Origin: Escherichia coli
GTDB taxonomy: Bacteria > Pseudomonadota > Gammaproteobacteria > Enterobacterales > Enterobacteriaceae
Assembly: GCA_025544715.1 (NCBI GenBank)
Contig: GCA_025544715.1_4109.5
DNA: 23,806 nucleotides
Reading direction: 5' to 3' (one strand)
Shown here: positions 1-23,806 of the stretch, in pieces
Layout of the letters: the number at the start of each line of letters is the position of its first letter
Position numbering within the stretch: the stretch's first letter is position 1
Position numbers and translations under genes: made by a program
Notes under the pieces: generated by a model
The model's input: the letters and a program-made list of their open reading frames with translations, nothing else
Told to the model about the DNA's origin: nothing
Databases searched by the model: none

Positions 1-51
1 GTATAGTACTGAAAGCATTAATCAATGACAGAAAAAAGTTAAAATAATCTA

Positions 52-80
52 TTGACAATATCATCCAGTACTGGCATAAT
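52..80 (+). promoter_or_regulatory. sigma70-type promoter
   Basis: TTGACA (52-57), 17-nt spacer containing AGTACTG, CATAAT (75-80), then conserved ACTTACATCAAG start region. Confidence 0.6.
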
Positions 81-140
81 ACTTACATCAAGACGAGAAC
101 GTCACTAACCCATAGGGTGCACAAATGTAACTGTCTAATA

Positions 141-176
141 TTGATCAAAAAATGATCTGATCAATACTTGATCAAT
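141..176 (+). promoter_or_regulatory. cluster of TTGATCAA palindromes (four GATC sites in about 32 bp)
   Basis: attgatcaaaaaatgatctgatcaatacttgatcaatttg read directly; overlaps -35 of next promoter. Confidence 0.4.
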
Positions 177-195
177 TTGCGTAAAGTAGTATAAT
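168..195 (+). promoter_or_regulatory. candidate sigma70-type promoter
   Basis: TTGATC (168-173), 16-nt spacer, TATAAT (190-195). Confidence 0.45.
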
Positions 196-378
196 TCTAT
201 GCAGTTGGTTAGACGAAAGGTTATGATTAGTAGTGGAAGTGTATAAAAATTTTCATGGTGTATCGTTTCGCACATATGGCAATGAATATGTGGTATCATG
301 TGGATTGGAAAAAGTAAGAACAAGTAATATTATTGTCGCATTACAGTACTATAGTATTTTTATAATGAGGTTAAAATA

Positions 379-636
379 ATGGCTGTAGGATTCACAAAAG
401 ATGGGGCCGAGCAAGACGAGATTAACGCAGTGATTCAGGCCGCTGTTAACCACGCTAGAACGCAAATTAACGCACAAATAGAATCACTGATACATTGCCT
501 CGACTGCGGTGATAAAATCCCTGAGAATCGCCGCCAGGCCGTTAAGGGGTGTAAGTACTGCATAACTTGCCAGGAGGATCATGATAGTATTTTTAAACGT
601 CAACCGCGTAATTGTTGGCATAGATCTATGAGATAA
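379..636 (+). CDS. TraR/DksA-family C4 zinc-finger protein (85 aa)
   Basis: GAGG 8 nt upstream of ATG; paired Cys motifs CLDCGDKIP...CKYCITCQ typical of TraR/DksA zinc fingers. Confidence 0.75.
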   Translation: MAVGFTKDGAEQDEINAVIQAAVNHARTQINAQIESLIHCLDCGDKIPENRRQAVKGCKYCITCQEDHDSIFKRQPRNCWHRSMR

Positions 637-642
637 AAAGTA

Positions 643-670
643 TTGACAGTACTGAAAGATAGTGTATACT
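643..670 (+). promoter_or_regulatory. sigma70-type promoter
   Basis: TTGACA (643-648), 16-nt spacer with AGTACTG, TATACT (665-670). Confidence 0.6.
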
Positions 671-699
671 ATTTTATATCTTAACTGAGGATTGAAATC

Positions 700-1056
700 A
701 TGGGTATTCAACACATCACGCGTACTACTGACAATGGCGAGATCACTGGCTATCAAGTACAGGGCAAAGTAGCACAATTGCAGTACTGGTTTGTAAAACG
801 TGGATTGATTGCACCGGATCTTGATTATGACCGTGTAGCGTTTATTGATTCTCTTTATGTTGATCCTGATAGTCGGGGCAATGGTGAAGGTAACGAATTA
901 ATGAATGCCTTTATTGATGCCGCCGATGATTCAGATTGTATCATTTTAGAATGCGATACGGGAGAAGATAACGCCTTTAATCTTAAAGAATGGTACGAAG
1001 GTTTCGGATTCGAGGTACTGATCGATAGTGAATATCCTATCATGATTTTATCATAG
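700..1056 (+). CDS. small GNAT-like N-acetyltransferase (118 aa)
   Basis: GAGG RBS; VDPDSRGNGEGNELM resembles GNAT motif A (R-x-x-G-x-G) and C-terminal FNLKEWYEGFGF resembles motif B; judged by eye only. Confidence 0.55.
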   Translation: MGIQHITRTTDNGEITGYQVQGKVAQLQYWFVKRGLIAPDLDYDRVAFIDSLYVDPDSRGNGEGNELMNAFIDAADDSDCIILECDTGEDNAFNLKEWYEGFGFEVLIDSEYPIMILS

Positions 1057-1059
1057 TAC

Positions 1060-1088
1060 TTGCATTTAGTTTTCAGTACTGTTATAGT
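1060..1088 (+). promoter_or_regulatory. sigma70-type promoter
   Basis: TTGCAT (1060-1065), 17-nt spacer with AGTACTG, TATAGT (1083-1088), ACTTACATCAAG downstream. Confidence 0.6.
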
Positions 1089-1100
1089 ACTTACATCAAG

Positions 1101-1117
1101 GGGAAACATCTTCCCCT
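1101..1117 (+). other. 5' leader stem-loop (GGGGAA / TTCCCC)
   Basis: 6-bp inverted repeat just downstream of predicted transcription start, upstream of RBS. Confidence 0.5.
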
Positions 1118-1128
1118 ACTAAGAGGAA

Positions 1129-1323
1129 ATGAAAATGGAAAACTTATCAAGTATTTTAGTACAAGATGATTTCGGTAATCCTGGAAGTGCTATCATTGTT
1201 CGGGGTAATAAAGCAACATTTGTTATTGCTGGTGGACCTGTACAGCGTAGCATTAAAAACAATGCCGTTACTATTAATAATGTACGCTATCGCTTAGATA
1301 AAGAATTGATTCATAAACTGTAA
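1129..1323 (+). CDS. hypothetical protein (64 aa)
   Basis: ORF after promoter, hairpin and AAGAGG; in-frame ATG at 1135 is an alternative start. Confidence 0.6.
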   Translation: MKMENLSSILVQDDFGNPGSAIIVRGNKATFVIAGGPVQRSIKNNAVTINNVRYRLDKELIHKL

Positions 1324-1350
1324 TATTAATTTAATAGAGGATAACAATAA

Positions 1351-1674
1351 ATGTACATTCATACTACTATCACAAAGGAAGTCCGTTGCCAGTTCGAAAG
1401 TATTCCGGGCGTATGTTTCATCACTGGTACGTTTTCCCCTGGTGATCGTGATAATCCAGTACTGTTACAATTACGCCATCCATCATGGGATAAAGCATTT
1501 GATCTACCGTTGAATGAATTCGCAACTACTGCTGAAAAGTACATTAAAAATATTCGTGAGAATGATCGACTATTCATTAATGCTTTTAGTGATTCCGCGT
1601 TAAGCGAGATCCACGGCGTATTGGTTGCAATCATGGAATCAATGGAGAAAACTAAATTCAAACAAGGTGAATAA
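1351..1674 (+). CDS. hypothetical protein (107 aa)
   Basis: GAGGA RBS 8-9 nt upstream of ATG. Confidence 0.65.
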   Translation: MYIHTTITKEVRCQFESIPGVCFITGTFSPGDRDNPVLLQLRHPSWDKAFDLPLNEFATTAEKYIKNIRENDRLFINAFSDSALSEIHGVLVAIMESMEKTKFKQGE

Positions 1675-1680
1675 AAACTA

Positions 1681-1709
1681 TTGACAATGTAATCTAGTAC
1701 TGTATAATA
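1681..1709 (+). promoter_or_regulatory. sigma70-type promoter (consensus)
   Basis: TTGACA (1681-1686), 17-nt spacer with AGTACTG, TATAAT (1704-1709). Confidence 0.7.
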
Positions 1710-1720
1710 AGTTACATGAA

Positions 1721-1741
1721 GGGGAGAAAATGATTCTCCCC
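1721..1741 (+). other. 5' leader stem-loop (GGGGAGAA / TTCTCCCC)
   Basis: perfect 8-bp inverted repeat with 5-nt loop between promoter and RBS. Confidence 0.6.
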
Positions 1742-1758
1742 ACTGAGAGGAAAGAAAA

Positions 1759-1971
1759 ATGCAAGGTCAACTAATCGTTCGTAAATGGTCTGATACTAAT
1801 GAAAAACCGTGGGATGTTCAATACATCGGACCGGATGGGGTATCACGTTATCAGCCTGGCGTAACGCATAGTACTGAGCAATTCGCCAACGCTCACCGCG
1901 AACGCCTGTTAGAATCCATGAAACAGGGATACGGTGAAAAATTCATTCAAGATCATTGGCTGAAAGATTAA
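1759..1971 (+). CDS. hypothetical protein (70 aa)
   Basis: promoter, leader hairpin, GAGAGG RBS, ATG. Confidence 0.7.
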   Translation: MQGQLIVRKWSDTNEKPWDVQYIGPDGVSRYQPGVTHSTEQFANAHRERLLESMKQGYGEKFIQDHWLKD

Positions 1972-1988
1972 TATAAGGAGTACAGCTT

Positions 1989-2081
1989 ATGCAAATGAAT
2001 CCGATGATTATTGTTTTAGCTGTACTTATGATCATTCATGCAATAGTAGAAGTATTAAATCAATCAGGAGTAATAAAATGA
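1989..2081 (+). CDS. small hydrophobic peptide (30 aa, MQMNPMIIVLAVLMIIHAIVEVLNQSGVIK)
   Basis: AAGGAG 8 nt upstream of ATG; below ORF-track size cutoff; stop overlaps next start (ATGA). Confidence 0.4.
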   Translation: MQMNPMIIVLAVLMIIHAIVEVLNQSGVIK

Positions 2082-2251
2082 TCCAGGTAGAATTAACAGT
2101 ACTGAAAGATCTGTTTTATCGGTTAGGTACTACTGGCGAGTATCCTAAAAGTGATACCGCAAAACTTTTTGTATCACTCGATTTATGGCAACGCGAACAA
2201 TTAGTAATGTCCTGGCGTAAAGGTAAAGCAGATAGCGAGGTGAAAGCATGA
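2078..2251 (+). CDS. hypothetical small protein (57 aa)
   Basis: translated by hand; ATGA overlap with neighbours on both sides. Confidence 0.45.
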   Translation: MIQVELTVLKDLFYRLGTTGEYPKSDTAKLFVSLDLWQREQLVMSWRKGKADSEVKA

Positions 2252-2397
2252 AAGAATTCTTATTCGAAGTAGTGTTTCAAGGTGTCGGTAGTAACCAACT
2301 GATTCGCTCAAGTGGTTACAATGTTAACCAGGCATGGAATAACATTAAACAAATGTACCCGAACGCTATCACATATCGCAACCCGAAAGAAGTTTAA
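2248..2397 (+). CDS. hypothetical small protein (49 aa)
   Basis: translated by hand; ATGA overlap upstream; ends just before terminator-like hairpin. Confidence 0.45.
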   Translation: MKEFLFEVVFQGVGSNQLIRSSGYNVNQAWNNIKQMYPNAITYRNPKEV

Positions 2398-2411
2398 AAA
2401 GAATTGAAAAA

Positions 2412-2433
2412 GGGATTGACTCCGGTCAGTCCC
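2412..2433 (+). terminator. terminator-like hairpin GGGATTGAC-TCCG-GTCAGTCCC
   Basis: 9-bp stem with one G-U pair and 4-nt loop, preceded by A-run, followed by TTTGCTATTATATA. Confidence 0.5.
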
Positions 2434-2444
2434 TTTGCTATTAT
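2416..2444 (+). promoter_or_regulatory. promoter embedded in hairpin
   Basis: TTGACT (2416-2421), 17-nt spacer, TATTAT (2439-2444). Confidence 0.55.
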
Positions 2445-2535
2445 ATACGCATAGAAACAAATCAGCCCACAGGGTGCATAAATGTATCTATTGTTTGCTG
2501 GTGGCTAGTACTGAAAACTATTTTTAAAAAAGTAC

Positions 2536-2563
2536 TTGCATTGTACTTAGAATCAAGTATAAT
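2536..2563 (+). promoter_or_regulatory. sigma70-type promoter of the AAAAAGTACTTGCA class
   Basis: A-tract, TTGCAT (2536-2541), 16-nt spacer, TATAAT (2558-2563), GTTTTACAT downstream; same cassette at 5262, 6118, 6453, 7961. Confidence 0.6.
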
Positions 2564-2651
2564 GTTTTACATCAGGACGGGGAACGAAACAAGTAACCCC
2601 GTTAAGTAGTCCAGGAGTAAGACATAAGAAAACCTCCCCTGATAAAATAGT

Positions 2652-2680
2652 TTGACAATAGAAAGTAAACGAGTATAATA
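2652..2680 (+). promoter_or_regulatory. sigma70-type promoter (consensus)
   Basis: TTGACA (2652-2657), 17-nt spacer, TATAAT (2675-2680), ACTTACATCAA downstream. Confidence 0.7.
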
Positions 2681-2712
2681 CTTACATCAACCACTGATAA
2701 GGAAACATTAAA

Positions 2713-2988
2713 ATGCGGATTCTACTGACAGCTAACGAAATCGAACAAGTACTGACTACTAACCTGGAAGACTGGAAACGTGAAGCAGATATCCAGGCGG
2801 TTCAATGGCTTAACGATAAGTTAACGCCGGATGACTTAAGCAAGATTGTAGATCCTCAATTCTACGAAGATATTCACGACACCGCGTTAAGCGTCGAGGA
2901 TGTACTTGATAAGCACTACATTGATATTGATTTGCAGGTTTACGGTCGTAAAAACTTTATCACTATTCACGACATTTACAATAATTAA
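2713..2988 (+). CDS. hypothetical protein (91 aa)
   Basis: AAGGA RBS 10 nt upstream of ATG; promoter upstream. Confidence 0.7.
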   Translation: MRILLTANEIEQVLTTNLEDWKREADIQAVQWLNDKLTPDDLSKIVDPQFYEDIHDTALSVEDVLDKHYIDIDLQVYGRKNFITIHDIYNN

Positions 2989-2991
2989 GTA

Positions 2992-3019
2992 TTGACAAAG
3001 TATCTTAGTACTGTATAAT
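2992..3019 (+). promoter_or_regulatory. sigma70-type promoter (consensus)
   Basis: TTGACA (2992-2997), 16-nt spacer with AGTACTG, TATAAT (3014-3019); almost identical to promoter at 5569. Confidence 0.7.
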
Positions 3020-3034
3020 AGTTTACATCAAGGC

Positions 3035-3052
3035 AGGGGGAATGGTTCCCCT
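3035..3052 (+). other. 5' leader stem-loop (AGGGGGA / TTCCCCT)
   Basis: inverted repeat with AATGG loop between promoter and RBS. Confidence 0.55.
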
Positions 3053-3076
3053 CCTAACTAAAAGAGAGAAATTAAA

Positions 3077-3400
3077 ATGGCTATGATCCTGTCCCAGAAA
3101 GTAGAACTGAAAATTGTAACCTCCTTTGACATTAAAGTGAATCGCTGGACTGATCGGAACGGTAACACTTACCACTCTTGCTACGTGTCCGCATTGATTG
3201 GTGATCGCTGGGAGGATTTAGGACACGAAACATTTACATACGGTTACGGCACTCAAGGCGAATACACGGGCTTGGAGATCATTAAAGAAACCGTTATAGG
3301 TTTCAACCCGAAAGAAAACGTTATTCACCGCATCGAGGAAGAGATCAACAAAGAAATAACAGTTCGCTACTACGATGTAAAACGTAAGAAAGATATGTAA
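3077..3400 (+). CDS. hypothetical protein (107 aa)
   Basis: promoter, leader hairpin, purine-rich RBS, ATG. Confidence 0.7.
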   Translation: MAMILSQKVELKIVTSFDIKVNRWTDRNGNTYHSCYVSALIGDRWEDLGHETFTYGYGTQGEYTGLEIIKETVIGFNPKENVIHRIEEEINKEITVRYYDVKRKKDM

Positions 3401-3422
3401 TAGAATCCATTTAAAGTACTAT

Positions 3423-3451
3423 TTGACATTGCCCAGATAGTACTTTATAAT
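3423..3451 (+). promoter_or_regulatory. sigma70-type promoter (consensus)
   Basis: TTGACA (3423-3428), 17-nt spacer with AGTACT, TATAAT (3446-3451). Confidence 0.7.
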
Positions 3452-3495
3452 AGACTCTAACTTGTAGTACTAACTTAACTAATAGGATATATACC

Positions 3496-3891
3496 ATGAT
3501 TACTAAATTCTACGCTACCCGTGAAGCTGCCCGTATTGTTGCACGCGAGGAAGGAGAAGCATTTAAAGACATGGGCAAAGATGCACCGAAAGGCCAACGC
3601 TGGGCCGTACAGTTCAAAGAAATCTCTGATATTGTGAATTCACCTGAGCCAGTACTAACAGCAGAAGAACAAAAACAAGCTGAAGAACTGGCGGCAATTC
3701 TTAACGCTCAAGATGAATTCGTCGCGGGTACTGATATCCAGGTTGTAGTAAATTCGAATGCATGGACTCACGCGGATCACCTGGCAAACCTGAAGCGTCC
3801 AAGTGAACTGATTCGCAACCAAAAAGAGATCCGTCATGACCGTAAGGGAAACCGTGTTACCGTATACAGTAAACGCCGCCAGGTTATCTAA
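3496..3891 (+). CDS. hypothetical protein (131 aa)
   Basis: AGGA RBS; consensus promoter upstream; followed by strong terminator. Confidence 0.7.
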   Translation: MITKFYATREAARIVAREEGEAFKDMGKDAPKGQRWAVQFKEISDIVNSPEPVLTAEEQKQAEELAAILNAQDEFVAGTDIQVVVNSNAWTHADHLANLKRPSELIRNQKEIRHDRKGNRVTVYSKRRQVI

Positions 3892-3913
3892 TAACTTGCA
3901 GTACTAACAACAC

Positions 3914-3938
3914 GGCGGGATCAGTTCCCGCCTTTTTT
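3914..3938 (+). terminator. rho-independent terminator
   Basis: GGCGGGA-TCAGT-TCCCGCC 7-bp GC-rich stem followed by TTTTTT. Confidence 0.8.
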
Positions 3939-3953
3939 ATAGGATAAACTAAA

Positions 3954-4208
3954 ATGATGAAGGTACAACTATCTAAAGATAATATCTTGCGGGTACACTA
4001 TAAAGCACCACAGAGAATCATCACAAAGGCCGTACAGCTTGCTAATGAGTTTATTAATGGTAGTCTATTACCCAGGAAGTTAAGCAACGGGAAACTACGT
4101 GTTATCGATGTAGACACTAACAACAGAATAGTAATTGAGAATACTGGAAAGATAAACCTTTATGAGCATCAACAGTATAATAAGAAAATAAAACTAATAT
4201 CACGTTGA
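3954..4208 (+). CDS. hypothetical protein (84 aa)
   Basis: AGGA RBS then ATG; lies directly after terminator, so expression may rely on read-through. Confidence 0.6.
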   Translation: MMKVQLSKDNILRVHYKAPQRIITKAVQLANEFINGSLLPRKLSNGKLRVIDVDTNNRIVIENTGKINLYEHQQYNKKIKLISR

Positions 4209-4233
4209 CAGTACTCAAATGTTTTAGTACTAT
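4205..4233 (+). promoter_or_regulatory. candidate sigma70-type promoter
   Basis: TTGACA (4205-4210) overlapping upstream stop codon, 17-nt spacer with two AGTACT, TACTAT (4228-4233). Confidence 0.5.
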
Positions 4234-4262
4234 GTATCTATACCAACACGGGGGAAAACAAA

Positions 4263-4505
4263 ATGATTACTTTAGAAAAACGTATCAAAGAAACTACATC
4301 GCTGGTGGAACTGTTAACTGTACTGAAATGCCGTACTACTCGGTTTAGTACACCGGACTTTATTAATATGGTTGATGTTAACGGTCGTTATCGCATTGCA
4401 GTAGAACAAGGAACAGCGAAAGTATTCAGTACTAAAAACACTAAGGAAGTGATTCACGCTGTAAGTGTTAAAAAAGTAGTTGCAATTGATAGTAAAGTAC
4501 TGTAA
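4263..4505 (+). CDS. hypothetical protein (80 aa)
   Basis: GGGGGA RBS then ATG. Confidence 0.6.
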   Translation: MITLEKRIKETTSLVELLTVLKCRTTRFSTPDFINMVDVNGRYRIAVEQGTAKVFSTKNTKEVIHAVSVKKVVAIDSKVL

Positions 4506-4536
4506 GATAGTTACATTAACTCAAGGAGAACATGCA

Positions 4537-5121
4537 ATGCGTCAATATACTAAATTCATCCGGTCCCTGTCAGAAATGGAAACTAATAAAGAGATCCTTT
4601 CAGCTTGTCGGTTAGCTGGTCTGGAAATCATCGGGGCCGGATCATCCCGTATAGTATTCGCTTTAAATGATCGGTTAGTGATTAAGGTCGCTAATTGTGA
4701 TGCGGGTGTAGAACAAAATGAAACTGAATGTAAGGTATGGAATTTTTTAGACTATGACCGCCCTCAGTTGAAACAGTTCTTTGCTAAGGTGCATATGCAT
4801 TTAAGCGATCCTGATAATATGTTTATTGTTATGGATCGTTTGAGTACTGCAAGCAAAGGCAGTGTAAAGCACGTTAACGCGTGCAACGAATTAAAGTACA
4901 ATATTAAACGTAATGCCATTGAACGCCAGCACCGCTTTGCTGATGCATTACAACACGTTGATGATACCTTATCAACCCTAACGTTAAGAGATATCAGAAA
5001 ACAGAACATCGGCCAGGATCGCAACGGCCTTATTAAAGTACTTGATTACGGTTTAACCCGCAATATCTGGAATCAGTACTATAAAAAGCGTGATGTAAAA
5101 GCCGTAACTATAACACGATAA
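4537..5121 (+). CDS. minimal protein-kinase-like protein (194 aa)
   Basis: AGGAGA RBS 7 nt upstream of ATG 4537 (ORF track extends to 4480). Gly-rich loop IGAGSSRIVF, then VIKV lysine, catalytic-loop-like DIRKQNIG (D-x-K-x-x-N) and DFG-like LDYG. Confidence 0.55.
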   Translation: MRQYTKFIRSLSEMETNKEILSACRLAGLEIIGAGSSRIVFALNDRLVIKVANCDAGVEQNETECKVWNFLDYDRPQLKQFFAKVHMHLSDPDNMFIVMDRLSTASKGSVKHVNACNELKYNIKRNAIERQHRFADALQHVDDTLSTLTLRDIRKQNIGQDRNGLIKVLDYGLTRNIWNQYYKKRDVKAVTITR

Positions 5122-5135
5122 AAAAGATTAAAAAT

Positions 5136-5157
5136 GGGATTGACTTCGGTCAGTCCC
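5136..5157 (+). terminator. terminator-like hairpin GGGATTGAC-TTCG-GTCAGTCCC
   Basis: 9-bp stem, UUCG tetraloop, U-containing tail; directly after stop of kinase-like gene. Confidence 0.5.
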
Positions 5158-5168
5158 TTTGCTATTAT
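5140..5168 (+). promoter_or_regulatory. promoter embedded in hairpin
   Basis: TTGACT, 17-nt spacer, TATTAT (5163-5168). Confidence 0.55.
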
Positions 5169-5261
5169 ATATTCATTGAGAGATAGCTCACTGACCCACA
5201 GGGTGCAGAAGTGTATCTATTATATAAGTATTCAGTACTGAAAACTATTTTTAAAAAGTAC

Positions 5262-5290
5262 TTGCAAACTATCTCAAATCGCGTATAATG
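5262..5290 (+). promoter_or_regulatory. sigma70-type promoter of the AAAAAGTACTTGCA class
   Basis: TTGCAA (5262-5267), 17-nt spacer, TATAAT (5285-5290). Confidence 0.6.
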
Positions 5291-5301
5291 TTTTATATCG
5301 A

Positions 5302-5323
5302 GAGGGGGAAATGGTTCTCCCTG
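5302..5323 (+). other. 5' leader stem-loop (GGGGGAA / TTCTCCC)
   Basis: inverted repeat with AATGG loop; the loop ATG is the spurious ORF-track start at 5311. Confidence 0.55.
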
Positions 5324-5343
5324 GTACATTAAGGAATAAAATC

Positions 5344-5565
5344 ATGACTACAATGACTTGCATTCACGCTTCAAACCTGCTTAATGATGCGGCCTTTAAT
5401 GTTGAAACAGAATATCAATGTTATCGGGATGAAAATAAAAAAGTTTTTGTAGTTGATAATAATGGTTTCCATATTGAATTGCAATCCGGTTTCACTGGCA
5501 TTGATGGTAAATCAGTATGGGGCGTACAGGACGATAAAGGCACATATCATTTTAAACGTAATTAA
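5344..5565 (+). CDS. hypothetical protein (73 aa)
   Basis: start moved from 5311 (hairpin loop) to ATG 5344, 8 nt after AAGGA. Confidence 0.6.
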   Translation: MTTMTCIHASNLLNDAAFNVETEYQCYRDENKKVFVVDNNGFHIELQSGFTGIDGKSVWGVQDDKGTYHFKRN

Positions 5566-5568
5566 GTA

Positions 5569-5596
5569 TTGACAAAGTATATCAGTACTGTATAAT
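5569..5596 (+). promoter_or_regulatory. sigma70-type promoter (consensus)
   Basis: TTGACAAAGTAT-ATCAGTACTG-TATAATAGTTTACATCAAGG, near-identical to 2992-3033. Confidence 0.7.
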
Positions 5597-5608
5597 AGTT
5601 TACATCAA

Positions 5609-5627
5609 GGGGAGAATAGTTCTCCCC
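5609..5627 (+). other. 5' leader stem-loop (GGGGAGAA / TTCTCCCC)
   Basis: perfect 8-bp inverted repeat, loop TAG. Confidence 0.6.
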
Positions 5628-5649
5628 GATACTAAAAGGAAACAAAATT

Positions 5650-5922
5650 ATGTCTAGCTACTCCGCTACTATGATCATTAAAGATATGAACGGTAATCCT
5701 ACTTCTGCTGGTGGATCATTTGGAAACATTAACTTAGATGGTCGGTTATCAATTGAATCAGCCATCAATGCAGCGAAAGAAGTTTTTAAGAATGAATGTA
5801 CTGTAAGCAAGCTGGATTATATGGGCTTCGCTATCGAAAAAACTAATCGTTTTGTGGACTACAAAAAACCACTGATGATTGATACTAACCTGAAAGCGAA
5901 CGAAGTGGAATACTTATTATGA
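5650..5922 (+). CDS. hypothetical protein (90 aa)
   Basis: AAGGA RBS then ATG. Confidence 0.65.
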   Translation: MSSYSATMIIKDMNGNPTSAGGSFGNINLDGRLSIESAINAAKEVFKNECTVSKLDYMGFAIEKTNRFVDYKKPLMIDTNLKANEVEYLL

Positions 5923-6110
5923 CAGTTGAAGAAGTTAAAAAAGTACTGGCAGTACTACGCTATCATAATCATTGCAAGGTTAAGAATGATCCTGATTATC
6001 TTGATTCATCCCTGGAAGAGGATACACTACAAGCAATAAGCCATATGCAAAAAATGCTTAAGCGTATGACTGAAAAGAATAGACCGGACTATATCGGAAA
6101 TAAAATTTAA
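5919..6110 (+). CDS. hypothetical protein (63 aa)
   Basis: ATGA overlap with upstream stop, suggesting translational coupling. Confidence 0.55.
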   Translation: MTVEEVKKVLAVLRYHNHCKVKNDPDYLDSSLEEDTLQAISHMQKMLKRMTEKNRPDYIGNKI

Positions 6111-6117
6111 AAAGTAC

Positions 6118-6145
6118 TTGCATTGTAGTTAGATTAACGTATAAT
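6118..6145 (+). promoter_or_regulatory. sigma70-type promoter of the AAAAAGTACTTGCA class
   Basis: TTGCAT (6118-6123), 16-nt spacer, TATAAT (6140-6145). Confidence 0.6.
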
Positions 6146-6157
6146 GTTTTACATAGA

Positions 6158-6178
6158 GCGGGGGAATAGTTCTCCCGC
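6158..6178 (+). other. 5' leader stem-loop (GCGGGGGAA / TTCTCCCGC)
   Basis: 9-bp stem with one G-U pair; same hairpin repeated at 7132-7152. Confidence 0.6.
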
Positions 6179-6196
6179 CAGTCCAGGAGATACACC

Positions 6197-6463
6197 ATGA
6201 ACACTATCGAAATCACTATCAATGCTCACGTATACGACAACGTAGTACTGCAAACTACTATGACCGCTCACGATACCAGTACTTTGCGGAATACCGTTGT
6301 AAGTGCTGTATGTGCTGCAATCGGTGATGTAGCCCTGGAAAATGCAGAACACATCAACAACGGTTTCACTATGTGCAAGCGTGATAACGCAAAACATATC
6401 ATCGTAGAAGGTTACGGCGGTGTAGAATATAACCTTTATATGAAAAAAGTACTTGCATCGTAA
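6197..6463 (+). CDS. hypothetical protein (88 aa)
   Basis: CCAGGAG RBS then ATG. Confidence 0.65.
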   Translation: MNTIEITINAHVYDNVVLQTTMTAHDTSTLRNTVVSAVCAAIGDVALENAEHINNGFTMCKRDNAKHIIVEGYGGVEYNLYMKKVLAS

Positions 6464-6480
6464 TTAAAACAAAGTATAAT
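6453..6480 (+). promoter_or_regulatory. sigma70-type promoter overlapping end of upstream CDS
   Basis: AAAAAGTACTTGCAT with TTGCAT at 6453-6458, 16-nt spacer, TATAAT (6475-6480). Confidence 0.55.
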
Positions 6481-6490
6481 GTTTTGCATA

Positions 6491-6509
6491 GGGGGAGATA
6501 TCCTCCCCC
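6491..6509 (+). other. 5' leader stem-loop (GGGGGAG / CTCCCCC)
   Basis: perfect 7-bp inverted repeat, loop ATATC. Confidence 0.6.
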
Positions 6510-6528
6510 ACTAATAAGGAGTACTAAA

Positions 6529-6753
6529 ATGGCTAATCATGATGACCTGATTCGGGAAGTAGCTAACCTGGCGGCAGAAAAGAAATCATTCGATTCTATC
6601 TATAACACCGCTCACCGTGATTCAGTACTGGCATCAACGCAAGATCAAAAAGATGAACTGATCGCCACCTATCATGAAGCATGGAAGTATTACCGCCAAT
6701 GGGAGAAAGAAGAAAGTGAGTCTACCATTGACGGCCTCAATAATCTAATCTAA
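6529..6753 (+). CDS. hypothetical protein (74 aa)
   Basis: ORF-track start 6484 is a TTG upstream of the hairpin; ATG 6529 follows AAGGAG RBS. Confidence 0.65.
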   Translation: MANHDDLIREVANLAAEKKSFDSIYNTAHRDSVLASTQDQKDELIATYHEAWKYYRQWEKEESESTIDGLNNLI

Positions 6754-6771
6754 AGTTTTATTTCAGTACTA

Positions 6772-6800
6772 TTGACAATACTGGATAGTACTGATATGAT
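6772..6800 (+). promoter_or_regulatory. sigma70-type promoter
   Basis: TTGACA (6772-6777), 17-nt spacer with AGTACTG, TATGAT (6795-6800). Confidence 0.55.
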
Positions 6801-6827
6801 AACTTTACTATCTAAAGGGGAAACATA

Positions 6828-7085
6828 ATGGAACAGTTCACACAATATCGGGTAAATCCTCAAGCTATGGCCTATGTAGAAGACCATAAAACATTACCAG
6901 TACTGCAACCAGTTAAAGGTCATATCTATCGTGCAATGTCATGGAGTAACGCCCAGGATGGATATACTACCGCCGCCGTGGGTATGTACTGCGGGAATGG
7001 TGAATGGTTTGATCCTAGTAATCCGGTAGCCATTGACAGTACTGAAAAAATGAAATGGGCCGACTACATCGAAGATATTTCATAA
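6828..7085 (+). CDS. hypothetical protein (85 aa)
   Basis: AAAGGGGA RBS then ATG. Confidence 0.65.
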   Translation: MEQFTQYRVNPQAMAYVEDHKTLPVLQPVKGHIYRAMSWSNAQDGYTTAAVGMYCGNGEWFDPSNPVAIDSTEKMKWADYIEDIS

Positions 7086-7091
7086 AACTAT

Positions 7092-7119
7092 TTGACAGTA
7101 CTAACCAGTAATGTATAAT
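7092..7119 (+). promoter_or_regulatory. sigma70-type promoter
   Basis: TTGACA (7092-7097), 16-nt spacer with AGTACT, TATAAT (7114-7119), GTTTTACATAGAG downstream. Confidence 0.65.
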
Positions 7120-7131
7120 GTTTTACATAGA

Positions 7132-7152
7132 GCGGGGGAATAGTTCTCCCGC
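7132..7152 (+). other. 5' leader stem-loop (GCGGGGGAA / TTCTCCCGC)
   Basis: identical to hairpin at 6158-6178. Confidence 0.6.
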
Positions 7153-7174
7153 CAATAGTTTGGAGTAAAACATT

Positions 7175-7375
7175 ATGTCTATCGCTATCGCCCTGGTTGA
7201 AGTACTGAAAGAAGCTAAAGCCAACCTTATCGATGTACAGATTAAGGAATTGCAAAATGGTTTAATCGGCTGTACTTGTACCGCTGGTGGAGCGGCAGAC
7301 TATCGGGAATTCGAATCACTTGAATCGATGGTCCGTTATCTTACCATGATCGTAGAAGATTGGAGAATCATCTAA
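7175..7375 (+). CDS. hypothetical protein (66 aa)
   Basis: GGAG RBS then ATG. Confidence 0.6.
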   Translation: MSIAIALVEVLKEAKANLIDVQIKELQNGLIGCTCTAGGAADYREFESLESMVRYLTMIVEDWRII

Positions 7376-7393
7376 CAAAAAAGAATAAAAAAA

Positions 7394-7415
7394 GGGATTG
7401 ACTCCGGTCAGTCCC
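7394..7415 (+). terminator. terminator-like hairpin GGGATTGAC-TCCG-GTCAGTCCC
   Basis: same hairpin as 2412-2433. Confidence 0.5.
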
Positions 7416-7426
7416 TTTGCTATTAT
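7398..7426 (+). promoter_or_regulatory. promoter embedded in hairpin
   Basis: TTGACT, 17-nt spacer, TATTAT (7421-7426). Confidence 0.55.
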
Positions 7427-7538
7427 ATACGCATAGACAAAAACTAGCCCACTGGGTGCAGGAGTGTATCCAAAATATATAGTTAATAACGGTGAGTAAC
7501 TATTTGCTGGTGGAGTGAAAACTATTAATAAAAAACTA

Positions 7539-7567
7539 TTGACAAAGTATATCAGTACTGCAATAAT
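7539..7567 (+). promoter_or_regulatory. candidate sigma70-type promoter
   Basis: TTGACAAAGTATATCAGTACTG then AATAAT; weaker -10 than sibling promoter at 5569. Confidence 0.5.
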
Positions 7568-7620
7568 GTATCTCGTAGGGCGGCAATGGTGCGACGGCCC
7601 ACAAAGTTAGGAGTAACATC

Positions 7621-7953
7621 ATGTCTACATCAATCGCTATCGTTAAAGCTTTCATCCGTACCAATGTTTCTTCTGTATTCATCGACGGTCTGGATCGGGA
7701 AGTAGAATACTCAATCATTATCGCACAGACTGCAAACGGTGCTCGGTACATCCTGAATGATAGTGAAGCAAATCACTACTACTTCACTAAAGCTACTGGC
7801 TTTAAACGCATCGATGCTGACGTAGTATACGCTAAGATGAATAAGCTGGTAGACAAGATTAACGCTAAAGGTACTATAGATTTACAGTACTGGAACGAAA
7901 CCGATCCAGAATACGGATCTCACCGCTACCTGAATCCAGGAATTAAAATGTAA
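7621..7953 (+). CDS. hypothetical protein (110 aa)
   Basis: TTAGGAG RBS then ATG; GC-rich leader hairpin upstream. Confidence 0.7.
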   Translation: MSTSIAIVKAFIRTNVSSVFIDGLDREVEYSIIIAQTANGARYILNDSEANHYYFTKATGFKRIDADVVYAKMNKLVDKINAKGTIDLQYWNETDPEYGSHRYLNPGIKM

Positions 7954-7960
7954 AAAGTAC

Positions 7961-7988
7961 TTGCATAGTACTTAGAATCAAGTATAAT
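7961..7988 (+). promoter_or_regulatory. sigma70-type promoter of the AAAAAGTACTTGCA class
   Basis: about 45 bp identical to promoter at 2527-2570. Confidence 0.6.
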
Positions 7989-8000
7989 GTTTTACATAGA

Positions 8001-8022
8001 GAGGGAGAAATGGTTCTCCCTC
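8001..8022 (+). other. 5' leader stem-loop (GAGGGAGAA / TTCTCCCTC)
   Basis: perfect 9-bp inverted repeat with ATGG loop; loop ATG is the spurious ORF-track start 8010. Confidence 0.6.
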
Positions 8023-8042
8023 CTAAATTAAGGAGTTTTATC

Positions 8043-8444
8043 ATGACCTTCTCAATCAATTCCTTCGCTGACGTTTTAGTACTGGCACGGACTTTCGGTA
8101 AAGATGCACTGGAGTACGCTGTAAGTAATGGCACTATCCAACCGGAACAATGCCGCATCATTGGAAACTGCAAACGTTGGGCGGTATCCAATACTATTGC
8201 ACTGGAAAACTTCAACGATGGCAACAATGAATATTCTGTTGATGTAGTATTCGAAGCCGTTGATCTCGGCGGTATCTATAACACTAACTTGAATGATGTG
8301 CGTATCGTTCGCACGGGGTTCGGTGCTTATGATGTATCTATCCGTGAAGCTATGGACAAGGGATACATTAGCAAGGACTTACTTGCTCACATCATGCAGC
8401 TGTGGACGGAACGTAACGAAGCACGTACTATCTTAGGGCTGTAA
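8043..8444 (+). CDS. hypothetical protein (133 aa)
   Basis: start moved from 8010 to ATG 8043, which follows AAGGAG RBS. Confidence 0.65.
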   Translation: MTFSINSFADVLVLARTFGKDALEYAVSNGTIQPEQCRIIGNCKRWAVSNTIALENFNDGNNEYSVDVVFEAVDLGGIYNTNLNDVRIVRTGFGAYDVSIREAMDKGYISKDLLAHIMQLWTERNEARTILGL

Positions 8445-8468
8445 GCAATACACATCACCAAACATCAT

Positions 8469-8488
8469 AGGCCGCTCTCTAGCGGCCT
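8469..8488 (+). other. GC-rich palindrome AGGCCGCT-CTCT-AGCGGCCT
   Basis: 8-bp perfect inverted repeat in AT-rich context; no U-run, so not a classic terminator. Confidence 0.35.
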
Positions 8489-8512
8489 TAACTATATCAG
8501 GAGGGCATACAT

Positions 8513-8722
8513 ATGTTCTATACCGTATACAGCGTTCTAGGTACTATTGCAGGCGTACATGATAACGTCAATGATGCTATGCGTACAGTACTGCAACAGG
8601 TTCCACTAAAGCCTAAGACTGTTAAGCAGATGACAGCACGACTAACCAGGGCGACGGATGGCGTGGAAGTATGGCAGGACTACGGGGATACACAGATAAT
8701 CGTTAGCGTAACGAAGGATTAA
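8513..8722 (+). CDS. hypothetical protein (69 aa)
   Basis: AGGAGG RBS then ATG. Confidence 0.6.
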   Translation: MFYTVYSVLGTIAGVHDNVNDAMRTVLQQVPLKPKTVKQMTARLTRATDGVEVWQDYGDTQIIVSVTKD

Positions 8723-8750
8723 TGCGTAAAGGGATCTAGTACTGATTCAG

Positions 8751-8816
8751 AAAAAAGTCAAGGCGTTTTTAAAATTATGCGTTAAAAAAATGCATAGGTA
8801 ATCCCTTGACTTTTTT
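8751..8816 (+). other. 13-bp perfect inverted repeat flanking a 40-bp spacer; possible bidirectional terminator or operator
   Basis: AAAAAAGTCAAGG (8751-8763) and CCTTGACTTTTTT (8804-8816) are exact reverse complements; inner TATGC/GCATA pair. Confidence 0.35.
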
Positions 8817-8913
8817 GAAATAAAAGGGATTGGACTATGGCAAAATGCGTAGGGGGCTAAAGGGCGGGTAACCTTAGCGACTTCGATAAAGGGGTATTAC
8901 GAATAAAATGTTA

Positions 8914-8941
8914 TTGACTTTTTATATGAATCGTATAAAAT
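8914..8941 (+). promoter_or_regulatory. candidate promoter for the paralog array
   Basis: TTGACT (8914-8919), 16-nt spacer, TAAAAT (8936-8941). Confidence 0.5.
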
Positions 8942-8971
8942 ATGATTGATATTAATTTTAAGGGAGTCCCT

Positions 8972-9169
8972 ATGCATATTTTAACTCAAGCAGAACACCA
9001 CGAAAGACTTATCAATAACATGGCTATGATAATGTATAAGTCACATGAACGTGGTATGTCCTATAAGCGTGAATTAGTTATGGCACTATTCATTGGGACT
9101 AACTTTCAGGAAAGGTATGTCAACGATTGGATTTGGTATTTAATTGAAGATATAACGAGTAAACTATGA
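8972..9169 (+). CDS. family-1 paralog 1 (LGTNYQ-motif small protein)
   Basis: AAGGGAG RBS then ATG 8972 (ORF-track start 8942 is upstream of the RBS); C-terminal LFIGTNFQERYV...IEDITSKL. Confidence 0.65.
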   Translation: MHILTQAEHHERLINNMAMIMYKSHERGMSYKRELVMALFIGTNFQERYVNDWIWYLIEDITSKL

Positions 9170-9366
9170 AAATGCGTAAATTAACCGAAAAAGAATATCA
9201 AGCACTGTTACGTAAAAACTACACAAAGATTTATAATACAGACTCACACGTAGAAAGAATGGAGTTATACCTTTTGATTACATTGGGAACTAACTATCAG
9301 GATGCATGGGTAACGAAATATGTGGATACATTGAAAAATAAAACATTGTCCACGAGGAAACAATGA
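9166..9366 (+). CDS. family-1 paralog 2
   Basis: ATGA overlap; ITLGTNYQDAWV motif. Confidence 0.7.
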   Translation: MKMRKLTEKEYQALLRKNYTKIYNTDSHVERMELYLLITLGTNYQDAWVTKYVDTLKNKTLSTRKQ

Positions 9367-9572
9367 AAACTATAACACGAACCCAATCATTCGGACTTAT
9401 CTTGAAATACATGGACTTAATGGTGGATATCAGCAAAGACCTGCCTAAAACTGAAATTGAAGTTGCAAGAGCAGAGATCCGCATGTTGGCTGTACTGAAC
9501 ACAAACCATCAGGAAGATTATGTTGAAGAATGGATTCATTTTTTAATAGAAGATATTAAGAGTAAATTATGA
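9363..9572 (+). CDS. family-1 paralog 3
   Basis: ATGA overlap; AVLNTNHQEDYV...IEDIKSKL. Confidence 0.7.
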   Translation: MKTITRTQSFGLILKYMDLMVDISKDLPKTEIEVARAEIRMLAVLNTNHQEDYVEEWIHFLIEDIKSKL

Positions 9573-9784
9573 TTATTATAGAAAACTCATATCAATATAC
9601 TGAACGCATTGCTGCCAGGCAACTTGAAATCCTCATAATATACGAAGAGACTTCTGATTTAAACTTAGCTGAGGTATTGGAAAATGAAATACTTTTGGGT
9701 GCATTCTTGGGAACTGACTATCAGGAGTATTATGAGCAAAAGTATTTGTCATCTCTTGAGAAATACATCAGGAGCAAATTATGA
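9569..9784 (+). CDS. family-1 paralog 4
   Basis: ATGA overlap; AFLGTDYQEYY motif. Confidence 0.7.
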   Translation: MIIIENSYQYTERIAARQLEILIIYEETSDLNLAEVLENEILLGAFLGTDYQEYYEQKYLSSLEKYIRSKL

Positions 9785-9993
9785 TTTTTTTAACACCTGA
9801 AGAATATAAGAAACGTTTTAATTCTGTCCAGACTGAAATATTACTTATATACCTTTCAAATGCAGACCTTAACTTATCAAGGGCAATGGAGAAGGATTTA
9901 CTTATGGGTGCATTTTTGGATACAGACTTTCAGGAGTATTATGTAGGGAAATACTTAATTGAACTTCAGAACTACATTAAGAGTAAACTATGA
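9781..9993 (+). CDS. family-1 paralog 5
   Basis: ATGA overlap; AFLDTDFQEYYV motif. Confidence 0.7.
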   Translation: MIFLTPEEYKKRFNSVQTEILLIYLSNADLNLSRAMEKDLLMGAFLDTDFQEYYVGKYLIELQNYIKSKL

Positions 9994-10208
9994 AACATTT
10001 AAGTAATATAGAGAAGAATAAAATTATCATAGCTGCAATAAACAAATATTTTACACTTCAACAAAAAGAATGTTTATCTATAAGGGAACACAGAATAAAC
10101 ACCACCGATGTACGCATGATGGCTGTACTGGGGACTAACTTCCAAGAAGGCTATGTTCATGAGCACATCGTTGCACTCACTAATTACATAATGGACAAAT
10201 GTAAATGA
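9990..10208 (+). CDS. family-1 paralog 6
   Basis: ATGA overlap; AVLGTNFQEGYV motif. Confidence 0.7.
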   Translation: MKHLSNIEKNKIIIAAINKYFTLQQKECLSIREHRINTTDVRMMAVLGTNFQEGYVHEHIVALTNYIMDKCK

Positions 10209-10417
10209 AACGTCTTAGCAGCAGAGAATATTCTGCTATATTACATAAAGCTTTACCTGAGTTACAAAACATCGAGACGACCATCCCTGAGCCAACGCGA
10301 GGTGTACTGTTTACGGATTGTATGTTATTACACTTCATGGGAACTAATCACCAAGAATCTATAGTATCATCTCTCATCAACGCACTTAAACTTGAAATAA
10401 GAGACAAATGTAAATGA
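10205..10417 (+). CDS. family-1 paralog 7
   Basis: ATGA overlap; HFMGTNHQESIV motif. Confidence 0.7.
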   Translation: MKRLSSREYSAILHKALPELQNIETTIPEPTRGVLFTDCMLLHFMGTNHQESIVSSLINALKLEIRDKCK

Positions 10418-10671
10418 AACACTTGACAGACGATGAATATTCACTTAGAATTCGAAAGCTCACCCCAGAAGCAAGAGTAATCTACGATGACGATGCACTT
10501 TCATGGGTAGAGATGAAAGTTAAAGTTAATGAGCTATGGTTGCTGTACTTTCTGGGGACTAACTATCAAGAGAAATATTGCACCGATTACATTGAACAAC
10601 TAATGGAACTTATACAGGAAAAACTAAATGATCGAATTGTGGAAAAATATGAAAACTTTATCAAGCACTGA
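10414..10671 (+). CDS. family-1 paralog 8 with C-terminal extension
   Basis: ATGA overlap; YFLGTNYQEKY motif; usual junction stop is missing, giving a 13-aa extension overlapping the next gene. Confidence 0.65.
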   Translation: MKHLTDDEYSLRIRKLTPEARVIYDDDALSWVEMKVKVNELWLLYFLGTNYQEKYCTDYIEQLMELIQEKLNDRIVEKYENFIKH

Positions 10672-10900
10672 GTATCAAACTGCCCTATTCTCTTTACTAA
10701 ACACCCTTCGCAAGAACAATGAACTTTATCCTTCCCCTGAGAATGATGTAGTTAATGGAGACGTGCTCCTTCTTAAATTCATTGGAACTGATAAACAAGA
10801 TACCTTCACTGATCGTTATATCAATGCACTAAGAAACCTTGTAGCATATAAAACCCGCAAGGCCCAAAGAGAATGGAAGAGACAATGCGACAAAGACTAA
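10628..10900 (+). CDS. family-1 paralog 9
   Basis: KFIGTDKQDTF motif; family-like N-terminus begins at in-frame ATG 10649, so the true start may be 10649. Confidence 0.6.
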   Translation: MIELWKNMKTLSSTEYQTALFSLLNTLRKNNELYPSPENDVVNGDVLLLKFIGTDKQDTFTDRYINALRNLVAYKTRKAQREWKRQCDKD

Positions 10901-11136
10901 ATCACAAAATGTATTGTAAACTATTACAATCACTGGCACAGAAACACTATGATACAGTATCTGAAATATTACCCTATGATATCATGCGTTTAATTCATAG
11001 TGAGGCCGAGATGCTTGTACTGATGAGAGGGACTGATAAAACAGCAATAGCCAGATCGATTGAGCAATATATTGATGCACACTGCCAACACATGAGAACC
11101 GAAATCTGGAGGAAAGAGAATGAAACTCCTGAGTAA
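10873..11136 (+). CDS. family-1 paralog 10 (divergent)
   Basis: LMRGTDKTAIARSIEQYI keeps G-T-D and spacing but loses the Q; overlapping frame. Confidence 0.55.
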   Translation: MEETMRQRLNHKMYCKLLQSLAQKHYDTVSEILPYDIMRLIHSEAEMLVLMRGTDKTAIARSIEQYIDAHCQHMRTEIWRKENETPE

Positions 11137-11353
11137 TTATGAATATTATAGTCTGTTGCGAACTATACAAGCAAAAGTTTCTAGTATTTCTTTAAACAAA
11201 TCTATTGCACAAGAGGACAAATGTGTTATAATGGCTGAAATGAAGTTAGCTCTCTTCGTTGGAACAAACTATCAAAACATCTACACTGACGTATTGTTAG
11301 CCAGCCTACGCAACAAGGTGTTATCCAAAAATGAGAAAATTACAAGGTGTTGA
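11120..11353 (+). CDS. family-1 paralog 11
   Basis: MKLLSNYEYYSLLR N-terminus; LFVGTNYQNIY motif. Confidence 0.65.
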   Translation: MKLLSNYEYYSLLRTIQAKVSSISLNKSIAQEDKCVIMAEMKLALFVGTNYQNIYTDVLLASLRNKVLSKNEKITRC

Positions 11354-11549
11354 ATATATTAAGCTTCTGAAAACCTGTGCAAGCAGAAGGAGAAAGATTC
11401 AAAATGATAAAAGCATCTCTATTGACCTTAAGCACGCACTAGTAACTGAACTCTATGTAGGTGCACTCTTAGGCACAGACTATCAACAAATGTATGTAGA
11501 CATGTGGATTGAGGCTCTACTGAAAGAGGTTAAAAGTAAATGCAAATGA
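11331..11549 (+). CDS. family-1 paralog 12
   Basis: ALLGTDYQQMYV...KSKCK. Confidence 0.65.
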   Translation: MRKLQGVEYIKLLKTCASRRRKIQNDKSISIDLKHALVTELYVGALLGTDYQQMYVDMWIEALLKEVKSKCK

Positions 11550-11785
11550 TTAATTTAACTTATATTGAATATCAAAAACGTTTAAATGCATCCAGAGATA
11601 TAAGGATTCAAATATTCAATAACAAAAGATTGAAGCCTGATATCAGGAAAATCAAAATCATAGAAGCAGAGTTGTGCAACTTTTTAGGGACGAACTATCA
11701 GGCAGGTAAGGTAAAAAACTATCTTAGAGAACTCATGAATAGTATTGAAAATAAATGCAAGGATAATGAATATGAAAATGATTAA
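11540..11785 (+). CDS. family-1 paralog 13
   Basis: NFLGTNYQAGKV motif; in-frame ATG 11546 would give the usual ATGA overlap. Confidence 0.65.
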   Translation: MQMINLTYIEYQKRLNASRDIRIQIFNNKRLKPDIRKIKIIEAELCNFLGTNYQAGKVKNYLRELMNSIENKCKDNEYEND

Positions 11786-12011
11786 ATTATCTCAAGCAAA
11801 ATATAAAGAACGCCTGGTGAAAATTGCACCTGGACTTAATGAAATCCATCACGGAGAAGTCATTAAACATGGAAATAAGATGATTATGAAACTTGAGTTA
11901 AAGGTGGGTGCATTCATAGGAACAAACTATCAGGAGTATTATGTAGATGAATACATAATCGCACTTAAGAGATACATTGGAAGAAAACTATATCTACAAA
12001 CTAAAGAATAG
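11772..12011 (+). CDS. family-1 paralog 14
   Basis: ORF-track start 11745 is TTG; ATG 11772 follows AAGGA; AFIGTNYQEYYV motif. Confidence 0.6.
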   Translation: MKMIKLSQAKYKERLVKIAPGLNEIHHGEVIKHGNKMIMKLELKVGAFIGTNYQEYYVDEYIIALKRYIGRKLYLQTKE

Positions 12012-12040
12012 TATTGAAAATAAATGCGAGGATAATGAAC

Positions 12041-12304
12041 ATGAAAATGATTAATTTAAGTAAAGATGAATATACCGAGCGTATGGCAAAAATCTCAACT
12101 AAACGTAACACACTCTATCACAACCCAGAAATTCAACACAGTAAGAAAATGATTATGATGCGTGAGTTAAAGATGGGAGTATTCTTAGGAACAAACTATC
12201 AAGATACAGAAGTAAATCGCTTAATTTCGGAGTTACTAATGGAAATCAGAGGTAAGCTGTACTTTCATCAAATTACCCAACCACTGAGGTGTACTAAGAA
12301 ATGA
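12041..12304 (+). CDS. family-1 paralog 15
   Basis: ORF-track start 12014 is TTG; ATG 12041 follows GAGGA; VFLGTNYQDTEV motif. Confidence 0.6.
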   Translation: MKMINLSKDEYTERMAKISTKRNTLYHNPEIQHSKKMIMMRELKMGVFLGTNYQDTEVNRLISELLMEIRGKLYFHQITQPLRCTKK

Positions 12305-12516
12305 TCAACATCACATTGCAAGAAAGATTCATCCGAATCAACTATGCAATTACCAAATTAGATGCTACTATAGGATTCCAAAGTCTACCATATAAAACCA
12401 GATTGTTATTAGAGTGTGAAGCTAAGTTGGGTGTACTGTTAGGGACGCAACACCAACAACGATATGTGGAAATCTGGATTGACCTTTTAACCCAAAATAT
12501 ATATGAGAGAATGTAA
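12301..12516 (+). CDS. family-1 paralog 16
   Basis: ATGA overlap; VLLGTQHQQRYV motif. Confidence 0.7.
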   Translation: MINITLQERFIRINYAITKLDATIGFQSLPYKTRLLLECEAKLGVLLGTQHQQRYVEIWIDLLTQNIYERM

Positions 12517-12753
12517 ATGCAAAATGAAATGATATACTTAACGAATGAAGAATTTCAAGAGAAGATGTTAAAAACCAAAAACATTAATCTTAAGTTCGTT
12601 CCAAATCAATCAATATCTGAAGTATCTGCAAATGTATTGTTTCAGAAGCTACCATACTTTCTTGGAACTGATAAACAAGAATTTATGGTTCAAAATATGA
12701 TTGAACATCTTATGATGAGTATTAAGGAAAAAGTAAATGCAAAAACAAAATGA
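12517..12753 (+). CDS. family-1 paralog 17
   Basis: starts right after upstream stop; YFLGTDKQEFMV motif; N-terminus MQNEMIYLT shared with next gene. Confidence 0.65.
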   Translation: MQNEMIYLTNEEFQEKMLKTKNINLKFVPNQSISEVSANVLFQKLPYFLGTDKQEFMVQNMIEHLMMSIKEKVNAKTK

Positions 12754-13003
12754 AATGATATACTTAACACCTGCTGAGTTAACAGAAAGACTAGTTAAAT
12801 CCAGAAGATATACAAATCAACTTCCTCACAACCCAAACCAGACCCCAGCCGAAAGGAGTGCAGAAGTTTTATTCCAATCACTACCATACCTTCTTGGAAC
12901 TAATAGACAAGAGTATCATATCGAACGTATAATTAGATATCTTAAAATTACTATTCAGGAAAAGATACATGAACAAGAATATAAAAATCTTTACGGTCAA
13001 TGA
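12737..13003 (+). CDS. family-1 paralog 18
   Basis: YLLGTNRQEYHI motif; N-terminus MQKQNEMIYLT. Confidence 0.65.
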   Translation: MQKQNEMIYLTPAELTERLVKSRRYTNQLPHNPNQTPAERSAEVLFQSLPYLLGTNRQEYHIERIIRYLKITIQEKIHEQEYKNLYGQ

Positions 13004-13226
13004 ATATCATGATATTATAATGAAGACGAATATTGTAAATTCTAAAATTTCAAATACCAAGTTCATCCTTGAACATACATTAGAAGAACGACAATTGATA
13101 TTAGTTGAAGCAAAACTTCTTGCACTATTAGGTTCTAACTATCAAGACGAGTACATAAGAAAACTAATATACCTTTTAACTAAACATATCAGAAAAAAGA
13201 CACATGAAACACTTGACAGACGATGA
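12969..13226 (+). CDS. family-1 paralog 19
   Basis: ALLGSNYQDEYI motif. Confidence 0.65.
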   Translation: MNKNIKIFTVNEYHDIIMKTNIVNSKISNTKFILEHTLEERQLILVEAKLLALLGSNYQDEYIRKLIYLLTKHIRKKTHETLDRR

Positions 13227-13434
13227 ACATGGGCTTATAGTAATGGATGTAATCAACATCGAATACAAAAAGTTGATACGCTACCGTTGTTATGAAGATA
13301 AGCAACTAGTTCTAGCAGAACAGAAGTTGTTTCGACTCTTAAACACAAACTACCAAGCACAATACGAAGAATCGTATATGTACCTTTTGGCGAGGAAAGC
13401 AAAAAGAGATTATGAAAATTTTAAGCAAAGGTGA
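13204..13434 (+). CDS. family-1 paralog 20
   Basis: RLLNTNYQAQY motif; first 24 nt identical to paralog 8 (ATGAAACACTTGACAGACGATGAA). Confidence 0.65.
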   Translation: MKHLTDDEHGLIVMDVINIEYKKLIRYRCYEDKQLVLAEQKLFRLLNTNYQAQYEESYMYLLARKAKRDYENFKQR

Positions 13435-13639
13435 TTCAGTAATATTACTTATAGAGAGTTCAAGTCAATTCTTAAACATATCACTGTCTGATATAGATGA
13501 AGATGATAAAGAAGTACTGAGAGCAGATTTAAGAGTACTGTTACATCTCGGAACAAACCTACAAGAAAGATATGTAGAGTACTACATTGATGAACTTAAA
13601 GAATCAGTACTGAGAAAATGCAAATGCAAATGCGAATGA
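13412..13639 (+). CDS. family-1 paralog 21
   Basis: HLGTNLQERYV motif; C-terminus KCKCKCE encoded by AAATGC hexamer repeat. Confidence 0.65.
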   Translation: MKILSKGDSVILLIESSSQFLNISLSDIDEDDKEVLRADLRVLLHLGTNLQERYVEYYIDELKESVLRKCKCKCE

Positions 13640-13851
13640 TTACCGACGAAGAATACCTAACAATCATAAATGGACTGTTTTTGAAGCTCTTCGTCATTAA
13701 CACATCAGATATACCAGATATGGATAAAATTATTAAGAGAAATGAAATCTATGTTCTAGCTACCCTGGGAACTAACTATCAAGAATACGATATTAATGAT
13801 TATATTAAGACACTTAAACGAGCGATTGAACTAAAATGCCAAAACCACTAG
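13618..13851 (+). CDS. family-1 paralog 22
   Basis: ATLGTNYQEYDI motif; start may be ATG 13636 (ATGA overlap). Confidence 0.6.
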   Translation: MQMQMRMITDEEYLTIINGLFLKLFVINTSDIPDMDKIIKRNEIYVLATLGTNYQEYDINDYIKTLKRAIELKCQNH

Positions 13852-14051
13852 GAACAGCAGAATACATTGAACTCATGGGATTACACTTCTCATCCTTTCA
13901 GAAACTTATGCGAGAATCAAAGAATGATTTAGAATATACCATCAGAGGTTCAGATTTAAGAATGCTTCTCACCCTAGACACAGATTCCCAAGAGCGATTT
14001 GTCAATGAGCACATTAGAGCACTTTTAATGGAAATTCAAAGTAAACTATGA
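13836..14051 (+). CDS. family-1 paralog 23
   Basis: TLDTDSQERFV motif. Confidence 0.65.
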   Translation: MPKPLGTAEYIELMGLHFSSFQKLMRESKNDLEYTIRGSDLRMLLTLDTDSQERFVNEHIRALLMEIQSKL

Positions 14052-14263
14052 AGGTAATATCAAACCAAGAGTACTTGGCACTATTCAGAAAGAATAATCA
14101 TAAATTTATGGCACTTGATACAAGAACTGATATAGGGGAACTTGAAAAAAATCTTTTGCGTTCAGAGATGATAGTACTGACACTCTTAGGAACACAGCAT
14201 CAAGAAAGAACTGTTAATTCACACATAGAAATACTTAAGAAGCTTATACAGGAAAAGTTATGA
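14048..14263 (+). CDS. family-1 paralog 24
   Basis: ATGA overlap; TLLGTQHQERTV motif. Confidence 0.7.
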   Translation: MKVISNQEYLALFRKNNHKFMALDTRTDIGELEKNLLRSEMIVLTLLGTQHQERTVNSHIEILKKLIQEKL

Positions 14264-14481
14264 GAATCATAACACAACAAGATATGTTTAAGTTCACAAG
14301 GGATTATGCATCTGAATTTGATGCTATATTATCAAAAAGTTACAATGACCCTTATACAGAAGATGTACACTACAATGAATTATGGATGTATATACTTTTA
14401 GGTACAAATAAGCAAGAGCAAGCAGTACAGAAGTATTTGACAGCCTTAAGTACTGCTACTGCTAATGGAGTATGTGTTTAA
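14260..14481 (+). CDS. family-1 paralog 25
   Basis: ATGA overlap; ILLGTNKQEQAV motif. Confidence 0.7.
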   Translation: MRIITQQDMFKFTRDYASEFDAILSKSYNDPYTEDVHYNELWMYILLGTNKQEQAVQKYLTALSTATANGVCV

Positions 14482-14725
14482 AATGCTAGTACTGACAGAA
14501 TTAGAAATGGCAATGAGGTTTAATAGATTCAGACATTTACTTAAACCTATACAGAGGATTAAGTGCCCATTTGTAGTGAAACAGGTATTAATTTATGAGC
14601 ATAAGTTATTTGTATCATTAGGTACGAATGAACAAGAGTATTATTTGAAGTTGTACTTAATTACATTAATAGATTTAATTCACTATAAAACCAAACAAGC
14701 TAATAAAGAGAAATATGAAAACTAA
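14465..14725 (+). CDS. family-1 paralog 26
   Basis: VSLGTNEQEYYL motif; alternative start ATG 14483. Confidence 0.6.
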   Translation: MEYVFKMLVLTELEMAMRFNRFRHLLKPIQRIKCPFVVKQVLIYEHKLFVSLGTNEQEYYLKLYLITLIDLIHYKTKQANKEKYEN

Positions 14726-15059
14726 TATACAACTCAAGGTATATAAATCATTTGAACATACATATATCAAAAGTAGTCTATGTAGAGATGTAATGGATTA
14801 CAAGGGTAAGCCATTCACAATTACCTATGATTCTTATGTTAGTGATTTATATATATCATTTGTTAATTACGAAAATAAAATATACAAGCACGTTGATATT
14901 AAAGATTTAAGTACTTTATCACCAGAGGAATACTTTCAGGAATCATTAGTATGGGATTTAGAGTTTCCTATGCCATTAGTACATAAGATGATAGTACTAA
15001 TGAAAGAATCTAAACAGGAGCCTAATAGTGCTTATGAAGAACACATTATTGAGTATTAA
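14715..15059 (+). CDS. family-2 paralog (acidic-FQ motif protein, 114 aa)
   Basis: SPEEYFQESLVWDLEF motif; overlaps end of last family-1 gene. Confidence 0.65.
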   Translation: MKTNIQLKVYKSFEHTYIKSSLCRDVMDYKGKPFTITYDSYVSDLYISFVNYENKIYKHVDIKDLSTLSPEEYFQESLVWDLEFPMPLVHKMIVLMKESKQEPNSAYEEHIIEY

Positions 15060-15082
15060 GAGTACTGATAGTACAAATGTTC

Positions 15083-15111
15083 TTGACTGTACTTTTCATT
15101 ACTGATATAGT
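15083..15111 (+). promoter_or_regulatory. candidate sigma70-type promoter
   Basis: TTGACT (15083-15088), 17-nt spacer, TATAGT (15106-15111). Confidence 0.5.
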
Positions 15112-15140
15112 GCACCAACGTTAATCATAGGGTACAGATT

Positions 15141-15386
15141 ATGTTAAAATTTTTAAATTTCCTTATCGTCTTGTGTATTGTTCTTGGAATTGCACCGTTT
15201 GTATTAGCGTATCTGGATTCAGATGAAATGCAGAAGATGAATTGTACAAAGACAGGACAGAGTAGAGAAGAGACGGTTATGATACCCGTAACGGTTATTG
15301 TTAATAACATACCAATTACGAACATGATTCCTACCCTAACGACAACGTACCAGTACTCTTGTACAGATGGAGAGAGATGGAGATGA
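15141..15386 (+). CDS. small membrane or secreted protein (81 aa)
   Basis: hydrophobic N-terminus MLKFLNFLIVLCIVLGIAPFVLAYL; stop overlaps next start (ATGA). Confidence 0.5.
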   Translation: MLKFLNFLIVLCIVLGIAPFVLAYLDSDEMQKMNCTKTGQSREETVMIPVTVIVNNIPITNMIPTLTTTYQYSCTDGERWR

Positions 15387-15703
15387 AATTTAATATAGCA
15401 AAAACATCGAATGTATGTATATTTGGTTATGCAGATGAGTTAGGTGATCTTGACATTCTTTTGTACAAAAAGGATGGTGTTATGCATTTCAAGTACCAGG
15501 ATGAAGAGGCAGACAATTATCCTTTACCTAATTTAGTACAAATGCAGGAAGATGAATTATTCCAGTACAGCTTAGTATATGACATTGATATTTGCACGAT
15601 GCCAGTACTAATTAATATTCAAAAAGTGATGCTCGATGTGTTTGATAGGCTAATACAAGGCACACAAGGAAGAACCATATATGTCAATGTACAAGACAAT
15701 TAA
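15383..15703 (+). CDS. family-2 paralog (106 aa)
   Basis: ORF-track start 15359 is TTG; ATG 15383 overlaps upstream stop; QEDELFQYSLVYDIDI motif. Confidence 0.6.
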   Translation: MKFNIAKTSNVCIFGYADELGDLDILLYKKDGVMHFKYQDEEADNYPLPNLVQMQEDELFQYSLVYDIDICTMPVLINIQKVMLDVFDRLIQGTQGRTIYVNVQDN

Positions 15704-15745
15704 TCAAGAACATAAAACCTAAAATACAGGGAGTACAGAGAACGT

Positions 15746-16012
15746 ATGCAAAACACAAGGTATTATAAAAAAGTAAACCAATATTTGTACGCATCGAAGT
15801 ACAGGGATTTTTGTTTAAAGGGTGGTGATGAAGATTTTTCTTTGCGATTATCAGAATTTAATCTGTTATTTTATCTTGGTACATCGGAACAAGAAGAAAT
15901 GGCACAGAAATTTATCAAGCACCTTGAACAAAAAATTCATATGCAAATTTTGATGCTTAAGGTACATAATGAGATAAACAAATATGAATCCAACAATAGT
16001 ACAGGATCTTAA
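15746..16012 (+). CDS. family-1 paralog, dispersed copy (88 aa)
   Basis: LFYLGTSEQEEMAQKFIKHLEQKIH matches family-1 C-terminal block although located inside the family-2 zone. Confidence 0.6.
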   Translation: MQNTRYYKKVNQYLYASKYRDFCLKGGDEDFSLRLSEFNLLFYLGTSEQEEMAQKFIKHLEQKIHMQILMLKVHNEINKYESNNSTGS

Positions 16013-16373
16013 ACAAGTAATATTCCTTTTGAATACAAGAAGTTCCTTGTATACAGAGTTAAAAGATATTAATGCATTTTATCAGAATTTTGTAATTCAA
16101 GAGTTCAGTGATTTAATTACAGATGCATTATTTGAATTATCGGAAAAATACAAAGGAAAAGAGTTCAGTGTTAAGAATGTATTACGTCCTTTATCAAAGC
16201 GTATAATAAAATTAGATTGTTTCGAATTTGACAATAAAGATTTATTCGGTCATAATCTAAGTACAGCTTTATATTTTATTCCTGATTCAGACAAAAATCA
16301 TCCTATTCATTACGGATGGATTTTGTCTTACATAGAACAAGGAAAGGAGTATCCTATTAAATGGAACGATTAG
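15984..16373 (+). CDS. hypothetical protein (129 aa), possible degenerate family-2 member
   Basis: long ORF on coding strand; weak NAFYQNFVIQEF resemblance to the FQ motif. Confidence 0.5.
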   Translation: MNPTIVQDLKQVIFLLNTRSSLYTELKDINAFYQNFVIQEFSDLITDALFELSEKYKGKEFSVKNVLRPLSKRIIKLDCFEFDNKDLFGHNLSTALYFIPDSDKNHPIHYGWILSYIEQGKEYPIKWND

Positions 16374-16521
16374 GGCGATTAGATTATTACACAATTAATA
16401 CAAATTATTTGTTGAGTAATATAAAATCCGATTACAAAATATGGATAAAGAACAGAGATAGTATGTGTTATGAATTTTATTTAGATTATGCCATCAAACG
16501 ATTTTTAAGAGAAGAACATTA

Positions 16522-16722
16522 ATGCACACACCGCACAAAGAGCACACAAAGCACAAAAATACAAAAACGATAAATGTTTTAAATGATTCTTTATTGGTGA
16601 GTATAAATTTATATTATAAAATTCATTTAAATGGTGGTATTGAAAATTTTAGTTATTATTTGAGTGCAATATCGCAAGAGCATTTAATATACCAAGATCA
16701 TTTATTGCACCCGAATCCATAA
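16522..16722 (+). CDS. doubtful small ORF (66 aa)
   Basis: no convincing RBS; begins in CA-rich low-complexity DNA; kept only because it is on the coding strand of a 350-bp gap. Confidence 0.25.
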   Translation: MHTPHKEHTKHKNTKTINVLNDSLLVSINLYYKIHLNGGIENFSYYLSAISQEHLIYQDHLLHPNP

Positions 16723-16730
16723 GGCGAATT

Positions 16731-17276
16731 ATGAATGAGATAGAATTATTAGCACACAAGATTAGTACAATAATGCTTATCCTCAATAACAACCATCCTA
16801 TATCGCAGATAGATGGAATCCTGAGTCAGAGGACAGGTGGTAGTTTATATTTGACATTAACAGAGGTTATCGCAAGGAATTACATTGATATTGAAATCGA
16901 GAACAGTGATGCATCAGGAAAGGTTGATGTAGGTGCATTAATCAGTTCAAATCCAGTATCAGCATCACCATTGACACGAAATGTAAGTACAGGATTCGAA
17001 GGGTATTTGTGGTACAATACCAATGATGATTATTTTATATATCAGCATTCAAATACAAATTATGATGAAGACAAATTTAAGTTCATAGACCCTTATGATG
17101 AAGCTGAAGTATTTCAAAAATCATTAATCACAAAACCGCATGAGATGATGTATCTAATGTTATTCAGTACAATGCATTTGAATCCATTAATTAAAGGTTT
17201 AAAATTTTATATTCAATTGAATTTAGTCCATGTAGTTTATGATTTATTAATGCAAGGATATAGTTATGAAGTATAA
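16731..17276 (+). CDS. family-2 paralog, long form (181 aa)
   Basis: DEAEVFQKSLI motif; C-terminus ...VYDLLMQGYSYEV parallels C-terminus of 17887-18462. Confidence 0.65.
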   Translation: MNEIELLAHKISTIMLILNNNHPISQIDGILSQRTGGSLYLTLTEVIARNYIDIEIENSDASGKVDVGALISSNPVSASPLTRNVSTGFEGYLWYNTNDDYFIYQHSNTNYDEDKFKFIDPYDEAEVFQKSLITKPHEMMYLMLFSTMHLNPLIKGLKFYIQLNLVHVVYDLLMQGYSYEV

Positions 17277-17577
17277 AATGCTTTATACATTAACATTAAT
17301 ATATGTAGAATTAGAATCCGATTCAGATGCATGGAATTTAGTTAAAGAGGTCGATACAAATCAATGGTACATGGCAAATTTAGACGCACAGGTTGTTACG
17401 GATTATTTTATAGATTTTAATACATTATCTGAAGAAGAATTTTTCCAAATGCAATTGGTGGTTGACATGTACGGGCATGACATGGTAACATTACGAAATA
17501 TACAGAAAGCCGTTAATGAAATCCAAAGCAAGAAAGATTATGAGGTAGGAGCGTATTATGACATCGACGTACAATGA
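17266..17577 (+). CDS. family-2 paralog (103 aa)
   Basis: LSEEEFFQMQLVVD motif; close paralog of next gene. Confidence 0.7.
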   Translation: MKYKMLYTLTLIYVELESDSDAWNLVKEVDTNQWYMANLDAQVVTDYFIDFNTLSEEEFFQMQLVVDMYGHDMVTLRNIQKAVNEIQSKKDYEVGAYYDIDVQ

Positions 17578-17588
17578 GTACAATAGTT

Positions 17589-17906
17589 ATGAAGTATAAA
17601 ATGCTTAATACAGTATCAGGGATATATGTAGAATTAGAATCCGATTATTCAGATGGATGGAATTTTATTAAACGCCACGATATAAATACATGGTACATGG
17701 CACATTTGGATAATGACGTAATAATAGATAATTTTGTCGATTTTAATACATTATCAGAAGAAGAATTTTTCCAAATGCAATTTGTGCTTGATACAAATGG
17801 ATTTGATTTGCTATTATTAAGGAATATTCAGAAAGCGGTTAATGAATTCATAATCCAAAATAATTCAGGTAAAATGGGGATGTTCCATGATCTGGAAGTA
17901 CAATGA
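17589..17906 (+). CDS. family-2 paralog (105 aa)
   Basis: start placed at ATG 17589, homologous to the start of 17266; LSEEEFFQMQFVLD motif. Confidence 0.65.
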   Translation: MKYKMLNTVSGIYVELESDYSDGWNFIKRHDINTWYMAHLDNDVIIDNFVDFNTLSEEEFFQMQFVLDTNGFDLLLLRNIQKAVNEFIIQNNSGKMGMFHDLEVQ

Positions 17907-18462
17907 AAGCAACGATTACAATGAAATTCAGTACACCTACGCTAATGCAATCCTTATGGGACAAAAATTAGCTTGTATTGTTGCAGCCTTATATAATGCA
18001 CAGAAAGATTACAAGCGTCATATCCACAAATGTATTGGTATTATTCCATCTAAGTACAATACATATATTGCGTGCACGAGTCATTTTGATAAACGATTCA
18101 ATACACCTGATACCCCAAATGCCAGTAGTGTTATTGGTCTTTTGGATTTCGCACCTGGTGCTGTTATTGGAAAGAATGATTTAGAGTACGCATGGTATAA
18201 TAAAAATTCCCCATTAGTAATGGTAAAATATGATACAGAAACGAACAAAACAATAGAGTACAATACATATAAATCAGAGGAAGAATTTTTCCAAGGTTCA
18301 TTGCTTGTGCCAGTGCGTTTGTTGTTTTATAATGTCCTTATTAGTACAGTACACAATAGTCCATTACACAAGAATCACAAAATTAATTTCAATTTTTGTG
18401 CTTATGCGATTGATGGTGTGTATGAGTGTTTAATGGAGGTATTGAGTTATGAAGCTGAATAA
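17887..18462 (+). CDS. family-2 paralog, long form (191 aa)
   Basis: SEEEFFQGSLLV motif; C-terminus ...VYECLMEVLSYEAE. Confidence 0.65.
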   Translation: MIWKYNESNDYNEIQYTYANAILMGQKLACIVAALYNAQKDYKRHIHKCIGIIPSKYNTYIACTSHFDKRFNTPDTPNASSVIGLLDFAPGAVIGKNDLEYAWYNKNSPLVMVKYDTETNKTIEYNTYKSEEEFFQGSLLVPVRLLFYNVLISTVHNSPLHKNHKINFNFCAYAIDGVYECLMEVLSYEAE

Positions 18463-18790
18463 TACATTTGATATTAATAAGTTAAGAGAATGGTTTTATA
18501 GTATTGAAATTGAAGCCATCCCGTATCATAGATATGAACAATATAATTTAACCAGTATTGATATCCGTGAGTTGTACGCGTATTATCAAAGTGCATTAGA
18601 GATGCATAAGTTATTTTTGAGTACAGATTTTGTTCTAAATTACAATTTTGAGGAATTTAATAATTATAATTTAGTACAGAAATATGTAGTAGCAAAGTAC
18701 ATGTACCTTCAAGGAATTACAAGTACCGTGGAATTCAATACAGTCCTTGCTTTAGTTGAGGTAATTTTATGCAGTACATGTATGATTTAG
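18449..18790 (+). CDS. hypothetical protein (113 aa), possible degenerate family-2 member
   Basis: ATG overlapping upstream gene end; ELYAYYQSALEMH weakly motif-like. Confidence 0.55.
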   Translation: MKLNNTFDINKLREWFYSIEIEAIPYHRYEQYNLTSIDIRELYAYYQSALEMHKLFLSTDFVLNYNFEEFNNYNLVQKYVVAKYMYLQGITSTVEFNTVLALVEVILCSTCMI

Positions 18791-19275
18791 AGTTCAGTTT
18801 AGATGCAGCATTTAAATATGTTCACAAGATAGAAACAATATACAGTACATTATGTGCAATACAATCAGTATCATCTGAGTTTGATGTTGGTGAAAAATAT
18901 CAGGTATGGAATAATACATTTCTAAACAAAGAACGTTGCTCTACGGGGTTTAATATTTTAACATTTAATCCCAGCAATTGTTACCCAGAGAAGCATGAAC
19001 GTTATCCGAATGACGACATGTGGTTTGATTACACAAAAGATGGTGATATGTCATCCCTTGTAGTTCCTGATGATTTTAATGCCGAAGATTTAACGAAAGA
19101 GTGGTGGTTTCAACAGAATTTAGTACACGATGATATTGATTTATTTTTTTATGTAGTATTTAAAATGCTTTACCACAACAATATATTAAAAGATAGTGTG
19201 TTTTTTTCATGTCTATATATTGATGATTTGTACAATGAAATCCAAATCAACATGCCCATAACGCCTGTATCGTAA
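18769..19275 (+). CDS. family-2 paralog (168 aa)
   Basis: TKEWWFQQNLVHDDIDL motif. Confidence 0.65.
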   Translation: MQYMYDLEFSLDAAFKYVHKIETIYSTLCAIQSVSSEFDVGEKYQVWNNTFLNKERCSTGFNILTFNPSNCYPEKHERYPNDDMWFDYTKDGDMSSLVVPDDFNAEDLTKEWWFQQNLVHDDIDLFFYVVFKMLYHNNILKDSVFFSCLYIDDLYNEIQINMPITPVS

Positions 19276-19290
19276 GATATGGGCTTTTTT
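19255..19290 (+). terminator. possible terminator (CCCATA / TATGGG stem plus T-run)
   Basis: 6-bp stem with large 17-nt loop followed by CTTTTTTCGTTTT; large loop lowers confidence. Confidence 0.35.
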
Positions 19291-19300
19291 CGTTTTGGTA

Positions 19301-19329
19301 TTGACAAAGAAGTGCAAAGCTGTTATCAT
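19301..19329 (+). promoter_or_regulatory. sigma70-type promoter
   Basis: TTGACA (19301-19306), 17-nt spacer, TATCAT (19324-19329). Confidence 0.6.
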
Positions 19330-19357
19330 GTGTAATCATTTTAAAGGAGAACATATA

Positions 19358-19870
19358 GTGAGTTTCATAATCCCAAGTACATACGAAGATGCATCAAGTG
19401 CAGTTCATAAGATTCATTATATTTTTAATTTAATTATTAGATCTGCAAAAATTAAAATGTATGCACCTCTTGTGACAAATAATCGAAATGAAGAAATTTT
19501 TATTAGCACAGACAAAATTATTTTTCCATATTTCAATGAAGATAGATTGTGGTTCATACATTTAGCTGCATTACAAAAATATAAGATGTCAATTCGTAAT
19601 AATTTGGTTATACCGTTATATCATCCCGATATTGGAGAGGATGAATATTTTCAGTACAGCACAGTACACCGCCATGAAGATATCTTTGCTGCTATGCTTA
19701 TTGCTAAATTGAACACCGTTGATTTGGAGCAGTACAAATACAATAATAAATCATGTAAGATCATAATCCCTGCATTCATAGCTCTTTATGATTATGTGGT
19801 GCATAACAAAAAAGATGATACATATGCTTTCAATGAAGAGTATTTGGATTTTTTTAAGGAGAACATATGA
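19358..19870 (+). CDS. family-2 paralog (170 aa), GTG start
   Basis: ORF-track start 19295 is TTG inside the promoter; GTG 19358 lies 8 nt after AAGGAG; GEDEYFQYSTVH motif. Confidence 0.55.
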   Translation: MSFIIPSTYEDASSAVHKIHYIFNLIIRSAKIKMYAPLVTNNRNEEIFISTDKIIFPYFNEDRLWFIHLAALQKYKMSIRNNLVIPLYHPDIGEDEYFQYSTVHRHEDIFAAMLIAKLNTVDLEQYKYNNKSCKIIIPAFIALYDYVVHNKKDDTYAFNEEYLDFFKENI

Positions 19871-20394
19871 GCAGTGAAGTAGAGAAAGCAATGACATTCA
19901 ATGAAATTGGTACATTTAAAGATAAGATCATTGATTGTCTTGAATACATGATTTGTAGTAATATCGAGAGTATTGAGATATTTAACAAGAGAAATCGCTC
20001 TTATCATATGATGTACATTGCAAACAATAATGGTATCCTTCCATTTATTTCGGATAGTACAATATGGTACGCATGTGATACGAAAAAATACACAGTAGGT
20101 TCACATGTATTTGAGACACATTATGATCTAATTATTCCTGAGCATTGTATGCAAGAAGAAGAATATTTTCAAATGCAATGTGTACATGCACCATTAGTGT
20201 TGTTTAGTTTATATATTGTACCTTATATCACCAAATGTGTTCATGAGAATAAAGCTCCGTGGAATCATGAATTTGTATCATTGAAGTTATTGTATAATGT
20301 ATTAGCAGAATATTATGATTACAGGCACAATGGTACAATCAGCGATGTATGGGATTTCGAAAATTTAAGGGTGAAAACATACACAGGGGCATAA
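19867..20394 (+). CDS. family-2 paralog (175 aa)
   Basis: ATGA overlap; QEEEYFQMQCVH motif. Confidence 0.7.
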   Translation: MSSEVEKAMTFNEIGTFKDKIIDCLEYMICSNIESIEIFNKRNRSYHMMYIANNNGILPFISDSTIWYACDTKKYTVGSHVFETHYDLIIPEHCMQEEEYFQMQCVHAPLVLFSLYIVPYITKCVHENKAPWNHEFVSLKLLYNVLAEYYDYRHNGTISDVWDFENLRVKTYTGA

Positions 20395-20395
20395 C

Positions 20396-21010
20396 ATGAG
20401 CAGAATGAAAATGAATGATTTGATGCAGTACAGTAAAATTGCTATTCCAGTGCTTAATAAAGTGCTGGATGCATTCATTGCCAAATACCCTGAGAATTCA
20501 GTGTTATGTATTCCATTTAGTGTTCCAGATAAAGATGATATATTCCAAGTGAATGTCAGTACACGTGGTATTACATTACAGCAGAAATACATGGATACGG
20601 AATATTATGGAATAAAGTTGGATTCAGTACAGGGTTCAAAATCAGCCTATGATTTTTTTGTTCCTAATAATATAGAGTCATGGGAAACAAACATTTCAAA
20701 GAAAGATGAAAATGATGTTCCTATTAGTGGTGTGTTCAACAATAAAGTTTTTTATTATTACGAAACCGACAAATTCCCTGAAGAGTTATATTATAATTCA
20801 GAAATGAATGAAGATGTAGATGCATTCATGTTTCAATTATCGTTAGTACATGATATCATTGATGTTCAAGAGTTAAGAGCAGAAATCAATTTAGCTAAAG
20901 AATTATCGGACATGCTGCCACCGTTTAGTATGCTTTTTTGTGAAGGAGGTTATTTTTCAAAAGAAGTGTTTGAACATTTCGTAGATGTTGTAAAAGGGTT
21001 GGATATATAG
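20396..21010 (+). CDS. family-2 paralog (204 aa)
   Basis: EDVDAFMFQLSLVHDIIDV motif. Confidence 0.65.
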   Translation: MSRMKMNDLMQYSKIAIPVLNKVLDAFIAKYPENSVLCIPFSVPDKDDIFQVNVSTRGITLQQKYMDTEYYGIKLDSVQGSKSAYDFFVPNNIESWETNISKKDENDVPISGVFNNKVFYYYETDKFPEELYYNSEMNEDVDAFMFQLSLVHDIIDVQELRAEINLAKELSDMLPPFSMLFCEGGYFSKEVFEHFVDVVKGLDI

Positions 21011-21011
21011 T

Positions 21012-21206
21012 ATGCTTATAGTTGATATTAAACAAAAATACCGTAAGTTTGATTGGTTCACCGACAGTTTCCAGCTTGAATTATTACATTTGAATATCTG
21101 TGAAACATTATGTGCAGAAACACAAGATGAATTAGATGATAGAGTGATGAACATAGTAATGCTTTCTTGCTTTAAACATTTTGGTTATTTTTTCGGACAG
21201 AATTGA
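21012..21206 (+). CDS. hypothetical protein (64 aa), possible degenerate family-2 member
   Basis: FTDSFQLELLHLNI weakly motif-like; tightly packed between neighbours. Confidence 0.5.
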   Translation: MLIVDIKQKYRKFDWFTDSFQLELLHLNICETLCAETQDELDDRVMNIVMLSCFKHFGYFFGQN

Positions 21207-21214
21207 GGTATAAA

Positions 21215-21730
21215 ATGCATCAACACAAGCATCATTCATATGATTTTGCAATTAACATCATGAAGTTCATTCGAGCGTTGGAGGATGGTAAGCTTAGTCA
21301 TAAGTACAGGGAAGAGGGTAACAATTGGTTCAGAAATGATTCCGAGTTCAGTTGTCATAAAATCGTGTATAGTAATCATTACAGGGCCAATTACCTACAA
21401 GATGTAGTGATGTGTTTTGAATATGTGTTGCAGTTCAGGGGTTCAATCCAAGATGAGTTGATGGAGAACATGTACATCCGATACCTTCCAATGCTCAAAG
21501 ATGAAAATGTAGCATTCAATTCGATATACCAACGAGTTCGTGAAATAGAGTGCAGGGATATATTAGATACAGAAGAATCGTATTTCCAGCAATCCCTGAT
21601 TTATGCACCTGATTTATTACAGGTACATAATTTGTTTAATACATTACGTCAGAACATCAGTACAGACATATTTTTGTCATTATCGGATTATGATACATTT
21701 GTCAAAGATTTAGAGGAAATAGGTTTATGA
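21215..21730 (+). CDS. family-2 paralog (171 aa)
   Basis: ORF-track start 21203 is TTG; ATG 21215 follows GAGG; TEESYFQQSLIYAPDLL motif. Confidence 0.65.
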   Translation: MHQHKHHSYDFAINIMKFIRALEDGKLSHKYREEGNNWFRNDSEFSCHKIVYSNHYRANYLQDVVMCFEYVLQFRGSIQDELMENMYIRYLPMLKDENVAFNSIYQRVREIECRDILDTEESYFQQSLIYAPDLLQVHNLFNTLRQNISTDIFLSLSDYDTFVKDLEEIGL

Positions 21731-22071
21731 GTAGGTTTTCAGTTTATATAGTAAACGTCAGTAAAGATGGTAGTTTAATTGAATTTGATGTAGTTGATAA
21801 CAATGATAATTCATATGGTATTAAGGTACAAGACAATGATGTACAGTTCAGTACAAGGACAAATTTTGAGAATCCAGTCCAAGTTCCGAATTTCATAGAA
21901 GATGAAGCTGCACGATTCCAATACGAAACGGCATATGACAATGTACATATGCATATTATTATGCAAACGAGTTTAGTTCAATTAGTTCCTTTGTTCAGAC
22001 AAAATATATATGTACATGAAGTGTCGATTAATGGCATTCAAAGTTCCGTTTTGTTCGGTACAAATATGTAA
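21727..22071 (+). CDS. family-2 paralog (114 aa)
   Basis: ATGA overlap; EDEAARFQYETAYDNV motif. Confidence 0.65.
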   Translation: MSRFSVYIVNVSKDGSLIEFDVVDNNDNSYGIKVQDNDVQFSTRTNFENPVQVPNFIEDEAARFQYETAYDNVHMHIIMQTSLVQLVPLFRQNIYVHEVSINGIQSSVLFGTNM

Positions 22072-22081
22072 GGAAAGTACA

Positions 22082-22633
22082 ATGAGTTCAATGAGTTTAT
22101 TAGATACATTAGAAAAAGACAGAAGTGCCATTAAGCGTTTAAAAGAGCAAGTACAGAAGATTGTATACAACGTTGATAAGTTTGAGGTTCCCGGAAGATT
22201 TGGTGATATTTCCCATACGGAGATCAAATCCCTTAAGTCAGATTTGTTGATTAAAAATAAAAATGCGTTGATTTTAGTTTTGAGTTCAGATATGATGGGG
22301 GCAACACATAGTTATAATGCCGTATCAGTGCGTTCCGAGTGTGAAGGTATATATCTATCACAGGGTTTCAATAGTGAGACACAGGTTGGGTTTTGTGATG
22401 CTGTACATGACCCTATGAAGTTCACGAGAAGTGAAGCCCAAGCGTTATTAGAGCTATCAGACGAGAGTTTGTTTCAGTACAGTACAATGTATGACAATGA
22501 TAAGCTTCGTTGTATGTACGCTGTGAAGCATTATACACATGAGTTCTCTGGATTTGCATACCTTTTAGTTAGAACCAATACCTCATATATTGATATGTTA
22601 GAAGATTACATCGATAAAGTTGTTAATGTATGA
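22082..22633 (+). CDS. family-2 paralog (183 aa)
   Basis: ATG 22082 follows AAGGA (ORF-track start 22010 lies inside upstream gene); SDESLFQYSTMYDND motif. Confidence 0.6.
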   Translation: MSSMSLLDTLEKDRSAIKRLKEQVQKIVYNVDKFEVPGRFGDISHTEIKSLKSDLLIKNKNALILVLSSDMMGATHSYNAVSVRSECEGIYLSQGFNSETQVGFCDAVHDPMKFTRSEAQALLELSDESLFQYSTMYDNDKLRCMYAVKHYTHEFSGFAYLLVRTNTSYIDMLEDYIDKVVNV

Positions 22634-22652
22634 TGTATGATTATGGGATGGG

Positions 22653-22823
22653 ATGATGCTGATGAAAGAGTTATTTGAAGATCAGTTCAATACATATGTG
22701 GACAATATTCTTTATTCTAGCCGTGCTAGTCAACGAGGAAATCGTGCTTACAACATAGATTACCTATTAGTGGTGCTGAGTTCACAGTACACCTACGCTG
22801 TACAGAGGACATATTATGAATAG
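22653..22823 (+). CDS. doubtful small ORF (56 aa)
   Basis: translated by hand from ATG 22653; weak RBS; fills gap between neighbours on coding strand. Confidence 0.3.
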   Translation: MMLMKELFEDQFNTYVDNILYSSRASQRGNRAYNIDYLLVVLSSQYTYAVQRTYYE

Positions 22824-23025
22824 TGCAAGTAATAGTGATATTGCCAAGGAGAAGTTTAAGTGCAGTTTAGATTACGGTTTAAATGATTTTCTTACATGCA
22901 CAATGTACAGGGATGATGATTATGAACAATCCGTAATTTCGTTGCACAGATATTTCGAAATAATTTACGCAAGATATCTTAGAAGGTTAGAGGGAATAGG
23001 GGATTGGAATTATGATTACGTTTGA
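22816..23025 (+). CDS. hypothetical protein (69 aa)
   Basis: ORF on coding strand; end overlaps next start. Confidence 0.5.
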   Translation: MNSASNSDIAKEKFKCSLDYGLNDFLTCTMYRDDDYEQSVISLHRYFEIIYARYLRRLEGIGDWNYDYV

Positions 23026-23236
23026 AGAGCCGGAAGTGGCATATTGCTTTAGTGTGAAAGGTTTTGAATTCATGATGGATTCGATTTTGAAGGATACATA
23101 TTTGGTTCAGATTGCAGTTACAGATAATACAGATAATGTATTACAGCGTGTATTGAATATATACGAGAGGACGAGTCGAAGGCTTTGTGCAATGAAAAGG
23201 ATTGAAGAAATCAAGGTTTCTAGGCTGAATAAATAG
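23012..23236 (+). CDS. hypothetical protein (74 aa)
   Basis: ATGA-type overlap with upstream gene. Confidence 0.55.
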   Translation: MITFEEPEVAYCFSVKGFEFMMDSILKDTYLVQIAVTDNTDNVLQRVLNIYERTSRRLCAMKRIEEIKVSRLNK

Positions 23237-23427
23237 AGACATTTCGTTTTCACAGGCCGCTGGAGGGGGTCAAAAAAATTTCCGCTGAAAAACATGCTAA
23301 GGTATATGTTTAATATAAAGTTTTATATTGTGTTTTTCAGAGTACAGTTCATGTTTCCTTAAACAAAAATACCCCGCCGCCGAACGTGCTCTTTATATTG
23401 TAGTTTACCTTATTAATTATAGTAGAG

Positions 23428-23806
23428 ATGAAGATGGAAATAAAATATAATGAATTTTGTGCAAGGACATGGATGTACACTGGTGAGTTAGTTACGCACT
23501 CTAACTTATACAAGGGTGATTTAAACTACGCTAGGGACAAGATTTTAAAGTACTGGAATGCTGACTTTTATTTGATGGATTTTAGTACTGGGTTTAGGGG
23601 TAAAGCAACCGAGATGTTGGACTATACAGTACTTGATGATGCTGCACTGTTTCAGGAGGCATTAGTATTTGACAAGAAGTACATCTGTACATTAGAAGAG
23701 ATGATTGAATTACAGCGTAGAATTAAATGTATTCACAGGGAATGTATAGATATCTGGTGCAGTACTGGTGAAGATGATTTTTGTAATCATTTCAATCTAG
23801 GGGAAG
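23428..23806 (+). CDS. family-2 paralog, 3'-truncated by window end
   Basis: translated by hand: MKMEIKYNEF...LDDAALFQEALVFDKKY...; no stop before window end; start may be 23434. Confidence 0.55.
   Translation, partial: MKMEIKYNEFCARTWMYTGELVTHSNLYKGDLNYARDKILKYWNADFYLMDFSTGFRGKATEMLDYTVLDDAALFQEALVFDKKYICTLEEMIELQRRIKCIHRECIDIWCSTGEDDFCNHFNLGE

What the first reader, a model, noticed from the sequence alone, without database searches (positions are those of the whole stretch)
1..8000. AGTACT palindrome strongly over-represented and positioned in promoter spacers
By eye the hexamer AGTACT occurs roughly 40 times in the first 8.7 kb (a handful expected by chance) and sits at a fixed place in most promoter spacers, directly upstream of the -10 (..AGTACTGTATAAT), or directly after TTGACA. 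It is a Type II restriction-type palindrome of the kind usually avoided by phages. The enrichment therefore suggests either a functional promoter-proximal site (binding site for a phage or host factor) or a genome protected by DNA modification.
Basis: partly seen in the sequence, partly recalled or inferred. Interest (0 to 1): 0.55.

Follow-up and report, generated by a model that had tools for sequence, protein, structure and literature searches.

The report
Genome-wide AGTACT palindrome in jumbo phages
The six-letter palindrome AGTACT is about ten times too frequent, not only in the early promoters of this 350-kb coliphage's terminal repeat but across the whole genome and in at least four related phage genera, so it is a selected DNA signal that I found described nowhere and whose reader is still unknown.

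Summary
AGTACT occurs 70 times in the window (6 expected) and 53 times in 1-8750. It is the most over-represented of all hexamers. It survives correction for codon usage and protein sequence (24 vs 5.8 in coding DNA).

The window is from an Asteriusvirus (121Q/PBECO4-like jumbo coliphage). Bases 1 to about 8874 are the right part of its 20-kb direct terminal repeat, which is packed with sigma-70-type early promoters. In these promoters AGTACT sits in fixed registers: ending 1-2 nt before the -10, overlapping the 5' edge of the -35 (exactly 20 bp upstream), or overlapping its 3' edge.

The motif is not promoter-specific. In the closest complete genome it occurs 893 times against 99 expected. 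Enrichment is uniform in all gene classes and all three reading frames. The same enrichment, with the same double-site promoters, is found in Alcyoneusvirus, Mimasvirus and Eneladusvirus. Other phages avoid AGTACT.

The best reading is a clade-specific, selected recognition site for an unidentified symmetric DNA reader that also gates early promoters. The closest analogue is cyanobacterial HIP1.

One AGTACT-free stretch turned out to be a 7.9-kb tract with no ACT trinucleotide at all on the sense strand.

The parts
1..8874 (+). Right-hand part of the ~20-kb direct terminal repeat (DTR). It carries 24 small early genes, all on the + strand, most with their own sigma-70-type promoter and a 5'-UTR hairpin.
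   Evidence: CRJP21 has an exact 20,152-bp DTR. Window 4181-10209 aligns to CRJP21 15460-21486, which places the DTR end at about window 8874. DTRs of 20-21 kb are reported for Sharanji and fEgEco12. The boundary in the window's own phage is inferred.
5..8743 (.). Dense run of 53 AGTACT sites (6 per kb): 24 in coding DNA and 29 intergenic.
1055..1091 (+). Promoter with the full two-site architecture: AGTACT(1055)-TTGCAT...AGTACT(1075), 20 bp apart, then the -10. A third site sits at 1086.
   Evidence: same layout as Muenster and XbC2 promoters
1681..1708 (+). Promoter TTGACA-16-TATAAT with AGTACT (1696) ending 1 nt before the -10. Same type at 2992-3019, 5569-5596, 7539-7567 and 52-80.
2531..2563 (+). 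Promoter AAAAAGTACTTGCAT-16-TATAAT, with AGTACT overlapping the 5' edge of the -35. Same type at 5257-5289, 6113-6145, 6448-6480 and 7956-7988.
643..670 (+). Promoter with AGTACT overlapping the 3' end of the -35 (TTGACAGTACT). Same type at 4205-4233 and 7092-7119.
3415..3451 (+). Two-site promoter AGTACT-AT-TTGACA-N10-AGTACT-T-TATAAT. A similar one lies at 6765-6800.
8874..13411 (+). First AGTACT-free stretch. It is part of a tandem array of about 27 paralogous 66-96-aa genes (LGTNYQE motif). The variant TGTACT occurs 8 times against 1.2 expected.
   Evidence: The absence of AGTACT is not significant on its own (expected 1.2-2.3).
13513..15609 (.). Island of 13 AGTACT sites (5.7 per kb) in the distal part of the same gene array.
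15607..23479 (+). 7,872-nt tract with no ACT trinucleotide on the sense strand, which necessarily excludes AGTACT. The motif persists there as AGTACA (38 copies against 3.7 expected, all on the + strand).
23549..23766 (.). The normal AGTACT density resumes (4 sites in 220 nt).

Best explanation
AGTACT, with weak symmetric flanks [C>A>T]AGTACT[G>A>T], is a hyper-abundant palindrome specific to the RaK2-like jumbo phages. Selection acting on the DNA itself keeps it at high density.

Shown:
- It is about 9-fold over composition genome-wide, and 3.5-4-fold over a codon- and protein-aware expectation in every gene class and reading frame.
- Individual sites are conserved within the genus. Between genera most positions turn over while density is kept.
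- It sits at two fixed registers, 20 bp apart, in the sigma-70-type early promoters of the terminal repeat (-39..-34 and -19..-14 when the -10 hexamer is -12..-7).

Inferred mechanism: it is the binding site of a phage-encoded symmetric (dimeric) DNA-binding protein.
- At early promoters the paired sites flank the -35 and abut the -10. Occupancy would then block RNA polymerase at all early promoters at once, as an early shut-off or timing switch.
- The roughly 900 dispersed sites concentrate the same protein on phage DNA, which carries the site 40-100 times more densely than host DNA.

The protein has not been identified.
For: Enrichment:
- Window: 70 against 6; top-ranked hexamer; coding 24 against 5.8.
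- CRJP21 unique genome: 893 against 99, z about 80, while the next palindrome is only 1.5x and many palindromes are absent.
- CRJP21 coding DNA: 745 against 180 +/- 12, with all three frames enriched and Val-Leu, Ser-Thr and Gln-Tyr dipeptides in excess.
- O/E is 3-4.4 in all genome regions and gene sizes, with no positional bias within genes.

A double-stranded-DNA signal rather than an RNA signal: the flanks are symmetric, with C at -1 in 43% of sites and G at +1 in 46%, and there is no information further out.

Selection:
- 66 of 70 window sites are intact in CRJP21, against 75% of other hexamer positions (p = 3e-5).
- Between genera at about 60% amino-acid identity, 4-13 sites per genome pair (8-24% of each genome's sites) share a position, against about 0.1 expected. 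The rest have turned over while density is kept.
- AGTACA is enriched ten-fold inside the tract where ACT is banned.

Clade rather than host:
- RaK2, GAP32, CBB, fHe-Yen9-04, Muenster and the Xanthomonas phage XbC2 are all 7-33x enriched.
- PA5oct and coliphage PD06 are depleted.
- A 50-kb E. coli sample has 0.06 sites per kb.

Promoters:
- The registers are -7/-8 and -27/-28 in three genera.
- Promoter cores carry 23 sites per kb against 6.5 per kb in other intergenic DNA.
- The exact two-site promoter pattern is found in IMG/VR mostly on 345-380-kb contigs of this clade. Some short contigs that match once carry GCGC and only about 1 AGTACT per kb.
- Three different overlaps with core promoter elements are more easily explained by steric occlusion than by activation.
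Against: - No binding protein has been identified, and nothing here shows binding or repression.
- A 6-bp site is short for a typical dimeric helix-turn-helix repressor and is more typical of restriction or modification enzymes.
- 83% of sites are in coding DNA, far more than a promoter regulator needs.
- The promoters may share their registers partly by common descent. Many are near-identical copies.
- Two methyltransferases of unknown specificity are conserved in the clade, so modification rather than binding could be the read-out.
Confidence: 0.35

Rival explanations
1. AGTACT is the target of one of the clade's orphan DNA methyltransferases. The Dam-family N6-adenine enzyme is the more likely, because the site has two adenines per strand. 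Methylation protects about 900 ScaI-type sites from host restriction. Through the methylation state of virion versus newly replicated DNA, it tunes early promoters. The abundance is maintained as for HIP1 in cyanobacteria, whose internal sequences are methylated by orphan methyltransferases.
For: - A PF05869 Dam-family methyltransferase (CRJP21 59509-60030) and a PF00145 C5 methyltransferase (278049-278909) are present.
- The Dam-family gene and its cytidylyltransferase neighbour are also found in XbC2.
- RaK2 DNA is reported as methylated, with two methyltransferases (PMC3622015).
- A 6-bp palindrome is the classic format of a type II recognition site.
- Other phages purge AGTACT, so keeping 900 copies suggests they are protected.
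- HIP1 offers a precedent (PMC4390886, PMC5861425).
Against: - Protection explains tolerance, not a nine-fold excess or the fixed promoter registers.
- The specificity of either enzyme is unknown. Dam-family phage enzymes are usually GATC-specific (from general knowledge).
- A phi92-like phage whose C5 methyltransferase is 51% identical has zero AGTACT.
- The RaK2 paper reports CpG-context methylation, which does not fit AGTACT.
Confidence: 0.25
2. AGTACT is an orientation-free 'self' tag of the Chi, DNA-uptake-sequence or KOPS kind. A DNA-processing machine reads it so that phage DNA is handled differently from host DNA. The machine could be a nuclease, a recombination complex or a translocase, from phage or host. 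Promoters contain the tag simply because non-coding DNA is free to carry it.
For: - Spacing is uniform and nearly exponential, one site per 388 bp over the whole genome.
- Density is kept while positions turn over.
- Phage DNA carries the site 40-100 times more densely than host DNA.
- GCGC, which is frequent in the host, is completely purged from the same clade.
- Chi sites cluster in the same terminal repeat.
Against: - This does not explain the exact -7/-8 and -27/-28 registers, nor the 3.5-fold higher density in promoter cores than in other intergenic DNA.
- No candidate machine has been identified.
- Known tags of this kind are asymmetric and 8-12 nt long.
Confidence: 0.15
3. The motif works in RNA. 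AGUACU is a processing or decay site for an endoribonuclease, possibly the early RelE/ParE-fold protein. It would cut read-through transcripts between cistrons. The ACT-free block encodes transcripts that resist the enzyme.
For: - A 7.9-kb tract has no ACT on the sense strand while AGT is normal there, so the ban is strand-specific.
- A ParE_like/RelE-superfamily protein is encoded at 3954-4208, and its Muenster counterpart is annotated as YafQ-like.
- Tandem promoters with few terminators mean that promoter DNA is also transcribed.
- AGTACT lies at the apex of 5'-UTR hairpins in Muenster.
Against: - The motif and its flanks are symmetric, which is unnecessary for an RNA signal.
- The fixed registers relative to the -35 and -10 have no RNA rationale.
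- Enrichment is equal in late structural genes.
- ACT is not generally avoided or favoured elsewhere (6688 ACT against 7069 AGT).
- Inside the ACT-free tract the motif is retained as AGTACA, so the two pressures are separable.
Confidence: 0.07
4. AGTACT is bound by a host factor, or is an intrinsic RNA polymerase promoter element. SlmA is the candidate host factor, because its consensus GTGAGTACTCAC contains the hexamer.
For: - The hexamer is the core of the SlmA site (recalled from the literature, not verified here).
- It lies inside strong sigma-70 promoters.
Against: - GTnAGTACTnAC occurs once among 893 sites (about 3 expected by chance from the measured flank frequencies), and GAGTACTC is the rarest flank pair (4 copies).
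- The trait follows phage phylogeny, including a Xanthomonas phage, and is absent from coliphage PD06.
- The promoter scan reports no TG in the extended -10 position for the 12/12 promoters, including the AGTACTG-TATAAT ones.
- E. coli DNA has 0.06 sites per kb.
- Neither idea explains the coding-region excess in late genes.
Confidence: 0.05
5. The enrichment is an artefact of composition, codon usage, dipeptide content or promoter duplication, or it results from a repair-driven (very-short-patch-like) conversion bias.
For: - Many terminal-repeat promoters are near-identical paralogous copies, which inflates the intergenic count.
- GTA, ACT and CTG are preferred codons.
Against: - Synonymous shuffles give 5.8 against 24 in the window and 180-213 against 745 genome-wide.
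- The dipeptides themselves are skewed in the direction that creates the motif.
- The transition neighbours are not depleted, and eight of the nine one-mismatch neighbour pairs have O/E 1.16-2.2. Only AGGACT/AGTCCT is low (0.5). This is the opposite of what a conversion drive predicts.
- Five genomes from four other genera, whose proteins in the shared ~50-kb region are only about 60% identical where measured, show the same excess.
Confidence: 0.02

Closest known systems
HIP1 (GCGATCGC), the highly iterated palindrome of cyanobacteria
   Same: - A short palindrome that is hyper-abundant genome-wide, inside and outside genes.
- Over-represented beyond codon usage and under selection.
- Conserved as a trait across a clade.
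- Orphan methyltransferases are present.
- Function unresolved for decades (PMC4390886, PMC5861425).
   Different: - 6 bp rather than 8 bp, and 9-fold rather than 15-300-fold.
- It occurs in a virus, where palindromes are normally purged.
- It has a second, position-specific layer in early promoters.
- No methyltransferase is yet linked to it, and no periodicity was seen (spacing is nearly exponential).
Global-repressor operators of IncP plasmids (KorA site over the -10, class I KorB site just upstream of the -35). Recalled from the literature, not checked here.
   Same: Short palindromic sites placed at fixed positions flanking or overlapping the core elements of many strong sigma-70 promoters of one replicon, which allows co-ordinated repression.
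   Different: - Kor operators are 12-13 bp and number about a dozen, not about 900.
- They are not enriched in coding DNA.
- Their binding proteins are known, whereas none is known here.
Early-gene terminal repeats of T5 and SPO1, and TF1 binding at SPO1 early promoters (general knowledge)
   Same: A long direct terminal repeat packed with small host-takeover genes, each behind a strong host-type promoter. In SPO1 a phage DNA-binding protein prefers sites in those promoters.
   Different: No shared sequence. TF1 recognition depends on hydroxymethyluracil DNA, and neither phage is known to carry a genome-wide iterated palindrome.
ScaI-type (AGTACT) restriction-modification sites and palindrome avoidance in phages
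   Same: The same hexamer. Unrelated phages avoid it (PD06 0 against 15, PA5oct 3 against 14). This genome also purges many other palindromes, for example GCGC at 0 against 177 expected.
   Different: Here the site is enriched nine-fold rather than avoided.
SlmA-binding site of E. coli (GTGAGTACTCAC; recalled)
   Same: It contains AGTACT as its central six bases.
   Different: The outer GTG/CAC are not present. The phage flanks are C...G, and the G...C pair is the rarest.
Chi, DNA uptake sequences and KOPS (self-marking oligomers)
   Same: High, evenly spread density maintained by selection while individual sites turn over, and a large density contrast between self and non-self DNA.
   Different: Those motifs are asymmetric and read by known machines. 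AGTACT is palindromic and has promoter-specific placement.

Membership tests
HIP-type hyper-abundant palindrome | Palindromic oligomer far above the compositional expectation across the whole genome | tested here: met
   893 against 99 in CRJP21, top of 4096 hexamers; 70 against 6 in the window
HIP-type hyper-abundant palindrome | Excess persists after controlling for protein sequence and codon usage | tested here: met
   745 against 180 (pooled shuffle) or 213 (within-gene shuffle); all three frames enriched
HIP-type hyper-abundant palindrome | The trait is conserved across a clade and sites are under purifying selection | tested here: met
   Six further genomes from four other genera; 66/70 sites conserved against a 75% background; 4-13 shared positions per genome pair in cross-genus orthologues against about 0.1 expected
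HIP-type hyper-abundant palindrome | A cognate methyltransferase recognises the motif or its core | not testable with these tools
   Dam-family and C5 methyltransferases are present, but their specificity is unknown. A methylome or ScaI digest is needed.
HIP-type hyper-abundant palindrome | The motif is lacking in horizontally acquired islands | tested here: inconclusive
   There are two motif-free stretches. Both also lack GCGC, both are conserved genus-wide, and one is explained by a total ban on ACT.
Operator of a global transcriptional repressor | Palindromic site at fixed positions overlapping core promoter elements in many promoters | tested here: met
   Registers -7/-8, -27/-28 and -16/-17 in three genera
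Operator of a global transcriptional repressor | Sites essentially confined to regulatory regions | tested here: not met
   745 of 893 sites lie in coding DNA, with a uniform excess
Operator of a global transcriptional repressor | An identified cognate DNA-binding protein | not tested
   Pfam on 22 of the 24 terminal-repeat proteins found a DksA/TraR zinc finger, GNAT, ParE-like, kinase, DUF7247 and a sub-threshold DUF7217 hit, but no DNA-binding fold. The rest of the genome was not screened.
SlmA-binding site | 12-bp palindrome GTGAGTACTCAC (the outer GT..AC are required) | tested here: not met
   GTnAGTACTnAC occurs once among 893 sites, and GAGTACTC 4 times
Sigma-70 extended -10 / UP-type promoter element | TG at -15/-14, one base before the -10 hexamer | tested here: not met
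   In AGTACTGTATAAT the TG is directly adjacent to TATAAT. The scan reports 'TG_before_second: no' for these promoters.
Restriction site tolerated because of protective modification | The site is avoided by comparable phages | tested here: met
   PD06 0 against 15.3; PA5oct 3 against 14.3. Whether these two phages lack the putative protection was not established.
Restriction site tolerated because of protective modification | The site is modified in virion DNA | not testable with these tools
   fEgEco12 DNA is cut normally by ten other enzymes (PMC13070987). ScaI was not tried.
Chi-like polar self-tag | Orientation-dependent (asymmetric) motif with strand bias | tested here: not met
   The motif is palindromic with symmetric flanks. 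The asymmetric variant AGTACA shows no genome-wide polarity.

The most novel reading that the evidence does not exclude
RaK2-like jumbo phages, whose DNA is not globally hypermodified, use sequence content to separate self from host. A clade-specific factor reads the orientation-free tag AGTACT, which is 40-100 times denser in phage than in host DNA and is built into every early promoter. Meanwhile GCGC, about 7 per kb in the host, has been purged to zero, perhaps because a phage nuclease targets it. A third, strand-specific activity directed at ACT/ACU is escaped only by a 7.9-kb, roughly 20-gene block. Together these would form a motif-based system of genome identity and temporal control, playing the role that base modification plays in T4.
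Probability: 0.2. Interest if true: 0.85.

Novelty: new variant of a known kind. Interest (0 to 1): 0.72.

Why it matters
Phage genomes are the textbook case of palindrome avoidance. Here a whole clade of 350-kb phages does the opposite for one hexamer. It keeps about 900 copies at the cost of codon choice and even amino-acid sequence, and it builds the hexamer into its early promoters.

This implies a sequence-specific reader, whether a binding protein or a methyltransferase, that is central to the biology of these phages and has not been described. It gives a direct experimental handle:
- a 6-bp bait for pull-downs;
- ScaI as a one-tube test for modification;
- a compact promoter architecture to mutate.

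It also offers a tractable viral model for the unsolved HIP1 problem. Practically, it gives a k-mer signature (AGTACT-rich, GCGC-free) for recognising this clade in metagenomes. The ACT-free block and the GCGC purge suggest further sequence-directed activities during infection.

Tried and rejected
1. Composition, codon or dipeptide artefact: rejected by Markov models and by pooled and within-gene synonymous shuffles.
2. Promoter-only phenomenon: rejected by the whole-genome count.
3. SlmA or another host factor: rejected by the flanks and by the phylogenetic distribution, which includes a Xanthomonas phage and excludes another coliphage.
4. Repair-driven conversion bias: the transition neighbours are not depleted, and eight of nine neighbour pairs are at or above expectation.
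5. Paired or periodic sites genome-wide: spacing is nearly exponential, and the 20-bp pairing is confined to promoters.
6. Association of the motif with the C5 methyltransferase: the closest outside homologue (51% identity, phi92-like PD06) sits in a genome with zero AGTACT. This is uninformative or negative.
7. Known RNA families or tRNAs in the repeat: none.
8. Replication-type polarity of the asymmetric variant AGTACA: only local, not genome-wide.
9. Literature: no paper in the held library mentions the motif in these phages. The published CBB promoter lists do not include it.
10. No K-12 toxin in the table read in the E. coli toxin survey is specific for ACU alone (ChpB: U^AC or AC[UGC]; several are poorly defined).
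11. Pfam and PHROGs on the genes of the motif-free arrays: unknown function only.

Full report
**What the window is.** Megablast places the window in the genus Asteriusvirus, the 121Q/PBECO4-like jumbo coliphages of about 350 kb. The best match is phage CRJP21 at about 95% identity. I fetched CRJP21 whole. Its record ends in an exact 20,152-bp direct terminal repeat. This agrees with the 20.7- and 21.0-kb repeats reported for Sharanji and fEgEco12 (PMC11895373, PMC13070987). Aligning the window to CRJP21 puts the end of the repeat at about window position 8874. It carries 24 small genes on the + strand, including a DksA/TraR zinc finger, a GNAT acetyltransferase, a ParE-like toxin-fold protein and a protein kinase. 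Most have their own sigma-70-type promoter.

**The observation.**
- AGTACT occurs 70 times in the window against 6.1 +/- 2.2 in dinucleotide shuffles. 53 of these lie in 1-8750.
- It is the most over-represented of all hexamers there, at 53 against 2.7 (order 1) or 8.1 (order 2). Higher-order Markov models approach the observed number only because they are trained on the motif itself.
- 24 sites lie in coding DNA. Shuffling synonymous codons while keeping every protein sequence gives 5.8 +/- 2.1, and never more than 13 in 2000 trials.
- The Val-Leu dipeptide, which can be encoded GTA-CTN, is itself twice as frequent as expected.

**Position in promoters.** I scanned for TTGnnn-16..18-TATAAT-like promoters without reference to the motif and found 21 in 1-8900. 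Fifteen carry at least one AGTACT.
- Measured from the first base of the -10 hexamer, AGTACT starts cluster at -7/-8 (8 sites), -27/-28 (6 sites) and -16/-17 (3 sites).
- In standard numbering these occupy -19..-14 (ending one base before TATAAT), -39..-34 (its last T is the first T of the -35 hexamer), and the 3' end of the -35 (TTGACAGTACT).
- Promoter cores hold 18 of the 29 intergenic sites: 23 per kb against 6.5 per kb in the rest of the intergenic DNA (p = 7e-4).
It missed the upstream register, and the place is not single.

**The motif is genome-wide.**
- In the unique 346 kb of CRJP21, AGTACT occurs 893 times against 99 expected (z about 80). It is again the top hexamer, and the next palindrome reaches only 1.5-fold.
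- The same genome has no GCGC at all (177 expected) and lacks GGTACC, CGTACG, CTCGAG and many other palindromes.
- In coding DNA the count is 745 against 180 +/- 12 after synonymous shuffling. All three reading frames are enriched: 378/106, 139/21 and 228/53.
- The dipeptides that can carry the motif are in excess (Val-Leu, Ser-Thr, Gln-Tyr), while their reversed forms are not.
- With within-gene shuffles, O/E is 3.0-4.4 in every genome region except the 20-35.5-kb stretch that holds the two motif-free tracts (1.8), including the late structural genes. It is 3.1-3.7 in every gene-length class, and sites show no positional bias within genes.
- Spacing is close to exponential, with a mean of 388 bp.
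- Only the immediate flanks carry information, and they do so symmetrically: C at -1 in 43% of sites and G at +1 in 46%. This points to recognition of double-stranded DNA by something two-fold symmetric.

**It is a trait of the clade, not of the host.** Samples of 20-50 kb gave the following counts.

| Phage (genus or group) | AGTACT observed | Expected |
|---|---|---|
| RaK2 (Alcyoneusvirus) | 119 | 12 |
| GAP32 (Mimasvirus) | 114 | 14 |
| CBB (Mimasvirus) | 112 | 16 |
| fHe-Yen9-04 (Eneladusvirus) | 111 | 13 |
| XbC2 (Xanthomonas phage, Mimasvirus) | 214 | 14 |
| Muenster, terminal repeat only | 157 | 4.8 |
| PA5oct (more distant Pseudomonas relative) | 3 | 14 |
| PD06 (phi92-like coliphage) | 0 | 15 |

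- In every enriched sample except the 10-kb stretch of Muenster beyond its terminal repeat, AGTACT is the top hexamer. GCGC is absent from all of them. PA5oct and PD06 both have normal GCGC.
- A 50-kb sample of E. coli K-12 has 3 sites, or 0.06 per kb. Phage DNA therefore carries the site 40-100 times more densely than the host.
- Between genera, in orthologous genes at about 60% amino-acid identity, 4-13 sites per genome pair (8-24% of each genome's sites) occupy the same position, against about 0.1 expected. The rest have moved while density is kept.
- Within the genus, 66 of the window's 70 sites are intact in CRJP21, against 75% of other hexamer positions (p = 3e-5).

**The promoter architecture is conserved too.** In the Muenster repeat at least 21 promoters read AAAAGTACTTGACA-N10-AGTACTGTATAAT, with two sites exactly 20 bp apart. 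44 of its 62 promoter-like sites carry the motif and 25 carry both copies. XbC2 shows the same layout. An exact scan of 2.9 million IMG/VR contigs for AGTACTTG-N12-AGTACTNTATAAT returned 33 loci. Most lie on contigs of 345-380 kb or on AGTACT-rich, GCGC-free fragments. About six short contigs that match once carry GCGC and only about 1 AGTACT per kb, and may be other phages. In the window most promoters keep only one of the two sites. The promoter at 1055-1091 keeps both.

**What it is not.**
- It is not the SlmA site, although GTGAGTACTCAC contains the hexamer. GTnAGTACTnAC occurs once among 893 sites, and G...C is the rarest flank pair.
- It is not an extended -10, because the TG directly abuts TATAAT.
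- It is not a repair-driven conversion bias. The transition neighbours are not depleted, and eight of the nine one-mismatch neighbour pairs have O/E 1.16-2.2, as expected for the decay halo of a selected motif. Only AGGACT/AGTCCT is low, at 0.5.
- No Rfam family or tRNA lies in the repeat.
- No paper in the held library mentions the motif in these phages. The published CBB promoter tables do not contain it.

**How it most likely works.**

Shown: a symmetric double-stranded-DNA signal under purifying selection, kept at high density everywhere, and placed at fixed registers flanking the -35 and abutting the -10 of near-consensus early promoters.

Inferred: a clade-encoded, two-fold symmetric reader.
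- I favour a DNA-binding protein. The motif overlaps core promoter elements in three different ways, which suits steric occlusion and does not suit activation, which needs one precise geometry.
- Near-consensus promoters need shutting off rather than help.
- Pairs 20 bp apart lie on roughly the same face of the helix, which would allow co-operative binding.
- The dispersed sites would concentrate such a protein on phage DNA.

The main rival is methylation. A Dam-family N6-adenine methyltransferase and a C5 methyltransferase are conserved. A 6-bp palindrome is the classic format of a modification site. Keeping 900 copies of a site that other phages purge suggests protection. Global hypermodification is unlikely, because ten enzymes cut fEgEco12 DNA as predicted, but ScaI was not among them. 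Neither idea can be decided from sequence alone. A ScaI digest, a methylome and an oligonucleotide pull-down would settle it.

**The gaps, and an unexpected tract.** Only two stretches of the CRJP21 genome lack the motif, of 5.2 and 7.6 kb, and both fall in the window. They coincide with two tandem arrays of paralogous genes of unknown function that are conserved across the genus.
- The first gap (8874-13411) is not significant on its own (expected 1.2-2.3). It carries the variant TGTACT 8 times against 1.2 expected.
- The second gap is explained by something stranger. From 15,607 to 23,479 there is not one ACT trinucleotide on the sense strand. Elsewhere ACT occurs about every 41 nt, and the next-largest gap is 254 nt.
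- All three frames are purged (Thr codon ACT 0 of 114). ACA, ACC and ACG are used freely, and the reverse complement AGT is at its expected frequency. The constraint is therefore strand-specific.
- CRJP21, 93% identical here, has the same 7.5-kb tract. It is the extreme outlier among all 64 trinucleotides genome-wide (score 136 against 16 for the next).
- Inside the tract the motif persists as AGTACA (38 against 3.7 expected, all on the + strand). The pressure for the motif and the ban on ACT are therefore separate forces.
- A possible reading is transcripts built to resist an ACU-directed endoribonuclease, analogous to ACA-less mRNAs and MazF. A RelE/ParE-fold early protein is encoded at 3954-4208. 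No K-12 toxin in the table I read in the E. coli survey is specific for ACU alone, and I tested nothing further.

**Comparison with known systems, and novelty.** The closest analogue is HIP1 of cyanobacteria. It is a hyper-abundant, selected palindrome with associated orphan methyltransferases, and its function is unresolved (PMC4390886, PMC5861425). AGTACT meets the three sequence-statistical features I tested. The methyltransferase link is untestable here, and the 'absent from acquired islands' feature is inconclusive. It also resembles global-repressor operators in its fixed promoter positions, but it fails the 'confined to regulatory regions' feature. I therefore class it as a new variant of a known kind: as far as I could find, the first iterated palindrome of this type described in a virus, with an added promoter-specific layer.

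**Verdict.** The mechanism is unresolved but directly testable.

Noticed in passing
window 15607-23479 (+ strand); CRJP21 27771-35270: A 7.9-kb tract of about 20 genes has no ACT trinucleotide on the sense strand, where about 50 are expected from local dinucleotide composition (about 190 at the density elsewhere in the window). The Thr codon ACT is used 0 of 114 times and all three frames are purged, while AGT is normal. It is the extreme outlier among all 64 trinucleotides genome-wide and is conserved in a 93%-identical relative. It may mark ACU-less mRNAs that resist an endoribonuclease. Not explained.
   Followed up: partly
whole window; also CRJP21, RaK2, GAP32, CBB, fHe-Yen9-04, Muenster and XbC2 loci: GCGC is completely absent: 0 against 19.9 +/- 3.9 in the window and 0 against 177 in the CRJP21 genome. 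It is at its normal frequency in PA5oct, PD06 and E. coli. The purge co-occurs with the AGTACT excess across the clade. Many 6-bp palindromes are also absent (GGTACC, CGTACG, CTCGAG and others).
   Followed up: partly
window 1228, 2497, 4301, 5707, 7283, 7506 (+ strand): Six Chi sites (GCTGGTGG), all in one orientation, lie in the terminal-repeat part (0.18 expected). CRJP21 has 9 forward Chi sites in its 20-kb repeat and 18 forward plus 7 reverse genome-wide (about 1 expected). In this orientation they would act on RecBCD entering from the right genome end.
   Followed up: partly
window 40-215, 2395-2570, 5122-5297, 7377-7580: A four-fold repeated unit. It has a promoter whose -35 (TTGACT) lies inside a terminator-like hairpin GGGATTGACTCCGGTCAGTCCC-TTT, with TATTAT as the -10. 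This is followed about 45 nt later by a conserved CCCAC(A/T)GGGTGCA..TGTAT block, and then by the next promoter. It may be a short non-coding transcript. No Rfam match. Hairpin-embedded promoters of the same kind occur in XbC2.
   Followed up: partly
e.g. window 1100-1117, 1725-1745, 3032-3052, 5609-5627, 6157-6177, 6491-6508, 7131-7152, 7999-8020: Almost every early promoter is followed, about 10 nt after the likely start site, by a G/C-clamped hairpin (GGGGAGAAnnnTTCTCCCC type) upstream of the ribosome-binding site. These are probably 5' stabilisers or regulatory stem-loops. In Muenster the apex of such hairpins is AGTACT itself.
   Followed up: no
window 8942-14725 and 15746-16012; window 14715-22633: Two tandem multigene families of unknown function. 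One has about 27 genes of 66-96 aa sharing an LGTNYQE motif (PHROG 4148). The other has about 13 genes of 100-207 aa sharing an EEYFQxSLV motif. Both are genus-specific at the DNA level.
   Followed up: partly
window 9491-12437 (- strand) and 15732-23346 (+ strand): The asymmetric variant AGTACA switches strand between the two AGTACT-free stretches. There are 8 copies on the - strand to the left of the 13.4-15.7-kb island and 38 on the + strand to the right, so it points away from the island on both sides. There is no such polarity elsewhere in the genome.
   Followed up: partly
window 3954-4208, 4537-5121, 379-636, 700-1056: The terminal repeat encodes a ParE-like/RelE-superfamily toxin-fold protein, a protein kinase, a DksA/TraR zinc-finger protein and a GNAT acetyltransferase. 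Kinase homologues sit in the terminal repeats of other genera. Muenster's repeat also encodes a protein with an H-NS N-terminal (oligomerisation) domain.
   Followed up: partly
L001-L008 (OQ708376.1 annotation): Product names in the CRJP21 record appear shifted by about one gene. For example, 'methylase' is attached to 58950-59492, while the Dam-family domain is in 59509-60030, and 'portal protein' sits on a 344-aa ORF next to a 716-aa one.
   Followed up: no

What the first reader, a model, noticed from the sequence alone, without database searches (positions are those of the whole stretch)
52..7988. Promoters occur as long conserved cassettes of two classes
Beyond the hexamers, promoters share extended sequence. 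Class I is TTGACA, N16-17 ending AGTACTG, TATAAT, then (A)GTTTACATCAAGG or ACTTACATCAAG (52, 1060, 1681, 2652, 2992, 5569). Class II is TTTTAAAAAGTACTTGCA, N16, TATAAT, then GTTTTACATAGAG (2536, 5262, 6118, 6453, 7961; 7092 is a hybrid). Some pairs are identical over more than 40 bp (2992 and 5569; 2527 and 7953). This points to copy-and-paste spread of regulatory cassettes.
Basis: seen in the sequence. Interest (0 to 1): 0.5.

Follow-up and report, generated by a model that had tools for sequence, protein, structure and literature searches.

The report
Recombining early-promoter cassettes of a jumbo phage
The repeated promoter blocks are real: they are strong early promoters with a 5' hairpin and ribosome site in the terminal repeat of a giant E. 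coli phage, and recombination between them adds, removes and swaps small genes, as already described for T4-type phages.

Summary
Window 1-8050 carries 20 plus-strand sigma-70-type promoters, all intergenic. Similarity runs well beyond the hexamers, covering the A-rich upstream tract, the spacer, the start-site region TTTACAT, and in 11 of 17 a G-run/C-run hairpin before the ribosome site.

The window lies in the early region of an Asteriusvirus (121Q/PBECO4-like) jumbo phage, inside what relatives annotate as a roughly 21-kb direct terminal repeat. Against eight relatives, all nine gene-sized indels end in this regulatory DNA. Seven show the crossover signature: two cassette copies flank an unrelated extra gene in one genome, and one chimeric cassette remains in the other.

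A 513-bp block bounded by cassettes is 94% identical in an unrelated 146-kb phage, muut.

This matches the promoter-early stem-loop (PeSL) cassettes of T4-type phages, so it is a new member of a known kind. "Copy-and-paste" is better read as homologous exchange between dispersed repeats.

Unexplained extras:
- AGTACT palindromes sit at fixed promoter positions and are conserved inside genes.
- Chi sites are clustered and all point the same way.

The parts
31..93 (+). Promoter P52: A-rich tract, -35 TTGACA 52-57, AGTACTG in spacer, TGG-CATAAT 75-80, ACTTACATCAAG. It has no gene directly downstream and is followed by the conserved box at 109-131.
633..699 (+). Promoter P643: -35 TTGACA 643-648 overlapping AGTACT at 648, -10 TATACT 665-670, ribosome site, ATG at 700. 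No hairpin.
   Evidence: left end of the deletion found in PBECO4, BF17 and SD-6
1052..1128 (+). Hybrid cassette P1060: AGTAC-TTGCAT 1060-1065, CAGTACTG, TATAGT 1083-1088, ACTTACATCAAGG, hairpin 1099-1117, ribosome site, ATG at 1129.
   Evidence: right end of the same deletion
1671..1758 (+). Class I cassette P1681: -35 1681-1686, AGTACTG, -10 1703-1708, hairpin 1721-1741, ribosome site, ATG at 1759.
2396..2488 (+). Composite terminator/promoter (third class). Hairpin AAAGGGATTGACTCCGGTCAGTCCCTTT at 2409-2436 contains the -35 TTGACT (2416-2421); -10 TATTAT at 2439-2444; conserved box CCCACAGGGTGCATAAATGTATC at 2466-2488.
   Evidence: (family D7)
2519..2603 (+). Class II cassette P2536: AAAAAAGTAC-TTGCAT 2536-2541, -10 2558-2563, GTTTTACATCAGG, hairpin 2576-2603. 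Followed by a conserved leader up to about 2650.
   Evidence: its -10 is the left end of the block shared with phage muut
2640..2712 (+). Class I-type promoter P2652: -35 2652-2657, -10 2674-2679, ACTTACATCAAC. It has neither AGTACT nor a hairpin. ATG at 2713.
   Evidence: duplicated around an extra gene in 121Q
2982..3076 (+). Class I cassette P2992: -35 2992-2997, AGTACTG, -10 3014-3019, hairpin 3031-3055, ribosome site, ATG at 3077.
   Evidence: chimera of the two copies that flank an extra 60-aa gene in six relatives; right end of the muut block
3411..3495 (+). Promoter P3423: AGTACT at 3415 and 3439, -35 3423-3428, -10 3446-3451. No hairpin. ATG at 3496.
4193..4262 (+). Promoter P4205: TTGAC-AGTACT 4205-4215, -10 TACTAT 4228-4233, ATG at 4263.
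   Evidence: duplicated around an extra 72-aa gene in five relatives
5120..5217 (+). Composite terminator/promoter: hairpin 5136-5157 containing the -35 TTGACT (5140-5145), -10 TATTAT 5163-5168, conserved box 5195-5217.
5245..5343 (+). Class II cassette P5262: AAAAAGTAC-TTGCAA 5262-5267, -10 5284-5289, GTTTTATATCGAG, hairpin 5303-5322, ribosome site, ATG at 5344.
   Evidence: the spacer at this locus differs between relatives
5559..5649 (+). Class I cassette P5569: -35 5569-5574, AGTACTG, -10 5591-5596, hairpin 5609-5627, ribosome site, ATG at 5650.
   Evidence: duplicated around about 390 bp of extra DNA in CMSTMSU
6104..6196 (+). Class II cassette P6118: -35 TTGCAT 6118-6123, -10 6140-6145, GTTTTACATAGAG, hairpin 6158-6178, ribosome site, ATG at 6197.
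   Evidence: left partner of the deletion in 121Q
6441..6528 (+). Class II cassette P6453: -35 6453-6458, -10 6475-6480, GTTTTGCATAGG, hairpin 6491-6509, ribosome site, ATG at 6529.
   Evidence: right partner of the deletion in 121Q
6757..6827 (+). Promoter P6772: AGTACT at 6765 and 6787, -35 6772-6777, -10 TATGAT 6795-6800. No hairpin. ATG at 6828.
7083..7174 (+). Hybrid cassette P7092: TTGAC-AGTACT 7092-7102, -10 7114-7119, class II downstream half, hairpin 7132-7152, ATG at 7175.
   Evidence: 42-nt exact run shared with P6118; absent together with its gene in BF17
7378..7470 (+). Composite terminator/promoter: hairpin 7391-7418 containing the -35 TTGACT (7398-7403), -10 TATTAT 7421-7426, conserved box 7448-7470.
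7525..7620 (+). Class I-type cassette P7539: -35 7539-7544, AGTACTG, -10 AATAAT 7562-7567, a different hairpin at 7575-7602, ATG at 7621.
   Evidence: duplicated around an extra gene in 121Q
7949..8042 (+). Class II cassette P7961: AAAAAGTAC-TTGCAT 7961-7966, -10 7983-7988, GTTTTACATAGAG, hairpin 7997-8025, ribosome site, ATG at 8043.

Best explanation
Window 1-8.5 kb is a host-takeover (early) gene module in the long terminal repeat of an Asteriusvirus jumbo phage. Nearly every small gene or gene pair has its own portable expression cassette. The cassette has four parts: an A-rich upstream tract; near-consensus -35 and -10 hexamers for the host sigma-70 RNA polymerase; a conserved start-site region (TTTACAT, start inferred at the A, 8 nt after the -10); and, in most copies, a G-run/C-run hairpin 1-6 nt into the transcript followed by a strong ribosome-binding site.

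Shown here: the cassettes are dispersed repeats of 50-100 bp, and homologous recombination between them has repeatedly deleted, inserted or replaced the unrelated genes that lie between them. It has also swapped cassette halves. A gene with its flanking cassettes has moved into a phage of another family.

Inferred, not shown:
- The promoters fire immediately after infection with host polymerase.
- The hairpin protects the 5' end of the mRNA and insulates the ribosome site from upstream sequence, rather than terminating transcription, because no U-tract follows it.
- The three composite elements do terminate upstream transcripts and restart transcription.
For: Identity of the region:
- 95% identity to Asteriusvirus phages, with matches in 74 phage records.
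- It maps inside the annotated direct terminal repeat 1-21525 of vB_Ec-M-J. Klebsiella phage Muenster shows the same architecture in its 20-kb terminal repeat.
- The genes include a DksA/TraR zinc finger, a GNAT acetyltransferase, a ParE-like domain and a weak kinase match.

Promoter quality and extended similarity.

Hairpins:
- 11 of 17 cassettes fold at -10.6 to -16.8 kcal/mol at a fixed position.
- Several different stem sequences occur.
- Cognate arms fold better than swapped arms (-12.7 against -9.7 kcal/mol).

Recombination:
- All nine gene-sized indels against eight relatives end in regulatory DNA.
- Seven have 48-109 bp of cassette homology at both ends. Three-way alignments show the single copy matching the left copy on its left and the right copy on its right.
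- The five annotated extra genes tested have no paralog in the region, which excludes tandem duplication.

Cross-family transfer: window 2557-3069 matches phage muut (Stephanstirmvirinae) at 483 of 515 positions. The block runs from the -10 of one cassette to the hairpin of the next.

Precedent:
- PeSL cassettes in RB49/phi1, T4/PST and KVP40/nt-1 (PMC2839356, PMC4122927).
- T4 early promoters carry consensus beyond the standard elements (PMC2988021).
- The related phage PA5oct depends on host RNA polymerase (PMC7318152).
Against: - No transcription start sites or expression data exist for this phage group in the literature I could search, so promoter use, start site and timing are inferred from sequence.
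- Shuffle z-scores for single hairpins are modest (-0.75 to -3.1), because G and C runs pair even after shuffling. A sequence-only alignment gave a poor consensus structure.
- Six of 17 promoters have no hairpin, so it is not obligatory.
- Two of the nine indels (1324-1672 and 7088-7377) have only A-rich microhomology at the junction, not cassette homology.
- Gene-sized indels that survive must end between genes anyway. The location of breakpoints alone is therefore weak evidence. The chimeric cassettes are what carry the argument.
Confidence: 0.8

Rival explanations
1. The extended conservation mainly reflects operator sites. The AGTACT palindrome built into the cassettes would be bound by a phage-specific (or injected) protein that switches early promoters off or on. 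The two classes would differ only in which of two boxes they keep. This reading can coexist with the recombination account.
For: - 16 of 17 promoters carry AGTACT at one of three fixed positions overlapping the polymerase footprint.
- Muenster, from a different genus, carries both boxes in most of its promoters: AAGTAC-TTGACA-N10-CAGTACTG-TATAAT.
- There are 51 copies in 8.5 kb against 2.7 expected.
- Sites inside genes occur in all three reading frames.
- Those coding sites are 96% conserved across eight relatives, against 72% for other coding 6-mers.
- The motif is not consistently present in the similar cassettes of muut and LTH01.
Against: - No DNA-binding protein was identified among the 20 early proteins scanned.
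- The motif is also common outside the early region of 121Q, at 4-9 per 2 kb, so it is not promoter-specific.
- It explains neither the conserved start-site region nor the hairpin nor the chimeric junctions.
- P2652 and the three composite promoters lack the motif.
Confidence: 0.3
2. The hairpins are transcription terminators or attenuators that insulate each gene from upstream read-through, as proposed and partly tested for PeSL stem-loops. On this view they are not 5' mRNA stabilisers.
For: - The PeSL stem-loop of RB49 terminated transcription in a reporter assay (PMC2839356).
- Hairpins built from a G-run followed by a C-run are typical of PeSLs.
- The three composite elements in the window do look like intrinsic terminators, with a stem of 9-12 pairs followed by a T-rich tail.
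Against: - The class I/II hairpins lie downstream of their own promoter, so they would also stop its transcripts.
- None is followed by a T-run; the sequences that follow include CACTGAGAGG, CGATACTAAAAGG and CCAGTCCAGGAG.
- The terminator scan lists none of the class I/II 5' hairpins on the + strand.
Confidence: 0.2
3. The cassettes are autonomous mobile elements that copy themselves to new sites by a dedicated recombinase or transposase. This is the literal copy-and-paste reading.
For: - Many near-identical copies are dispersed over 8 kb.
- The same cassette types occur in three other phage lineages.
Against: - The junctions of the seven cassette-homology events show no target-site duplication, and no terminal inverted repeats were seen.
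- No recombinase domain was found in the 20 early proteins scanned.
- Crossover points fall at different positions within the shared core.
- Cassettes always sit in the same functional position and orientation in front of a gene.
Confidence: 0.05
4. The similarity is convergence. Any very strong sigma-70 promoter with an upstream A-tract would look like this, and no shared ancestry or exchange is needed.
For: - T4 early promoters also show consensus beyond the hexamers (PMC2988021).
- A-rich upstream tracts and consensus hexamers are expected for strong promoters.
Against: - Spacer sequences and 5' leaders, which are not constrained by polymerase contacts, are near-identical between particular pairs, with exact runs of up to 42 nt.
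- Mosaic combinations and chimeric junctions occur across genomes.
Confidence: 0.04

Closest known systems
PeSL (promoter-early stem-loop) regulatory cassettes of T4-type phages RB49/phi1, T4/PST and KVP40/nt-1 (Arbiol et al. 2010, PMC2839356; Comeau et al. 2014, PMC4122927)
   Same: - A sigma-70 consensus early promoter with an A/T-rich upstream tract and an adjacent stable stem-loop, often a G-run followed by a C-run.
- Conservation over roughly 100 bp.
- Intergenic position in front of small genes of unknown function in a variable region.
- Indels between close relatives flanked by two cassettes in one genome and a single chimeric cassette in the other.
- The composite elements here, with the -35 inside a terminator hairpin, correspond to the PeSL subclass in which the stem-loop overlaps the -35.
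   Different: - The host lineage is a Rak2-like jumbo phage (Asteriusvirus), not a T4-type phage.
- The region is a long direct terminal repeat rather than internal hyperplastic regions.
- In class I/II the hairpin lies in the transcribed leader and lacks a U-tract, so a terminator role is unlikely.
- AGTACT boxes are built into the promoters.
- Mini-circles and terminator activity were shown experimentally for PeSLs and could not be tested here.
T4 early promoters, described as 'uber' UP/-35/TGn/-10 promoters (Hinton 2010, PMC2988021)
   Same: - Host-polymerase promoters with excellent hexamers and an upstream A-tract.
- Additional regions of consensus of unknown role.
- Used to outcompete host promoters immediately after infection.
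   Different: - Most cassettes here lack a correctly spaced TGn. The TG of AGTACTG abuts the -10 directly, except in the 17-nt-spacer promoters flagged (P52, P6772, P7539).
- The conserved extras are different sequences.
- No counterpart of the T4 Alt modification is known here.
RpoD-like promoters predicted in the Rak2-like phage vB_PcaM_CBB (Buttimer et al. 2017, PMC5259590) and the TTGAC/TATAATA promoters of PA5oct (Lood et al. 2020, PMC7318152)
   Same: - Same broad phage group.
- Consensus sigma-70 promoters with an upstream A-tract, concentrated in front of short hypothetical genes in the early region and the terminal repeat.
- PA5oct relies on host polymerase and has highly expressed non-coding RNAs in its terminal repeat.
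   Different: Those papers list promoters only as motif hits. I found no description there of cassette classes, 5' hairpins, AGTACT boxes or recombination at promoters.
Host-takeover module in the terminal redundancy of Bacillus phage SPO1, and the pre-early genes in the terminal repeat of T5 (recalled from memory, not checked here)
   Same: Many small early genes in a long terminal repeat, each unit driven by unusually strong host-type promoters and ribosome sites.
   Different: - Different hosts and unrelated sequences.
- To my knowledge, recombination between promoter repeats is not the described feature of those modules.
Integron gene cassettes (the analogy drawn by Arbiol et al.)
   Same: Small promoter-associated units that let unrelated genes be gained and lost at a dedicated site.
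   Different: No integrase and no attC-type sites. Exchange here appears to use general homologous recombination, and each gene brings its own promoter.

Membership tests
PeSL regulatory cassettes | [quoted passage not shown] | tested here: met
   20 plus-strand sites score 10-12 of 12, and six are perfect. A-rich tracts lie upstream.
PeSL regulatory cassettes | An adjacent sequence able to form a stable stem-loop, frequently a G-run followed by a C-run, positioned upstream of, within or just downstream of the promoter | tested here: met
   11 of 17 class I/II cassettes have hairpins of -10.6 to -16.8 kcal/mol downstream of the -10. Three composite elements have a hairpin overlapping the -35. 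Six promoters have none.
PeSL regulatory cassettes | Repeated, with conservation spread over up to about 100 bp, and concentrated in variable regions in front of small genes of unknown function | tested here: met
   Repeat families D1, D4, D6 and D7 span 52-97 nt. All copies are intergenic in front of 49-194-aa genes. Only 5 of the 20 proteins scanned gave any Pfam match at E <= 0.01.
PeSL regulatory cassettes | Insertions, deletions and replacements between closely related phages are bounded by the cassettes, leaving a chimeric cassette | tested here: met
   Seven of nine indels against eight relatives show this pattern. The five annotated extra genes tested have no paralog in the region.
PeSL regulatory cassettes | The stem-loop acts as an effective transcription terminator | not testable with these tools
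   By sequence alone, the composite elements look like intrinsic terminators. The class I/II hairpins lack a T-run and lie after their own promoter, which argues against that role.
PeSL regulatory cassettes | Recombination between neighbouring cassettes produces small circular DNAs during infection | not testable with these tools
   This needs inverse PCR on infected cells or virions.
PeSL regulatory cassettes | Found in T4-type myoviruses (the group in which the family was defined) | tested here: not met
   The window belongs to Asteriusvirus. The CBB paper places Rak2-like phages as distant relatives of T4-like phages by portal protein (PMC5259590). This concerns host range of the concept, not mechanism.
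Intrinsic (rho-independent) terminator | G+C-rich hairpin followed directly by a run of T | tested here: met
   Met only for the three composite elements at 2409-2436, 5136-5157 and 7391-7418, and for 3914-3932. A compensatory stem variant, GGGA/TCCC against GTGG/CCAT, occurs in relatives.

The most novel reading that the evidence does not exclude
The AGTACT palindrome is an undescribed regulatory or recombination signal of Rak2-like jumbo phages. An ancestral early promoter would carry two boxes, one abutting the -35 and one abutting the -10, as still seen in Klebsiella phage Muenster. The two Asteriusvirus classes each keep one box, and further copies are held under selection inside early genes. 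A phage-encoded or injected protein binding these boxes would time early transcription. Alternatively it would mark the terminal repeat for recombination, acting together with the co-oriented Chi cluster.
Probability: 0.3. Interest if true: 0.65.

Novelty: new member of a known kind. Interest (0 to 1): 0.45.

Why it matters
It extends the PeSL idea beyond T4-type phages. In PeSLs, promoters double as recombination linkers that let phages trade small accessory genes without disrupting expression. Here the same arrangement appears in the terminal-repeat early region of 350-kb jumbo coliphages, and one case crosses between phage families.

Three practical consequences follow:
- It explains why the early regions of otherwise 90-95% identical Asteriusvirus genomes differ by whole genes.
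- It gives a rule for predicting indel boundaries when annotating these genomes.
- It supplies a set of compact, probably very strong, self-contained expression cassettes.

The AGTACT boxes and the oriented Chi cluster are concrete, testable leads on how such phages control early transcription and recombination in their terminal repeats.

Tried and rejected
Searches that found nothing:
- Rfam, at gathering thresholds over the whole window and at E <= 1 over 1-9000: no match to any cassette, leader or box.
- IMG/VR pattern scans for the two cassette cores: the class II pattern found nothing, and the class I core found only 121Q itself, so no wider distribution could be read from that collection.
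- Literature searches for Asteriusvirus, 121Q, PBECO4, phAPEC6, RaK2 and GAP32 combined with promoter or stem-loop terms, for PeSLs combined with jumbo, and for CAGTACTG: no description of these cassettes or of the motif. The CAGTACTG hits examined were primers or unrelated papers.

Analyses that were uninformative:
- A sequence-only alignment of 34 hairpin regions with a consensus fold. Stems of different length were misaligned and only five weak pairs were recovered. I replaced it with single-sequence folds and an arm-swap test.
- An automated scan for promoter swaps at orthologous loci. The 70% threshold was too coarse, so I rely on the explicit sequences.

Readings considered and dropped:
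- Tandem duplication as the source of the extra genes. Rejected because the five annotated extra genes tested have no paralog in the window or the eight loci.
- AGTACTG as an extended -10. Rejected for most promoters because the TG abuts TATAAT with no intervening base. It fits the 17-nt-spacer promoters flagged (P52, P6772, P7539).
- TACTGTAT as a LexA box. Only one half-site is present.
- AGTACT as a binding site for the host protein SlmA. I keep it only as a weak lead.

Full report
**What the window is.** The first 8.4 kb matches 74 phage records. The best are Escherichia phages CRJP21 and SP27 at about 95% identity, and 121Q at about 90%. All are Asteriusvirus, the 350-kb "Rak2-like" jumbo myoviruses. 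All genes are on the + strand and most encode 49-194 residues. In phage vB_Ec-M-J, the segment matching window 2557-3069 lies at 14168-14678 inside an annotated direct terminal repeat spanning 1-21525. Klebsiella phage Muenster, from the sister genus Alcyoneusvirus, shows the same layout in its 20,030-bp predicted terminal repeat. The few recognisable proteins fit a host-takeover module: a DksA/TraR zinc finger, a GNAT acetyltransferase, a ParE-like domain and a weak protein-kinase match.

**Checking the observation.**
- Six sites are perfect TTGACA-N16/17-TATAAT. My composition estimate expects about 0.01.
- All 20 promoters found are on the + strand, between genes, and 25-90 nt from a start codon.
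- With the hexamers masked, the 17 class I/II promoters average 40% pairwise identity, against 26.5% for random segments. Twenty-seven of 136 pairs exceed the 99.9th percentile of that control.
- Conserved columns include the A-tract at about -45 to -38, the last spacer bases, and TTTACAT after the -10.

**Corrections to the observation.**
- 1060 is a hybrid (AGTAC-TTGCAT, TATAGT).
- 52 has CATAAT.
- 2652 has no AGTACTG.
- The two pairs called identical over more than 40 bp have exact runs of 27 and 30 nt, at 50/52 and 45/46 identity.
- 6118 and 7092 do share a 42-nt exact run.

- Eleven of the 17 promoters are followed by a hairpin built from a G-run and a C-run. It starts 1-6 nt after the inferred start site, folds at -10.6 to -16.8 kcal/mol, and is followed by a strong ribosome site.
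- Several different stems occupy the same position across nine genomes: GGGGAGAA/TTCTCCCC, GAGGGGAA/TTCCCCTC, GGGGAAAC/GTTTCCCC, GGGGGAG/CTCCCCC and ACGGGG/CCCCGT.
- Cognate arms fold better than arms swapped between cassettes (-12.7 against -9.7 kcal/mol).
- Single-sequence shuffle z-scores are modest, and a sequence-only alignment gave a poor consensus. The hairpin is therefore supported mainly by its recurrence at a fixed place.
- There is a third cassette type at 2396-2488, 5120-5217 and 7378-7470. A terminator-like hairpin, AAAGGGATTGACTCCGGTCAGTCCCTTT, contains the -35 TTGACT, and its T-rich tail runs into the -10 TATTAT. Relatives carry a compensatory stem variant (GTGG/CCAT for GGGA/TCCC). 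Similar elements occur elsewhere in 121Q.

**Are there two classes?** Across the window and eight relatives, 206 promoter instances are dominated by two combinations. One is TTGACA + AGTACTG abutting the -10 + AGTTTACAT (47 instances). The other is AGTAC-TTGCA + GTTTTACAT (59 instances). About 30 are hybrids of these modules. The same locus can also carry different halves in different genomes. The classes are real as an association, but the units that assort are half-cassettes.

**What the cassettes do to the genome.** I aligned window 1-9000 against eight relatives and found nine gene-sized differences. Seven have a cassette at both ends:
- Extra genes flanked by two copies of P2992 (six relatives), P4205 (five relatives), P2652 and P7539 (121Q), and P5569 (CMSTMSU).
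- Deletions between P6118 and P6453 (121Q), and between P643 and P1060 (PBECO4, BF17, SD-6).

In three-way alignments, the single cassette matches the left copy on its left flank and the right copy on its right flank. The switch falls inside the shared core, at different places in different events. The five annotated extra genes tested have no paralog anywhere in the region, so these are not tandem duplications. The remaining two indels (1324-1672 and 7088-7377) have only A-rich microhomology at the junction.

**Exchange beyond the genus.** Window 2557-3069 is 94% identical (483 of 515 positions) to Escherichia phage muut, a 146-kb member of Stephanstirmvirinae. The block runs from the -10 of P2536 through its leader, P2652, gene 2713-2988 and P2992 into that cassette's hairpin. 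Homology stops inside a cassette at each end. Only muut has the whole block outside Asteriusvirus, whereas most of the 39 full-length matches are Asteriusvirus-sized genomes. That suggests transfer from the jumbo phage lineage. A Vequintavirinae phage, LTH01, carries a class II-like cassette 87% identical to P6118, next to a 71.5%-identical homologue of gene 5650-5922.

**Mechanism: shown and inferred.** Shown: the cassettes are dispersed repeats, and crossovers within them account for gene gain, loss and replacement. Inferred: they are host sigma-70 early promoters. The basis is the consensus match, the position in a terminal repeat, the dependence of the related PA5oct on host polymerase (PMC7318152), and similar predictions for CBB (PMC5259590). 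The start site at the A of TACAT is also an inference.

The class I/II hairpins have no T-run and lie after their own promoter. I therefore favour a 5' mRNA-stabilising and context-insulating role over termination. The composite elements look like true terminator-plus-promoter units. None of this has been tested experimentally.

**Comparison with what is known.** The closest known system is the PeSL of T4-type phages. PeSLs combine a sigma-70 early promoter, an A/T-rich upstream tract and a G/C-run stem-loop. They are conserved over about 100 bp, sit in front of small orphan genes in variable regions, and flank the indels that distinguish RB49 from phi1, T4 from PST and KVP40 from nt-1 (PMC2839356, PMC4122927). 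Four defining features were tested here and met. Terminator activity and mini-circles cannot be tested with these tools. The phage lineage differs.

T4 early promoters are also known to carry consensus beyond the standard elements (PMC2988021). I found no paper describing such cassettes in Asteriusvirus, other Rak2-like phages, rV5-like phages or phi92-like phages. The finding is therefore a new member of a known kind.

**The AGTACT palindrome.**
- It occurs 51 times in 1-8500, against 2.7 expected.
- 16 of 17 class I/II promoters have it at one of three fixed places: just 5' of the -35, just 3' of the -35, or abutting the -10.
- Muenster promoters usually carry two boxes at once, which suggests that the two Asteriusvirus classes each keep one.
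- Copies inside genes occur in all three reading frames.
- Those coding copies are 96% conserved across eight relatives, against 72% for other coding 6-mers.
- The motif is also frequent outside the early region of 121Q, and it is densest in a 2-kb gene-free stretch rich in TTCAGTACTGAA.
- A sequence-specific protein seems the likeliest explanation, but I could not identify one.

**The Chi cluster.** Chi (GCTGGTGG) occurs six times on the + strand in 1228-7513 and never on the - strand of the whole window, against 0.09 expected per strand. The same pattern holds in all eight relatives and in Muenster. By the established orientation rule, these sites act on RecBCD moving from high to low coordinates. 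They may protect the terminal-repeat copy at the right end of the genome and raise recombination in this region.

**Verdict.** The phenomenon has a clear precedent.

Noticed in passing
window 1-8750 (70 sites in the whole window, 53 of them before 8750); further clusters at 13513-15604 and 23549-23761: The palindrome AGTACT, often extended to CAGTACTG or AGTACTGAAA, occurs about 19 times more often than expected. It sits at fixed positions in 16 of 17 promoters. Inside genes it is found in all three reading frames and is 96% conserved across eight relatives, against 72% for other coding 6-mers. It is almost absent from the paralogous gene arrays at 9-13.5 kb and 16-23.5 kb. It is also abundant in Klebsiella phage Muenster (89 copies in 12 kb) and in a 2-kb gene-free stretch of 121Q.
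   Followed up: partly
window 1228, 2497, 4301, 5707, 7283, 7506 (+ strand): There are six Chi sites (GCTGGTGG), all on the + strand, and none on the - strand of the 23.8-kb window, against 0.09 expected per strand. The same co-oriented cluster occurs in all eight Asteriusvirus relatives (6-8 sites each) and in the Muenster terminal repeat (4 sites). In 121Q 100-150 kb, six of the seven + strand sites lie in the early region.
   Followed up: partly
window 109-131, 2466-2488, 5195-5217, 7448-7470: A conserved 23-nt box, CCCAYNGGGTGCnnnnnTGTAWC, lies about 20-30 nt into the transcript of P52 and of each composite terminator/promoter. It is also present in Klebsiella phage Muenster. It has no Rfam match and no obvious strong structure, and its function is unknown.
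   Followed up: partly
window 2604-2650: The leader between P2536 and P2652 holds a hairpin with a conserved 16-nt loop, TAAGACATAAGAAAAC. Its stem differs in a compensatory way between lineages: GGAG/CTCC in Asteriusvirus and muut, ACTTG/CAAGT in the rV5-like phage LTH01, and ACCTG/CAGGT in Muenster. This is a candidate non-coding RNA motif shared by four phage lineages, with no Rfam match. The covariation was read by eye from five sequences only.
   Followed up: partly
window 140-195: Four GATC sites lie within 31 nt (TTGATCAAAAAATGATCTGATCAATACTTGATCAA). They overlap the -35 of a promoter-like site, TTGATC-N16-TATAAT, at 168-195. This could be a Dam-methylation-sensitive or SeqA-binding spot.
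   Followed up: no
window 9000-15000 and 17260-20200: Arrays of tightly packed, often overlapping genes of about 70 residues belong to paralogous families (repeat families D2, D3, D5, D8-D12, D17, D18 and D20). They have almost no cassette-type promoters (one search lists only weak hexamer matches beyond 8.9 kb) and almost no AGTACT. This contrasts sharply with the one-promoter-per-gene layout of 1-8.5 kb.
   Followed up: no
window 8757-8816: An inverted repeat, AAAAAAGTCAAGG ... CCTTGACTTTTTT, with arms about 35 nt apart, lies in the 219-nt gene-free stretch that separates the promoter-cassette region from the paralogous gene arrays.
   Followed up: no
L009 (121Q) 35150-37200, i.e. 121Q 135.2-137.2 kb, upstream of the window's equivalent: A 2-kb stretch has no annotated gene. 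It is dense in TTCAGTACTGAA-type palindromes and in short GGCTAGA/GGATGGCT-type repeats, with Chi sites on both strands. It lies at the start of the promoter-cassette region and may be an origin, a packaging site or a terminal-repeat boundary.
   Followed up: no

What the first reader, a model, noticed from the sequence alone, without database searches (positions are those of the whole stretch)
93..378. Long untranslated leader with a GATC-rich TTGATCAA repeat cluster upstream of the TraR/DksA-like gene
Between the first promoter (52-80) and the gene at 379 lie about 285 nt with no convincing ORF on the coding strand. The stretch contains the CCCATAGGGTGCA box, then three TTGATCAA-type palindromes with four GATC sites in about 32 bp (141-176) overlapping a second candidate promoter (168-195). 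Clustered palindromes overlapping a promoter are typical of operators, and clustered GATC sites can make promoter activity methylation-sensitive.
Basis: inference. Interest (0 to 1): 0.5.

Follow-up and report, generated by a model that had tools for sequence, protein, structure and literature searches.

The report
GATC-dyad operator in phage promoter cassette
The supposed long untranslated leader is really a small optional gene cassette of a jumbo E. coli phage, carrying two early promoters, a conserved 48-codon gene and a conserved cluster of paired GATC sites around the second promoter that looks like a methylation-readable protein-binding switch.

Summary
The window comes from an Asteriusvirus (PBECO4/121Q-like jumbo coliphage), in its long terminal-repeat early region. 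The four GATC sites (143, 154, 159, 170), the TTGATCAA-type palindromes and the second sigma70-like promoter (168-195) are real. The cluster is non-random and is the only one of its kind in a whole 348-kb relative.

The "285-nt leader without an ORF" is wrong. Positions 233-379 hold a conserved 48-codon gene (PHROG 38664) with a clear coding signature, and its stop overlaps the DksA/TraR-like start (TAATG).

Positions 49-380 form a 332-bp cassette: P1, a leader box, GATC dyads around P2, and ORF48. An 11-bp direct repeat flanks it, and it is precisely absent from phAPEC6 and ph0011.

The GATC sites form 15-bp dyads, GATCA-N5-TGATC. These are kept across two lineages whose surrounding sequence is only about 56% identical. 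One dyad has moved: it overlaps the -35 in one lineage and +1 in the other. A further conserved copy lies at a second intergenic locus.

Best reading: operator dyads for a dimeric protein controlling P2, probably Dam-sensitive, since the genus encodes a Dam-family methylase. The binder is unidentified; Fis, SeqA or a phage protein are candidates. Moderately interesting; no experimental test was possible.

The parts
38..48 (+). Left copy of the 11-bp direct repeat GTTAAAATAAT. It includes the stop codon (45-47) of the upstream gp292-like gene.
   Evidence: Read from the sequence. phAPEC6 has a single copy exactly at the junction between the gp292 homologue and the DksA-like gene.
49..380 (+). 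The 332-bp accessory early-gene cassette as a whole: P1, leader box, GATC dyads around P2, and ORF48.
   Evidence: Present in 27 of 38 matching phage records. Precisely absent from phAPEC6 and ph0011, where the upstream gene abuts the DksA-like gene. It lies inside the annotated direct terminal repeat of vB_Ec-M-J.
52..80 (+). P1, a strong sigma70-type early promoter (TTGACA-17-CATAAT, with TG upstream).
   Evidence: 11 of 12 matches. About 97% conserved between lineages. Paralogous to other early promoters in the region.
92..103 (+). Small hairpin GACG-AGAA-CGTC near the 5' end of the P1 transcript.
   Evidence: Predicted in both the MFE and centroid folds. Invariant among relatives. Paralogous copies carry different small hairpins at the same place.
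109..121 (+). CCCATAGGGTGCA leader box, one of a repeated family (CCCAYNGGGTGCA).
   Evidence: Four copies in the window against 0.26 expected. Seven copies in all of 121Q, all within the 136-154 kb early region, and each about 20-25 nt downstream of the -10 of an early promoter, in either orientation.
143..157 (.). Dyad I, GATCAAAAAATGATC, made of GATC sites 1 and 2 and centred about -52 relative to the inferred P2 start.
   Evidence: Conserved as GATCAATAAATGATC in the 121Q lineage.
159..173 (.). Dyad II, GATCAATACTTGATC, made of GATC sites 3 and 4. It overlaps the P2 -35 hexamer and is centred about -36.
   Evidence: Site 3 is specific to the PBECO4 lineage. The 121Q lineage instead has a dyad GATCAA(A/T)TCTTGATC just after the -10, centred about +4.
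168..195 (+). P2, the second sigma70-type promoter (-35 TTGATC at 168-173, -10 TATAAT at 190-195). The start is inferred at about 201-203.
   Evidence: 10 of 12 matches. The -10 is invariant in ten phages. It aligns with the second promoter of three paralogous two-promoter modules in the window.
215..220 (+). Shine-Dalgarno-like GAAAGG upstream of ORF48. The 12-nt spacing to the start codon is long.
   Evidence: AAAGG is invariant in alignment A2. Its function is inferred.
233..379 (+). ORF48, a conserved 48-aa protein of unknown function (GTG start here, TTG in the 121Q lineage). Its TAA stop overlaps the ATG of the next gene (TAATG).
   Evidence: PHROG 38664, E=1.5e-34; substitutions by codon position are 11/7/19-22, with 7-10 synonymous codon changes against 0-3 in shifted frames; only two protein clusters in 5.8 billion sequences; predicted as four strands plus a C-terminal helix.
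370..380 (+). Right copy of the 11-bp direct repeat GTTAAAATAAT.
   Evidence: compared with phAPEC6.
379..636 (+). DksA/TraR-type C4 zinc-finger gene. It is the downstream gene served by the cassette's promoters and is translationally coupled to ORF48.
   Evidence: Pfam PF01258, E=1.1e-11. PHROG 54.

Best explanation
Positions 93-378 are the interior of a 332-bp optional early-gene cassette (49-380) in the terminal-repeat early region of an Asteriusvirus jumbo phage. Host RNA polymerase starts at P1 (52-80) and at P2 (168-195). Both transcripts encode a conserved 48-aa protein (233-379) whose stop overlaps the start of the DksA/TraR-like gene, so the cassette adds promoters and one small gene in front of that gene.

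The GATC cluster is two adjacent 15-bp dyads of the form GATCA-N5-TGATC (143-157 and 159-173). The most likely function is an operator: a dimeric DNA-binding protein occupies the dyads. One dyad sits where the UP element lies in paralogous promoters. The other overlaps the -35 hexamer in this lineage, or the transcription start in the 121Q lineage. Occupancy would thereby modulate P2, most simply by repressing it.

Every half-site contains a Dam target, and the genus encodes its own Dam-family methylase. Occupancy, and possibly -35 recognition itself, is therefore probably sensitive to the methylation state of the phage DNA.

Shown: the anatomy, the conservation, the site turnover, genome-wide uniqueness, the coding status of ORF48 and the cassette indel.

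Inferred: protein binding, the direction of regulation and methylation sensitivity. The binder is not identified. Host Fis fits the sequence rules, SeqA fits the spacing, and a dedicated phage protein would explain the full half-site.
For: Conservation
- The three shared GATC tetramers and the -10 hexamer are 100% conserved between the window and 121Q. The rest of 136-232 is 56% identical, so P is about 9e-4 for 12 of 12 GATC positions surviving by chance (alignment).

Site turnover that preserves the architecture
- The PBECO4 lineage has an extra TGATCAA at 158-164, which makes a dyad over the -35.
- The 121Q lineage lacks that site and has two extra TGATCAA just after the -10, which make a dyad over +1.

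Genome-wide uniqueness
- In 121Q, only four adjacent GATC pairs are 11 bp apart. Three of them are GATCA-N5-TGATC dyads: two in the cassette and one in the intergenic region upstream of gp467.
- That third dyad is conserved in PBECO4 and Ecwhy_1 with a variable A/T-rich centre.

Half-site flanks
- Every left half-site is followed by A and every right half-site is preceded by T. Genome-wide frequencies for these flanks are 0.30 and 0.40.

Clustering
- 7 of 2000 simulations reach four GATC in 30 bp in the window. The cluster is unique in the 348-kb relative.

P2 is a real promoter
-.

A methylase is available
- 121Q gp417 matches Pfam PF05869 (Dam), E=7.4e-32. It is conserved at 80% identity or more in 36 phage records, which fits the genus.

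Candidate binders from the literature
- The dyads satisfy the published Fis motif: G/C at +/-7, a Y-R step at +/-3-4, an A/T-rich centre and T/A preferred at +/-8 (PMC4784862).
- SeqA prefers GATC motifs about 10 or 20 bp apart (PMC2912659).
- Paired GATC sites in a phage promoter region are known to control regulator binding in P22 gtr (PMC2909390).
Against: - There is no experimental evidence of any kind, and no binder has been identified.
- Only two independent lineages carry the cassette, and within each lineage the sequences are nearly identical. The comparative signal therefore rests on few events.
- New TGATCAA copies could arise by local duplication or gene conversion rather than by selection.
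- Fis sites carry only about 7 bits of information (PMC2018646), so matching the consensus is weak evidence. Fis also does not explain why positions -6/-5 are always A-T. At the second locus, Ecwhy_1 has a disfavoured base at +8.
- SeqA does not explain the conserved flanks.
- The distant ORF48 homologue in Pectobacterium phage CBB sits behind an ordinary promoter with no GATC cluster.
- Several Asteriusviruses lack the whole cassette, so whatever it does is dispensable.
- The second-locus dyad is lost in Turkey5.
Confidence: 0.5

Rival explanations
1. A pure Dam/SeqA device. The cluster is simply a dense set of Dam sites on one helical face. After the phage DNA replicates, the hemimethylated sites recruit host SeqA, which sequesters P2, or methylation of the -35 GATC directly changes sigma70 binding. 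No sequence-specific regulator is needed.
For: - Exact GATC is conserved at every site, and pairs are 11 bp apart.
- SeqA binds best to GATC motifs about 10 or 20 bp apart (PMC2912659).
- One GATC lies inside the -35 hexamer.
- The phage encodes a Dam-family methylase.
- The cluster is unique in the genome.
Against: - SeqA and Dam read only GATC. Yet the base after each left half-site is always A and the base before each right half-site is always T, against background frequencies of 0.30 and 0.40.
- An isolated copy of the same dyad is conserved at a second locus, where two sites alone would make a weak SeqA target.
- The specificity of the phage methylase has not been tested.
Confidence: 0.2
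2. Host Fis sites. The dyads are high-affinity binding sites for the growth-phase nucleoid protein Fis. They would couple P2 to host physiology, replacing the UP element that paralogous promoters carry at the same position.
For: - All dyads fit G-N2-Y-R-(A/T-rich 5)-Y-R-N2-C, mostly with T/A at +/-8 (motif definition in PMC4784862).
- In paralogous modules the same position holds an A/T-rich UP-like tract.
- From memory, not verified here: the Fis site at the IS50 inside end overlaps Dam sites and is methylation-sensitive (Weinreich and Reznikoff 1992).
Against: - The Fis motif is low in information, about 7 bits (PMC2018646). The consensus pattern is not enriched in the window: 5 matches against 5.4 expected.
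- Fis does not require A-T at -6/-5, yet all half-sites keep GATC.
- Some sites carry disfavoured +/-8 bases (C at -8 in 121Q dyad I, C at +8 in Ecwhy_1 at the second locus).
Confidence: 0.15
3. No function. The TGATCAA copies are a by-product of local slippage or duplication in an A/T-rich spacer between two promoters, and are carried along neutrally.
For: - The motif copies are short and similar.
- The cassette is dispensable.
- The CBB homologue lacks the cluster.
- Only two lineages are available.
Against: - The shared GATCs are invariant in a segment that is otherwise 56% identical.
- Dyads were gained independently at different polymerase-overlapping positions in the two lineages.
- The same dyad is conserved at an unrelated locus.
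- The cluster is unique in 348 kb.
Confidence: 0.12
4. One reading: a long structured 5' leader or a discrete small RNA spanning 93-378 that regulates the DksA-like gene.
For: P1 transcripts do carry about 146 nt before ORF48. This stretch contains two small invariant hairpins and a repeated box.
Against: - A conserved protein-coding gene fills 233-379.
- No Rfam family matches, at gathering threshold or at E up to 5.
- The fold z-score is -1.66, and 12 of 200 shuffles fold as well.
- The alignment fold has an unfavourable covariation term and only one compensatory pair.
- No terminator lies inside the interval.
Confidence: 0.03

Closest known systems
Dam-plus-regulator controlled phage promoters (P22 gtr with OxyR, PMC2909390; Mu mom with OxyR, from memory)
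   Same: Several GATC sites are arranged as pairs within regulator half-sites upstream of and overlapping a phage promoter. In gtr one GATC lies in the promoter region, and methylation abolishes regulator binding.
   Different: The OxyR half-site consensus is not present here: only matches with 3 of 10 positions wrong, no better than chance. Pair spacing is 11 bp rather than 13. The host phage is strictly lytic, so heritable phase variation is not the purpose. The regulator is unknown.
SeqA-bound GATC clusters (oriC, the dnaA promoter; genome-wide data in PMC2912659)
   Same: Dense GATC sites about one helical turn apart, which is the spacing SeqA favours. One site lies in a -35 hexamer.
   Different: The conserved flanking bases make a longer dyad than SeqA needs. 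The element is not an origin, because it is absent from some members of the genus.
Fis binding sites upstream of strong promoters
   Same: A 15-bp core bounded by G and C, Y-R steps at +/-3-4 and an A/T-rich centre, located where UP or activator elements sit.
   Different: GATC is invariant in all half-sites, which Fis does not require. The Fis motif is too degenerate for the match to be diagnostic.
PeSL mobile regulatory cassettes of T4-type phages (PMC2839356)
   Same: Small cassettes with strong sigma70-like early promoters, here with the -35 embedded in a terminator stem-loop at 2409-2436, 5136-5160 and 7391-7418. They sit among small non-essential genes and are associated with insertion/deletion differences between close relatives.
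   Different: The cassette's own P1 has no stem-loop. The indel junction is an 11-bp repeat at the stop/start overlap rather than a PeSL. The extra leader box and the GATC dyads have no counterpart in the PeSL abstract read here.
P1 pac site (TGATCA/G hexamer arrays regulated by Dam; from memory)
   Same: Clustered TGATCA hexamers containing Dam sites in a phage genome.
   Different: The cluster lies about 11-12 kb inside a roughly 21-kb terminal repeat rather than at a genome end. It is absent from some members of the genus.

Membership tests
Sigma70-type promoter (P2) | A -35 and a -10 hexamer with 16-18 bp spacing, conserved among relatives. | tested here: met
   TTGATC-16-TATAAT, 10 of 12 matches. 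The -10 is invariant in ten phages. It aligns with the second promoter of three paralogous modules. The transcription start has not been mapped.
Protein-coding gene (ORF48, PHROG 38664) | An intact frame across relatives, codon-position-biased substitution and a profile match. | tested here: met
   No indels or stops in ten phages. Substitutions by codon position are 11/7/19-22. There are 7-10 synonymous codon changes against 0-3 in shifted frames. PHROG E=1.5e-34.
Dam/OxyR epigenetic switch (gtr, agn43, mom type) | OxyR half-sites (ATAGnTnnnAnCTAT) that overlap the GATC sites. | tested here: not met
   The best matches in 130-200 have 3 mismatches of 10. Window-wide there are 186 such matches against 204 expected.
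Dam/OxyR epigenetic switch (gtr, agn43, mom type) | Regulator binding blocked by GATC methylation, and methylation blocked by binding. | not testable with these tools
   Needs EMSA or footprinting on methylated and unmethylated DNA, and 6mA mapping.
SeqA target | Two or more GATC sites on the same helical face, about 10 or 20 bp apart. | tested here: met
   G-to-G spacings are 11, 5 and 11 bp. The preference is from PMC2912659.
SeqA target | Hemimethylation-dependent SeqA binding in vivo or in vitro. | not testable with these tools
   No binding data exist.
Fis binding site | A 15-bp core with G at -7, C at +7, Y-R steps at +/-3-4 and an A/T-rich centre. | tested here: met
   143-157 matches fully; 159-173 matches with one C in the centre. 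The definition is from PMC4784862. This is a low-information criterion.
Fis binding site | Measured Fis binding, or fis-dependent promoter activity. | not testable with these tools
   No data exist.
FNR/CRP-type site | TTGAT-N4-ATCAA. | tested here: not met
   Only a 2-mismatch match at 135-148. Window-wide there are 33 matches against 35 expected. The TTGAT and ATCAA halves overlap instead of being 4 bp apart.
Known cis-regulatory RNA or sRNA | A match to an Rfam covariance model, or a significantly stable and covarying structure. | tested here: not met
   No Rfam hit at gathering threshold; only E>1 noise otherwise. z=-1.66. The covariation term is unfavourable.
PeSL-type mobile promoter cassette | A strong early promoter combined with a terminator stem-loop, associated with indels between close relatives. 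| tested here: inconclusive
   Three neighbouring modules have the -35 inside a terminator-like hairpin. The cassette is an indel relative to phAPEC6 and ph0011. But the cassette's own P1 lacks the hairpin, and the junction is an 11-bp repeat.
Replication origin or pac site with GATC repeats | Essential and universally present in the genus. For pac, located at the genome terminus. | tested here: not met
   Absent from phAPEC6 and ph0011. It lies about 11-12 kb inside the 21-kb terminal repeat.

The most novel reading that the evidence does not exclude
The GATCA-N5-TGATC dyads are operators of a so-far unidentified regulator whose binding depends on adenine methylation. The regulator could be phage-encoded, or host SeqA or Fis used in this way. 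Together with the phage's own Dam-family methylase, the dyads would let a strictly lytic jumbo phage distinguish parental, fully methylated DNA from freshly replicated DNA. That would time an accessory early promoter in the terminal repeat, and a second locus next to a late-type promoter. In effect it would be an epigenetic developmental timer rather than a phase-variation switch.
Probability: 0.12. Interest if true: 0.65.

Novelty: new variant of a known kind. Interest (0 to 1): 0.35.

Why it matters
Transcriptional control in Rak2/Asteriusvirus-type jumbo phages is essentially unstudied, and most of their 600 or so genes are unknown. This locus offers a compact, testable regulatory element: a 31-bp dyad array around a defined promoter. 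Natural 'knock-out' relatives lack the cassette, and a natural variant has one dyad moved from the -35 to +1.

If the dyads are methylation-sensitive operators, they would extend Dam-dependent promoter control, known from Mu mom, P22 gtr, IS10 and Tn5, to the developmental programme of a lytic jumbo phage that carries its own Dam-family enzyme. They would also give a handle on when the DksA/TraR-like polymerase-binding factor is made.

If they are not, the finding reduces to routine annotation: a missed small gene and an indel cassette.

Tried and rejected
- Known RNA families: Rfam at gathering threshold on the whole window and at E up to 5 on 1-700 found nothing meaningful.
- Structured leader: the single-sequence fold is not significant, and an 8-sequence alignment fold shows no covariation.
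- Minus-strand ORF 135-323: it is broken by stops in the 121Q lineage.
- ORF48 as a recognisable DNA-binding protein: there is no Pfam hit. The AlphaFold best model scores pLDDT 88, but the other four models score 50-59. No PDB fold match has E<0.7. So there is no support for autoregulation.
- Wider diversity of the cassette: only two protein clusters turned up in 5.8 billion sequences, and only 121Q itself in IMG/VR. A third lineage could not be tested.
- FNR consensus and OxyR consensus: not met.
- IHF consensus WATCAANNNNTTR: checked by eye only. Each candidate has two or more mismatches.
- Origin or pac reading: rejected because of position and because the cassette is dispensable.
- Literature: no source in the library describes a TTGATCAA or GATC-dyad operator, or Fis/Dam interplay at IS50. 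The IS50 point rests on memory only.

Full report
Origin of the window. Positions 1-1200 match 37 phage records, all jumbo coliphages or Salmonella phages of the genus Asteriusvirus. Identity is 97.7% to SHEFM2K, about 97% to the PBECO4-like group and 88% to 121Q. In vB_Ec-M-J the homologous stretch lies inside the annotated 21.5-kb direct terminal repeat. In fEgEco12 it lies at 11.1-11.5 kb of a 20,993-bp terminal repeat (PMC13070987). The surroundings are closely packed small genes behind strong sigma70-type promoters, which is typical of an early region.

Checking the observation. GATC occurs at 143, 154, 159 and 170. TGATCAA occurs at 142, 158 and 169. Perfect TTGATCAA palindromes lie at 141-148 and 168-175, and a TGATCT lies at 153-158. 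The box CCCATAGGGTGCA is at 109-121. P1 is TTGACA-17-CATAAT at 52-80, and the second promoter is TTGATC-16-TATAAT at 168-195. GATC is not enriched in the window as a whole (60 sites against 75 expected). However, this is the only place with three or more sites within 60 bp. Four sites in 30 bp appeared in only 7 of 2000 Markov-simulated windows. I assembled the complete 121Q genome and scanned it. The homologous cluster, with five GATC in 68 bp, is the only place in 348.5 kb with four or more GATC in 80 bp. The cluster is therefore real and non-random.

The 'leader without an ORF' is wrong. ORF 233-379 (48 codons, GTG start) is annotated in 121Q as gp293, in PBECO4, and in several other records. 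It matches PHROG 38664 end to end with E=1.5e-34. Across ten phages from two lineages the frame has no indel and no stop. Differences between lineages fall 11/7/19-22 on codon positions 1/2/3. There are 7-10 synonymous codon changes, against 0-3 when the frame is shifted. The minus-strand ORF 135-323 is broken in the 121Q lineage. The TAA stop at 377-379 overlaps the ATG of the DksA/TraR-type gene (Pfam PF01258, E=1.1e-11), giving the TAATG arrangement of coupled genes. The family is tiny: two clusters among 5.8 billion proteins and nothing new in IMG/VR. There is also an unannotated, weakly similar ORF in the terminal repeat of Pectobacterium phage CBB, with the same stop/start overlap. Its predicted fold is four strands plus a helix. 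Confidence was high in only one of five models, and no solved structure matches, so its function is unknown.

No RNA element was detected. Rfam gave nothing. The P1 leader, about 87 to 240, folds no better than shuffles (z=-1.66), and the alignment fold shows no covariation.

The interval is an optional cassette. In phAPEC6 and ph0011 the gp292-like upstream gene ends exactly on the ATG of the DksA-like gene. The phAPEC6 junction reads ...AAAAAGTTAAAATAATGGCTGTAGG. In the window, 332 bp (49-380) are interposed and are flanked by the 11-bp direct repeat GTTAAAATAAT at 38-48 and 370-380. Twenty-seven of 38 matching records carry the cassette. Its first part (P1 plus the box) is a repeated unit. 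Three other places in the window have the same order: promoter 1, CCCAYNGGGTGCA-AATGTATCT, an A/T-rich UP-like tract, then promoter 2. In those copies promoter 1 has its -35 inside a terminator-like hairpin. This resembles the promoter/stem-loop (PeSL) cassettes that drive modular shuffling in T4-type phages (PMC2839356). What is unique to this cassette is the GATC array, which replaces the UP-like tract, and ORF48.

Comparative anatomy of the GATC array. Alignment of ten phages shows two lineages. Between the window and 121Q, positions 40-135 are 97% identical and 331-400 are 93% identical. Positions 136-232 are only 64% identical and 233-330 only 63%. Within that divergent core, the GATC tetramers at 143, 154 and 170 and the -10 hexamer are invariant. 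Excluding them, the segment is 56% identical, so keeping all 12 GATC positions by chance has P of about 9e-4.

The remaining sites differ by lineage. The PBECO4 lineage has TGATCAA at 158-164. The 121Q lineage has AAAAAAG there, and instead has TATAATTCTGATCAA(A/T)TCTTGATCAAAGG immediately after the -10.

Read as pairs, the sites form 15-bp dyads GATCA-N5-TGATC:
- Dyad I is GATCAAAAAATGATC (GATCAATAAATGATC in 121Q). It is present in both lineages, about -52 from the inferred P2 start.
- Dyad II is GATCAATACTTGATC. It lies over the -35 in the PBECO4 lineage.
- The equivalent dyad in the 121Q lineage is GATCAA(A/T)TCTTGATC, over +1.

In all of 121Q only four adjacent GATC pairs are 11 bp apart. 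Three are such dyads: the two in the cassette and one at 215,908, in the intergenic region upstream of gp467. That third dyad is conserved in PBECO4 (TGATCATATTTTGATC) and Ecwhy_1 (TGATCAAAAATTGATC). The half-sites are constant and the A/T centre varies. It is lost in the more distant Turkey5. Every left half-site is followed by A and every right half-site is preceded by T, against genome-wide frequencies of 0.30 and 0.40. Conserved half-sites, fixed spacing, a free centre, site turnover that keeps overlap with the polymerase footprint, and recurrence at another locus together are the signature of a binding site for a dimeric protein.

Candidate binders.
- FNR (TTGAT-N4-ATCAA) and OxyR (ATAGnTnnnAnCTAT) consensus sequences are not met.
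- Fis. The dyads fit the published Fis motif: G/C at +/-7, Y-R steps at +/-3-4, an A/T-rich centre and T/A preferred at +/-8 (PMC4784862). But that motif carries only about 7 bits (PMC2018646), is not enriched in the window, and does not explain why the two bases after G are always A-T.
- SeqA. It prefers GATC motifs about 10 or 20 bp apart (PMC2912659). That explains the exact GATC and the spacing, but not the flanks.
- A dedicated phage protein reading GATCA half-sites would explain everything but is hypothetical. ORF48 shows no DNA-binding features.

Methylation is a plausible input. 121Q gp417 belongs to Pfam PF05869 (Dam), E=7.4e-32, and 36 phage records carry it at 80% identity or more. 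The relatives CBB and GAP32 are also reported to encode adenine methylases (PMC5259590). Whether the enzyme targets GATC is assumed from characterised family members, which I recall from my own knowledge and did not test.

Mechanism proposed. P1 and P2 are early promoters read by host polymerase from the terminal repeat. P2 is flanked and overlapped by two dyads. Occupancy by a dimeric protein would occlude the UP/-35 region in this lineage, or the start site in the 121Q lineage, and so tune or shut off P2. Because each half-site, and the -35 itself, contains a Dam target, the outcome probably depends on whether the DNA is fully methylated, hemimethylated or unmethylated. Precedents are P22 gtr (paired GATCs in OxyR half-sites, one pair in the promoter region, binding abolished by methylation; PMC2909390) and, from memory, Mu mom. 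The anatomy and conservation are shown. Binding, direction of regulation and methylation dependence are inferred. An origin or pac function is excluded because the cassette is dispensable and lies in the interior of the repeat.

Verdict. The 'leader' interpretation is wrong. The 'operator / methylation-sensitive promoter' interpretation is the best available and now rests on comparative evidence. It is a new variant of a known kind of element in a poorly studied phage group. It is moderately interesting and readily testable, but nothing here is functionally proven.

Noticed in passing
whole window; densest in 1-8743, then 13513-15609 and 23549-23766: The palindrome AGTACT (often CAGTACTG) occurs 70 times against about 6 expected (maximum 14 in 100 shuffles). 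It lies inside or next to early promoters (TTGACAGTACTG..., TATAGTACTTAC) and also inside ORFs. 121Q has 903 copies, making it the most over-represented 6-bp palindrome there, with peak density in the 130-150 kb early region. The motif is also present in a CBB promoter.
   Followed up: partly
window 109-121, 2466-2478, 5195-5207, 7448-7460; 121Q 136.5-153.9 kb: The box CCCAYNGGGTGCA has only 7 copies in the whole 121Q genome, on both strands. Each lies about 20-25 nt downstream of the -10 of a strong early promoter, so at about +20 to +35 of early transcripts. It is often preceded by a small variable hairpin. The stem CCC/GGG is invariant and the loop varies. It could be a 5'-leader RNA signal (antitermination or processing) or a DNA site. 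It is not in Rfam.
   Followed up: partly
window 2409-2444, 5136-5165, 7391-7425: Early promoters whose -35 (TTGACT) is embedded in a G+C-rich terminator-like hairpin (AAAGGGATTGACTCCGGTCAGTCCCTTT) followed by GCTATTATAT. These resemble the PeSL promoter/terminator cassettes of T4-type phages.
   Followed up: partly
window 8942-14725: A head-to-tail array of 26 small ORFs (66-96 aa), many with overlapping stop/start codons. Twenty-five of the 26 have paralogues within the array (blastp E<=1e-3), so this is a large tandem expansion of one small-protein family.
   Followed up: partly
window 136-330 compared with its flanks: Mosaic divergence between the PBECO4-like and 121Q-like lineages. The P2/operator segment and the first two-thirds of ORF48 are about 64% identical, while the flanks 40-135 and 331-400 are 93-97% identical. 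The last 15 codons of ORF48 are identical at the DNA level, which suggests recombination or an overlapping constraint.
   Followed up: partly
121Q (L018 15900-15925 = genome 215,906-215,924); PBECO4 and Ecwhy_1 homologues: A further conserved GATCA-N5-TGATC dyad lies in the intergenic region between gp466 and gp467. It sits between a terminator hairpin and a conserved TAAATA (late-promoter-like) motif.
   Followed up: partly
121Q whole genome (L014-L020): CCATGG, CAGCTG, AGGCCT and AGCGCT are completely absent. About 42 copies of CCATGG and about 52 of CAGCTG would be expected. This indicates strong restriction-site avoidance. GATC is not avoided (620 copies).
   Followed up: no
Pectobacterium phage CBB, L013 about 702-850: An unannotated 48-codon ORF (MRVLKSHNDIIFATYGDCYMVKKGRMKIVCNNPVIALYYYCKLLSENIK) is weakly similar to ORF48. 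It lies behind a TTGACAAGTACT...TATAGT promoter in the terminal repeat, and its stop overlaps the next gene's ATG.
   Followed up: partly
121Q 135,194-137,161 (L016 35194-37161): A gap of about 2 kb without annotated genes contains leftward-facing early promoters with the leader box. It may be near the terminal-repeat boundary.
   Followed up: no

What the first reader, a model, noticed from the sequence alone, without database searches (positions are those of the whole stretch)
379..636. TraR/DksA-like zinc-finger protein as first gene of the block
The C4 motif CLDCGDKIPENRRQAVKGCKYCITCQ matches the TraR/DksA zinc-finger pattern. Proteins of this family bind the RNA polymerase secondary channel, so a phage copy could redirect host transcription.
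Basis: partly seen in the sequence, partly recalled or inferred. Interest (0 to 1): 0.45.

Follow-up and report, generated by a model that had tools for sequence, protein, structure and literature searches.

The report
Phage YbiI/TraR-type zinc-finger protein gene
This is a real, conserved 85-residue zinc-finger gene of the TraR/DksA superfamily in an Asteriusvirus jumbo coliphage, already annotated in close relatives; it probably binds host RNA polymerase, but it belongs to the untested YbiI-like branch, which lacks TraR's key DxxDxA motif.

Summary
The ORF at 379..636 (+) exists exactly as described. It passes Pfam PF01258 (45 bits, cut-off 24.9) and evolves under purifying selection (dN/dS 0.1-0.25).

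The window is 98% identical to Asteriusvirus jumbo coliphages (121Q/PBECO4 group). The gene is already annotated there as 'DksA-like zinc-finger protein' and sits inside the ~21-kb direct terminal repeat.

The family call is right but coarse. The closest relative is E. coli YbiI (PDB 2KGO), then F-plasmid TraR (predicted fold TM 0.51-0.57).
- The C4 finger and the RNA-polymerase-contact motif IPExRR are conserved.
- The DxxDxA tip that TraR and lambda Orf73 need for activity is absent: 0 of 91 YbiI-like sequences have it, against 94 of 102 TraR-like ones.
- In its place is a conserved N-terminus, MAVGF(A/T)KDGAEQ. Its D8-x-x-E11 lies at the usual TraR distance from the finger.
- The C-terminus is a distinct conserved tail, FKRxPRNCWHRSMR.

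It is not the first gene of a block. Related genomes have more than 20 same-strand genes upstream, and a conserved 48-codon ORF overlaps its start codon (TAATG).

Modulation of host RNA polymerase through the secondary channel is plausible (confidence about 0.55) but untested for this branch. Overall this is an ordinary, already-known kind of gene.

The parts
379..636 (+). 85-aa YbiI/TraR-type C4 zinc-finger protein gene (stop codon included). N-terminal helix about residues 7-28, zinc finger C40/C43/C61/C64, contact motif I47-P48-E49-x-R51-R52, conserved tail F72..R85.
367..370 (+). Ribosome-binding site GAGG, 8 nt before the ATG. It lies inside the 100%-conserved 3' end of the upstream ORF.
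   Evidence: read from the sequence; invariant in 8 phages
233..379 (+). Upstream 48-codon ORF (GTG start here, TTG in the other haplotype; phrog_38664, unknown function). Its TAA overlaps the ATG of the zinc-finger gene (TAATG), so the two are probably translationally coupled.
   Evidence: The ORF stays open, with no indels, across two haplotypes with dS 0.7-0.9; dN/dS 0.2-0.4. PHROG E 1.5e-34. Annotated in 121Q, fEgEco12, WPEC3, PBECO4 and JNE01.
52..80 (+). Promoter-like site P1: TTGACA, 17 nt, CATAAT (11/12). Likely start of the transcription unit, with transcription starting at about 87.
   Evidence: region 1-135 nearly invariant in 8 phages. Function inferred, not shown.
168..195 (+). 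Promoter-like site P2: TTGATC, 16 nt, TATAAT (10/12). The -10 hexamer is conserved in both haplotypes.
141..175 (.). Cluster of four GATC sites (three copies of TTGATCAA/TGATCAA) overlapping the -35 of P2. Possibly Dam/SeqA-sensitive or an operator; function unknown.
   Evidence: Densest GATC cluster in the window. GATCAA repeats are kept in the diverged haplotype.
643..670 (+). Next promoter-like site (TTGACA, 16 nt, TATACT), starting 7 nt after the stop codon. It drives the GNAT acetyltransferase gene at 700..1056. No terminator lies between the two genes.

Best explanation
The gene encodes a small zinc-ribbon protein of the DksA/TraR superfamily, in the YbiI-like branch. A lytic Asteriusvirus jumbo coliphage carries it in its direct terminal repeat.

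Likely expression: it is transcribed early by host sigma-70 RNA polymerase from near-consensus promoters, and translated as the second cistron behind a 48-codon ORF.

Most likely mechanism (inferred by homology, not shown): the protein binds host RNA polymerase the way TraR and lambda Orf73 do. [quoted passage not shown] The N-terminal helix runs down the channel towards the active site. This changes open-complex kinetics without needing ppGpp. Short-lived host promoters with GC-rich discriminators (rRNA, ribosomal protein genes) would be inhibited, while the phage's consensus promoters with AT-rich discriminators would keep firing.

The tip differs from TraR. It is MAVGF(A/T)K-D8-G-A-E11-Q rather than DxxDxA, so potency or the exact effect at the active site may differ.

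Family membership is close to certain. The confidence given here is for the RNA polymerase mechanism.
For: Family:
- Pfam PF01258 above its gathering score; PHROG 54.
- The YbiI-type model NF008243 aligns residues 1-72.
- PDB sequence matches to YbiI 2KGO and TraR 5W1S/6N57.
- The AF2 model (pLDDT 74) has a long N-terminal helix, a zinc ribbon and a short C-terminal helix. It superposes on RNA-polymerase-bound TraR 6N57_M with TM 0.51/0.57 and rmsd 2.9 A over 62 columns.
- Profile-profile comparison with TraR homologues gives probability 99.5%.

Contact residues:
- Ungapped offset of 3 from TraR. TraR P45, E46, R48 and R49 correspond to P48, E49, R51 and R52, which are invariant or nearly so.
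- Their roles in RNA polymerase binding and beta'Si3 contact are described in PMC6970531 and PMC9239242.

Tip geometry:
- D8 and E11 lie 32 and 29 residues before the first Cys. The second Asp of DxxDxA lies 29 residues before it (so the first lies 32 before) in 86 of the 94 TraR-type homologues that carry the motif.

Precedents:
- All five phage TraR homologues tested bind RNA polymerase and inhibit rrnB P1. These include one lacking D3 (Gp34), one lacking A8 (P2 Orf82) and one with an N-terminal extension (VHML Orf8) (PMC9239242).
- Overexpressed YbiI rescues the amino-acid auxotrophy of a dksA deletion strain (PMC2613031, data not shown there).

Expression context:
- 15 near-consensus sigma-70 promoters, all on the + strand, against 0.86 expected from shuffles; their discriminators are AT-rich.
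- The gene lies in the terminal repeat (PMC13070987).
- The T4-like homologue sits behind an early-type promoter.
- Purifying selection.
Against: - The DxxDxA motif, whose two aspartates are each required for TraR and lambda Orf73 activity (PMC9239242), is absent. None of 91 YbiI-like sequences has it, against 94 of 102 TraR-like ones.
- The N-terminal 18-20 residues cannot be aligned to TraR profiles with any confidence.
[quoted passage not shown] The extra 2-5 N-terminal residues here would have to be accommodated somehow.
- TraR P43, which matters for binding, is K46 here.
- The C-terminal helix that contacts beta-Si1 is predicted only for residues 62-68. It is followed by a proline and a low-confidence tail.
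- PMC9239242 warns that C4 finger proteins lacking these features can be inactive.
- No experiment on YbiI-like phage proteins was found.
Confidence: 0.55

Rival explanations
1. The protein occupies the secondary channel but does not act like TraR. With its longer, non-DxxDxA tip it would work mainly as a plug or competitor. It could exclude DksA, GreA and GreB, or its N-terminal extension (AVGF...) could interfere directly with the active site, trigger loop or NTP entry. The result would be general dampening of host transcription rather than promoter-selective reprogramming.
For: - The rim-helix contact motif is conserved, but the catalytic-site tip differs.
- The N-terminus M1-A2-x-G4-[FW]5 and D8-G9-A10 is as conserved as the zinc ligands (3-4.3 bits per column), so the tip is under strong constraint.
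- The TraR N-terminus already reaches 4.3 A from the Mg.
- Rnk is a precedent for a channel binder that only competes (PMC9239242).
Against: - Host YbiI shares the same tip, and it is reported to rescue a dksA deletion auxotrophy rather than to be toxic.
- The phage's own early, middle and late transcription appears to depend on host RNA polymerase core. Only sigma factors are annotated in relatives. A general inhibitor would therefore hurt the phage.
Confidence: 0.2
2. The protein is a zinc-ribbon protein whose job has nothing to do with RNA polymerase. It shares whatever unknown role YbiI has in the host (a stationary-phase, sigma-S-dependent gene next to iron-uptake genes), or it binds another partner through its conserved C-terminal tail.
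For: - YbiI function is unknown. [quoted passage not shown]
- ybiI is sigma-S dependent (PMC4447067).
- The tail FKRxPRNCWHRSMR (NRRGSKDSQLR in YbiI) is as conserved as the finger.
- The tail survives on its own, fused to an unrelated N-terminus, in a Mosigvirus protein.
- Some C4 DksA-like proteins do not act on RNA polymerase.
Against: - The residues TraR uses to dock on RNA polymerase (P45, E46, R48, R49) are the most conserved non-cysteine positions of the whole family.
- The predicted fold matches RNA-polymerase-bound TraR.
- Every TraR-length homologue tested so far binds RNA polymerase.
Confidence: 0.2
3. The ORF is a chance reading frame or a decaying gene remnant.
For: In one record (CMSTMSU, flagged UNVERIFIED) the frame is broken by single-base indels. 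Several records leave the ORF unannotated or call it 'hypothetical'.
Against: - Intact in 33 or more Asteriusvirus genomes.
- dN/dS 0.1-0.25.
- 60-72% identical homologues in T4-like phages.
- Strong profile matches.
- A good ribosome-binding site.
Confidence: 0.02

Closest known systems
E. coli YbiI (PDB 2KGO; NCBIfam NF008243 / PRK11019), function unknown
   Same: - Best match by sequence (E 9e-12) and by fold search.
- Colinear from residue 1.
- Shares the N-terminal signature MAxG[FW]xxDGAxQxxI, the C4 finger, IPExRR and D69.
   Different: - Only 37% identical.
- Scores 79.8 bits, below the equivalog cut-off of 96.
- Position 11 is Glu rather than Val.
- One extra residue lies between the helix and the finger.
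- H25 is present, and the tail is FKRxPRNCWHRSMR instead of YNRRGSKDSQLR.
- It is phage-borne and probably early-expressed, rather than a sigma-S-dependent host gene.
F-plasmid TraR (PDB 5W1S, 6N57), a ppGpp-independent regulator acting through the RNA polymerase secondary channel
   Same: - Same architecture: N-terminal helix, C4 zinc globular domain, C-terminal helix.
- TM 0.51-0.57, rmsd about 3 A.
- Equivalents of P45, E46, R48, R49, G54 and Q62 are conserved.
- Similar small size (85 against 73 aa).
   Different: - 27% identity.
- No DxxDxA; the N-terminus is longer and not alignable.
- P43 is replaced by K46 and K50 by Q53.
- The predicted C-terminal helix is shorter and is followed by a conserved basic/aromatic tail.
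- Below the TIGR02419 and NF010268 cut-offs.
Phage lambda Orf73 and the other tested phage TraR homologues (P2 Orf82, VP882 Orf61, VHML Orf8, X. bovienii Gp34)
   Same: - Phage-encoded small C4 proteins of the same superfamily.
- tblastn finds lambda, Stx phages and phiCTX at 42-49% identity over the finger region.
- D8/E11 lie at the same distance from the finger as D3/D6 of lambda Orf73.
- Function is tolerated with a missing D3, a missing A8 or an N-terminal extension.
   Different: - Those proteins come from temperate phages and carry DxxDxA or a one-residue variant of it.
- This one comes from a virulent jumbo phage (with relatives in T4-like phages), belongs to the YbiI-like branch, and has not been tested.
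DksA
   Same: Shares the C4 zinc-finger motif (Pfam PF01258).
   Different: - No coiled coil, no ppGpp-binding residues and about half the length.
- NF033459 scores 15.9 bits against a cut-off of 105.
- Foldseek match to DksA-RNA polymerase 7KHI is not significant (E 0.69).

Membership tests
DksA/TraR C4 zinc-finger superfamily (Pfam PF01258) | Profile score at or above the gathering threshold | tested here: met
   45 bits against 24.9, E 1.1e-11, residues 39-68
DksA/TraR C4 zinc-finger superfamily (Pfam PF01258) | CxxC-N17-CxxC zinc-binding motif | tested here: met
   C40, C43, C61 and C64 are invariant in 91 homologues. Zinc binding itself was not tested.
TraR family (TIGR02419 / NF010268; functional definition of Gopalkrishnan et al.) | Curated profile cut-offs | tested here: not met
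   TIGR02419 scores 52.5 against 59.7. NF010268 scores 30 against 108. Both alignments start only at residue 16 or 21.
TraR family (TIGR02419 / NF010268; functional definition of Gopalkrishnan et al.) | N-terminal DxxDxA motif (D3, D6, A8) at the tip of the helix | tested here: not met
   0 of 91 YbiI-like sequences have it, against 94 of 102 TraR-like ones. hhalign gives no confident N-terminal alignment. A variant, D8-G-A-E11-Q-D13, sits at the TraR-typical distance from the finger.
TraR family (TIGR02419 / NF010268; functional definition of Gopalkrishnan et al.) | Globular-domain residues that contact the beta' rim helices and beta'Si3 (P45, E46, R48, R49) | tested here: met
   P48, E49, R51 and R52 are conserved. 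P43 and K50 are not conserved (K46, Q53).
TraR family (TIGR02419 / NF010268; functional definition of Gopalkrishnan et al.) | C-terminal helix (TraR 58-73) that contacts the beta lobe-Si1 | tested here: inconclusive
   AF2 predicts a helix only for residues 62-68 (equivalent to TraR 59-65). After that come P76 and a tail with pLDDT 46-63.
TraR family (TIGR02419 / NF010268; functional definition of Gopalkrishnan et al.) | Binds the RNA polymerase secondary channel; inhibits rrnB P1 and activates amino-acid promoters without ppGpp | not testable with these tools
   Needs biochemistry. There is only indirect support: the fold match to RNA-polymerase-bound TraR and literature on homologues.
YbiI family (NCBIfam NF008243 / PRK11019 equivalog) | Curated equivalog cut-off | tested here: not met
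   79.8 bits against 96. Residues 1-72 align to model positions 1-71, but the tail does not align.
YbiI family (NCBIfam NF008243 / PRK11019 equivalog) | N-terminal signature MAxG[FW]xx[DE][GD]A.Q..I | tested here: met
   The protein begins MAVGFTKDGAEQDEI. 71 of 91 family members carry [FWY]xx[DE][GD]A.
YbiI family (NCBIfam NF008243 / PRK11019 equivalog) | C-terminal tail [YF]NRRGSKDSQL[RK] | tested here: not met
   Replaced by PRNCWHRSMR in the phage clade (41 sequences). One intermediate, HNRKVWHRSMR, suggests the two tails are homologous.
DksA (NF033459) | Coiled-coil domain with DxxDxA at its tip, ppGpp-binding residues, length of about 150 aa | tested here: not met
   85 aa, a single N-terminal helix, 15.9 bits against 105.

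The most novel reading that the evidence does not exclude
The YbiI-like branch, including this phage clade found in Asteriusvirus and several T4-like genera, could be a functionally distinct class of RNA polymerase secondary-channel factors. Its conserved tip (A2-x-G4-[FW]5...D8-G-A-E11) would reach further into the active site than TraR does, and its conserved C-terminal tail (possibly together with H25) would make a contact TraR lacks. The outcome would differ from DksA/TraR-type promoter selection. Virulent phages would deploy it from the terminal repeat at the very start of infection.
Probability: 0.2. Interest if true: 0.6.

Novelty: already known. Interest (0 to 1): 0.25.

Why it matters
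Small phage and plasmid proteins that bind the RNA polymerase secondary channel reprogram host transcription without ppGpp. Lambda Orf73 raises burst size in this way.

This gene shows that virulent jumbo and T4-like coliphages carry a relative of those proteins in their early regions. Here it lies in the terminal repeat, so each packaged genome holds two copies.

The gene and its family assignment are already in public annotation, so the finding adds little. Its one useful pointer is that this widespread YbiI-like branch (hundreds of clusters) lacks the motif thought essential for TraR activity, yet keeps the RNA polymerase docking residues. A single set of standard in vitro assays could settle whether the branch works like TraR, and would also give a first function for E. 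coli YbiI.

Tried and rejected
- I tried to fix the register of the N-terminal tip against TraR three ways. MAFFT gave offset 0 with a 3-residue gap. Global hhalign put a gap at DGA and then offset 3. hhalign on sub-families gave local alignments that start only at residue 19 or 25. None gives a confident N-terminal alignment, so only a distance argument is offered.
- A literature search for YbiI function found one sentence with data not shown and sigma-S dependence. Nothing was found on YbiI-like phage proteins.
- Rfam and tRNA scans of the window found nothing.
- The small hairpins after P1 (92-103 and 108-118) fold no better than shuffled sequence (z -0.35). They are not claimed as features.
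- A candidate promoter right before the gene (TATAGT at 350-355) was rejected because it has no -35 element.
- The upstream gene in T4-like phage MN04 overlaps the zinc-finger gene in the same way but is unrelated to the 48-aa ORF here. There is therefore no conserved two-gene module across phage families.

Full report
**Observation.** The window has an ATG-to-TAA ORF of 85 codons at 379..636 on the + strand. A GAGG ribosome-binding site lies 8 nt upstream. The translation is MAVGFTKDGAEQDEINAVIQAAVNHARTQINAQIESLIHCLDCGDKIPENRRQAVKGCKYCITCQEDHDSIFKRQPRNCWHRSMR. The coordinates and the motif are correct.

**Is it more than chance?** Yes, on three counts.
- Profile matches: Pfam PF01258 (zf-dskA_traR) scores 45 bits against a gathering score of 24.9, E 1.1e-11. 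PHROG 54 'DksA-like zinc-finger protein' gives E 3.3e-19.
- Solved structures: the best sequence matches are E. coli YbiI (2KGO, E 9e-12) and F-plasmid TraR (5W1S and 6N57, E about 1.5e-5).
- Selection: among seven Asteriusvirus copies, dN/dS is 0.09-0.27 with dS up to 0.5.

**Where the window comes from.** The first 3 kb are 91-98% identical to Asteriusvirus jumbo coliphages such as vB_EcoM_CRJP21, SP27, 121Q, PBECO4 and fEgEco12.
- The same gene is present in 36 records. It is annotated as 'C-4 type zinc finger protein', 'DksA-like zinc-finger protein' or 'TraR/DksA C4-type zinc finger protein' in many of them.
- Records that include the terminal redundancy (366 kb or more) hold two copies. 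In vB_Ec-M-J the match lies under a feature called 'Direct Terminal Repeats'.
- fEgEco12 has an experimentally supported 20,993-bp direct terminal repeat (PMC13070987), and its copy lies at 11.4-11.8 kb.
- The gene is therefore inside the terminal repeat, so a packaged genome carries it twice.

**Not the first gene of a block.**
- In phage ELP-22 more than 20 small same-strand genes lie in the 6 kb upstream.
- A 48-codon ORF at 233..379 ends with a TAA that overlaps the ATG of the zinc-finger gene (TAATG).
- That ORF matches phrog_38664 at E 1.5e-34.
- It stays open and free of indels in two haplotypes whose DNA has diverged to dS 0.7-0.9, with conservative replacements and dN/dS 0.2-0.4.
- It is therefore very probably a real gene, and the zinc-finger gene is the second cistron.

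**Promoters upstream.** Two promoter-like sites lie upstream: P1 at 52-80 (TTGACA-17-CATAAT) and P2 at 168-195 (TTGATC-16-TATAAT).
- The window holds 15 sites matching at least 11 of 12 consensus positions. All are on the + strand and none on the - strand. Shuffled sequence gives 0.86 on average.
- Ten of them lie in intergenic gaps of the first 7.6 kb.
- Their discriminators are AT-rich (for example TATAAT-AGTTTAC-A).
- This anatomy matches the early, host-RNA-polymerase-transcribed regions described for the related phage CBB (PMC5259590). That the gene is expressed early is an inference.

**Which family, precisely?** The protein is closest to the YbiI type.
- NCBIfam NF008243 (PRK11019, YbiI) aligns residues 1-72 to model positions 1-71 but scores 79.8 bits, below its cut-off of 96.
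- The TraR-family model TIGR02419 scores 52.5 against 59.7, and the TraR equivalog NF010268 scores 30 against 108. Both alignments begin only at residue 16 or 21.
- A search of 1.8 billion cluster representatives with the family profile found 2489 clusters at E up to 1e-3 and 269 at E up to 1e-10.
- The top hits share the YbiI pattern MA[GVT]G[WF]xxDGAVQ[DE]QID ... CxxC ... IPEARR ... CxxCQ ... [YF]NRRGSKDSQLR.
- Close homologues at 60-72% identity occur in T4-like phages of the genera Dhakavirus, Moonvirus and Tegunavirus.
- Those phage proteins share a different tail, FKRxPRNCWHRSMR, as well as E11, H25 and one extra residue before the finger.

**Structure.** An AlphaFold2 model built from 43 homologues has mean pLDDT 74.
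- Residues 1-6 are coil, 7-28 form a helix, then comes a zinc ribbon, then short helices at 49-54 and 62-68.
- The tail has low confidence (pLDDT 46-63).
- Foldseek against the PDB finds only YbiI (E 9e-6) and TraR in complex with RNA polymerase at E below 1e-3. For 6N57_M: E 6e-4, TM 0.51/0.57, rmsd 2.9 A over 62 columns.

**Features that define TraR function.** According to the Gourse and Darst laboratory papers, TraR has three parts (PMC9239242 and PMC6970531).
- An N-terminal helix (residues 2-27) whose DxxDxA tip reaches the active site. Residue S2 is 4.3 A from the Mg, and D3 and D6 are required for function.
- A C4 globular domain that docks on the beta' rim helices and beta'Si3, using P43, P45, E46, R48 and R49.
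- A C-terminal helix (residues 58-73) that contacts the beta lobe-Si1.

How this protein compares:
- The docking motif is kept. I47, P48, E49, R51 and R52 are invariant or nearly so in 91 family members. P43 and K50 are replaced by K46 and Q53.
- The tip is not kept. DxxDxA occurs in 94 of 102 TraR-like sequences and in none of 91 YbiI-like ones.
- Profile-profile alignment gives 99.5% probability of homology overall but no confident alignment for the first 18-24 residues.
- The family instead has its own N-terminus, M1-A2-x-G4-[FW]5-x-x-D8-G9-A10-x-Q12-x-x-I15. It is as conserved as the zinc ligands, at 3-4.3 bits per column.
- In the phage clade position 11 is Glu. D8 and E11 then lie 32 and 29 residues before the first Cys. 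In 86 of the 94 TraR-like sequences that carry DxxDxA, the second Asp lies 29 residues before the first Cys, which puts the first Asp at 32.
- D8-x-x-E11 may therefore stand in for DxxD, preceded by a conserved extension of about five residues. This is a geometric argument, not a demonstrated equivalence.
- The C-terminal helix is only partly predicted.

**Mechanism.** The best-supported reading has four steps. All of them are inferred from homology and from the promoter anatomy; none is shown here.
1. The protein is made early.
2. It docks on host RNA polymerase at the secondary channel through the IPExRR surface and inserts its N-terminal helix.
3. It shifts open-complex kinetics without ppGpp.
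4. Unstable host promoters lose out to the phage's consensus promoters with AT-rich discriminators.

Support comes from precedents.
- All five tested phage homologues bind RNA polymerase and inhibit rrnB P1. These include one lacking D3, one lacking A8 and one with an N-terminal extension.
- Overexpressed YbiI is reported to rescue the auxotrophy of a dksA deletion strain, though the data were not shown.

Against it:
- The canonical tip is missing.
- The extra N-terminal residues would lie in a very tight space near the Mg.
- The C-terminal helix is uncertain.
- PMC9239242 warns explicitly that C4 proteins lacking these features can be inactive.

I put the RNA polymerase mechanism at about 0.55. 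The rivals are a channel plug or competitor with a different effect at the active site (0.2), a function unrelated to RNA polymerase shared with YbiI (0.2), and a non-gene (0.02 or less).

**Novelty and score.** The gene, its family assignment and the idea that phage TraR homologues reprogram host transcription are all already public (GenBank annotations since 121Q, PHROG 54, PMC9239242).
- The added value here is refinement: the YbiI-like branch, the missing DxxDxA, the distinct tail, the location in the terminal repeat, and the position as second cistron.
- Classification: already known.
- Interest: 0.25.
- The most novel reading not excluded is that the YbiI-like branch is a functionally distinct class of secondary-channel factor (probability about 0.2, interest 0.6 if true).

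Noticed in passing
window 8942-14725: A tandem array of about 24 paralogous genes of 66-96 aa. Their stops and starts overlap, and they share the motif LGTNYQE plus a C-terminal helix-like segment. No function is known. This is an unusually large local expansion of one gene family.
   Followed up: partly
window 1-7600 (sites at 52, 643, 1681, 2652, 2992, 3423, 5569, 6772, 7092, 7539): Nearly every small gene has its own near-consensus sigma-70 promoter (six are perfect 12/12 matches). Across the whole window there are 15 such sites on the + strand and 0 on the - strand, against 0.86 expected. Most are followed by ACATCAAGG and a GC hairpin at the 5' end of the predicted transcript (for example 1099-1117, z -2.0).
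   Followed up: partly
window 2396-2488, 5120-5212, 7378-7470: A repeated 93-nt intergenic module. It is a terminator-like hairpin, AAAGGGATTGACTCCGGTCAGTCCCTTT, whose stem contains a -35-like TTGACT. A TATTAT follows 17 nt later, and then a conserved CCCACAGGGTGCA element. It looks like a terminator and a promoter fused into one unit.
   Followed up: no
window 141-175: Four GATC sites within 28 bp (TTGATCAA repeats) overlap the -35 of promoter P2, just upstream of the finding. This is the densest GATC cluster in the window. The diverged haplotype in 121Q, fEgEco12 and others keeps five GATCAA copies, including the palindrome TGATCAATTCTTGATCA after the -10. Possibly Dam/SeqA control or an operator.
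   Followed up: partly
window 233-379: A 48-codon ORF with a GTG start (TTG in other phages; phrog_38664) is conserved as a protein across two strongly diverged DNA haplotypes. It overlaps the start of the zinc-finger gene (TAATG). Its last 50 nt are 100% conserved at the DNA level.
   Followed up: yes
L015 517-681 (Escherichia phage vB_EcoM-ZQ3, Mosigvirus): A 54-aa protein that keeps only the second CxxC and the tail (YCVGCQSMHDEIFKREPRNCWHRSMR), joined to an unrelated N-terminus. It matches phrog_25948. It is either a remnant or evidence that the tail is an independent module.
   Followed up: partly
window 379-636, residues H25, H68, C79, W80, H81: In the phage clade, His25 on the N-terminal helix co-occurs with the C79-W80-H81 tail (42 and 41 of 91 sequences). 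This could mark a helix-tail contact or a second metal site. The signal is confounded by phylogeny and was not tested.
   Followed up: no
window 700-1056: The next gene encodes a minimal 118-aa GNAT acetyltransferase (Pfam PF00583, E 4e-9) with its own promoter. In PBECO4, BF17 and some Salmonella phages this gene is replaced, and homology to the window ends at about position 654.
   Followed up: partly
window 17321-17539 and 17647-17865: A direct repeat at 75% identity that corresponds to two adjacent paralogous genes (17266..17577 and 17574..17906). A third related segment lies near 20154.
   Followed up: no

What the first reader, a model, noticed from the sequence alone, without database searches (positions are those of the whole stretch)
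1101..8022. Family of 5' leader hairpins whose arms mimic Shine-Dalgarno and anti-Shine-Dalgarno sequences
Nine promoters are followed, a few nt after the predicted start, by a stem-loop of the form GGGG(R)GAA-loop-TTC(Y)CCCC (1101, 1721, 3035, 5302, 5609, 6158, 6491, 7132, 8001), often with loop AATGG or ATAG. The 5' arm is purine-rich and SD-like, the 3' arm CU-rich. The hairpin sits 10-30 nt upstream of the real RBS. A 5'-terminal stem-loop is a known way to protect mRNA from 5'-end-dependent decay; the SD-like arm could also act as a ribosome standby or decoy site. Two further promoters carry variant hairpins (2577-2602, 7575-7605).
Basis: partly seen in the sequence, partly recalled or inferred. 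Interest (0 to 1): 0.7.

Follow-up and report, generated by a model that had tools for sequence, protein, structure and literature searches.

The report
Leader hairpins in phage early-gene cassettes
Nine early genes of this jumbo coliphage each carry the same portable unit of strong promoter, G/C-rich RNA hairpin and ribosome site; this unit resembles promoter/stem-loop cassettes already known from T4-type phages, and the hairpin's likeness to ribosome-binding sequences looks incidental.

Summary
All nine hairpins are real (7-9 bp, -10.6 to -16.8 kcal/mol). Each starts 10-16 nt after the -10 hexamer of a near-consensus sigma-70 promoter and ends 17-24 nt before the start codon of a small ORFan. 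The window is the early, terminal-repeat region of an Asteriusvirus jumbo coliphage.

The same unit recurs about 22 times per genome. It also occurs in RaK2-like, CBB-like and Munch-like jumbo phages and in some rV5-like coliphages. Distant copies keep the position but change the stem (GAUUAGGG/CCUUAAUC, GGGUAAGC/GCUUACCC). Among 49 distinct copies the inner 7 pairs always pair, with 3-5 pair types each. G.U pairs favour the sense strand, so selection acts on the RNA.

None has a U tract, so they are not classical terminators. Arm spacing varies, so they are not fixed-geometry DNA operators.

The SD/anti-SD likeness holds for the window's copies but not family-wide. The predicted unpaired 5' tail (about 3-7 nt) is longer than a classical 5'-terminal protector should have.

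The closest known kind is the PeSL cassette of RB49/phi1, with which strings are shared. Two indels between relatives break inside cassettes.

Most likely this is an RNA stability or boundary hairpin within a mobile cassette. That function is inferred, not shown.

The parts
1059..1137 (+). Cassette 1: -35 CTTGCA (1059-1064), -10 TATAGT (1083-1088), leader, SD AAGAGGAA, ATG 1135
   Evidence: downstream ORF of 62 aa has no Pfam match
1099..1117 (+). Leader hairpin AGGGGAA-ACAUC-UUCCCCU
   Evidence: -10.6 kcal/mol; 1 T in the 8 nt after the stem
1681..1761 (+). Cassette 2: TTGACA-16-TATAAT, leader, SD GAGAGG, ATG 1759
1721..1741 (+). Leader hairpin GGGGAGAA-AAUGA-UUCUCCCC
   Evidence: -13.8 kcal/mol
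2992..3079 (+). Cassette 3: TTGACA-16-TATAAT, leader, ATG 3077. In CRJP21 this cassette is duplicated around an extra gene.
3036..3052 (+). Leader hairpin GGGGGAA-UGG-UUCCCCU (extends to 3031-3055 with a 1-nt bulge)
   Evidence: -14.0 kcal/mol
5262..5346 (+). Cassette 4: TTGCAA-16-TATAAT, leader, ATG 5344
5303..5322 (+). Leader hairpin AGGGGGAA-AUGG-UUCUCCCU, with an internal G.U pair. Its 3' end is a deletion breakpoint relative to TH47.
   Evidence: -11.0 kcal/mol; sense -10.9 vs antisense -6.6
5569..5652 (+). Cassette 5: TTGACA-16-TATAAT, leader, ATG 5650
5609..5627 (+). Leader hairpin GGGGAGAA-UAG-UUCUCCCC
   Evidence: -13.2 kcal/mol, z -3.7
6117..6199 (+). Cassette 6: CTTGCA-17-TATAAT, leader, SD CAGGAG, ATG 6197
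   Evidence: the other partner of the TH47 deletion
6158..6178 (+). Leader hairpin GCGGGGGAA-UAG-UUCUCCCGC
   Evidence: -14.4 kcal/mol
6452..6531 (+). Cassette 7: CTTGCA-17-TATAAT, leader, SD AAGGAG, ATG 6529
6491..6509 (+). Leader hairpin GGGGGAG-AUAUC-CUCCCCC
   Evidence: -15.0 kcal/mol
7092..7177 (+). Cassette 8: TTGACA-16-TATAAT, leader, ATG 7175
7132..7152 (+). Leader hairpin GCGGGGGAA-UAG-UUCUCCCGC. The CRJP21 orthologue ends ...CCCGU, so the basal pair becomes G.U.
   Evidence: -14.4 kcal/mol
7960..8045 (+). Cassette 9: CTTGCA-17-TATAAT, leader, SD AAGGAG, ATG 8043
8001..8022 (+). Leader hairpin GAGGGAGAA-AUGG-UUCUCCCUC
   Evidence: -16.8 kcal/mol

Best explanation
Each hairpin is the stem-loop module of a portable early-gene cassette. 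The cassette reads: AT-rich upstream segment, near-consensus sigma-70 promoter, conserved initial transcribed sequence (TTACAT...), G-rich/C-rich stem-loop, SD, then the start codon of a small ORFan. The cassettes are the jumbo-phage counterpart of the PeSL (promoter-early stem-loop) cassettes of T4-type phages RB49 and phi1.

The stem-loop forms in the sense RNA, and what is selected is its structure rather than its sequence. I think it most likely acts as a generic nuclease barrier or boundary. On transcripts from its own promoter it lies 5'-proximal. Most genes here have no terminator, so transcripts from upstream promoters read through; on those, the hairpin sits between cistrons. There it can stop 3'-to-5' exonucleases and mark a stable segment end, so that each small gene's message survives as a separate module.

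The homology between cassettes also provides crossover sites that shuffle, delete and insert ORFans. The SD/anti-SD likeness of the arms is a by-product of a G-run/C-run stem in an AT-rich genome.

Shown here: the hairpins, their position, covariation, strand bias, absence of a U tract, spread across phage lineages, and breakpoints inside cassettes. Inferred: the transcript start, and any effect on RNA stability or expression.
For: - The hairpins and their geometry are established.
- About 22 copies lie on one strand within 16 kb of the complete relative TH47, with one further promoter-linked copy at 128.9 kb.
- The cassette is found in Asteriusvirus, Alcyoneusvirus (inside the annotated 20-kb terminal repeat), Munch, Hallingskeid, Vequintavirinae and Justusliebigvirus. 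It is also in IMG/VR jumbo contigs, with unrelated stems at the same offset.
- Covariation on 49 distinct copies: the inner 7 pairs are 100% paired with 3-5 pair types each. The score is 0.54, against 0.21 for shuffles (0 of 500 reach it) and <=0.23 for slid partners.
- Sense RNA is more stable than antisense in 34 cases against 15. Among family members, every difference above 2 kcal/mol favours the sense strand.
- The nine hairpins have 1-3 T in the 8 nt after the stem. The canonical terminator at 3914 has 7, and the three terminator/promoter hairpins have 4-5.
- The downstream genes are 62-133 aa with no Pfam match.
- Indel breakpoints lie inside cassettes in comparisons with CRJP21 and TH47.
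- RB49 PeSLs share the strings AAAAAGTTGTTGACA, CATCAAGACGAGA and AGGAGAATCAAAATG with these jumbo-phage cassettes. One RB49 cassette has its stem-loop 12 nt after the -10, as here.
- PeSL is defined in PMC2839356 and PMC4122927.
- Stem-loops protect E. coli transcripts against PNPase and RNase II (PMC10667835). A 5' hairpin impedes RppH (PMC3997798).
Against: - No transcript ends have been mapped for any of these phages.
- The predicted unpaired 5' tail of 3-7 nt is enough for RppH (PMC10667835), and RNase E bypasses simple stem-loops when scanning (PMC9943677). The 5'-protection half of the explanation is therefore weak.
- Several early genes in the same array have no hairpin at all (promoters at 643, 2652, 3423, 4205 and 6772), so it is not required for expression.
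- Some genes are not followed by any hairpin, so the 3'-barrier role is not universal either.
- Loop sequences recur across genera (UAG, UGG, AUGG, AAUGG), which a purely structural role does not predict.
- The copies are paralogues spread by recombination. Part of the conserved position and sequence may therefore be shared descent rather than selection.
Confidence: 0.5

Rival explanations
1. Attenuator or terminator. As proposed for PeSLs, the stem-loop stops or damps RNA polymerase arriving from upstream cassettes. This would prevent transcription from piling up along an array of about 20 strong co-directional promoters and occluding the downstream ones.
For: - The PeSL authors found that an RB49 stem-loop reduced downstream lacZ expression about as much as rrnB T1 (PMC2839356).
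- The cassettes here are sequence relatives of the RB49 ones.
- Most genes in the array have no other terminator.
Against: - None of the nine has a U tract: 1-3 T in the 8 nt after the stem, and none is picked up by the terminator scan.
- The same region uses classical hairpin-plus-T-run terminators where units do end (3914; 2409, 5136 and 7391).
- Sitting after the start site, the hairpin would also stop transcripts from its own promoter.
Confidence: 0.15
2. Regulatory operator or SD switch. The shared hairpin marks a set of early mRNAs for a phage-encoded RNA-binding or RNA-cleaving factor. Removing or unwinding the G-rich 5' arm would free the CU-rich 3' arm to mask the SD 5-10 nt downstream and shut off early translation. 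This is the strongest form of the reader's SD/anti-SD idea.
For: - With the 5' arm removed, the predicted SD accessibility falls from 0.66 to 0.40. SDs with accessibility below 0.5 rise from 15 of 67 to 45 of 67.
- 3' arm:SD duplexes reach -3 to -7 kcal/mol in 8 of 9 window copies.
- Loops of the type UAG, UGG and (A)AUGG, and a GGGAAUGG core, recur even where the stems differ.
- T4 RegA and RegB set a precedent for factors acting on many early mRNAs (own knowledge).
Against: - The alternative pairings are weak compared with the hairpin itself.
- Arms in distant members are neither SD-like nor anti-SD-like.
- Loop length and sequence vary (3-6 nt, at least 15 variants), so no single recognition determinant is conserved.
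- No candidate factor was identified.
Confidence: 0.12
3. DNA-level element only. The palindrome would be a protein operator at about +5 to +25, or a recombination hot spot (cruciform or homology), and the RNA hairpin would have no function of its own.
For: - Breakpoints of two indels fall in or at the hairpin.
- RB49 crossovers were mapped to the stem-loop (PMC2839356).
- The element is palindromic and overlaps the initial transcribed region.
Against: - G.T wobble positions are tolerated only in the sense orientation.
- The distance between the G block and the C block varies from about 7 to 13 bp among copies, which does not fit a dimer with fixed half-site spacing.
- Stems change by compensatory substitution.
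- Recombination needs homology, not a hairpin.
Confidence: 0.08
4. Co-transcriptional device. The nascent hairpin would form once RNA polymerase has reached the SD/AUG region. It would either block backtracking to speed clearance of very strong promoters, or induce a hairpin-stabilised pause that lets the first ribosome load.
For: - The distances are fixed both to the promoter and to the SD.
- The hairpins are associated with perfect or near-perfect consensus promoters.
Against: - No pause consensus was examined or found.
- Equally strong promoters in the array lack the hairpin.
- The argument is purely inferential.
Confidence: 0.07

Closest known systems
PeSL (promoter-early stem-loop) cassettes of T4-type phages RB49/phi1, and of PST/T4 and nt-1/KVP40 (Arbiol et al. 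2010, PMC2839356; Comeau et al. 2014, PMC4122927)
   Same: - Near-consensus sigma-70 early promoter with an AT-rich upstream segment.
- G(n)-loop-C(n) stem-loop with G.T pairs.
- SD and start codon of a small ORFan.
- Many copies in a variable region, with indels between close relatives that break in the cassettes.
- Literal shared strings with RB49 cassettes, and one RB49 cassette with the stem-loop 12 nt after the -10.
- The window also holds the subclass in which the stem-loop overlaps the -35 (2409, 5136, 7391).
   Different: - In RB49 the stem-loop mostly lies between or over the promoter hexamers, so it is not in the cassette's own transcript. Here the leader position is the dominant, fixed one.
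- The host phages are RaK2-like jumbo phages plus some rV5-like phages, not T4-type phages.
- The cassette array lies in the long terminal repeat.
- There are no terminator features.
- PeSL mini-circles were not tested.
5'-terminal stabiliser hairpins (ompA 5' UTR; hairpin appended to bla mRNA; T7 gene 10 leader GGGAGACCACAACGGUUUCCC)
   Same: A stable stem-loop near the 5' end of an mRNA, upstream of a free SD. Structure matters rather than sequence. The T7 gene 10 leader likewise has a G/A-rich 5' arm and a C/U-rich 3' arm (own knowledge).
   Different: Those hairpins start at or within a few nt of the 5' end (own knowledge, Emory et al. 1992; PMC3997798). Here a conserved unpaired tail of 3-7 nt (ACAUCAA or AUAGA) is predicted. 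No half-life data exist.
Intercistronic or 3' stabiliser stem-loops that block PNPase and RNase II (selective RNA processing and stabilisation, PMC10667835)
   Same: A stable G/C-rich hairpin without a U tract, lying between co-transcribed cistrons.
   Different: Here the hairpin is separated from the upstream stop codon by a whole promoter. No processing sites have been mapped.
Intrinsic terminators
   Same: A G/C-rich hairpin of 7-9 bp.
   Different: There is no U tract, and the hairpin lies inside the leader of the gene it precedes.
Lambdoid nut sites (boxA + boxB)
   Same: A short promoter-proximal RNA hairpin on early transcripts.
   Different: No boxA-like sequence lies near any hairpin. 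The loop is not a conserved GNRA-like pentaloop, and the stems and loops vary.

Membership tests
PeSL cassette | Sigma-70-consensus early promoter with an AT-rich upstream segment | tested here: met
   TTGACA, TTGCAA or CTTGCA at 16-18 nt from TATAAT or TATAGT, preceded by AAAAAGTA-type runs
PeSL cassette | Adjacent stable stem-loop, typically G(n)-loop-C(n), with G.T pairs | tested here: met
   Nine hairpins at -10.6 to -16.8 kcal/mol; G.U pairs at 5303, 6158 and 7132
PeSL cassette | Cassette ends with the SD and start codon of a small gene, often an ORFan | tested here: met
   SD 5-10 nt after the hairpin; ORFs of 62-133 aa without a Pfam match
PeSL cassette | Many copies concentrated in a variable (hyperplastic) region | tested here: met
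   Nine in 7 kb of the window and none in the other 15 kb; about 22 within 16 kb of TH47
PeSL cassette | Gene insertions or deletions between close relatives with crossover in the cassettes | tested here: met
   Cassette 2975-3083 flanks an extra gene in CRJP21. TH47 lacks 5323-6105, with the junction at hairpin 5303-5322 / cassette 6108-6178. Other indels (1324-1672, 7088-7377) are not flanked by two cassettes.
PeSL cassette | Stem-loop acts as a terminator or attenuator of upstream transcription | not testable with these tools
   A functional assay is needed. The sequence signature of an intrinsic terminator (U tract) is absent.
PeSL cassette | Sequence relatedness to the RB49/phi1 cassettes | tested here: met
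   Shared strings in the UP/-35 segment, the initial transcribed sequence and the SD-start. They are spread over different jumbo-phage cassettes, not all found in the nine. No formal homology statistic was computed.
PeSL cassette | Formation of excised mini-circles | not testable with these tools
   Needs inverse PCR on phage DNA
5'-terminal stabiliser hairpin | Stem-loop at or within a few nt of the transcript's 5' end | tested here: inconclusive
   The start site is not mapped. With a start at the 6th-8th nt after the -10, the tail is 3-7 nt in the window and 1-8 nt family-wide.
5'-terminal stabiliser hairpin | Function depends on structure, not sequence | tested here: met
   Compensatory changes at all inner pairs; unrelated stems at the same position in distant phages
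5'-terminal stabiliser hairpin | Lengthens mRNA half-life | not testable with these tools
   Needs an experiment
Intrinsic terminator | G/C-rich hairpin directly followed by a U tract | tested here: not met
   1-3 T in the 8 nt after each stem; none reported by the terminator scan
nut-type antitermination site | boxA sequence plus a boxB hairpin with a conserved pentaloop | tested here: not met
   No boxA-like match in any leader; loops of 3-6 nt with at least 15 sequences
Any Rfam family | Match to a curated covariance model | tested here: not met
   No hit at gathering score in the whole window, and none at E<=1 in 1-9000

The most novel reading that the evidence does not exclude
The leader hairpin, together with its conserved unpaired ACAU... 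tail, is the common operator of an early regulon of 20 or more genes. A phage-encoded RNA-binding or RNA-cleaving factor would recognise it at the early-to-middle switch. Loss of the G-rich 5' arm would then release the CU-rich 3' arm to mask the SD just downstream. This would be a built-in, cassette-borne translational off-switch, spread horizontally among unrelated coliphages.
Probability: 0.1. Interest if true: 0.7.

Novelty: new member of a known kind. Interest (0 to 1): 0.4.

Why it matters
These cassettes are the units from which RaK2-like jumbo phages build their host-takeover region. They recur about 20 times in the long terminal repeat, which probably enters the cell first (my inference). 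Near-identical cassettes also occur in unrelated coliphage groups (rV5-like phages).

This extends PeSL-type modular shuffling beyond the T4-type phages. It also gives comparative evidence that the stem-loop is selected as RNA on the sense transcript, which the published terminator interpretation does not require.

In practical terms, the cassettes are compact natural expression modules (strong promoter, structured leader, RBS). Testing the hairpin's contribution would be straightforward and would be useful for construct design.

Tried and rejected
- Literal consensus search found only 2 of 9 sites and was replaced by a structural scan.
- Rfam at gathering score and at E<=1, and a tRNA scan, found nothing.
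- A MAFFT alignment from the -10 to the SD (A1) was not in structural register. It was replaced by a gapless loop-anchored alignment (A2).
- I considered RNase E scanning blockage as a rescue for the 5'-protection idea. I rejected it after reading that simple stem-loops are readily bypassed (PMC9943677).
- Literature searches found no transcript maps of Asteriusvirus or RaK2-like phages, and no published description of these hairpins. One search was too unspecific to be useful.
- Arnold et al. 1998 could not be retrieved, so the '2-4 nt' rule for 5'-terminal hairpins rests on my own knowledge.
- An ATG lies in many loops, and at 5311 and 8010 it is in frame with the gene. I considered a leader-peptide or alternative start and set it aside. 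The frame is not conserved (3043 is out of frame), UAG loops lack an ATG, and the spacing from the SD-like arm is only about 3 nt.
- I considered CsrA, RNase III and G-quadruplex readings and dropped them. The loops lack GGA followed by A, the stems are only 7-9 bp, and there are not four G runs.
The one at 2577-2602 was reassigned to a separate non-coding unit.

Full report
**What the window is**

Megablast places window 1000-9000 in Asteriusvirus jumbo coliphages (PBECO4/121Q group, 347-386 kb). The best match is CRJP21, at 95% identity over 100% of the query. The region is an array of small genes on one strand, most with their own near-consensus sigma-70 promoter. In relatives the array lies in the ~20-kb direct terminal repeat. 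This is shown by the annotation of Klebsiella phage Muenster, by that of phage vB_Ec-M-J, and by the Sharanji paper (PMC11895373). Beyond about 8.7 kb the window changes to tightly packed overlapping ORFs with few strong promoter matches.

**Observation check**

All nine fold as expected, at -10.6 to -16.8 kcal/mol. The geometry is uniform:
- The stem starts 10-13 nt after the -10 hexamer. For 3036 the figure is 16, or 12 with its bulged extension.
- The stem ends 5-10 nt before the SD and 17-24 nt before the ATG.

In the complete relative TH47, 13 strict promoter-like sites carry a hairpin 8-18 nt after the -10, against 1.7 expected for random positions, and 11 of them lie in one 12-kb stretch. 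With the CTTGCA-type promoters included, about 22 copies lie at 88.3-104.3 kb on one strand, plus one at 128.9 kb.

The other, 7575-7605, folds no better than shuffled sequence.

**A family that crosses phage lineages**

A 111-nt cassette query finds 10-23 places per Asteriusvirus genome. It also finds weaker matches covering promoter, hairpin and SD in several other groups:
- Alcyoneusvirus (RaK2, K64-1, Muenster);
- the Salmonella jumbo phage Munch and Erwinia phage Hallingskeid;
- the ~145-kb coliphages A73 (Vequintavirinae) and muut (Justusliebigvirus).

An IMG/VR scan was defined only by promoter and initial transcribed sequence (AGTACTGTATAAT-N3-6-ACAT). It brings in more distant jumbo contigs, including the record of CBB's length. 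In these contigs the hairpin sits at the same offset but has different stems:
- GATTAGGG-aatgg-CCTTAATC
- GGGTAAGC-aatacc-GCTTACCC
- GACAGGAGA-tag-TCTCTTGTC
- GGGGATACA-tag-TGTATCCCY
- GGGAATGAA-tga-TTCATTCCC
- GGGGAGAT-agt-GTCTCCCC

**Structure is selected, on the sense RNA**

I used a gapless, loop-anchored alignment of 49 distinct copies. The seven pairs nearest the loop are paired in every sequence, with 3-5 standard pair types each. There are 91 cells with changes on both sides, against 33 in shuffles. The covariation score is 0.54, against 0.21 for shuffles (0 of 500 reach it) and at most 0.23 when partners are slid by 1-3 columns.

One caveat applies. The copies were chosen because they form hairpins, and they are paralogues, so the percentage paired is partly true by construction. 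The double changes are not.

Folding each hairpin on both strands gives the sense strand as more stable in 34 cases, the antisense in 15, and no difference in 4. Among family members, every difference above 2 kcal/mol favours the sense strand, for example -10.9 vs -6.6 and -13.9 vs -8.5. This is because A-U to G.U changes (GGGGAGAA to GGGGGGAA opposite UUCUCCCC) are tolerated only in that orientation.

**What it is not**

- Not an intrinsic terminator. There are 1-3 T in the 8 nt after each stem, and none is reported by the terminator scan. The same region has one classical terminator (3914-3932, followed by TTTTTT) and three hairpin-plus-T-rich elements (2409, 5136, 7391).
- Not a fixed-geometry DNA operator. 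The G block and C block are 7-13 bp apart in different copies, and the strand bias argues for RNA.
- Not a nut site. There is no boxA-like sequence in any leader, and the loops vary.
- Not a known RNA family.

**The SD/anti-SD likeness**

For the nine window copies the description is accurate. The 5' arms are predicted to bind the 16S 3' end at -6.0 to -8.9 kcal/mol, as well as the true SDs do (-4.9 to -8.8). The 1st percentile of the window's 8-mers is -6.7. If the 5' arm is removed in silico, the freed CU-rich arm lowers SD accessibility from 0.66 to 0.40.

Three points count against a function, however. The arm is locked in a -9 to -14 kcal/mol helix. The alternative pairings are weak (-0.6 to -7.4 kcal/mol). 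Most arms in distant members are not SD-like (-3.0 to -5.5 kcal/mol; a few reach -6 to -7.4). I conclude that the likeness is a by-product of a G-run/C-run stem.

One related oddity: two hairpin-less leaders (6772 and 4205) use the same string, GGGGAAACAT or GGGGGAAAAC, as their real SD.

**Closest known kind**

[quoted passage not shown] They are clustered in hyperplastic regions and mediate gene shuffling. Five subclasses are distinguished by stem-loop position, one of them downstream of the -10 (PMC2839356; PMC4122927).

I read RB49's own cassettes. Most have the stem-loop in the spacer or over the -10. The cassette before ORF207 has it 12 nt after the -10, as here. RB49 cassettes also share literal strings with the jumbo-phage cassettes: AAAAAGTTGTTGACA, CATCAAGACGAGA and AGGAGAATCAAAATG.

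The recombination hallmark is also present. CRJP21 has an extra gene flanked by two copies of cassette 2975-3083. TH47 lacks window 5323-6105, with the junction exactly between hairpin 5303-5322 and cassette 6108-6178, which leaves a chimeric cassette. Two other indels are not flanked by cassettes on both sides.

The nine downstream genes are 62-133 aa with no Pfam match. No paper on CBB, Sharanji, PA5oct or Asteriusvirus in the held library mentions these hairpins.

**How it most likely works**

The following are shown: an RNA stem-loop selected for structure on the sense strand, at a fixed place in the leader, within a mobile cassette. The function is inferred.

The classical 5'-terminal protector model needs the stem at or very near the 5' end (own knowledge; PMC3997798). 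With the usual start at the 6th-8th nt after the -10 (A6 or A8 of TTACAT), a tail of 3-7 nt remains. That is enough for RppH, which needs two unpaired nucleotides and prefers three or more (PMC10667835). RNase E also readily bypasses simple stem-loops while scanning (PMC9943677).

Most genes in the array lack terminators, so transcripts from upstream promoters must run through downstream cassettes. On those transcripts the hairpin is intercistronic, where stem-loops are known to stop PNPase and RNase II (PMC10667835). This role also fits the RB49 subclasses whose stem-loop is not in the cassette's own transcript.

I therefore favour a generic stability or boundary element (confidence 0.5 for the whole statement). 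The rivals are attenuation (0.15), a regulatory operator or SD switch (0.12), a DNA-only role (0.08) and a pausing or promoter-clearance role (0.07). The recurrent loops (UAG, UGG, AUGG, AAUGG) and the GGGAAUGG core that persists where stems differ remain unexplained by a purely structural role.

**Verdict**

The element is a new member of a known kind (PeSL-type cassettes), found in a new phage lineage and with the leader position dominant. I rate the interest as moderate, at 0.4.

Noticed in passing
whole window; densest in 1-8743, also 13513-15609 and 23549-23766: AGTACT occurs 70 times against 6.1 expected, and 53 of these are in the first 8.7 kb. In the cassettes, one copy sits at or just 5' of the -35 and another directly 5' of the -10 (cAGTACTG-TATAAT), about 21 bp apart. 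It is also common inside ORFs. The same holds in RaK2, CBB, Munch and IMG/VR jumbo contigs. It may be a regulator operator or another DNA-level signal.
   Followed up: partly
window 81-150, 2445-2514, 5169-5240, 7427-7498: There are four copies of a promoter-driven non-coding unit with an invariant core (A/G)CCCAYAGGGTGC. The core is preceded by a short hairpin that varies by compensatory changes. The unit is conserved in RaK2, CBB-length and other jumbo contigs. It has no Rfam or tRNA match, so it is probably an undescribed small RNA family.
   Followed up: partly
window 2409-2444, 5136-5168, 7391-7426: A 10-13 bp hairpin (GGGATTGACTCCGGTCAGTCCC) contains a -35 TTGACT in its 5' arm. It is followed by a T-rich tail and a TATTAT -10. 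This is a composite terminator/promoter, like the PeSL subclass in which the stem-loop overlaps the -35.
   Followed up: partly
window 2530-2650: A promoter drives a ~75-nt structured unit with no ORF. It has a closing helix AUCAGG/CCUGAU and the inner hairpin 2577-2602 (-19.2 kcal/mol, z -2.9). It is conserved in CRJP21, UE-S1 and the Vequintavirinae phage A73. Related units with the motif TAAGTAG..CCAGTAAG..ACGAAAA..CTGG occur in TH47, RaK2 and L066.
   Followed up: partly
window 6772-6830 and 4205-4265: Two hairpin-less leaders use GGGGAAACAT or GGGGGAAAAC as the actual SD. This is the same string as the 5' arm plus loop of hairpin 1099-1117.
   Followed up: no
window 5311 and 8010: The ATG in the hairpin loop is in frame with the accepted start 33 nt downstream (ORFs 5311..5565 and 8010..8444). 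This is not so at 3043. It is probably incidental.
   Followed up: partly
window 4537-5121: A 194-aa ORF has a weak protein-kinase match below the Pfam cut-off (Pkinase, E 0.0011, 18.9 bits vs 31.7). Some relatives annotate a serine/threonine kinase in this region.
   Followed up: no
L023, L061, L066 (IMG/VR jumbo contigs), e.g. L066 9273-9300: A further cassette subclass has a palindrome centred on the -10 (GGGGCTATTA-TATAAT-AGTCCC). This matches the PeSL subclass in which the stem-loop overlaps the -10.
   Followed up: no
window 8469-8488: A G/C-rich hairpin AGGCCGCTCTCTAGCGGCCT lies between two + strand genes, with no T tract on the + strand. The terminator scan reports it only on the - strand.
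   Followed up: no

What the first reader, a model, noticed from the sequence alone, without database searches (positions are those of the whole stretch)
2406..7470. Three-copy intergenic cassette: terminator-like hairpin with embedded promoter plus conserved CCCACAGGGTGCA box
At 2406-2488, 5131-5217 and 7388-7470 the same roughly 80-bp module recurs: an A-run, the hairpin GGGATTGAC-(TCCG or TTCG)-GTCAGTCCC with a T-containing tail, and inside it TTGACT, 17 nt, TATTAT; about 22-27 nt further on comes the box CCCAC(A/T)GGGTGCA..(G)TGTATC. A fourth box (CCCATAGGGTGCA, 109-121) follows the first promoter of the window. The genes flanking the three copies are not paralogs, so the cassette itself appears to have spread. 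This is reminiscent of the promoter-early stem-loop cassettes described in T4-type phages, but that link is an analogy only.
Basis: partly seen in the sequence, partly recalled or inferred. Interest (0 to 1): 0.7.

Follow-up and report, generated by a model that had tools for sequence, protein, structure and literature searches.

The report
Terminator-promoter cassette launching a conserved phage RNA
The repeated 85-bp module is a stop-and-restart signal for transcription in the terminal repeat of a giant E. coli phage, and the "box" behind it is the core of a previously undescribed, structured ~55-nt RNA made in 10-14 copies per repeat, function unknown.

Summary
The window is an Asteriusvirus (PBECO4/121Q-like, about 350 kb) jumbo coliphage. 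Positions 1 to about 8874 are the right part of its about 21-kb direct terminal repeat (DTR).

The "cassette" is two separable modules.

1. A stable hairpin flanked by A- and T-runs. Its 5' arm is the -35 hexamer of a strong sigma70 promoter (TTGACT-17-TGcTATTAT). This is a PeSL-type terminator/promoter composite. I found 45 distinct instances in relatives, half of them without the box.

2. The box is RNA rather than a DNA operator. It always lies about 20 nt after a predicted sigma70 start. It is preceded by a short hairpin (P1) with abundant compensatory changes. It sits in two mutually exclusive helices, RCCC-N3/4-GGGU and GGGUG:YRYYY.

A covariance model finds 123 distinct copies in at least four genera and in metagenomic jumbo contigs. 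In a complete 352-kb genome it finds 11, all inside the DTR-equivalent region. Copies lie on both strands, some as promoter-RNA-terminator units and some as convergent pairs with fixed spacing.

There is no Rfam match, no paper holding the sequence, and no bacterial genome copy. Function is unknown. I favour a protein- or RNAP-binding pre-early RNA.

Co-oriented Chi sites are also clustered in the DTR, two of them inside the cassettes.

The parts
2409..2436 (+). Cassette 1 hairpin AAAGGGAUUGAC-UCCG-GUCAGUCCCUUU (core 2412-2433). Terminator-like, with an A-run 5' and a T-rich tail 3'.
   Evidence: MFE -19.5 kcal/mol, z -5.0. Orthologous hairpins are annotated as terminators in UE-S1, Muenster and GAP32.
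2416..2444 (+). Cassette 1 sigma70-type promoter. The -35 TTGACT (2416-2421) is the 5' arm of the hairpin. The spacer is 17 nt, with TG at 2436-2437. The -10 TATTAT is at 2439-2444. The predicted start is A2451.
   Evidence: 10 of 12 matches, TG present. A conserved 'cA' lies 7 nt after the -10 in all family members.
2443..2499 (+). Box RNA copy 1, the variant without P1 (A-rich 5' segment AUAGAAACAAAUCAG). P2 pairs 2465-2468 with 2472-2475. P3 pairs 2472-2476 with 2485-2489.
   Evidence: Covariance model R1 hit, 53.0 bits. Pair counts.
2497..2504 (+). Chi site GCTGGTGG in the tail of cassette 1.
5136..5157 (+). Cassette 2 hairpin GGGAUUGAC-UUCG-GUCAGUCCC.
   Evidence: MFE -15.2 kcal/mol, z -4.0.
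5140..5168 (+). Cassette 2 promoter. The -35 is at 5140-5145 and the -10 at 5163-5168, with a TG extended -10. The predicted start is A5175.
5172..5228 (+). Box RNA copy 2, with P1 (GAG 5178-5180 pairing CUC 5187-5189, loop AGAUAG). The box is at 5195-5207. P3 pairs 5201-5205 with 5214-5218.
   Evidence: R1 hit, 58.1 bits. P1 fold.
7391..7418 (+). Cassette 3 hairpin, identical to that of cassette 1.
7398..7426 (+). Cassette 3 promoter. The -35 is at 7398-7403 and the -10 at 7421-7426. The predicted start is A7433.
7425..7481 (+). Box RNA copy 3, the variant without P1. The box is at 7448-7460. P3 pairs 7454-7458 with 7467-7471.
   Evidence: R1 hit, 51.2 bits.
7506..7513 (+). Chi site GCTGGTGG in the tail of cassette 3.
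52..80 (+). Ordinary, hairpin-less sigma70 promoter TTGACA-17-CATAAT with AGTACTG in the spacer. It drives box RNA copy 4.
86..142 (+). Box RNA copy 4. The predicted start is A87. P1 pairs GACG 92-95 with CGUC 100-103. The box is at 109-121.
   Evidence: R1 hit, 49.2 bits. P1 fold.
8874..8875 (.). Right boundary of the direct terminal repeat, by homology to the annotated DTR end of vB_Ec-M-J. All box RNAs and Chi sites of the window lie to its left.
   Evidence: DTR annotation. A DTR of about 21 kb was verified by restriction digests for fEgEco12 (PMC13070987).

Best explanation
Each module does two things in about 140 bp.

(1) Stop and restart. The hairpin, flanked by A- and T-runs, acts in RNA as an intrinsic terminator for transcripts coming from the upstream early genes. 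In duplex DNA the same sequence supplies the -35 hexamer (5' arm), the spacer (3' arm plus T-run) and a TGn-extended -10 of a strong host-sigma70 promoter. Transcription therefore stops and restarts at one place. This is a PeSL-type terminator/promoter composite.

(2) A conserved RNA. The restarted transcript begins with a conserved, structured domain of about 55 nt. It starts at pppA. It then has either a short hairpin P1 with an A-rich loop at +3 to +18, or an unpaired A-rich equivalent as in copies 1 and 3. Next comes RCCC-N3/4-GGGU (P2), which competes with GGGUG(C)-N6-8-(G)YRYYY (P3) for the same GGGU. A -10-like UAUWNU follows.

This domain is one member of a family of 10-14 copies per terminal repeat. 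The family is confined to the pre-early, DTR part of Rak2-like jumbo phage genomes and is made by host RNA polymerase immediately after DNA entry.

Inferred function, not shown: the domain works as RNA. It is a bistable protein- or RNA-polymerase-binding tag or decoy carried by pre-early transcripts and by stand-alone sRNAs of about 100 nt. The upstream terminator guarantees that it sits at a native 5' end.

How sure I am of each step:
- Anatomy, transcription-unit logic and RNA-level selection: about 0.85.
- The trans-acting sRNA/decoy reading specifically: about 0.35.
For: Hairpin and promoter:
- The copies are exact and non-random.
- The folds are stable.
- The outer stem covaries across genera: GGGA/UCCC, GGGG/CCCC, AGUAC/GUACU, AGGC/GCCU and GAGG/CCUC. 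The inner TTGAC/GUYAR part is fixed by the -35.
- Independent annotators called these hairpins terminators, and called -35/-10 signals there.

The box is RNA:
- All 71 model hits in the first eight sources have a sigma70-like promoter at a fixed distance. 57 score at least 10 of 12, against 0 of 71 shuffled controls.
- All 4 pairs of P1 show changes on both sides: 103 cells against 43 +/- 4.6 in shuffles, with 0 of 500 shuffles reaching the observed value. Slid registers are far lower (unfitted alignment).
- P1 is predicted in 50 of 60 copies. Mean MFE is -3.1 against -0.9 kcal/mol for shuffles.
- P3 is 97% paired, with only Y opposite G and R opposite U.
- P2: CCC/GGG is invariant in 117 of 123 copies. 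CCU..AGG compensation appears in two genera. The loop has 14 types of 3-4 nt. The base before CCC is always a purine that can pair with U.

Family and distribution:
- There are 123 distinct copies.
- A complete genome has 11, all within 88.9-104.9 kb of 352 kb.
- The DTR boundary is at window position about 8874.

Independent units:
- Minus-strand copies are followed 30-45 nt later by canonical terminators, with no ORF.
- All four window copies have another sigma70-like promoter 35-162 nt downstream, before the next gene.

Other points:
- A -10-like hexamer sits at one fixed offset in 57 of 123 copies.
- No Rfam family matches.
Against: - No transcript data exist for any of these phages in the searched literature. 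Starts, ends and abundance are all predicted.
- The + strand U-tract of copies 1-3 is short (UUUGCUAUUAU), so termination efficiency is uncertain.
- Most + strand copies have no terminator of their own. Their RNA would be the 5' leader of an mRNA rather than a discrete sRNA.
- P2 and P3 are each weak helices (about -2 to -3 kcal/mol, my own estimate). The 5' strand of P3 was fixed by my selection pattern, so only one-sided variation could be scored.
- No binding partner or target was found. The only complementary sequences in a whole genome are other copies on the opposite strand.
- Copies 1 and 3 lack P1.
Confidence: 0.6

Rival explanations
1. Cis-acting processivity or antitermination RNA of the HK022 put type. 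The nascent box RNA folds during a sigma-dependent pause and binds the RNA polymerase that made it. That polymerase then reads through the many hairpin terminators of the pre-early region, while polymerases from box-less promoters stop.
For: - The domain starts at +3 of early sigma70 transcripts, as putL does. putL has its first pair at A3 and a -10-like element inside it, proposed to aid folding by pausing (PMC9378689).
- A -10-like hexamer is found at a fixed offset after P3 in 57 of 123 copies.
- The region is full of terminators, and box promoters are often placed right at them.
- The phage relies on host polymerase for these promoters.
Against: - About a quarter of the copies point away from any gene.
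- Several copies are followed within 30-45 nt by a canonical terminator and nothing else.
- Many form convergent pairs.
- There are 10-14 copies per repeat, against two put sites in HK022.
- No sequence or Rfam relationship was found.
- The domain is about 55 nt with weak helices, against about 73 nt with two long stems and a triplex for put.
Confidence: 0.2
2. 5' stabiliser or processing signal. P1 at the extreme 5' end protects pre-early RNAs from RppH/RNase E attack. The box is a site for a specific endonuclease that later inactivates or matures them, as T4 RegB or the T7 RNase III sites do.
For: - P1 begins 2-5 nt from the predicted 5' end in most copies.
- GGAG occurs in the P3 loop of 21 of 71 copies.
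- A ParE/RelE-like nuclease gene lies in the same region, at window 3954-4208.
Against: - Copies 1 and 3 of this window, and 10 of 60 overall, have no P1.
- Stabilisation does not explain an invariant 12-nt core, the P2/P3 competition, or the copies without a downstream gene.
- GGAG is not conserved.
Confidence: 0.12
3. No RNA function. The whole module is only a recombination and regulatory cassette (PeSL). The box is kept similar by gene conversion between copies, or it is a DNA site, for example an operator for early shut-off or an origin or packaging element of the terminal repeat.
For: - Indel breakpoints between this window and TH47 lie at repeated promoter modules: 1323/1673, 5321/6106 and 7087/7378.
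- The second cassette of TH47 is a chimera of a copy-1-like 5' half and a copy-2-like 3' half.
- The family is strictly confined to the DTR.
- Convergent pairs make DNA palindromes with fixed spacing.
- Chi sites lie next to two copies.
Against: - Gene conversion would homogenise P1. Instead P1 has about 20 different stem sequences that keep pairing through changes on both sides.
- The core is invariant across genera whose flanks have diverged to about 75% identity or less.
- The element has a fixed position and orientation relative to a promoter in 71 of 71 copies. A DNA site would not need this.
Confidence: 0.08

Closest known systems
PeSL (promoter-early stem-loop) cassettes of T4-type phages (Arbiol et al. 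2010, PMC2839356; Comeau et al. 2014, PMC4122927)
   Same: - A composite of an A/T-rich tract, a sigma70-consensus early promoter and a stable stem-loop that overlaps the promoter. Overlap with the -35 is one of the five described classes.
- Intergenic, in regions dense with small ORFans, with many copies.
- Breakpoints of indels between close relatives lie at such repeats.
   Different: - Found here in Rak2-like jumbo phages rather than Tequatrovirus-like phages.
- The three window copies are not followed by the Shine-Dalgarno sequence and start codon of a gene. They are followed by a conserved structured RNA domain of about 55 nt and usually a second promoter.
- Promoter and terminator activity and mini-circles are untested.
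HK022 put RNA (cis-acting antitermination RNA)
   Same: - A structured RNA at the very 5' end of early transcripts made by host sigma70 polymerase.
- Multi-helix, with covariation between copies.
- A -10-like element is associated with it.
   Different: - 10-14 copies on both strands, some without downstream genes.
- A shorter domain with weak, mutually exclusive helices.
- No sequence relationship shown and no functional data.
Lambda nut sites (boxA + boxB)
   Same: P1 is a short stem with a purine-rich loop of 4-8 nt (most often 6-7), like boxB, located in early leaders.
   Different: - No boxA-like sequence lies near any copy.
- The order and the conserved core differ.
- No N-like protein was identified.
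Highly expressed ncRNAs in the terminal repeat of jumbo phage PA5oct (PMC7318152)
   Same: A distant relative of the same jumbo-phage clade has two ORF-less, highly transcribed regions located in its DTR.
   Different: - Those RNAs are 236 and 451 nt and single copy.
- They are reported to lack similarity to other sequences.
- No relationship to the box RNA was tested.
Terminal clusters of co-oriented Chi sites in P1 and LLS-type lambdoid phages (PMC12315714)
   Same: GCTGGTGG is strongly enriched and co-oriented near a genome end or terminal repeat.
   Different: - This concerns a side observation. Only 2 of the 6 window Chi sites lie in the cassettes.
- It is not reported for jumbo phages in the papers searched.

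Membership tests
PeSL cassette | Sigma70-consensus-like early promoter | tested here: met
   TTGACT-17-TATTAT with TGn, 10 of 12 matches. The same holds for 45 hairpin-promoter instances.
PeSL cassette | A stable stem-loop placed in or next to the promoter. Five classes are described, including overlap with the -35. | tested here: met
   Stems of 9-12 bp, -15 to -19.5 kcal/mol, z -4 to -5. The -35 is the 5' arm. The outer stem covaries.
PeSL cassette | A/T-rich tract upstream of the -35 | tested here: met
   AAAAAGAATTGAAAAA, AAAAAAGATTAAAAAT and AAAAAGAATAAAAAAA precede the hairpins.
PeSL cassette | Intergenic position in a hyperplastic region of small ORFans, in many copies | tested here: met
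   ORF map. Relatives annotate almost only hypothetical proteins. Only 5 of 20 ORFs have a Pfam hit. 45 distinct instances.
PeSL cassette | The 3' end carries the Shine-Dalgarno sequence and start codon of the downstream gene | tested here: not met
   In the three window copies the next ORF starts 92-223 nt after P3, and another promoter intervenes. The feature is met by box-less copies elsewhere, for example TH47 122,882 and 127,302.
PeSL cassette | Recombination between copies causes indels or replacements between close relatives | tested here: inconclusive
   Three indels against TH47 end at repeated promoter modules, one at the left edge of cassette 3, and there is one chimeric copy. Only one pair of genomes was compared, and the clearest case involves another promoter family.
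PeSL cassette | Demonstrated promoter and terminator activity; mini-circles | not testable with these tools
   Needs reporter fusions and inverse PCR.
HK022 put-type RNA | Lies in the nascent early transcript of a sigma70 promoter and folds into defined helices | tested here: met
   putL facts from PMC9378689.
HK022 put-type RNA | About 70 nt, two long stem-loops in a V shape, with a triplex in stem I | tested here: not met
   The domain is about 55 nt. It has a P1 of 3-5 bp plus two short competing helices.
HK022 put-type RNA | Heads an operon whose terminators it suppresses | tested here: inconclusive
   True for many + strand copies. False for minus-strand and convergent copies, and for units ending in a terminator.
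HK022 put-type RNA | Acts through the beta' zinc-binding domain to suppress pausing and termination | not testable with these tools
   Biochemical.
Lambda nut site | boxA (CGCUCUUA-like) next to a boxB hairpin | tested here: not met
   No YGCTCTTWA match (up to 1 mismatch) falls within or next to any of the four copies.
Any Rfam family (ribozymes, riboswitches, sRNAs, tRNA-like) | Covariance-model match | tested here: not met
   No match at gathering score over the whole window. Nothing at E up to 10 in positions 1-8200 except one chance snoRNA hit elsewhere. No tRNA or tmRNA.
Rho-independent terminator | G+C-rich stem followed by a U-tract | tested here: inconclusive
   The stem criterion is met. 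The + strand tail is UUUGCUAUUAU in the window copies, and 4-6 U in many relatives. The minus-strand side has 5-7 U.

The most novel reading that the evidence does not exclude
The box RNA is a new class of multi-copy, bistable non-coding RNA made in the first minutes of jumbo-phage infection. It either reprograms the host RNA polymerase that transcribes it, a put-like mechanism without a protein factor, or it titrates a conserved enterobacterial protein or defence sensor. The terminator-embedded promoter exists to give it a clean 5' end. The convergent pairs at the repeat ends would then be a dedicated way of making short, defined RNAs or double-stranded RNA.
Probability: 0.35. Interest if true: 0.85.

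Novelty: new variant of a known kind. Interest (0 to 1): 0.66.

Why it matters
Rak2-like jumbo phages (Asteriusvirus, Alcyoneusvirus, Mimasvirus, Eneladusvirus) are being developed for therapy. Yet more than 80% of their genes, and all of their early regulation, are unknown.

- **A starting point.** A structured RNA confined to the terminal repeat, made from the strongest host-type promoters, with about 12 copies per repeat and 24 per packaged genome, is likely to be among the first and most abundant products of infection. It gives a concrete, testable entry into pre-early takeover.
- **Wider reach for PeSLs.** PeSL-type terminator/promoter composites are shown here outside the classical T4-like phages. 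This supports their proposed role as general shuffling and insulation modules.
- **Practical uses.** The module is a very compact (about 45 bp) stop-and-restart part for synthetic biology. The alignment is ready for submission as a new RNA family.

Tried and rejected
- **Rfam and tRNA scans.** Rfam at gathering score and at E up to 10, and ARAGORN, found nothing.
- **Loose pattern scan of IMG/VR.** A 15-base pattern gave 120 stretches, almost all chance single hits. The covariance model kept only jumbo-like contigs.
- **Bacterial genomes.** An exact 20-base consensus scan of 185,579 bacterial and archaeal genomes gave 0 hits. There is no evidence for a host copy or a widespread prophage copy.
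- **Literature.** Full-text search for the box, its complement and the hairpin gave 0 papers. The CBB, phAPEC6, fEgEco12 and PA5oct papers do not describe the elements.
- **Mini-ORF idea.** AUG UAU CUA ... after the box is not conserved. Many copies have no start codon.
- **CsrA or RegB motif in the P3 loop.** GGA occurs in 30 of 71 copies and GGAG in 21 of 71, so neither is a family feature.
- **Antisense target search.** In the complete TH47 genome the reverse complement of the box occurs only as other family copies on the opposite strand, plus one unrelated terminator palindrome at 7126.
- **Own terminator after the box in the window copies.** None was found. Only a weak AGUACU...AGUACU stem appears.
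- **nut boxA.** Absent.
- **Resemblances recalled from memory.** I noted possible resemblance to the tmRNA PK1 region, to RNase P RNA segments and to CRISPR repeats. I could not test these and do not rely on them.
- **One broad literature search** was uninformative.

Full report

Yes.
- The 22-nt hairpin GGGATTGACTYCGGTCAGTCCC is present at 2412-2433, 5136-5157 and 7394-7415, all on the + strand, with none expected by chance.
- The box CCCAYWGGGTGCA is present at 109, 2466, 5195 and 7448, all on the + strand. Expectation is 0.54, and no shuffle of 100 reaches four matches.
- Each hairpin contains TTGACT, 17 nt, TATTAT, with TG two bases before the -10. That is an extended -10.
- The hairpins are very stable for their length: -19.5 kcal/mol (z = -5.0) for copy 1, which is identical in copy 3, and -15.2 kcal/mol (z = -4.0) for copy 2.
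- The genes on either side of the three copies are unrelated.

**2. Where are we?**

- The window is 90-95% identical to Asteriusvirus jumbo coliphages of about 350 kb, such as SHEFM2K, PBECO4, 121Q and phAPEC6.
- These phages have a direct terminal repeat of about 21 kb. It is annotated in vB_Ec-M-J and Muenster and was verified by restriction digests for fEgEco12.
- The annotated repeat end of vB_Ec-M-J maps to window position about 8874. Window 1-8874 is therefore the right-hand part of the repeat, and the rest is unique sequence.
- The repeat part is packed with small ORFs, nearly every one behind its own sigma70-type promoter.
- The few ORFs with a Pfam match look like host-takeover genes:
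  - a DksA/TraR zinc finger
  - a GNAT acetyltransferase
  - a ParE/RelE-like toxin
  - a kinase-like protein

**3. The cassette is two independent modules.**

- I collected hairpins whose 5' arm is TTGAC from this window, a complete relative genome (TH47) and the repeat regions of Klebsiella, Cronobacter, Pectobacterium and Yersinia relatives. This gave 45 distinct instances.
- 23 are followed by a box and 22 are not. The box-less ones include a run outside the repeat, where the promoter is followed directly by a gene.
- Conversely, the box follows ordinary, hairpin-less promoters in many places. Window position 109 is one, and copies occur on either strand.
- The outer stem of the hairpin changes by compensatory substitutions between genera: GGGA/UCCC, GGGG/CCCC, AGUAC/GUACU, AGGC/GCCU and GAGG/CCUC. 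The inner stem is fixed, because it is the -35 hexamer and its complement.
- Independent annotators marked the orthologous hairpins as terminators in UE-S1, Muenster and GAP32 (the last using ARNold). In fHe-Yen9-03 they marked -35/-10 signals under the match.

**4. The box is part of a structured RNA.**

*Promoter coupling*
- Every one of the 71 copies found in eight sources lies at a fixed distance behind a sigma70-like promoter.
- 57 score at least 10 of 12, against none of 71 shuffled controls. 48 have the TGn extension.
- A conserved 'cA' lies 7 nt after the -10, so the RNA would begin 2-5 nt before the first helix.

*P1*
- Between the start and the box there is a short hairpin, P1 (3-5 bp, A-rich loop such as AGAUAA, GCGAAA, GAGAAA or AGAACAA).
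- Its stem sequence differs from copy to copy but stays paired. Examples: GGC/GCC, GAG/CUC, CCA/UGG, GACG/CGUC, GGAG/CUCC, CCAC/GUGG, AGACA/UGUCU.
- It is predicted in 50 of 60 copies. Mean energy is -3.1 against -0.9 kcal/mol for shuffles.
- On a plain ungapped alignment, all four pairs show changes on both sides: 78 cells against 38 +/- 4.5 in shuffles, with 0 of 500 shuffles as high.
- On the model-fitted alignment the figures are 103 against 43 +/- 4.6, again 0 of 500. Every slid register is far lower.
- Ten of 60 copies, including copies 1 and 3 of this window, replace P1 with an unpaired A-rich stretch. That stretch is itself conserved between E. coli and Cronobacter phages.

*The core: two helices that share GGGU*
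- P3 is GGGUG paired to a variable YRYYY, 6-8 nt downstream. It is paired in 97% of cells: U is opposite A or G only, and G is opposite U or C only. Slid registers give 25-66%.
- Because I selected copies by the GGGTGC motif, only one-sided variation could be seen in P3.
- P2 is RCCC-N3/4-GGGU. The three C-G pairs are invariant in 117 of 123 distinct copies.
- The P2 loop has 14 different sequences of 3 or 4 nt. The base before CCC is always a purine, which can pair with the U.
- The rare CCU variants carry the matching AGG in two different genera.
- One copy, with GGA, keeps P3 but breaks P2.
- I conclude that both helices are under selection and are alternatives. This is an inference.

*After P3*
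- A -10-like hexamer (Y-A-U-W-N-U) sits at one fixed offset in 57 of 123 copies.
- AGUAC(UG) follows within 20 nt in 52 of 105 copies, against about 14% expected.

**5. Size and range of the family.**

- The covariance model built from 60 copies finds 11 copies in the complete 352-kb TH47 genome. All lie between 88.9 and 104.9 kb, the repeat-equivalent region, and nothing else appears at E up to 1.
- In the first 30 kb of GAP32 and CBB it finds 13 and 14 copies.
- With Yersinia, Klebsiella, IMG/VR and metagenome contigs, there are 123 distinct sequences.
- All contigs that hold real copies are jumbo-sized or are fragments carrying several copies.
- The consensus is absent from 185,579 representative bacterial and archaeal genomes, from Rfam and from the searchable literature.

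**6. Contexts.**

- + strand copies precede genes. In this window, another sigma70-like promoter lies 35-162 nt further on, before the gene, in all four cases.
- Roughly a quarter of the copies are on the minus strand, where there are almost no genes.
- Several minus-strand copies are followed 30-45 nt after P3 by a canonical terminator, with no ORF. That gives units of about 100 nt.
- Many copies form convergent pairs. The two 57-nt model matches either abut exactly or lie 20-24 nt apart, a spacing conserved from E. coli to Yersinia phages.
- None of these pairs is in the window itself.

**7. Recombination.**

- Against TH47 the window has three indels. Their ends lie at repeated promoter modules:
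  - 1323/1673
  - 5321/6106, between two copies of another promoter family
  - 7087/7378, the left edge of cassette 3
- The second cassette of TH47 combines a copy-1-like 5' half with a copy-2-like 3' half.
- This is what the PeSL model predicts, but it rests on one genome pair.

**8. Mechanism.**

*Shown by sequence analysis*
- A stable hairpin with an embedded strong promoter.
- RNA-level selection on the first 55 nt or so of its transcript.
- A multi-copy family restricted to the terminal repeat.

*Inferred*
- The hairpin terminates upstream early transcripts.
- The promoter then restarts transcription, so the conserved domain sits at a native triphosphate 5' end.
- The domain acts as RNA by binding a protein or the polymerase.

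*Weighing the readings*
- I rank a trans-acting, abundant pre-early RNA (a decoy or tag) first. Stand-alone units, minus-strand copies and second promoters show that the RNA is often not needed as a leader for a gene.
- The put-like cis model is second. It has the same position in early sigma70 transcripts and a fixed -10-like element that could pause the polymerase while the RNA folds. It fits badly with copies that face no gene, or that face a terminator.
- A pure stabiliser or processing role, or a pure DNA or recombination role, explains less. In particular, neither explains the invariant core together with the freely covarying P1.

**9. Comparison with known systems.**

- The hairpin-promoter half meets the sequence-level definition of a PeSL, with one exception. 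In the three window copies the promoter is not followed by a ribosome-binding site and start codon.
- It is the same kind of element in a different phage group. The CBB paper places that group as a distant T4 relative by its portal protein.
- The RNA half has no counterpart in PeSLs. It is not a nut site, since there is no boxA. It fails two structural features of put, and it matches no Rfam family.
- The nearest thematic parallel is the pair of highly expressed ORF-less transcripts in the terminal repeat of PA5oct. They are much longer, and no relationship was tested.

**10. Side observations.**

- Chi (GCTGGTGG) occurs six times on the + strand and never on the minus strand, all within window 1228-7506. 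About 0.06 per strand is expected.
- Two of the six lie in the tails of cassettes 1 and 3.
- The same co-oriented cluster is present in all the relatives examined, with opposed Chi pairs near the left genome end.
- Terminal Chi clusters are known for P1 and LLS-type lambdoid phages. They were not mentioned for jumbo phages in the papers I searched.
- The palindrome AGTACT is 7.7-fold over-represented genome-wide, and CAGTACTG 56-fold. AGTACT peaks in the repeat region.

**11. Limits.**

- No transcript, termination or binding data exist, so all starts and ends are predictions.
- E-values of the home-made model are rough.
- The fitted alignments lean toward the model structure. For that reason I also report the unfitted counts and the alignment-free fold test.

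Noticed in passing
window 1228, 2497, 4301, 5707, 7283, 7506 (+ strand). Also L127/L136 (vB_Ec-M-J) at 588-, 600+, 7402-, 7464+ and seven further + strand sites (nine + in all) within the 21.5-kb repeat.: Chi sites (GCTGGTGG) are strongly enriched and co-oriented in the terminal repeat. The window has 6 on + and 0 on -, against about 0.06 expected per strand, and none in the 15 kb of unique sequence. Klebsiella, Cronobacter, Pectobacterium and Yersinia relatives show the same pattern. The orientation is the one read by RecBCD entering from the right end. Opposed Chi pairs sit near the left end. Similar terminal clusters are known for P1 and LLS-type lambdoids (PMC12315714).
   Followed up: partly
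window, 70 sites. 53 lie in positions 1-8874. Further clusters lie at 13513-15604 and 23549-23761.: The palindrome AGTACT is 7.7-fold over-represented in the related TH47 genome (917 against 119 expected). CAGTACTG is 56-fold over-represented (203 against 3.6). AGTACT density is threefold higher in the repeat region. The motif sits in the spacer of many early promoters (TTGACA-N9-AGTACTG-g-CATAAT), just upstream of the -35 of another promoter family, and 5-20 nt after half of the box RNAs. The sites could be operators for a regulator, or could form hairpins when paired. Unexplained.
   Followed up: partly
window 2527-2584, 5253-5310, 6109-6166, 6444-6501, 7083-7140, 7952-8009: A second repeated promoter family: AAAAAGTACTTGCA-N16-TATAATGTTTTACAT. 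In three copies it is followed by a 5' stem-loop (GAGAGGGGGAAATGGTTCTCCC) and then the ribosome-binding site. An ATG inside the loop makes ORF callers start ORFs 5311 and 8010 too early, which produces the shared 'MVLPxxLR' N-termini. A 0.8-kb deletion in TH47 has its ends in two of these copies.
   Followed up: partly
L127 1234-1350 and 3507-3621; L003 3766-3880, 6595-6709, 22876-22990; L004 985-1099, 3795-3909, 20817-20931; L005 282-415, 2546-2661; L006 4892-5029; L007 8027-8159: Convergent pairs of box RNA genes: two facing promoters whose 57-nt RNA domains abut exactly or lie 20-24 nt apart. The spacing is conserved across genera. The pairs are mostly near the ends of the terminal repeat, in ORF-free DNA. 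Read-through would give a 12-16-bp box/anti-box helix or double-stranded RNA. Their purpose is unknown.
   Followed up: partly
window 143-173: Four GATC sites within 31 bp (TTGATCAAAAAATGATCTGATCAATACTTGATCAA), directly after box RNA copy 4 and overlapping the -35 of the next promoter (168-195).
   Followed up: no
window 9166-14725: Just beyond the terminal-repeat boundary there is an array of about 25 overlapping ORFs of about 70 aa. They are paralogous (repeat families D2, D5, D8-D14 and others), with a conserved '...LGTNYQE...' motif.
   Followed up: no
window 3954-4208, 379-636 and 4480-5121: Pre-early ORFs with Pfam matches: a ParE/RelE-like toxin domain (annotated as a YafQ-like ribonuclease in phage Muenster), a DksA/TraR C4 zinc finger (likely an RNA-polymerase secondary-channel binder) and a weak protein-kinase match.
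   Followed up: partly
window 3914-3932: GGCGGGATCAGTTCCCGCC is the only other strong + strand terminator-like hairpin in the repeat part of the window, and it also scores on the minus strand. It has no embedded promoter.
   Followed up: no
L007 about 8200-8330 and L003 about 3560-3700 (minus strand): Next to the leftmost convergent pair, two distant phages share a further ORF-free conserved stretch (…TCGCGGAAGGGGAGCTAATGGAA… against …GACGCGGTAGGCTAGCCAATGGAAAA…) behind a promoter-like sequence. It may be another non-coding RNA.
   Followed up: no
window 2489-2494, 5218-5223 and 7471-7476, and the equivalent offset in 57 of 123 family members: A -10-like hexamer (UAUWNU, often TATAAT, TATAGT or TATTAT) begins at the last base of the P3 3' strand. 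It could be a sigma-dependent pause signal, or simply part of the RNA consensus.
   Followed up: partly

What the first reader, a model, noticed from the sequence alone, without database searches (positions are those of the whole stretch)
2412..2444. Promoter folded into a terminator-like stem (possible mutually exclusive termination and initiation)
The -35 hexamer TTGACT forms the 3' end of the 5' arm and the loop of the 9-bp hairpin, while the -10 TATTAT lies in the U-rich tail. As RNA from upstream transcription the element looks like an intrinsic terminator (loop TCCG, or UUCG in copy 2); as DNA it is a sigma70-type promoter. Such overlap would insulate each downstream unit from upstream read-through.
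Basis: inference. Interest (0 to 1): 0.55.

Follow-up and report, generated by a model that had tools for sequence, protein, structure and literature searches.

The report
Phage promoter built into a terminator hairpin
This is a compact phage control cassette in which one 36-base stretch can both stop transcription from the gene before it (as an RNA hairpin) and start transcription of the next unit (as a host-type promoter). The design was already described in T4-like phages as PeSLs, and here it turns up in a jumbo coliphage.

Summary
At 2409-2444 a 9-12 bp hairpin (-15 to -19.5 kcal/mol, UCCG loop) holds TTGACT in its 5' arm and loop. Its 3' arm is the 17-nt spacer, and TTT-TGc-TATTAT follows. 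Two more copies lie at 5136-5168 and 7391-7426.

The window is an early, small-ORF region of an Asteriusvirus jumbo coliphage (PBECO4/121Q/G17 group). The same architecture occurs about 35 times in 170 kb sampled from six RaK2-like phages, on the gene strand in all but one case (a palindromic site), mostly 4-24 nt after a stop codon.

- **RNA helix:** stem sequences covary, with 6 of 12 pairs changed on both sides. G.U pairs outnumber A.C by 69 to 6, so the helix is selected in sense-strand RNA.
- **Promoter:** TTGAC was a search criterion; TAnnnT, which was not required, is invariant at 17-18 nt.
- **Compromise:** these promoters deviate from consensus where a terminator needs U, and they carry a compensating TGn.

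The closest known kind is the PeSL (promoter-early stem-loop) of T4-like phages, tested experimentally in RB49/phi1. Here the -35 lies inside the stem rather than beside it. Termination efficiency and the "mutually exclusive" idea remain untested.

Verdict: new member of a known kind, modest interest. An unexplained conserved leader motif (CCCAYNGGGTGC...) follows each copy.

The parts
2396..2411 (+). A-rich tract (AAAAAGAATTGAAAAA), starting at the last base of the stop codon of ORF 2248-2397. It is positioned as a proximal UP-element-like A-tract, and its last 3 A pair with the T-tract to extend the stem.
   Evidence: The A-tract is nearly invariant in 33 family members. The UP-element role is inferred from position only.
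2409..2436 (+). Copy 1 stem-loop: 12 bp (9-bp G+C core 2412-2433), loop TCCG 2421-2424 (UNCG type with C-G closing pair). Predicted intrinsic terminator or attenuator for transcripts coming from ORFs 1759-2397.
   Evidence: The homologous site in the phage G17 record is annotated as an ARNOLD terminator, -13.0. Covariation.
2416..2421 (+). -35 hexamer TTGACT (top of the 5' arm plus the first loop base).
   Evidence: TTGAC was the anchor of the family search, so its invariance is by construction. The sixth base is T in 28/37 hairpin promoters against 14/89 ordinary ones.
2436..2444 (+). TGc + TATTAT: extended -10 and -10 hexamer. The same bases form the distal U-rich tail (UUUGCUAUUAU) of the terminator.
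   Evidence: T, A and final T of the hexamer are invariant in 34/34 aligned members although not required by the search. TGn occurs in 29/37 against 19/89. TATTAT occurs in 18/33 against 7/81.
2451..2491 (+). Predicted transcript start (A2451, in CAT) and conserved leader. It contains CCCACAGGGTGC (2466-2477) and ATGTATCTAT (2482-2491). Function unknown.
   Evidence: The start position is inferred (7 nt after the -10).
5136..5168 (+). Copy 2: core stem-loop 5136-5157 (loop TTCG), -35 at 5140-5145, -10 at 5163-5168. It lies 14 nt after the stop of ORF 4480-5121. Predicted start A5175; leader motif at 5195-5220.
7391..7426 (+). Copy 3: stem-loop 7391-7418 (loop TCCG), -35 at 7398-7403, -10 at 7421-7426. 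Its G+C core begins 18 nt after the stop of ORF 7175-7375. Predicted start A7433; leader motif at 7448-7473.
2536..2563 (+). Second, stronger-looking promoter of module 1 (TTGCAT-16-TATAAT, preceded by AAAAAGTAC), about 85 nt downstream of the hairpin promoter's predicted start. Equivalent promoters follow copies 2 (5262-5289) and 3 (7539-7567).
   Evidence: read directly; repeat family D1.

Best explanation
The element is a PeSL-type composite regulatory cassette of a virulent phage's early region: an intrinsic terminator (or attenuator) and a host sigma70 promoter written in the same about 36 bases.

**Termination (inferred).** RNA polymerase that started at an upstream early promoter transcribes the stop codon, the A-tract and the inverted repeat. 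The nascent RNA folds into a 9-12 bp hairpin capped by a C(UNCG)G tetraloop and followed by UUUGCUAUUAU. The transcript is released about 7-9 nt after the stem, that is, inside the -10 hexamer.

**Initiation (inferred).** On double-stranded DNA the same bases read as A-tract, TTGACT, a 17-nt spacer, TGn and TATTAT. Host holoenzyme should start a new transcript about 10 nt further on, at A2451.

**Dual use of each part.** The A-tract is UP-like and extends the stem. TTGAC is the -35 and the top of the stem. The sixth -35 base is the U of the UNCG loop. The spacer is the 3' arm plus the U-tract. The -10 is the distal U-rich tail.

**Effect.** The cassette punctuates the early region into units of about 2.5 kb and resets the 5' end of each. 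In this phage the new 5' end carries a conserved leader motif.

**Shown here:** the sequence anatomy, repetition, strand bias, RNA-sense covariation, conservation of the -10 hexamer, and the pattern of compromise and compensation.

**Inferred:** actual termination, actual initiation, and their efficiencies.
For: 1. **Anatomy and stability:**
2. **Family:** 45 anchored hits in the window and seven related loci, 44 of them on the gene strand. Among TTGAC sites, 35/278 on the gene strand carry the hairpin against 1/142 on the other strand.
3. **Position:** the G+C core starts 4-24 nt after a stop codon in 28 of 34 sites.
4. **Covariation:** 95% of cells are paired, 6/12 pairs show changes on both sides (30 cells), 0/500 shuffles reach this, and slid registers collapse to 28-63% paired. 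A further compensatory G-C to A-U change is seen in phage Turkey5.
5. **Strand asymmetry:** 69 G.T/T.G cells against 6 A.C/C.A cells in the stem. The helix therefore works only in sense RNA, which argues against a protein-binding palindrome or a symmetric cruciform.
6. **Loops:** 21 of 39 are UNCG and 2 are GAAA.
7. **Promoter:** TAnnnT at 17-18 nt is invariant although it was not a search criterion. The CCCAYNGGGTGC leader lies 50-58 nt from TTGAC behind both hairpin promoters and ordinary promoters, which places a transcript start after the hairpin promoters too.
8. **Compromise and compensation:** sixth -35 base T in 28/37 against 14/89; TATTAT in 18/33 against 7/81; TGn in 29/37 against 19/89.
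9. **Independent annotation:** the G17, GAP32, Munch and Murica records call these hairpins terminators. GAP32 calls one family member a promoter.
10. **Precedent:** in RB49/phi1 PeSLs the stem-loop of PeSL211/210 reduced lacZ expression about as much as rrnB T1, and the promoters were too strong to clone intact (PMC2839356). Canonical RB49 PeSLs read here show the same logic, and one (PeSL191/190) has an initial transcribed sequence similar to that of a window promoter.
Against: - There is no transcript mapping for this phage or any RaK2-like coliphage in the searchable literature.
- The U-tract is short (3 U, then GCUAUUAU) and even weaker in CBB and GAP32 copies (CUUCUGUAUACU), so termination may be partial.
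- An elongating polymerase must enter the promoter to reach the release point, so the cassette cannot fully protect its own promoter from occlusion.
- Family members are related by descent, so the counts and Fisher p-values are not independent events. The sequences were also selected for pairing (>=8 of 9), which inflates the percentage paired.
- Each window copy is followed about 85-110 nt later by a stronger-looking promoter, so the need for the hairpin promoter is not obvious.
Confidence: 0.75

Rival explanations
1. Terminator only. The TTGAC and TATTAT are by-products of a hairpin family with a U-rich tail, and no transcription starts here.
For: Most database records annotate these hairpins only as terminators or stem-loops. 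A stronger-looking promoter follows about 85-110 nt downstream in each window copy.
Against: T, A and final T of the -10 are invariant at 17-18 nt from TTGAC in 34/34 members without being selected. TGn is enriched, 29/37 against 19/89. Many RaK2, Munch and BF copies lie only 56-75 nt before the next ORF start. The leader motif sits at the same 50-58 nt from TTGAC as behind ordinary promoters. Ordinary terminators in the same genomes lack TTGAC.
Confidence: 0.07
2. Promoter with a DNA-level inverted repeat. The palindrome is an operator for a dimeric (phage) repressor, or a cruciform or single-strand hairpin promoter like those of phage N4 or the F plasmid's Frpo, and not an RNA terminator.
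For: The inverted repeat covers the -35 and the spacer, a classic operator position. Early-promoter shut-off is expected in such phages (general knowledge).
Against: The stem sequence varies freely while complementarity is kept: GGGA/TCCC, GTGG/CCAT, GTAC/GTAC, GGAG/CTCC. That is the opposite of a protein recognition site. G.T pairs outnumber A.C 69 to 6, so the opposite strand cannot form the same helix; the minus-strand fold is weaker (-14.1 kcal/mol, interrupted). UNCG and GNRA loops point to RNA. The element always follows a stop codon on the coding strand.
Confidence: 0.04
3. RNA 3'-end stabiliser or weak attenuator. The hairpin mainly protects upstream mRNAs from 3' exonucleases, or marks a processing site, while most polymerases read through. 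The promoter function is as in the main explanation.
For: The U-tract is short or imperfect, especially in CBB and GAP32. Arbiol et al. also write 'terminator/attenuator'.
Against: A T3-6 run directly after the G+C core is conserved (T29 and T30), and ARNOLD accepts the sites. A comparable RB49 stem-loop with an even poorer tail (UAUACU) lowered reporter expression like rrnB T1.
Confidence: 0.12
4. Recombination cassette. The conserved repeat is kept mainly as a homology patch for modular shuffling of small ORFs (PeSL mini-circle model), and its regulatory activity is secondary.
For: Indels between the window and G17 or Turkey5 are bounded by repeated promoter cassettes, with 86-109 nt of duplicated junction. 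Near-identical cassettes occur in unrelated phage families.
Against: None of the mapped indels has a hairpin-promoter copy at its boundary; the boundaries are ordinary promoter cassettes. Recombination alone would not select for RNA-sense covariation or for the hexamers.
Confidence: 0.02

Closest known systems
PeSLs (promoter-early stem-loops), the composite promoter-terminator cassettes of T4-like phages (Arbiol et al. 2010, PMC2839356; Comeau et al. 2014, PMC4122927)
   Same: - Intergenic, on the coding strand, and directly after a stop codon in an A/T-rich tract.
- A near-consensus sigma70 early promoter physically overlaps a G+C-rich stem-loop, and the -10 hexamer serves as the tail.
- Many copies occur in regions full of small ORFs of unknown function.
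- The published subclasses include stem-loops that overlap the -35 box.
- One RB49 PeSL resembles a window promoter in its initial transcribed sequence: RB49 PeSL191/190 ...CATCAAGACGAGATACC against window 76-96 ...CATCAAGACGAGAACG.
- An element matching the family consensus sits after rIIB in the KVP40-like phage ValKK3.
   Different: - In the canonical RB49 cassettes read here, the 6-7 bp stem (GGGGATC...GATCCCC) lies entirely inside the spacer, with no U-run.
- In the window, TTGAC is the top of a 9-12 bp stem, the loop is a UNCG tetraloop, a T3-6 run and TGn precede the -10, and the architecture is stereotyped.
- The host lineage is the RaK2-like jumbo phages, not Straboviridae.
- The window copies are followed by a conserved non-coding leader and a second promoter, not by a Shine-Dalgarno sequence and ATG.
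- A role in recombination is not shown for these copies.
Canonical intrinsic (Rho-independent) terminators, including bidirectional ones flanked by A- and T-tracts
   Same: A G+C-rich stem with a stable tetraloop, a 3' U-run and a 5' A-tract. A classical example lies in the same window at 3914-3932.
   Different: The U-tract is interrupted after 3-6 U by G(C/T) and continues as the -10 hexamer. The stem carries a conserved -35.
Extended -10 (TGn) sigma70 promoters
   Same: TGn immediately upstream of the -10 with a slightly non-consensus -10 and -35. TGn is strongly enriched in the hairpin class.
   Different: Here the -35 is still near consensus (5/6). TGn looks like compensation for constraints imposed by the overlapping terminator (inference).
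Hairpin or single-strand promoters (phage N4 early promoters; F plasmid Frpo)
   Same: Promoter elements lie within an inverted repeat.
   Different: Those act as DNA hairpins recognised by a special polymerase or on single-stranded DNA. Here the hexamers, spacing and TGn fit duplex sigma70 recognition, and the G.U asymmetry points to RNA.

Membership tests
PeSL (composite promoter-terminator cassette of T4-like phages) | sigma70-like early promoter with an A/T-rich upstream region | tested here: met
   TTGACT-17-TGc-TATTAT preceded by AAAAAGAATTGAAAAA; conserved across 34 members.
PeSL (composite promoter-terminator cassette of T4-like phages) | Stable stem-loop within, overlapping or adjacent to the promoter | tested here: met
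   9-12 bp stem, -15 to -19.9 kcal/mol, overlapping the -35 and filling the spacer. The overlap-with--35 subclass is named in PMC2839356.
PeSL (composite promoter-terminator cassette of T4-like phages) | Intergenic, between the stop codon of one gene and the Shine-Dalgarno/ATG of the next | tested here: inconclusive
   The stop codon lies 4-24 nt upstream in 28/34 sites. About a third of sites in related phages have the next ORF start 56-75 nt downstream. The three window copies are followed by 170-300 nt of non-coding leader plus a second promoter.
PeSL (composite promoter-terminator cassette of T4-like phages) | Many copies in a plastic region of small ORFs | tested here: met
   3 copies in 8 kb of the window; 7-10 per 22-40 kb in the RaK2, CBB and GAP32 early or terminal-repeat regions.
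PeSL (composite promoter-terminator cassette of T4-like phages) | Association with indel or recombination breakpoints | tested here: inconclusive
   Indels against G17 and Turkey5 are bounded by repeated ordinary promoter cassettes, not by the hairpin copies.
PeSL (composite promoter-terminator cassette of T4-like phages) | Promoter and terminator activity shown experimentally | not testable with these tools
   Shown only for RB49/phi1 cassettes.
PeSL (composite promoter-terminator cassette of T4-like phages) | Carried by a T4-like (Straboviridae) phage | tested here: not met
   The window is 96% identical to Asteriusvirus genomes. The same design does occur in Straboviridae (ValKK3, Aeromonas phage 65.2) and in other families.
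Intrinsic terminator | G+C-rich hairpin selected at the RNA level on the transcribed sense strand | tested here: met
   Covariation and G.U against A.C, 69:6.
Intrinsic terminator | U-rich tract of about 7-9 nt immediately 3' of the stem | tested here: inconclusive
   UUUGCUAUUAU: 3 consecutive U, 7 of 11 U overall. It passes the scan and ARNOLD in the G17 record, but it is weaker than the TTTTTT at 3933-3938.
Intrinsic terminator | Transcript release in vitro or in vivo | not testable with these tools
   No term-seq or in vitro data found.
sigma70 promoter (extended -10 class) | -35 and -10 hexamers at 16-18 nt spacing, with TGn | tested here: met
   10/12 matches, 17-nt spacer, TG present. 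The -10 hexamer is invariant in the family.
sigma70 promoter (extended -10 class) | Transcription start 6-8 nt after the -10 | not testable with these tools
   Indirect only: a conserved CAT at the expected +1, and a leader motif at a fixed distance from TTGAC.
Operator palindrome for a dimeric repressor | Conserved half-site sequence on both strands | tested here: not met
   Half-site sequences vary while pairing is kept, and the complementarity is asymmetric between strands.
Rfam RNA families | Match to a curated covariance model | tested here: not met
   No hit at gathering score in the window. Only chance-level hits in 2380-2720.

The most novel reading that the evidence does not exclude
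The cassette may be more than an insulator.

1. **Polymerase hand-over.** The predicted RNA release point lies inside the -10, about 10 nt from the next predicted start. The terminator could therefore hand the same polymerase, still on the DNA, to sigma70 for immediate re-initiation. The cassette would then act as a device that cuts the transcript, re-caps it and gives the new 5' end a conserved leader.

2. **Leader as a nut- or put-like signal.** The leader (small covarying hairpin plus CCCAYNGGGUGC-N4-UGUAUCU) was found 48 times behind promoters on both strands of six RaK2-like phages. It could mark polymerases for read-through of later hairpin cassettes, giving an immediate-early to delayed-early switch.

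A related reading is that near-identical cassettes in Gram-negative and Gram-positive phage families reflect a single optimal overlapping code reached by convergence.
Probability: 0.1. Interest if true: 0.65.

Novelty: new member of a known kind. Interest (0 to 1): 0.35.

Why it matters
- **Annotation.** Genome annotation of jumbo phages currently labels members of one family as 'terminator', 'stem_loop' or 'promoter', never both (GAP32, G17, Munch records). Recognising the dual cassette gives better transcription-unit maps for their large early regions.
- **Overlapping code.** Nearly every base of 36 serves two purposes, and the cost to the promoter (TTGACT, TATTAT) is visibly offset by TGn.
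- **Synthetic biology.** The cassette is a compact, portable insulator-plus-promoter part.
- **Distribution.** It occurs in T4-like, rV5-like, RaK2-like and even Brochothrix phages but not in 5,426 E. coli genomes. This suggests a feature specific to virulent phages, spread by convergence or by cassette exchange.

Tried and rejected
- **Structured RNA or tRNA:** Rfam gave no family at gathering score and only chance hits at E<=10 in 2380-2720. There are no tRNAs.
- **Small ORF in the downstream leader:** an RTG-TAT-CTA reading frame exists, but its stops fall after 3 to 25 codons in different copies, and no credible ORF lies in 2451-2712. Rejected.
- **Operator or cruciform reading:** rejected on sequence variability and G.U asymmetry.
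- **Stably folded leader:** the MFE z-scores of -0.8 to -1.2 are not significant. RNAalifold gave only a weak consensus of -5.7 kcal/mol.
- **Transcriptome data for Asteriusvirus or RaK2-like phages:** none found. One query was wasted by a loose setting. The PA5oct and CBB papers list promoters and terminators separately, with no mention of overlap in the passages read.
- **Hairpin copies as synteny breakpoints:** not seen against G17 or Turkey5.
- **Host genomes:** no match to the 47-nt consensus in the E. coli collection.
- **Partner-permutation control:** it gave a high background (mean 6.4, maximum 13, against 35 observed) because family arms resemble each other. The opposite-strand control is cleaner.

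Full report
**1. What the window is.** The region around the finding is 90-97% identical to about 40 jumbo coliphage genomes of the genus Asteriusvirus (PBECO4, 121Q, G17 and others). In G17 and related records it belongs to an array of small hypothetical genes, all on one strand, in or next to the long terminal repeat. The window has dozens of near-consensus sigma70 promoters on the + strand, no tRNA and no Rfam family.

**2. The observation.** It is correct to the base.

- A2409-C2420 pairs with G2425-T2436. This gives a 9-bp G+C core at 2412-2433, one U.G wobble and three flanking A-U pairs. The loop is UCCG.
- TTGACT (2416-2421) is the end of the 5' arm plus the first loop base.
- The 17-nt spacer is the rest of the loop, the whole 3' arm and 'gc'.
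- T2436-G2437 gives TGn, and TATTAT is at 2439-2444.
- The predicted start is A2451.

The folds are -19.5 kcal/mol (full stem) and -15.0 (core), with z about -4 to -5.5. Two further copies (5136-5168 with a UUCG loop; 7391-7426) give 3 matches against 0 expected. All three are part of a 93-nt repeat. Their G+C cores begin 14-18 nt after the stop codons of ORFs 2248-2397, 4480-5121 and 7175-7375.

**3. It is a family.** A scan anchored only on TTGAC, a 4-nt loop and at least 8 of 9 pairs found 45 sites in the window plus loci from G17, RaK2, CBB, GAP32, Munch, Serratia phage BF and pEa_SNUABM_12. Of these, 44 are on the gene strand. Among all TTGAC sites, 35/278 on the gene strand have the hairpin against 1/142 on the other strand.

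The stems differ: GGGA/UCCC, GUGG/CCAU, GUAC/GUAC, GGAG/CUCC, AGGA/UCCU. On 33 distinct sequences:

- 95% of cells pair.
- 6 of 12 pairs show changes on both sides (30 cells).
- No shuffle out of 500 reaches the observed values.
- Sliding the partner by one to three columns drops pairing to 28-63%.

Caveats apply. The sequences were selected for pairing and are related by descent, so these numbers describe consistency and are not independent events.

**4. The helix is in RNA, on the sense strand.** G.T/T.G cells outnumber A.C/C.A cells 69 to 6. The CBB and GAP32 copies pair UUGAC with GUUGG or GUUAG, which is impossible on the complementary strand. The minus-strand fold of copy 1 is interrupted and weaker (-14.1 kcal/mol). 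Twenty-one of 39 loops are UNCG with a C-G closing pair, and two are GAAA. This excludes a protein-binding palindrome and a symmetric cruciform as the selected feature. Because the predicted start lies downstream of the hairpin, the hairpin RNA can only come from upstream transcription, which is where a terminator would have to act.

**5. The promoter is also selected.** The search did not require a -10, yet T, A and the final T of TAnnnT are invariant in 34/34 aligned members at 17-18 nt from TTGAC.

A second, independent argument comes from a conserved leader motif (CCCAYNGGGTGC...). It lies 50-58 nt after TTGAC both behind these hairpin promoters and behind ordinary promoters, on both strands of the loci. 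That places a transcript start after the hairpin promoters too.

About a third of sites in RaK2, CBB, GAP32, Munch and BF have the next ORF start only 56-75 nt after the -35.

**6. Compromise and compensation.** I compared hairpin promoters with ordinary TTGACN promoters in the same loci.

| Feature | Hairpin promoters | Ordinary promoters |
|---|---|---|
| T as sixth -35 base (the U of UNCG) | 28/37 | 14/89 |
| TATTAT as -10 rather than TATAAT (more U in the tail) | 18/33 | 7/81 |
| TGn extended -10 | 29/37 | 19/89 |

The nominal Fisher p-values for the -35 and TGn contrasts are about 1e-9 to 1e-10, but the copies are not independent. The pattern is what one expects if both functions are under selection and constrain each other. 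The link to function is inference.

**7. Mechanism proposed.** See Best explanation. In short, upstream transcripts fold the hairpin and are released within the -10. Holoenzyme binds the same duplex and starts about 10 nt downstream. Independent predictors agree on the terminator: ARNOLD in G17 (-13.0) and GAP32, and terminator features in Munch and Murica. GAP32's annotators labelled different members of this one family 'terminator', 'stem_loop' or 'promoter', never both.

**8. Comparison with what is known.** The concept is published. PeSLs (promoter-early stem-loops) are 'composite conserved promoter-terminator motifs' of T4-like phages (PMC2839356, PMC4122927).

- Arbiol et al. state that the stem-loop may lie between the boxes, overlap the -35 or the -10, or lie upstream or downstream of the promoter.
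- They showed that one stem-loop reduced lacZ expression about as much as rrnB T1.
- They showed that the promoters are too strong to clone unmutated.
- They showed that PeSLs recombine into mini-circles.

I read canonical RB49 PeSLs directly, for example AAAAAAGTTG-TTGACA-GGGGATC-ACGT-ATCCCC-TATACT. The logic is the same, but the 6-7 bp stem sits inside the spacer. In one case (PeSL191/190) the initial transcribed sequence resembles that of a window promoter (CATCAAGACGAGA...).

A 47-nt consensus of the present family matches 211 phage records. These include KVP40-like Vibrio and Aeromonas T4-like phages, Certrevirus and rV5-like phages, 50-kb Yersinia myophages and Brochothrix phage A9. In the six hits I inspected, the match lies between annotated genes on the coding strand. 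The consensus matches nothing in 5,426 complete E. coli genomes.

The finding is therefore a new member of a known kind in RaK2-like jumbo phages, with an unusually stereotyped architecture in which the -35 lies inside the stem. I found no paper describing PeSL-like cassettes in these phages, within the limits of the library.

**9. Recombination role.** Indels between the window and G17 or Turkey5 are flanked by duplicated promoter cassettes, as in the PeSL shuffling model. Two of them are window-specific segments at 654-1073 and 1324-1672. The others are extra ORFs in the relatives at window junctions 2975-3083, 4181-4266 and 5564-5662. However, the boundaries are ordinary promoter cassettes, not the hairpin copies. 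That PeSL feature is therefore unproven for this element.

**10. What remains open.**

- Termination efficiency is unknown. The U-tract is short, and it is weak in CBB and GAP32.
- It is unclear why a second promoter follows each window copy.
- The conserved leader is unexplained. Its core is invariant in 48 copies, its 3' partner varies only in wobble-compatible ways, and the RNA is not unusually stable.

Noticed in passing
window 109-134, 2466-2491, 5195-5220, 7448-7473 (also about 44 further copies in L002-L006 and L014, both strands): A conserved motif, CCCAYNGGGTGC-N4-(T/A)GTATCTAT, usually preceded by a small covarying hairpin (GGC/GCC, GAG/CTC, AGCA/TGCT, GGAG/CTCC). It lies 50-58 nt after a TTGAC -35 in most copies (about +15 to +40 of the predicted transcript). 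It is usually followed by AGTACT and another promoter rather than an ORF. It is not in Rfam and the fold is not unusually stable. Function unknown; it could be a leader, a nut- or put-like signal, or a protein site.
   Followed up: partly
window 3413-3448 (also CBB L003 near 6000, 8945, 12071, 13127; Munch L005 at 8330, 9269, 11260, 13140): A second class of promoter-in-hairpin. Strong TTGACA-17-TATAAT promoters are enclosed by a 12-14 bp A/U-rich inverted repeat built on AGTACT (TAAAGTACTATTTG...CAGATAGTACTTTA). The fold is -19.9 kcal/mol with z -6.9, and the element lies directly after ORF 3077-3400.
   Followed up: partly
window 1721-1741, 5303-5322, 5609-5627, 6158-6178, 7132-7152, 8001-8022: Recurrent 8-9 bp hairpins (GGGGAGAA-tag-TTCTCCCC and variants). 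They lie within about 20 nt after the -10 of strong promoters and just before the ribosome-binding site, so they look like 5'-terminal stabiliser stem-loops.
   Followed up: no
window 654-1073, 1324-1672; junctions 2975-3083, 4181-4266, 5564-5662: Indels relative to phages G17 and Turkey5 each remove or add one small ORF. In the cases I examined they are bounded by repeated promoter cassettes (86-109 nt duplicated at the junctions), as in PeSL-mediated modular shuffling.
   Followed up: partly
window 2536-2651: An apparently orphan expression cassette: promoter TTGCAT-16-TATAAT, a 5' hairpin (2577-2604) and AGGAG (2613-2617). No start codon or ORF follows before the next promoter at 2652. It may be a remnant of a deleted ORF.
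   Followed up: partly
window 8942-15059: A tandem array of about 25 small paralogous ORFs (66-114 aa) that share internal motifs such as GGAACTAACTATCAGGA (repeat families D5, D8, D14). Many have overlapping start and stop codons.
   Followed up: no
window 76-96 versus L015 (RB49) PeSL191/190: The initial transcribed sequence of a window promoter (CATCAAGACGAGAACG) closely resembles that of an RB49 PeSL (CATCAAGACGAGATACC). This hints at shared ancestry or exchange of early-promoter cassettes between T4-like and RaK2-like phages.
   Followed up: no
L004 (GAP32) 8789-8810, 17290-17313, 17536-17564, 19371-19392, 21722-21746: Members of the same hairpin-promoter family are annotated in one GenBank record as stem_loop, terminator or promoter, never as both.
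   Followed up: yes
window 3914-3932: A classical intrinsic terminator (GGCGGGA-TCAGT-TCCCGCC followed by TTTTTT, -15 kcal/mol) with no promoter hexamers. It is also scored on the minus strand and is a useful internal contrast to the composite cassettes.
   Followed up: partly
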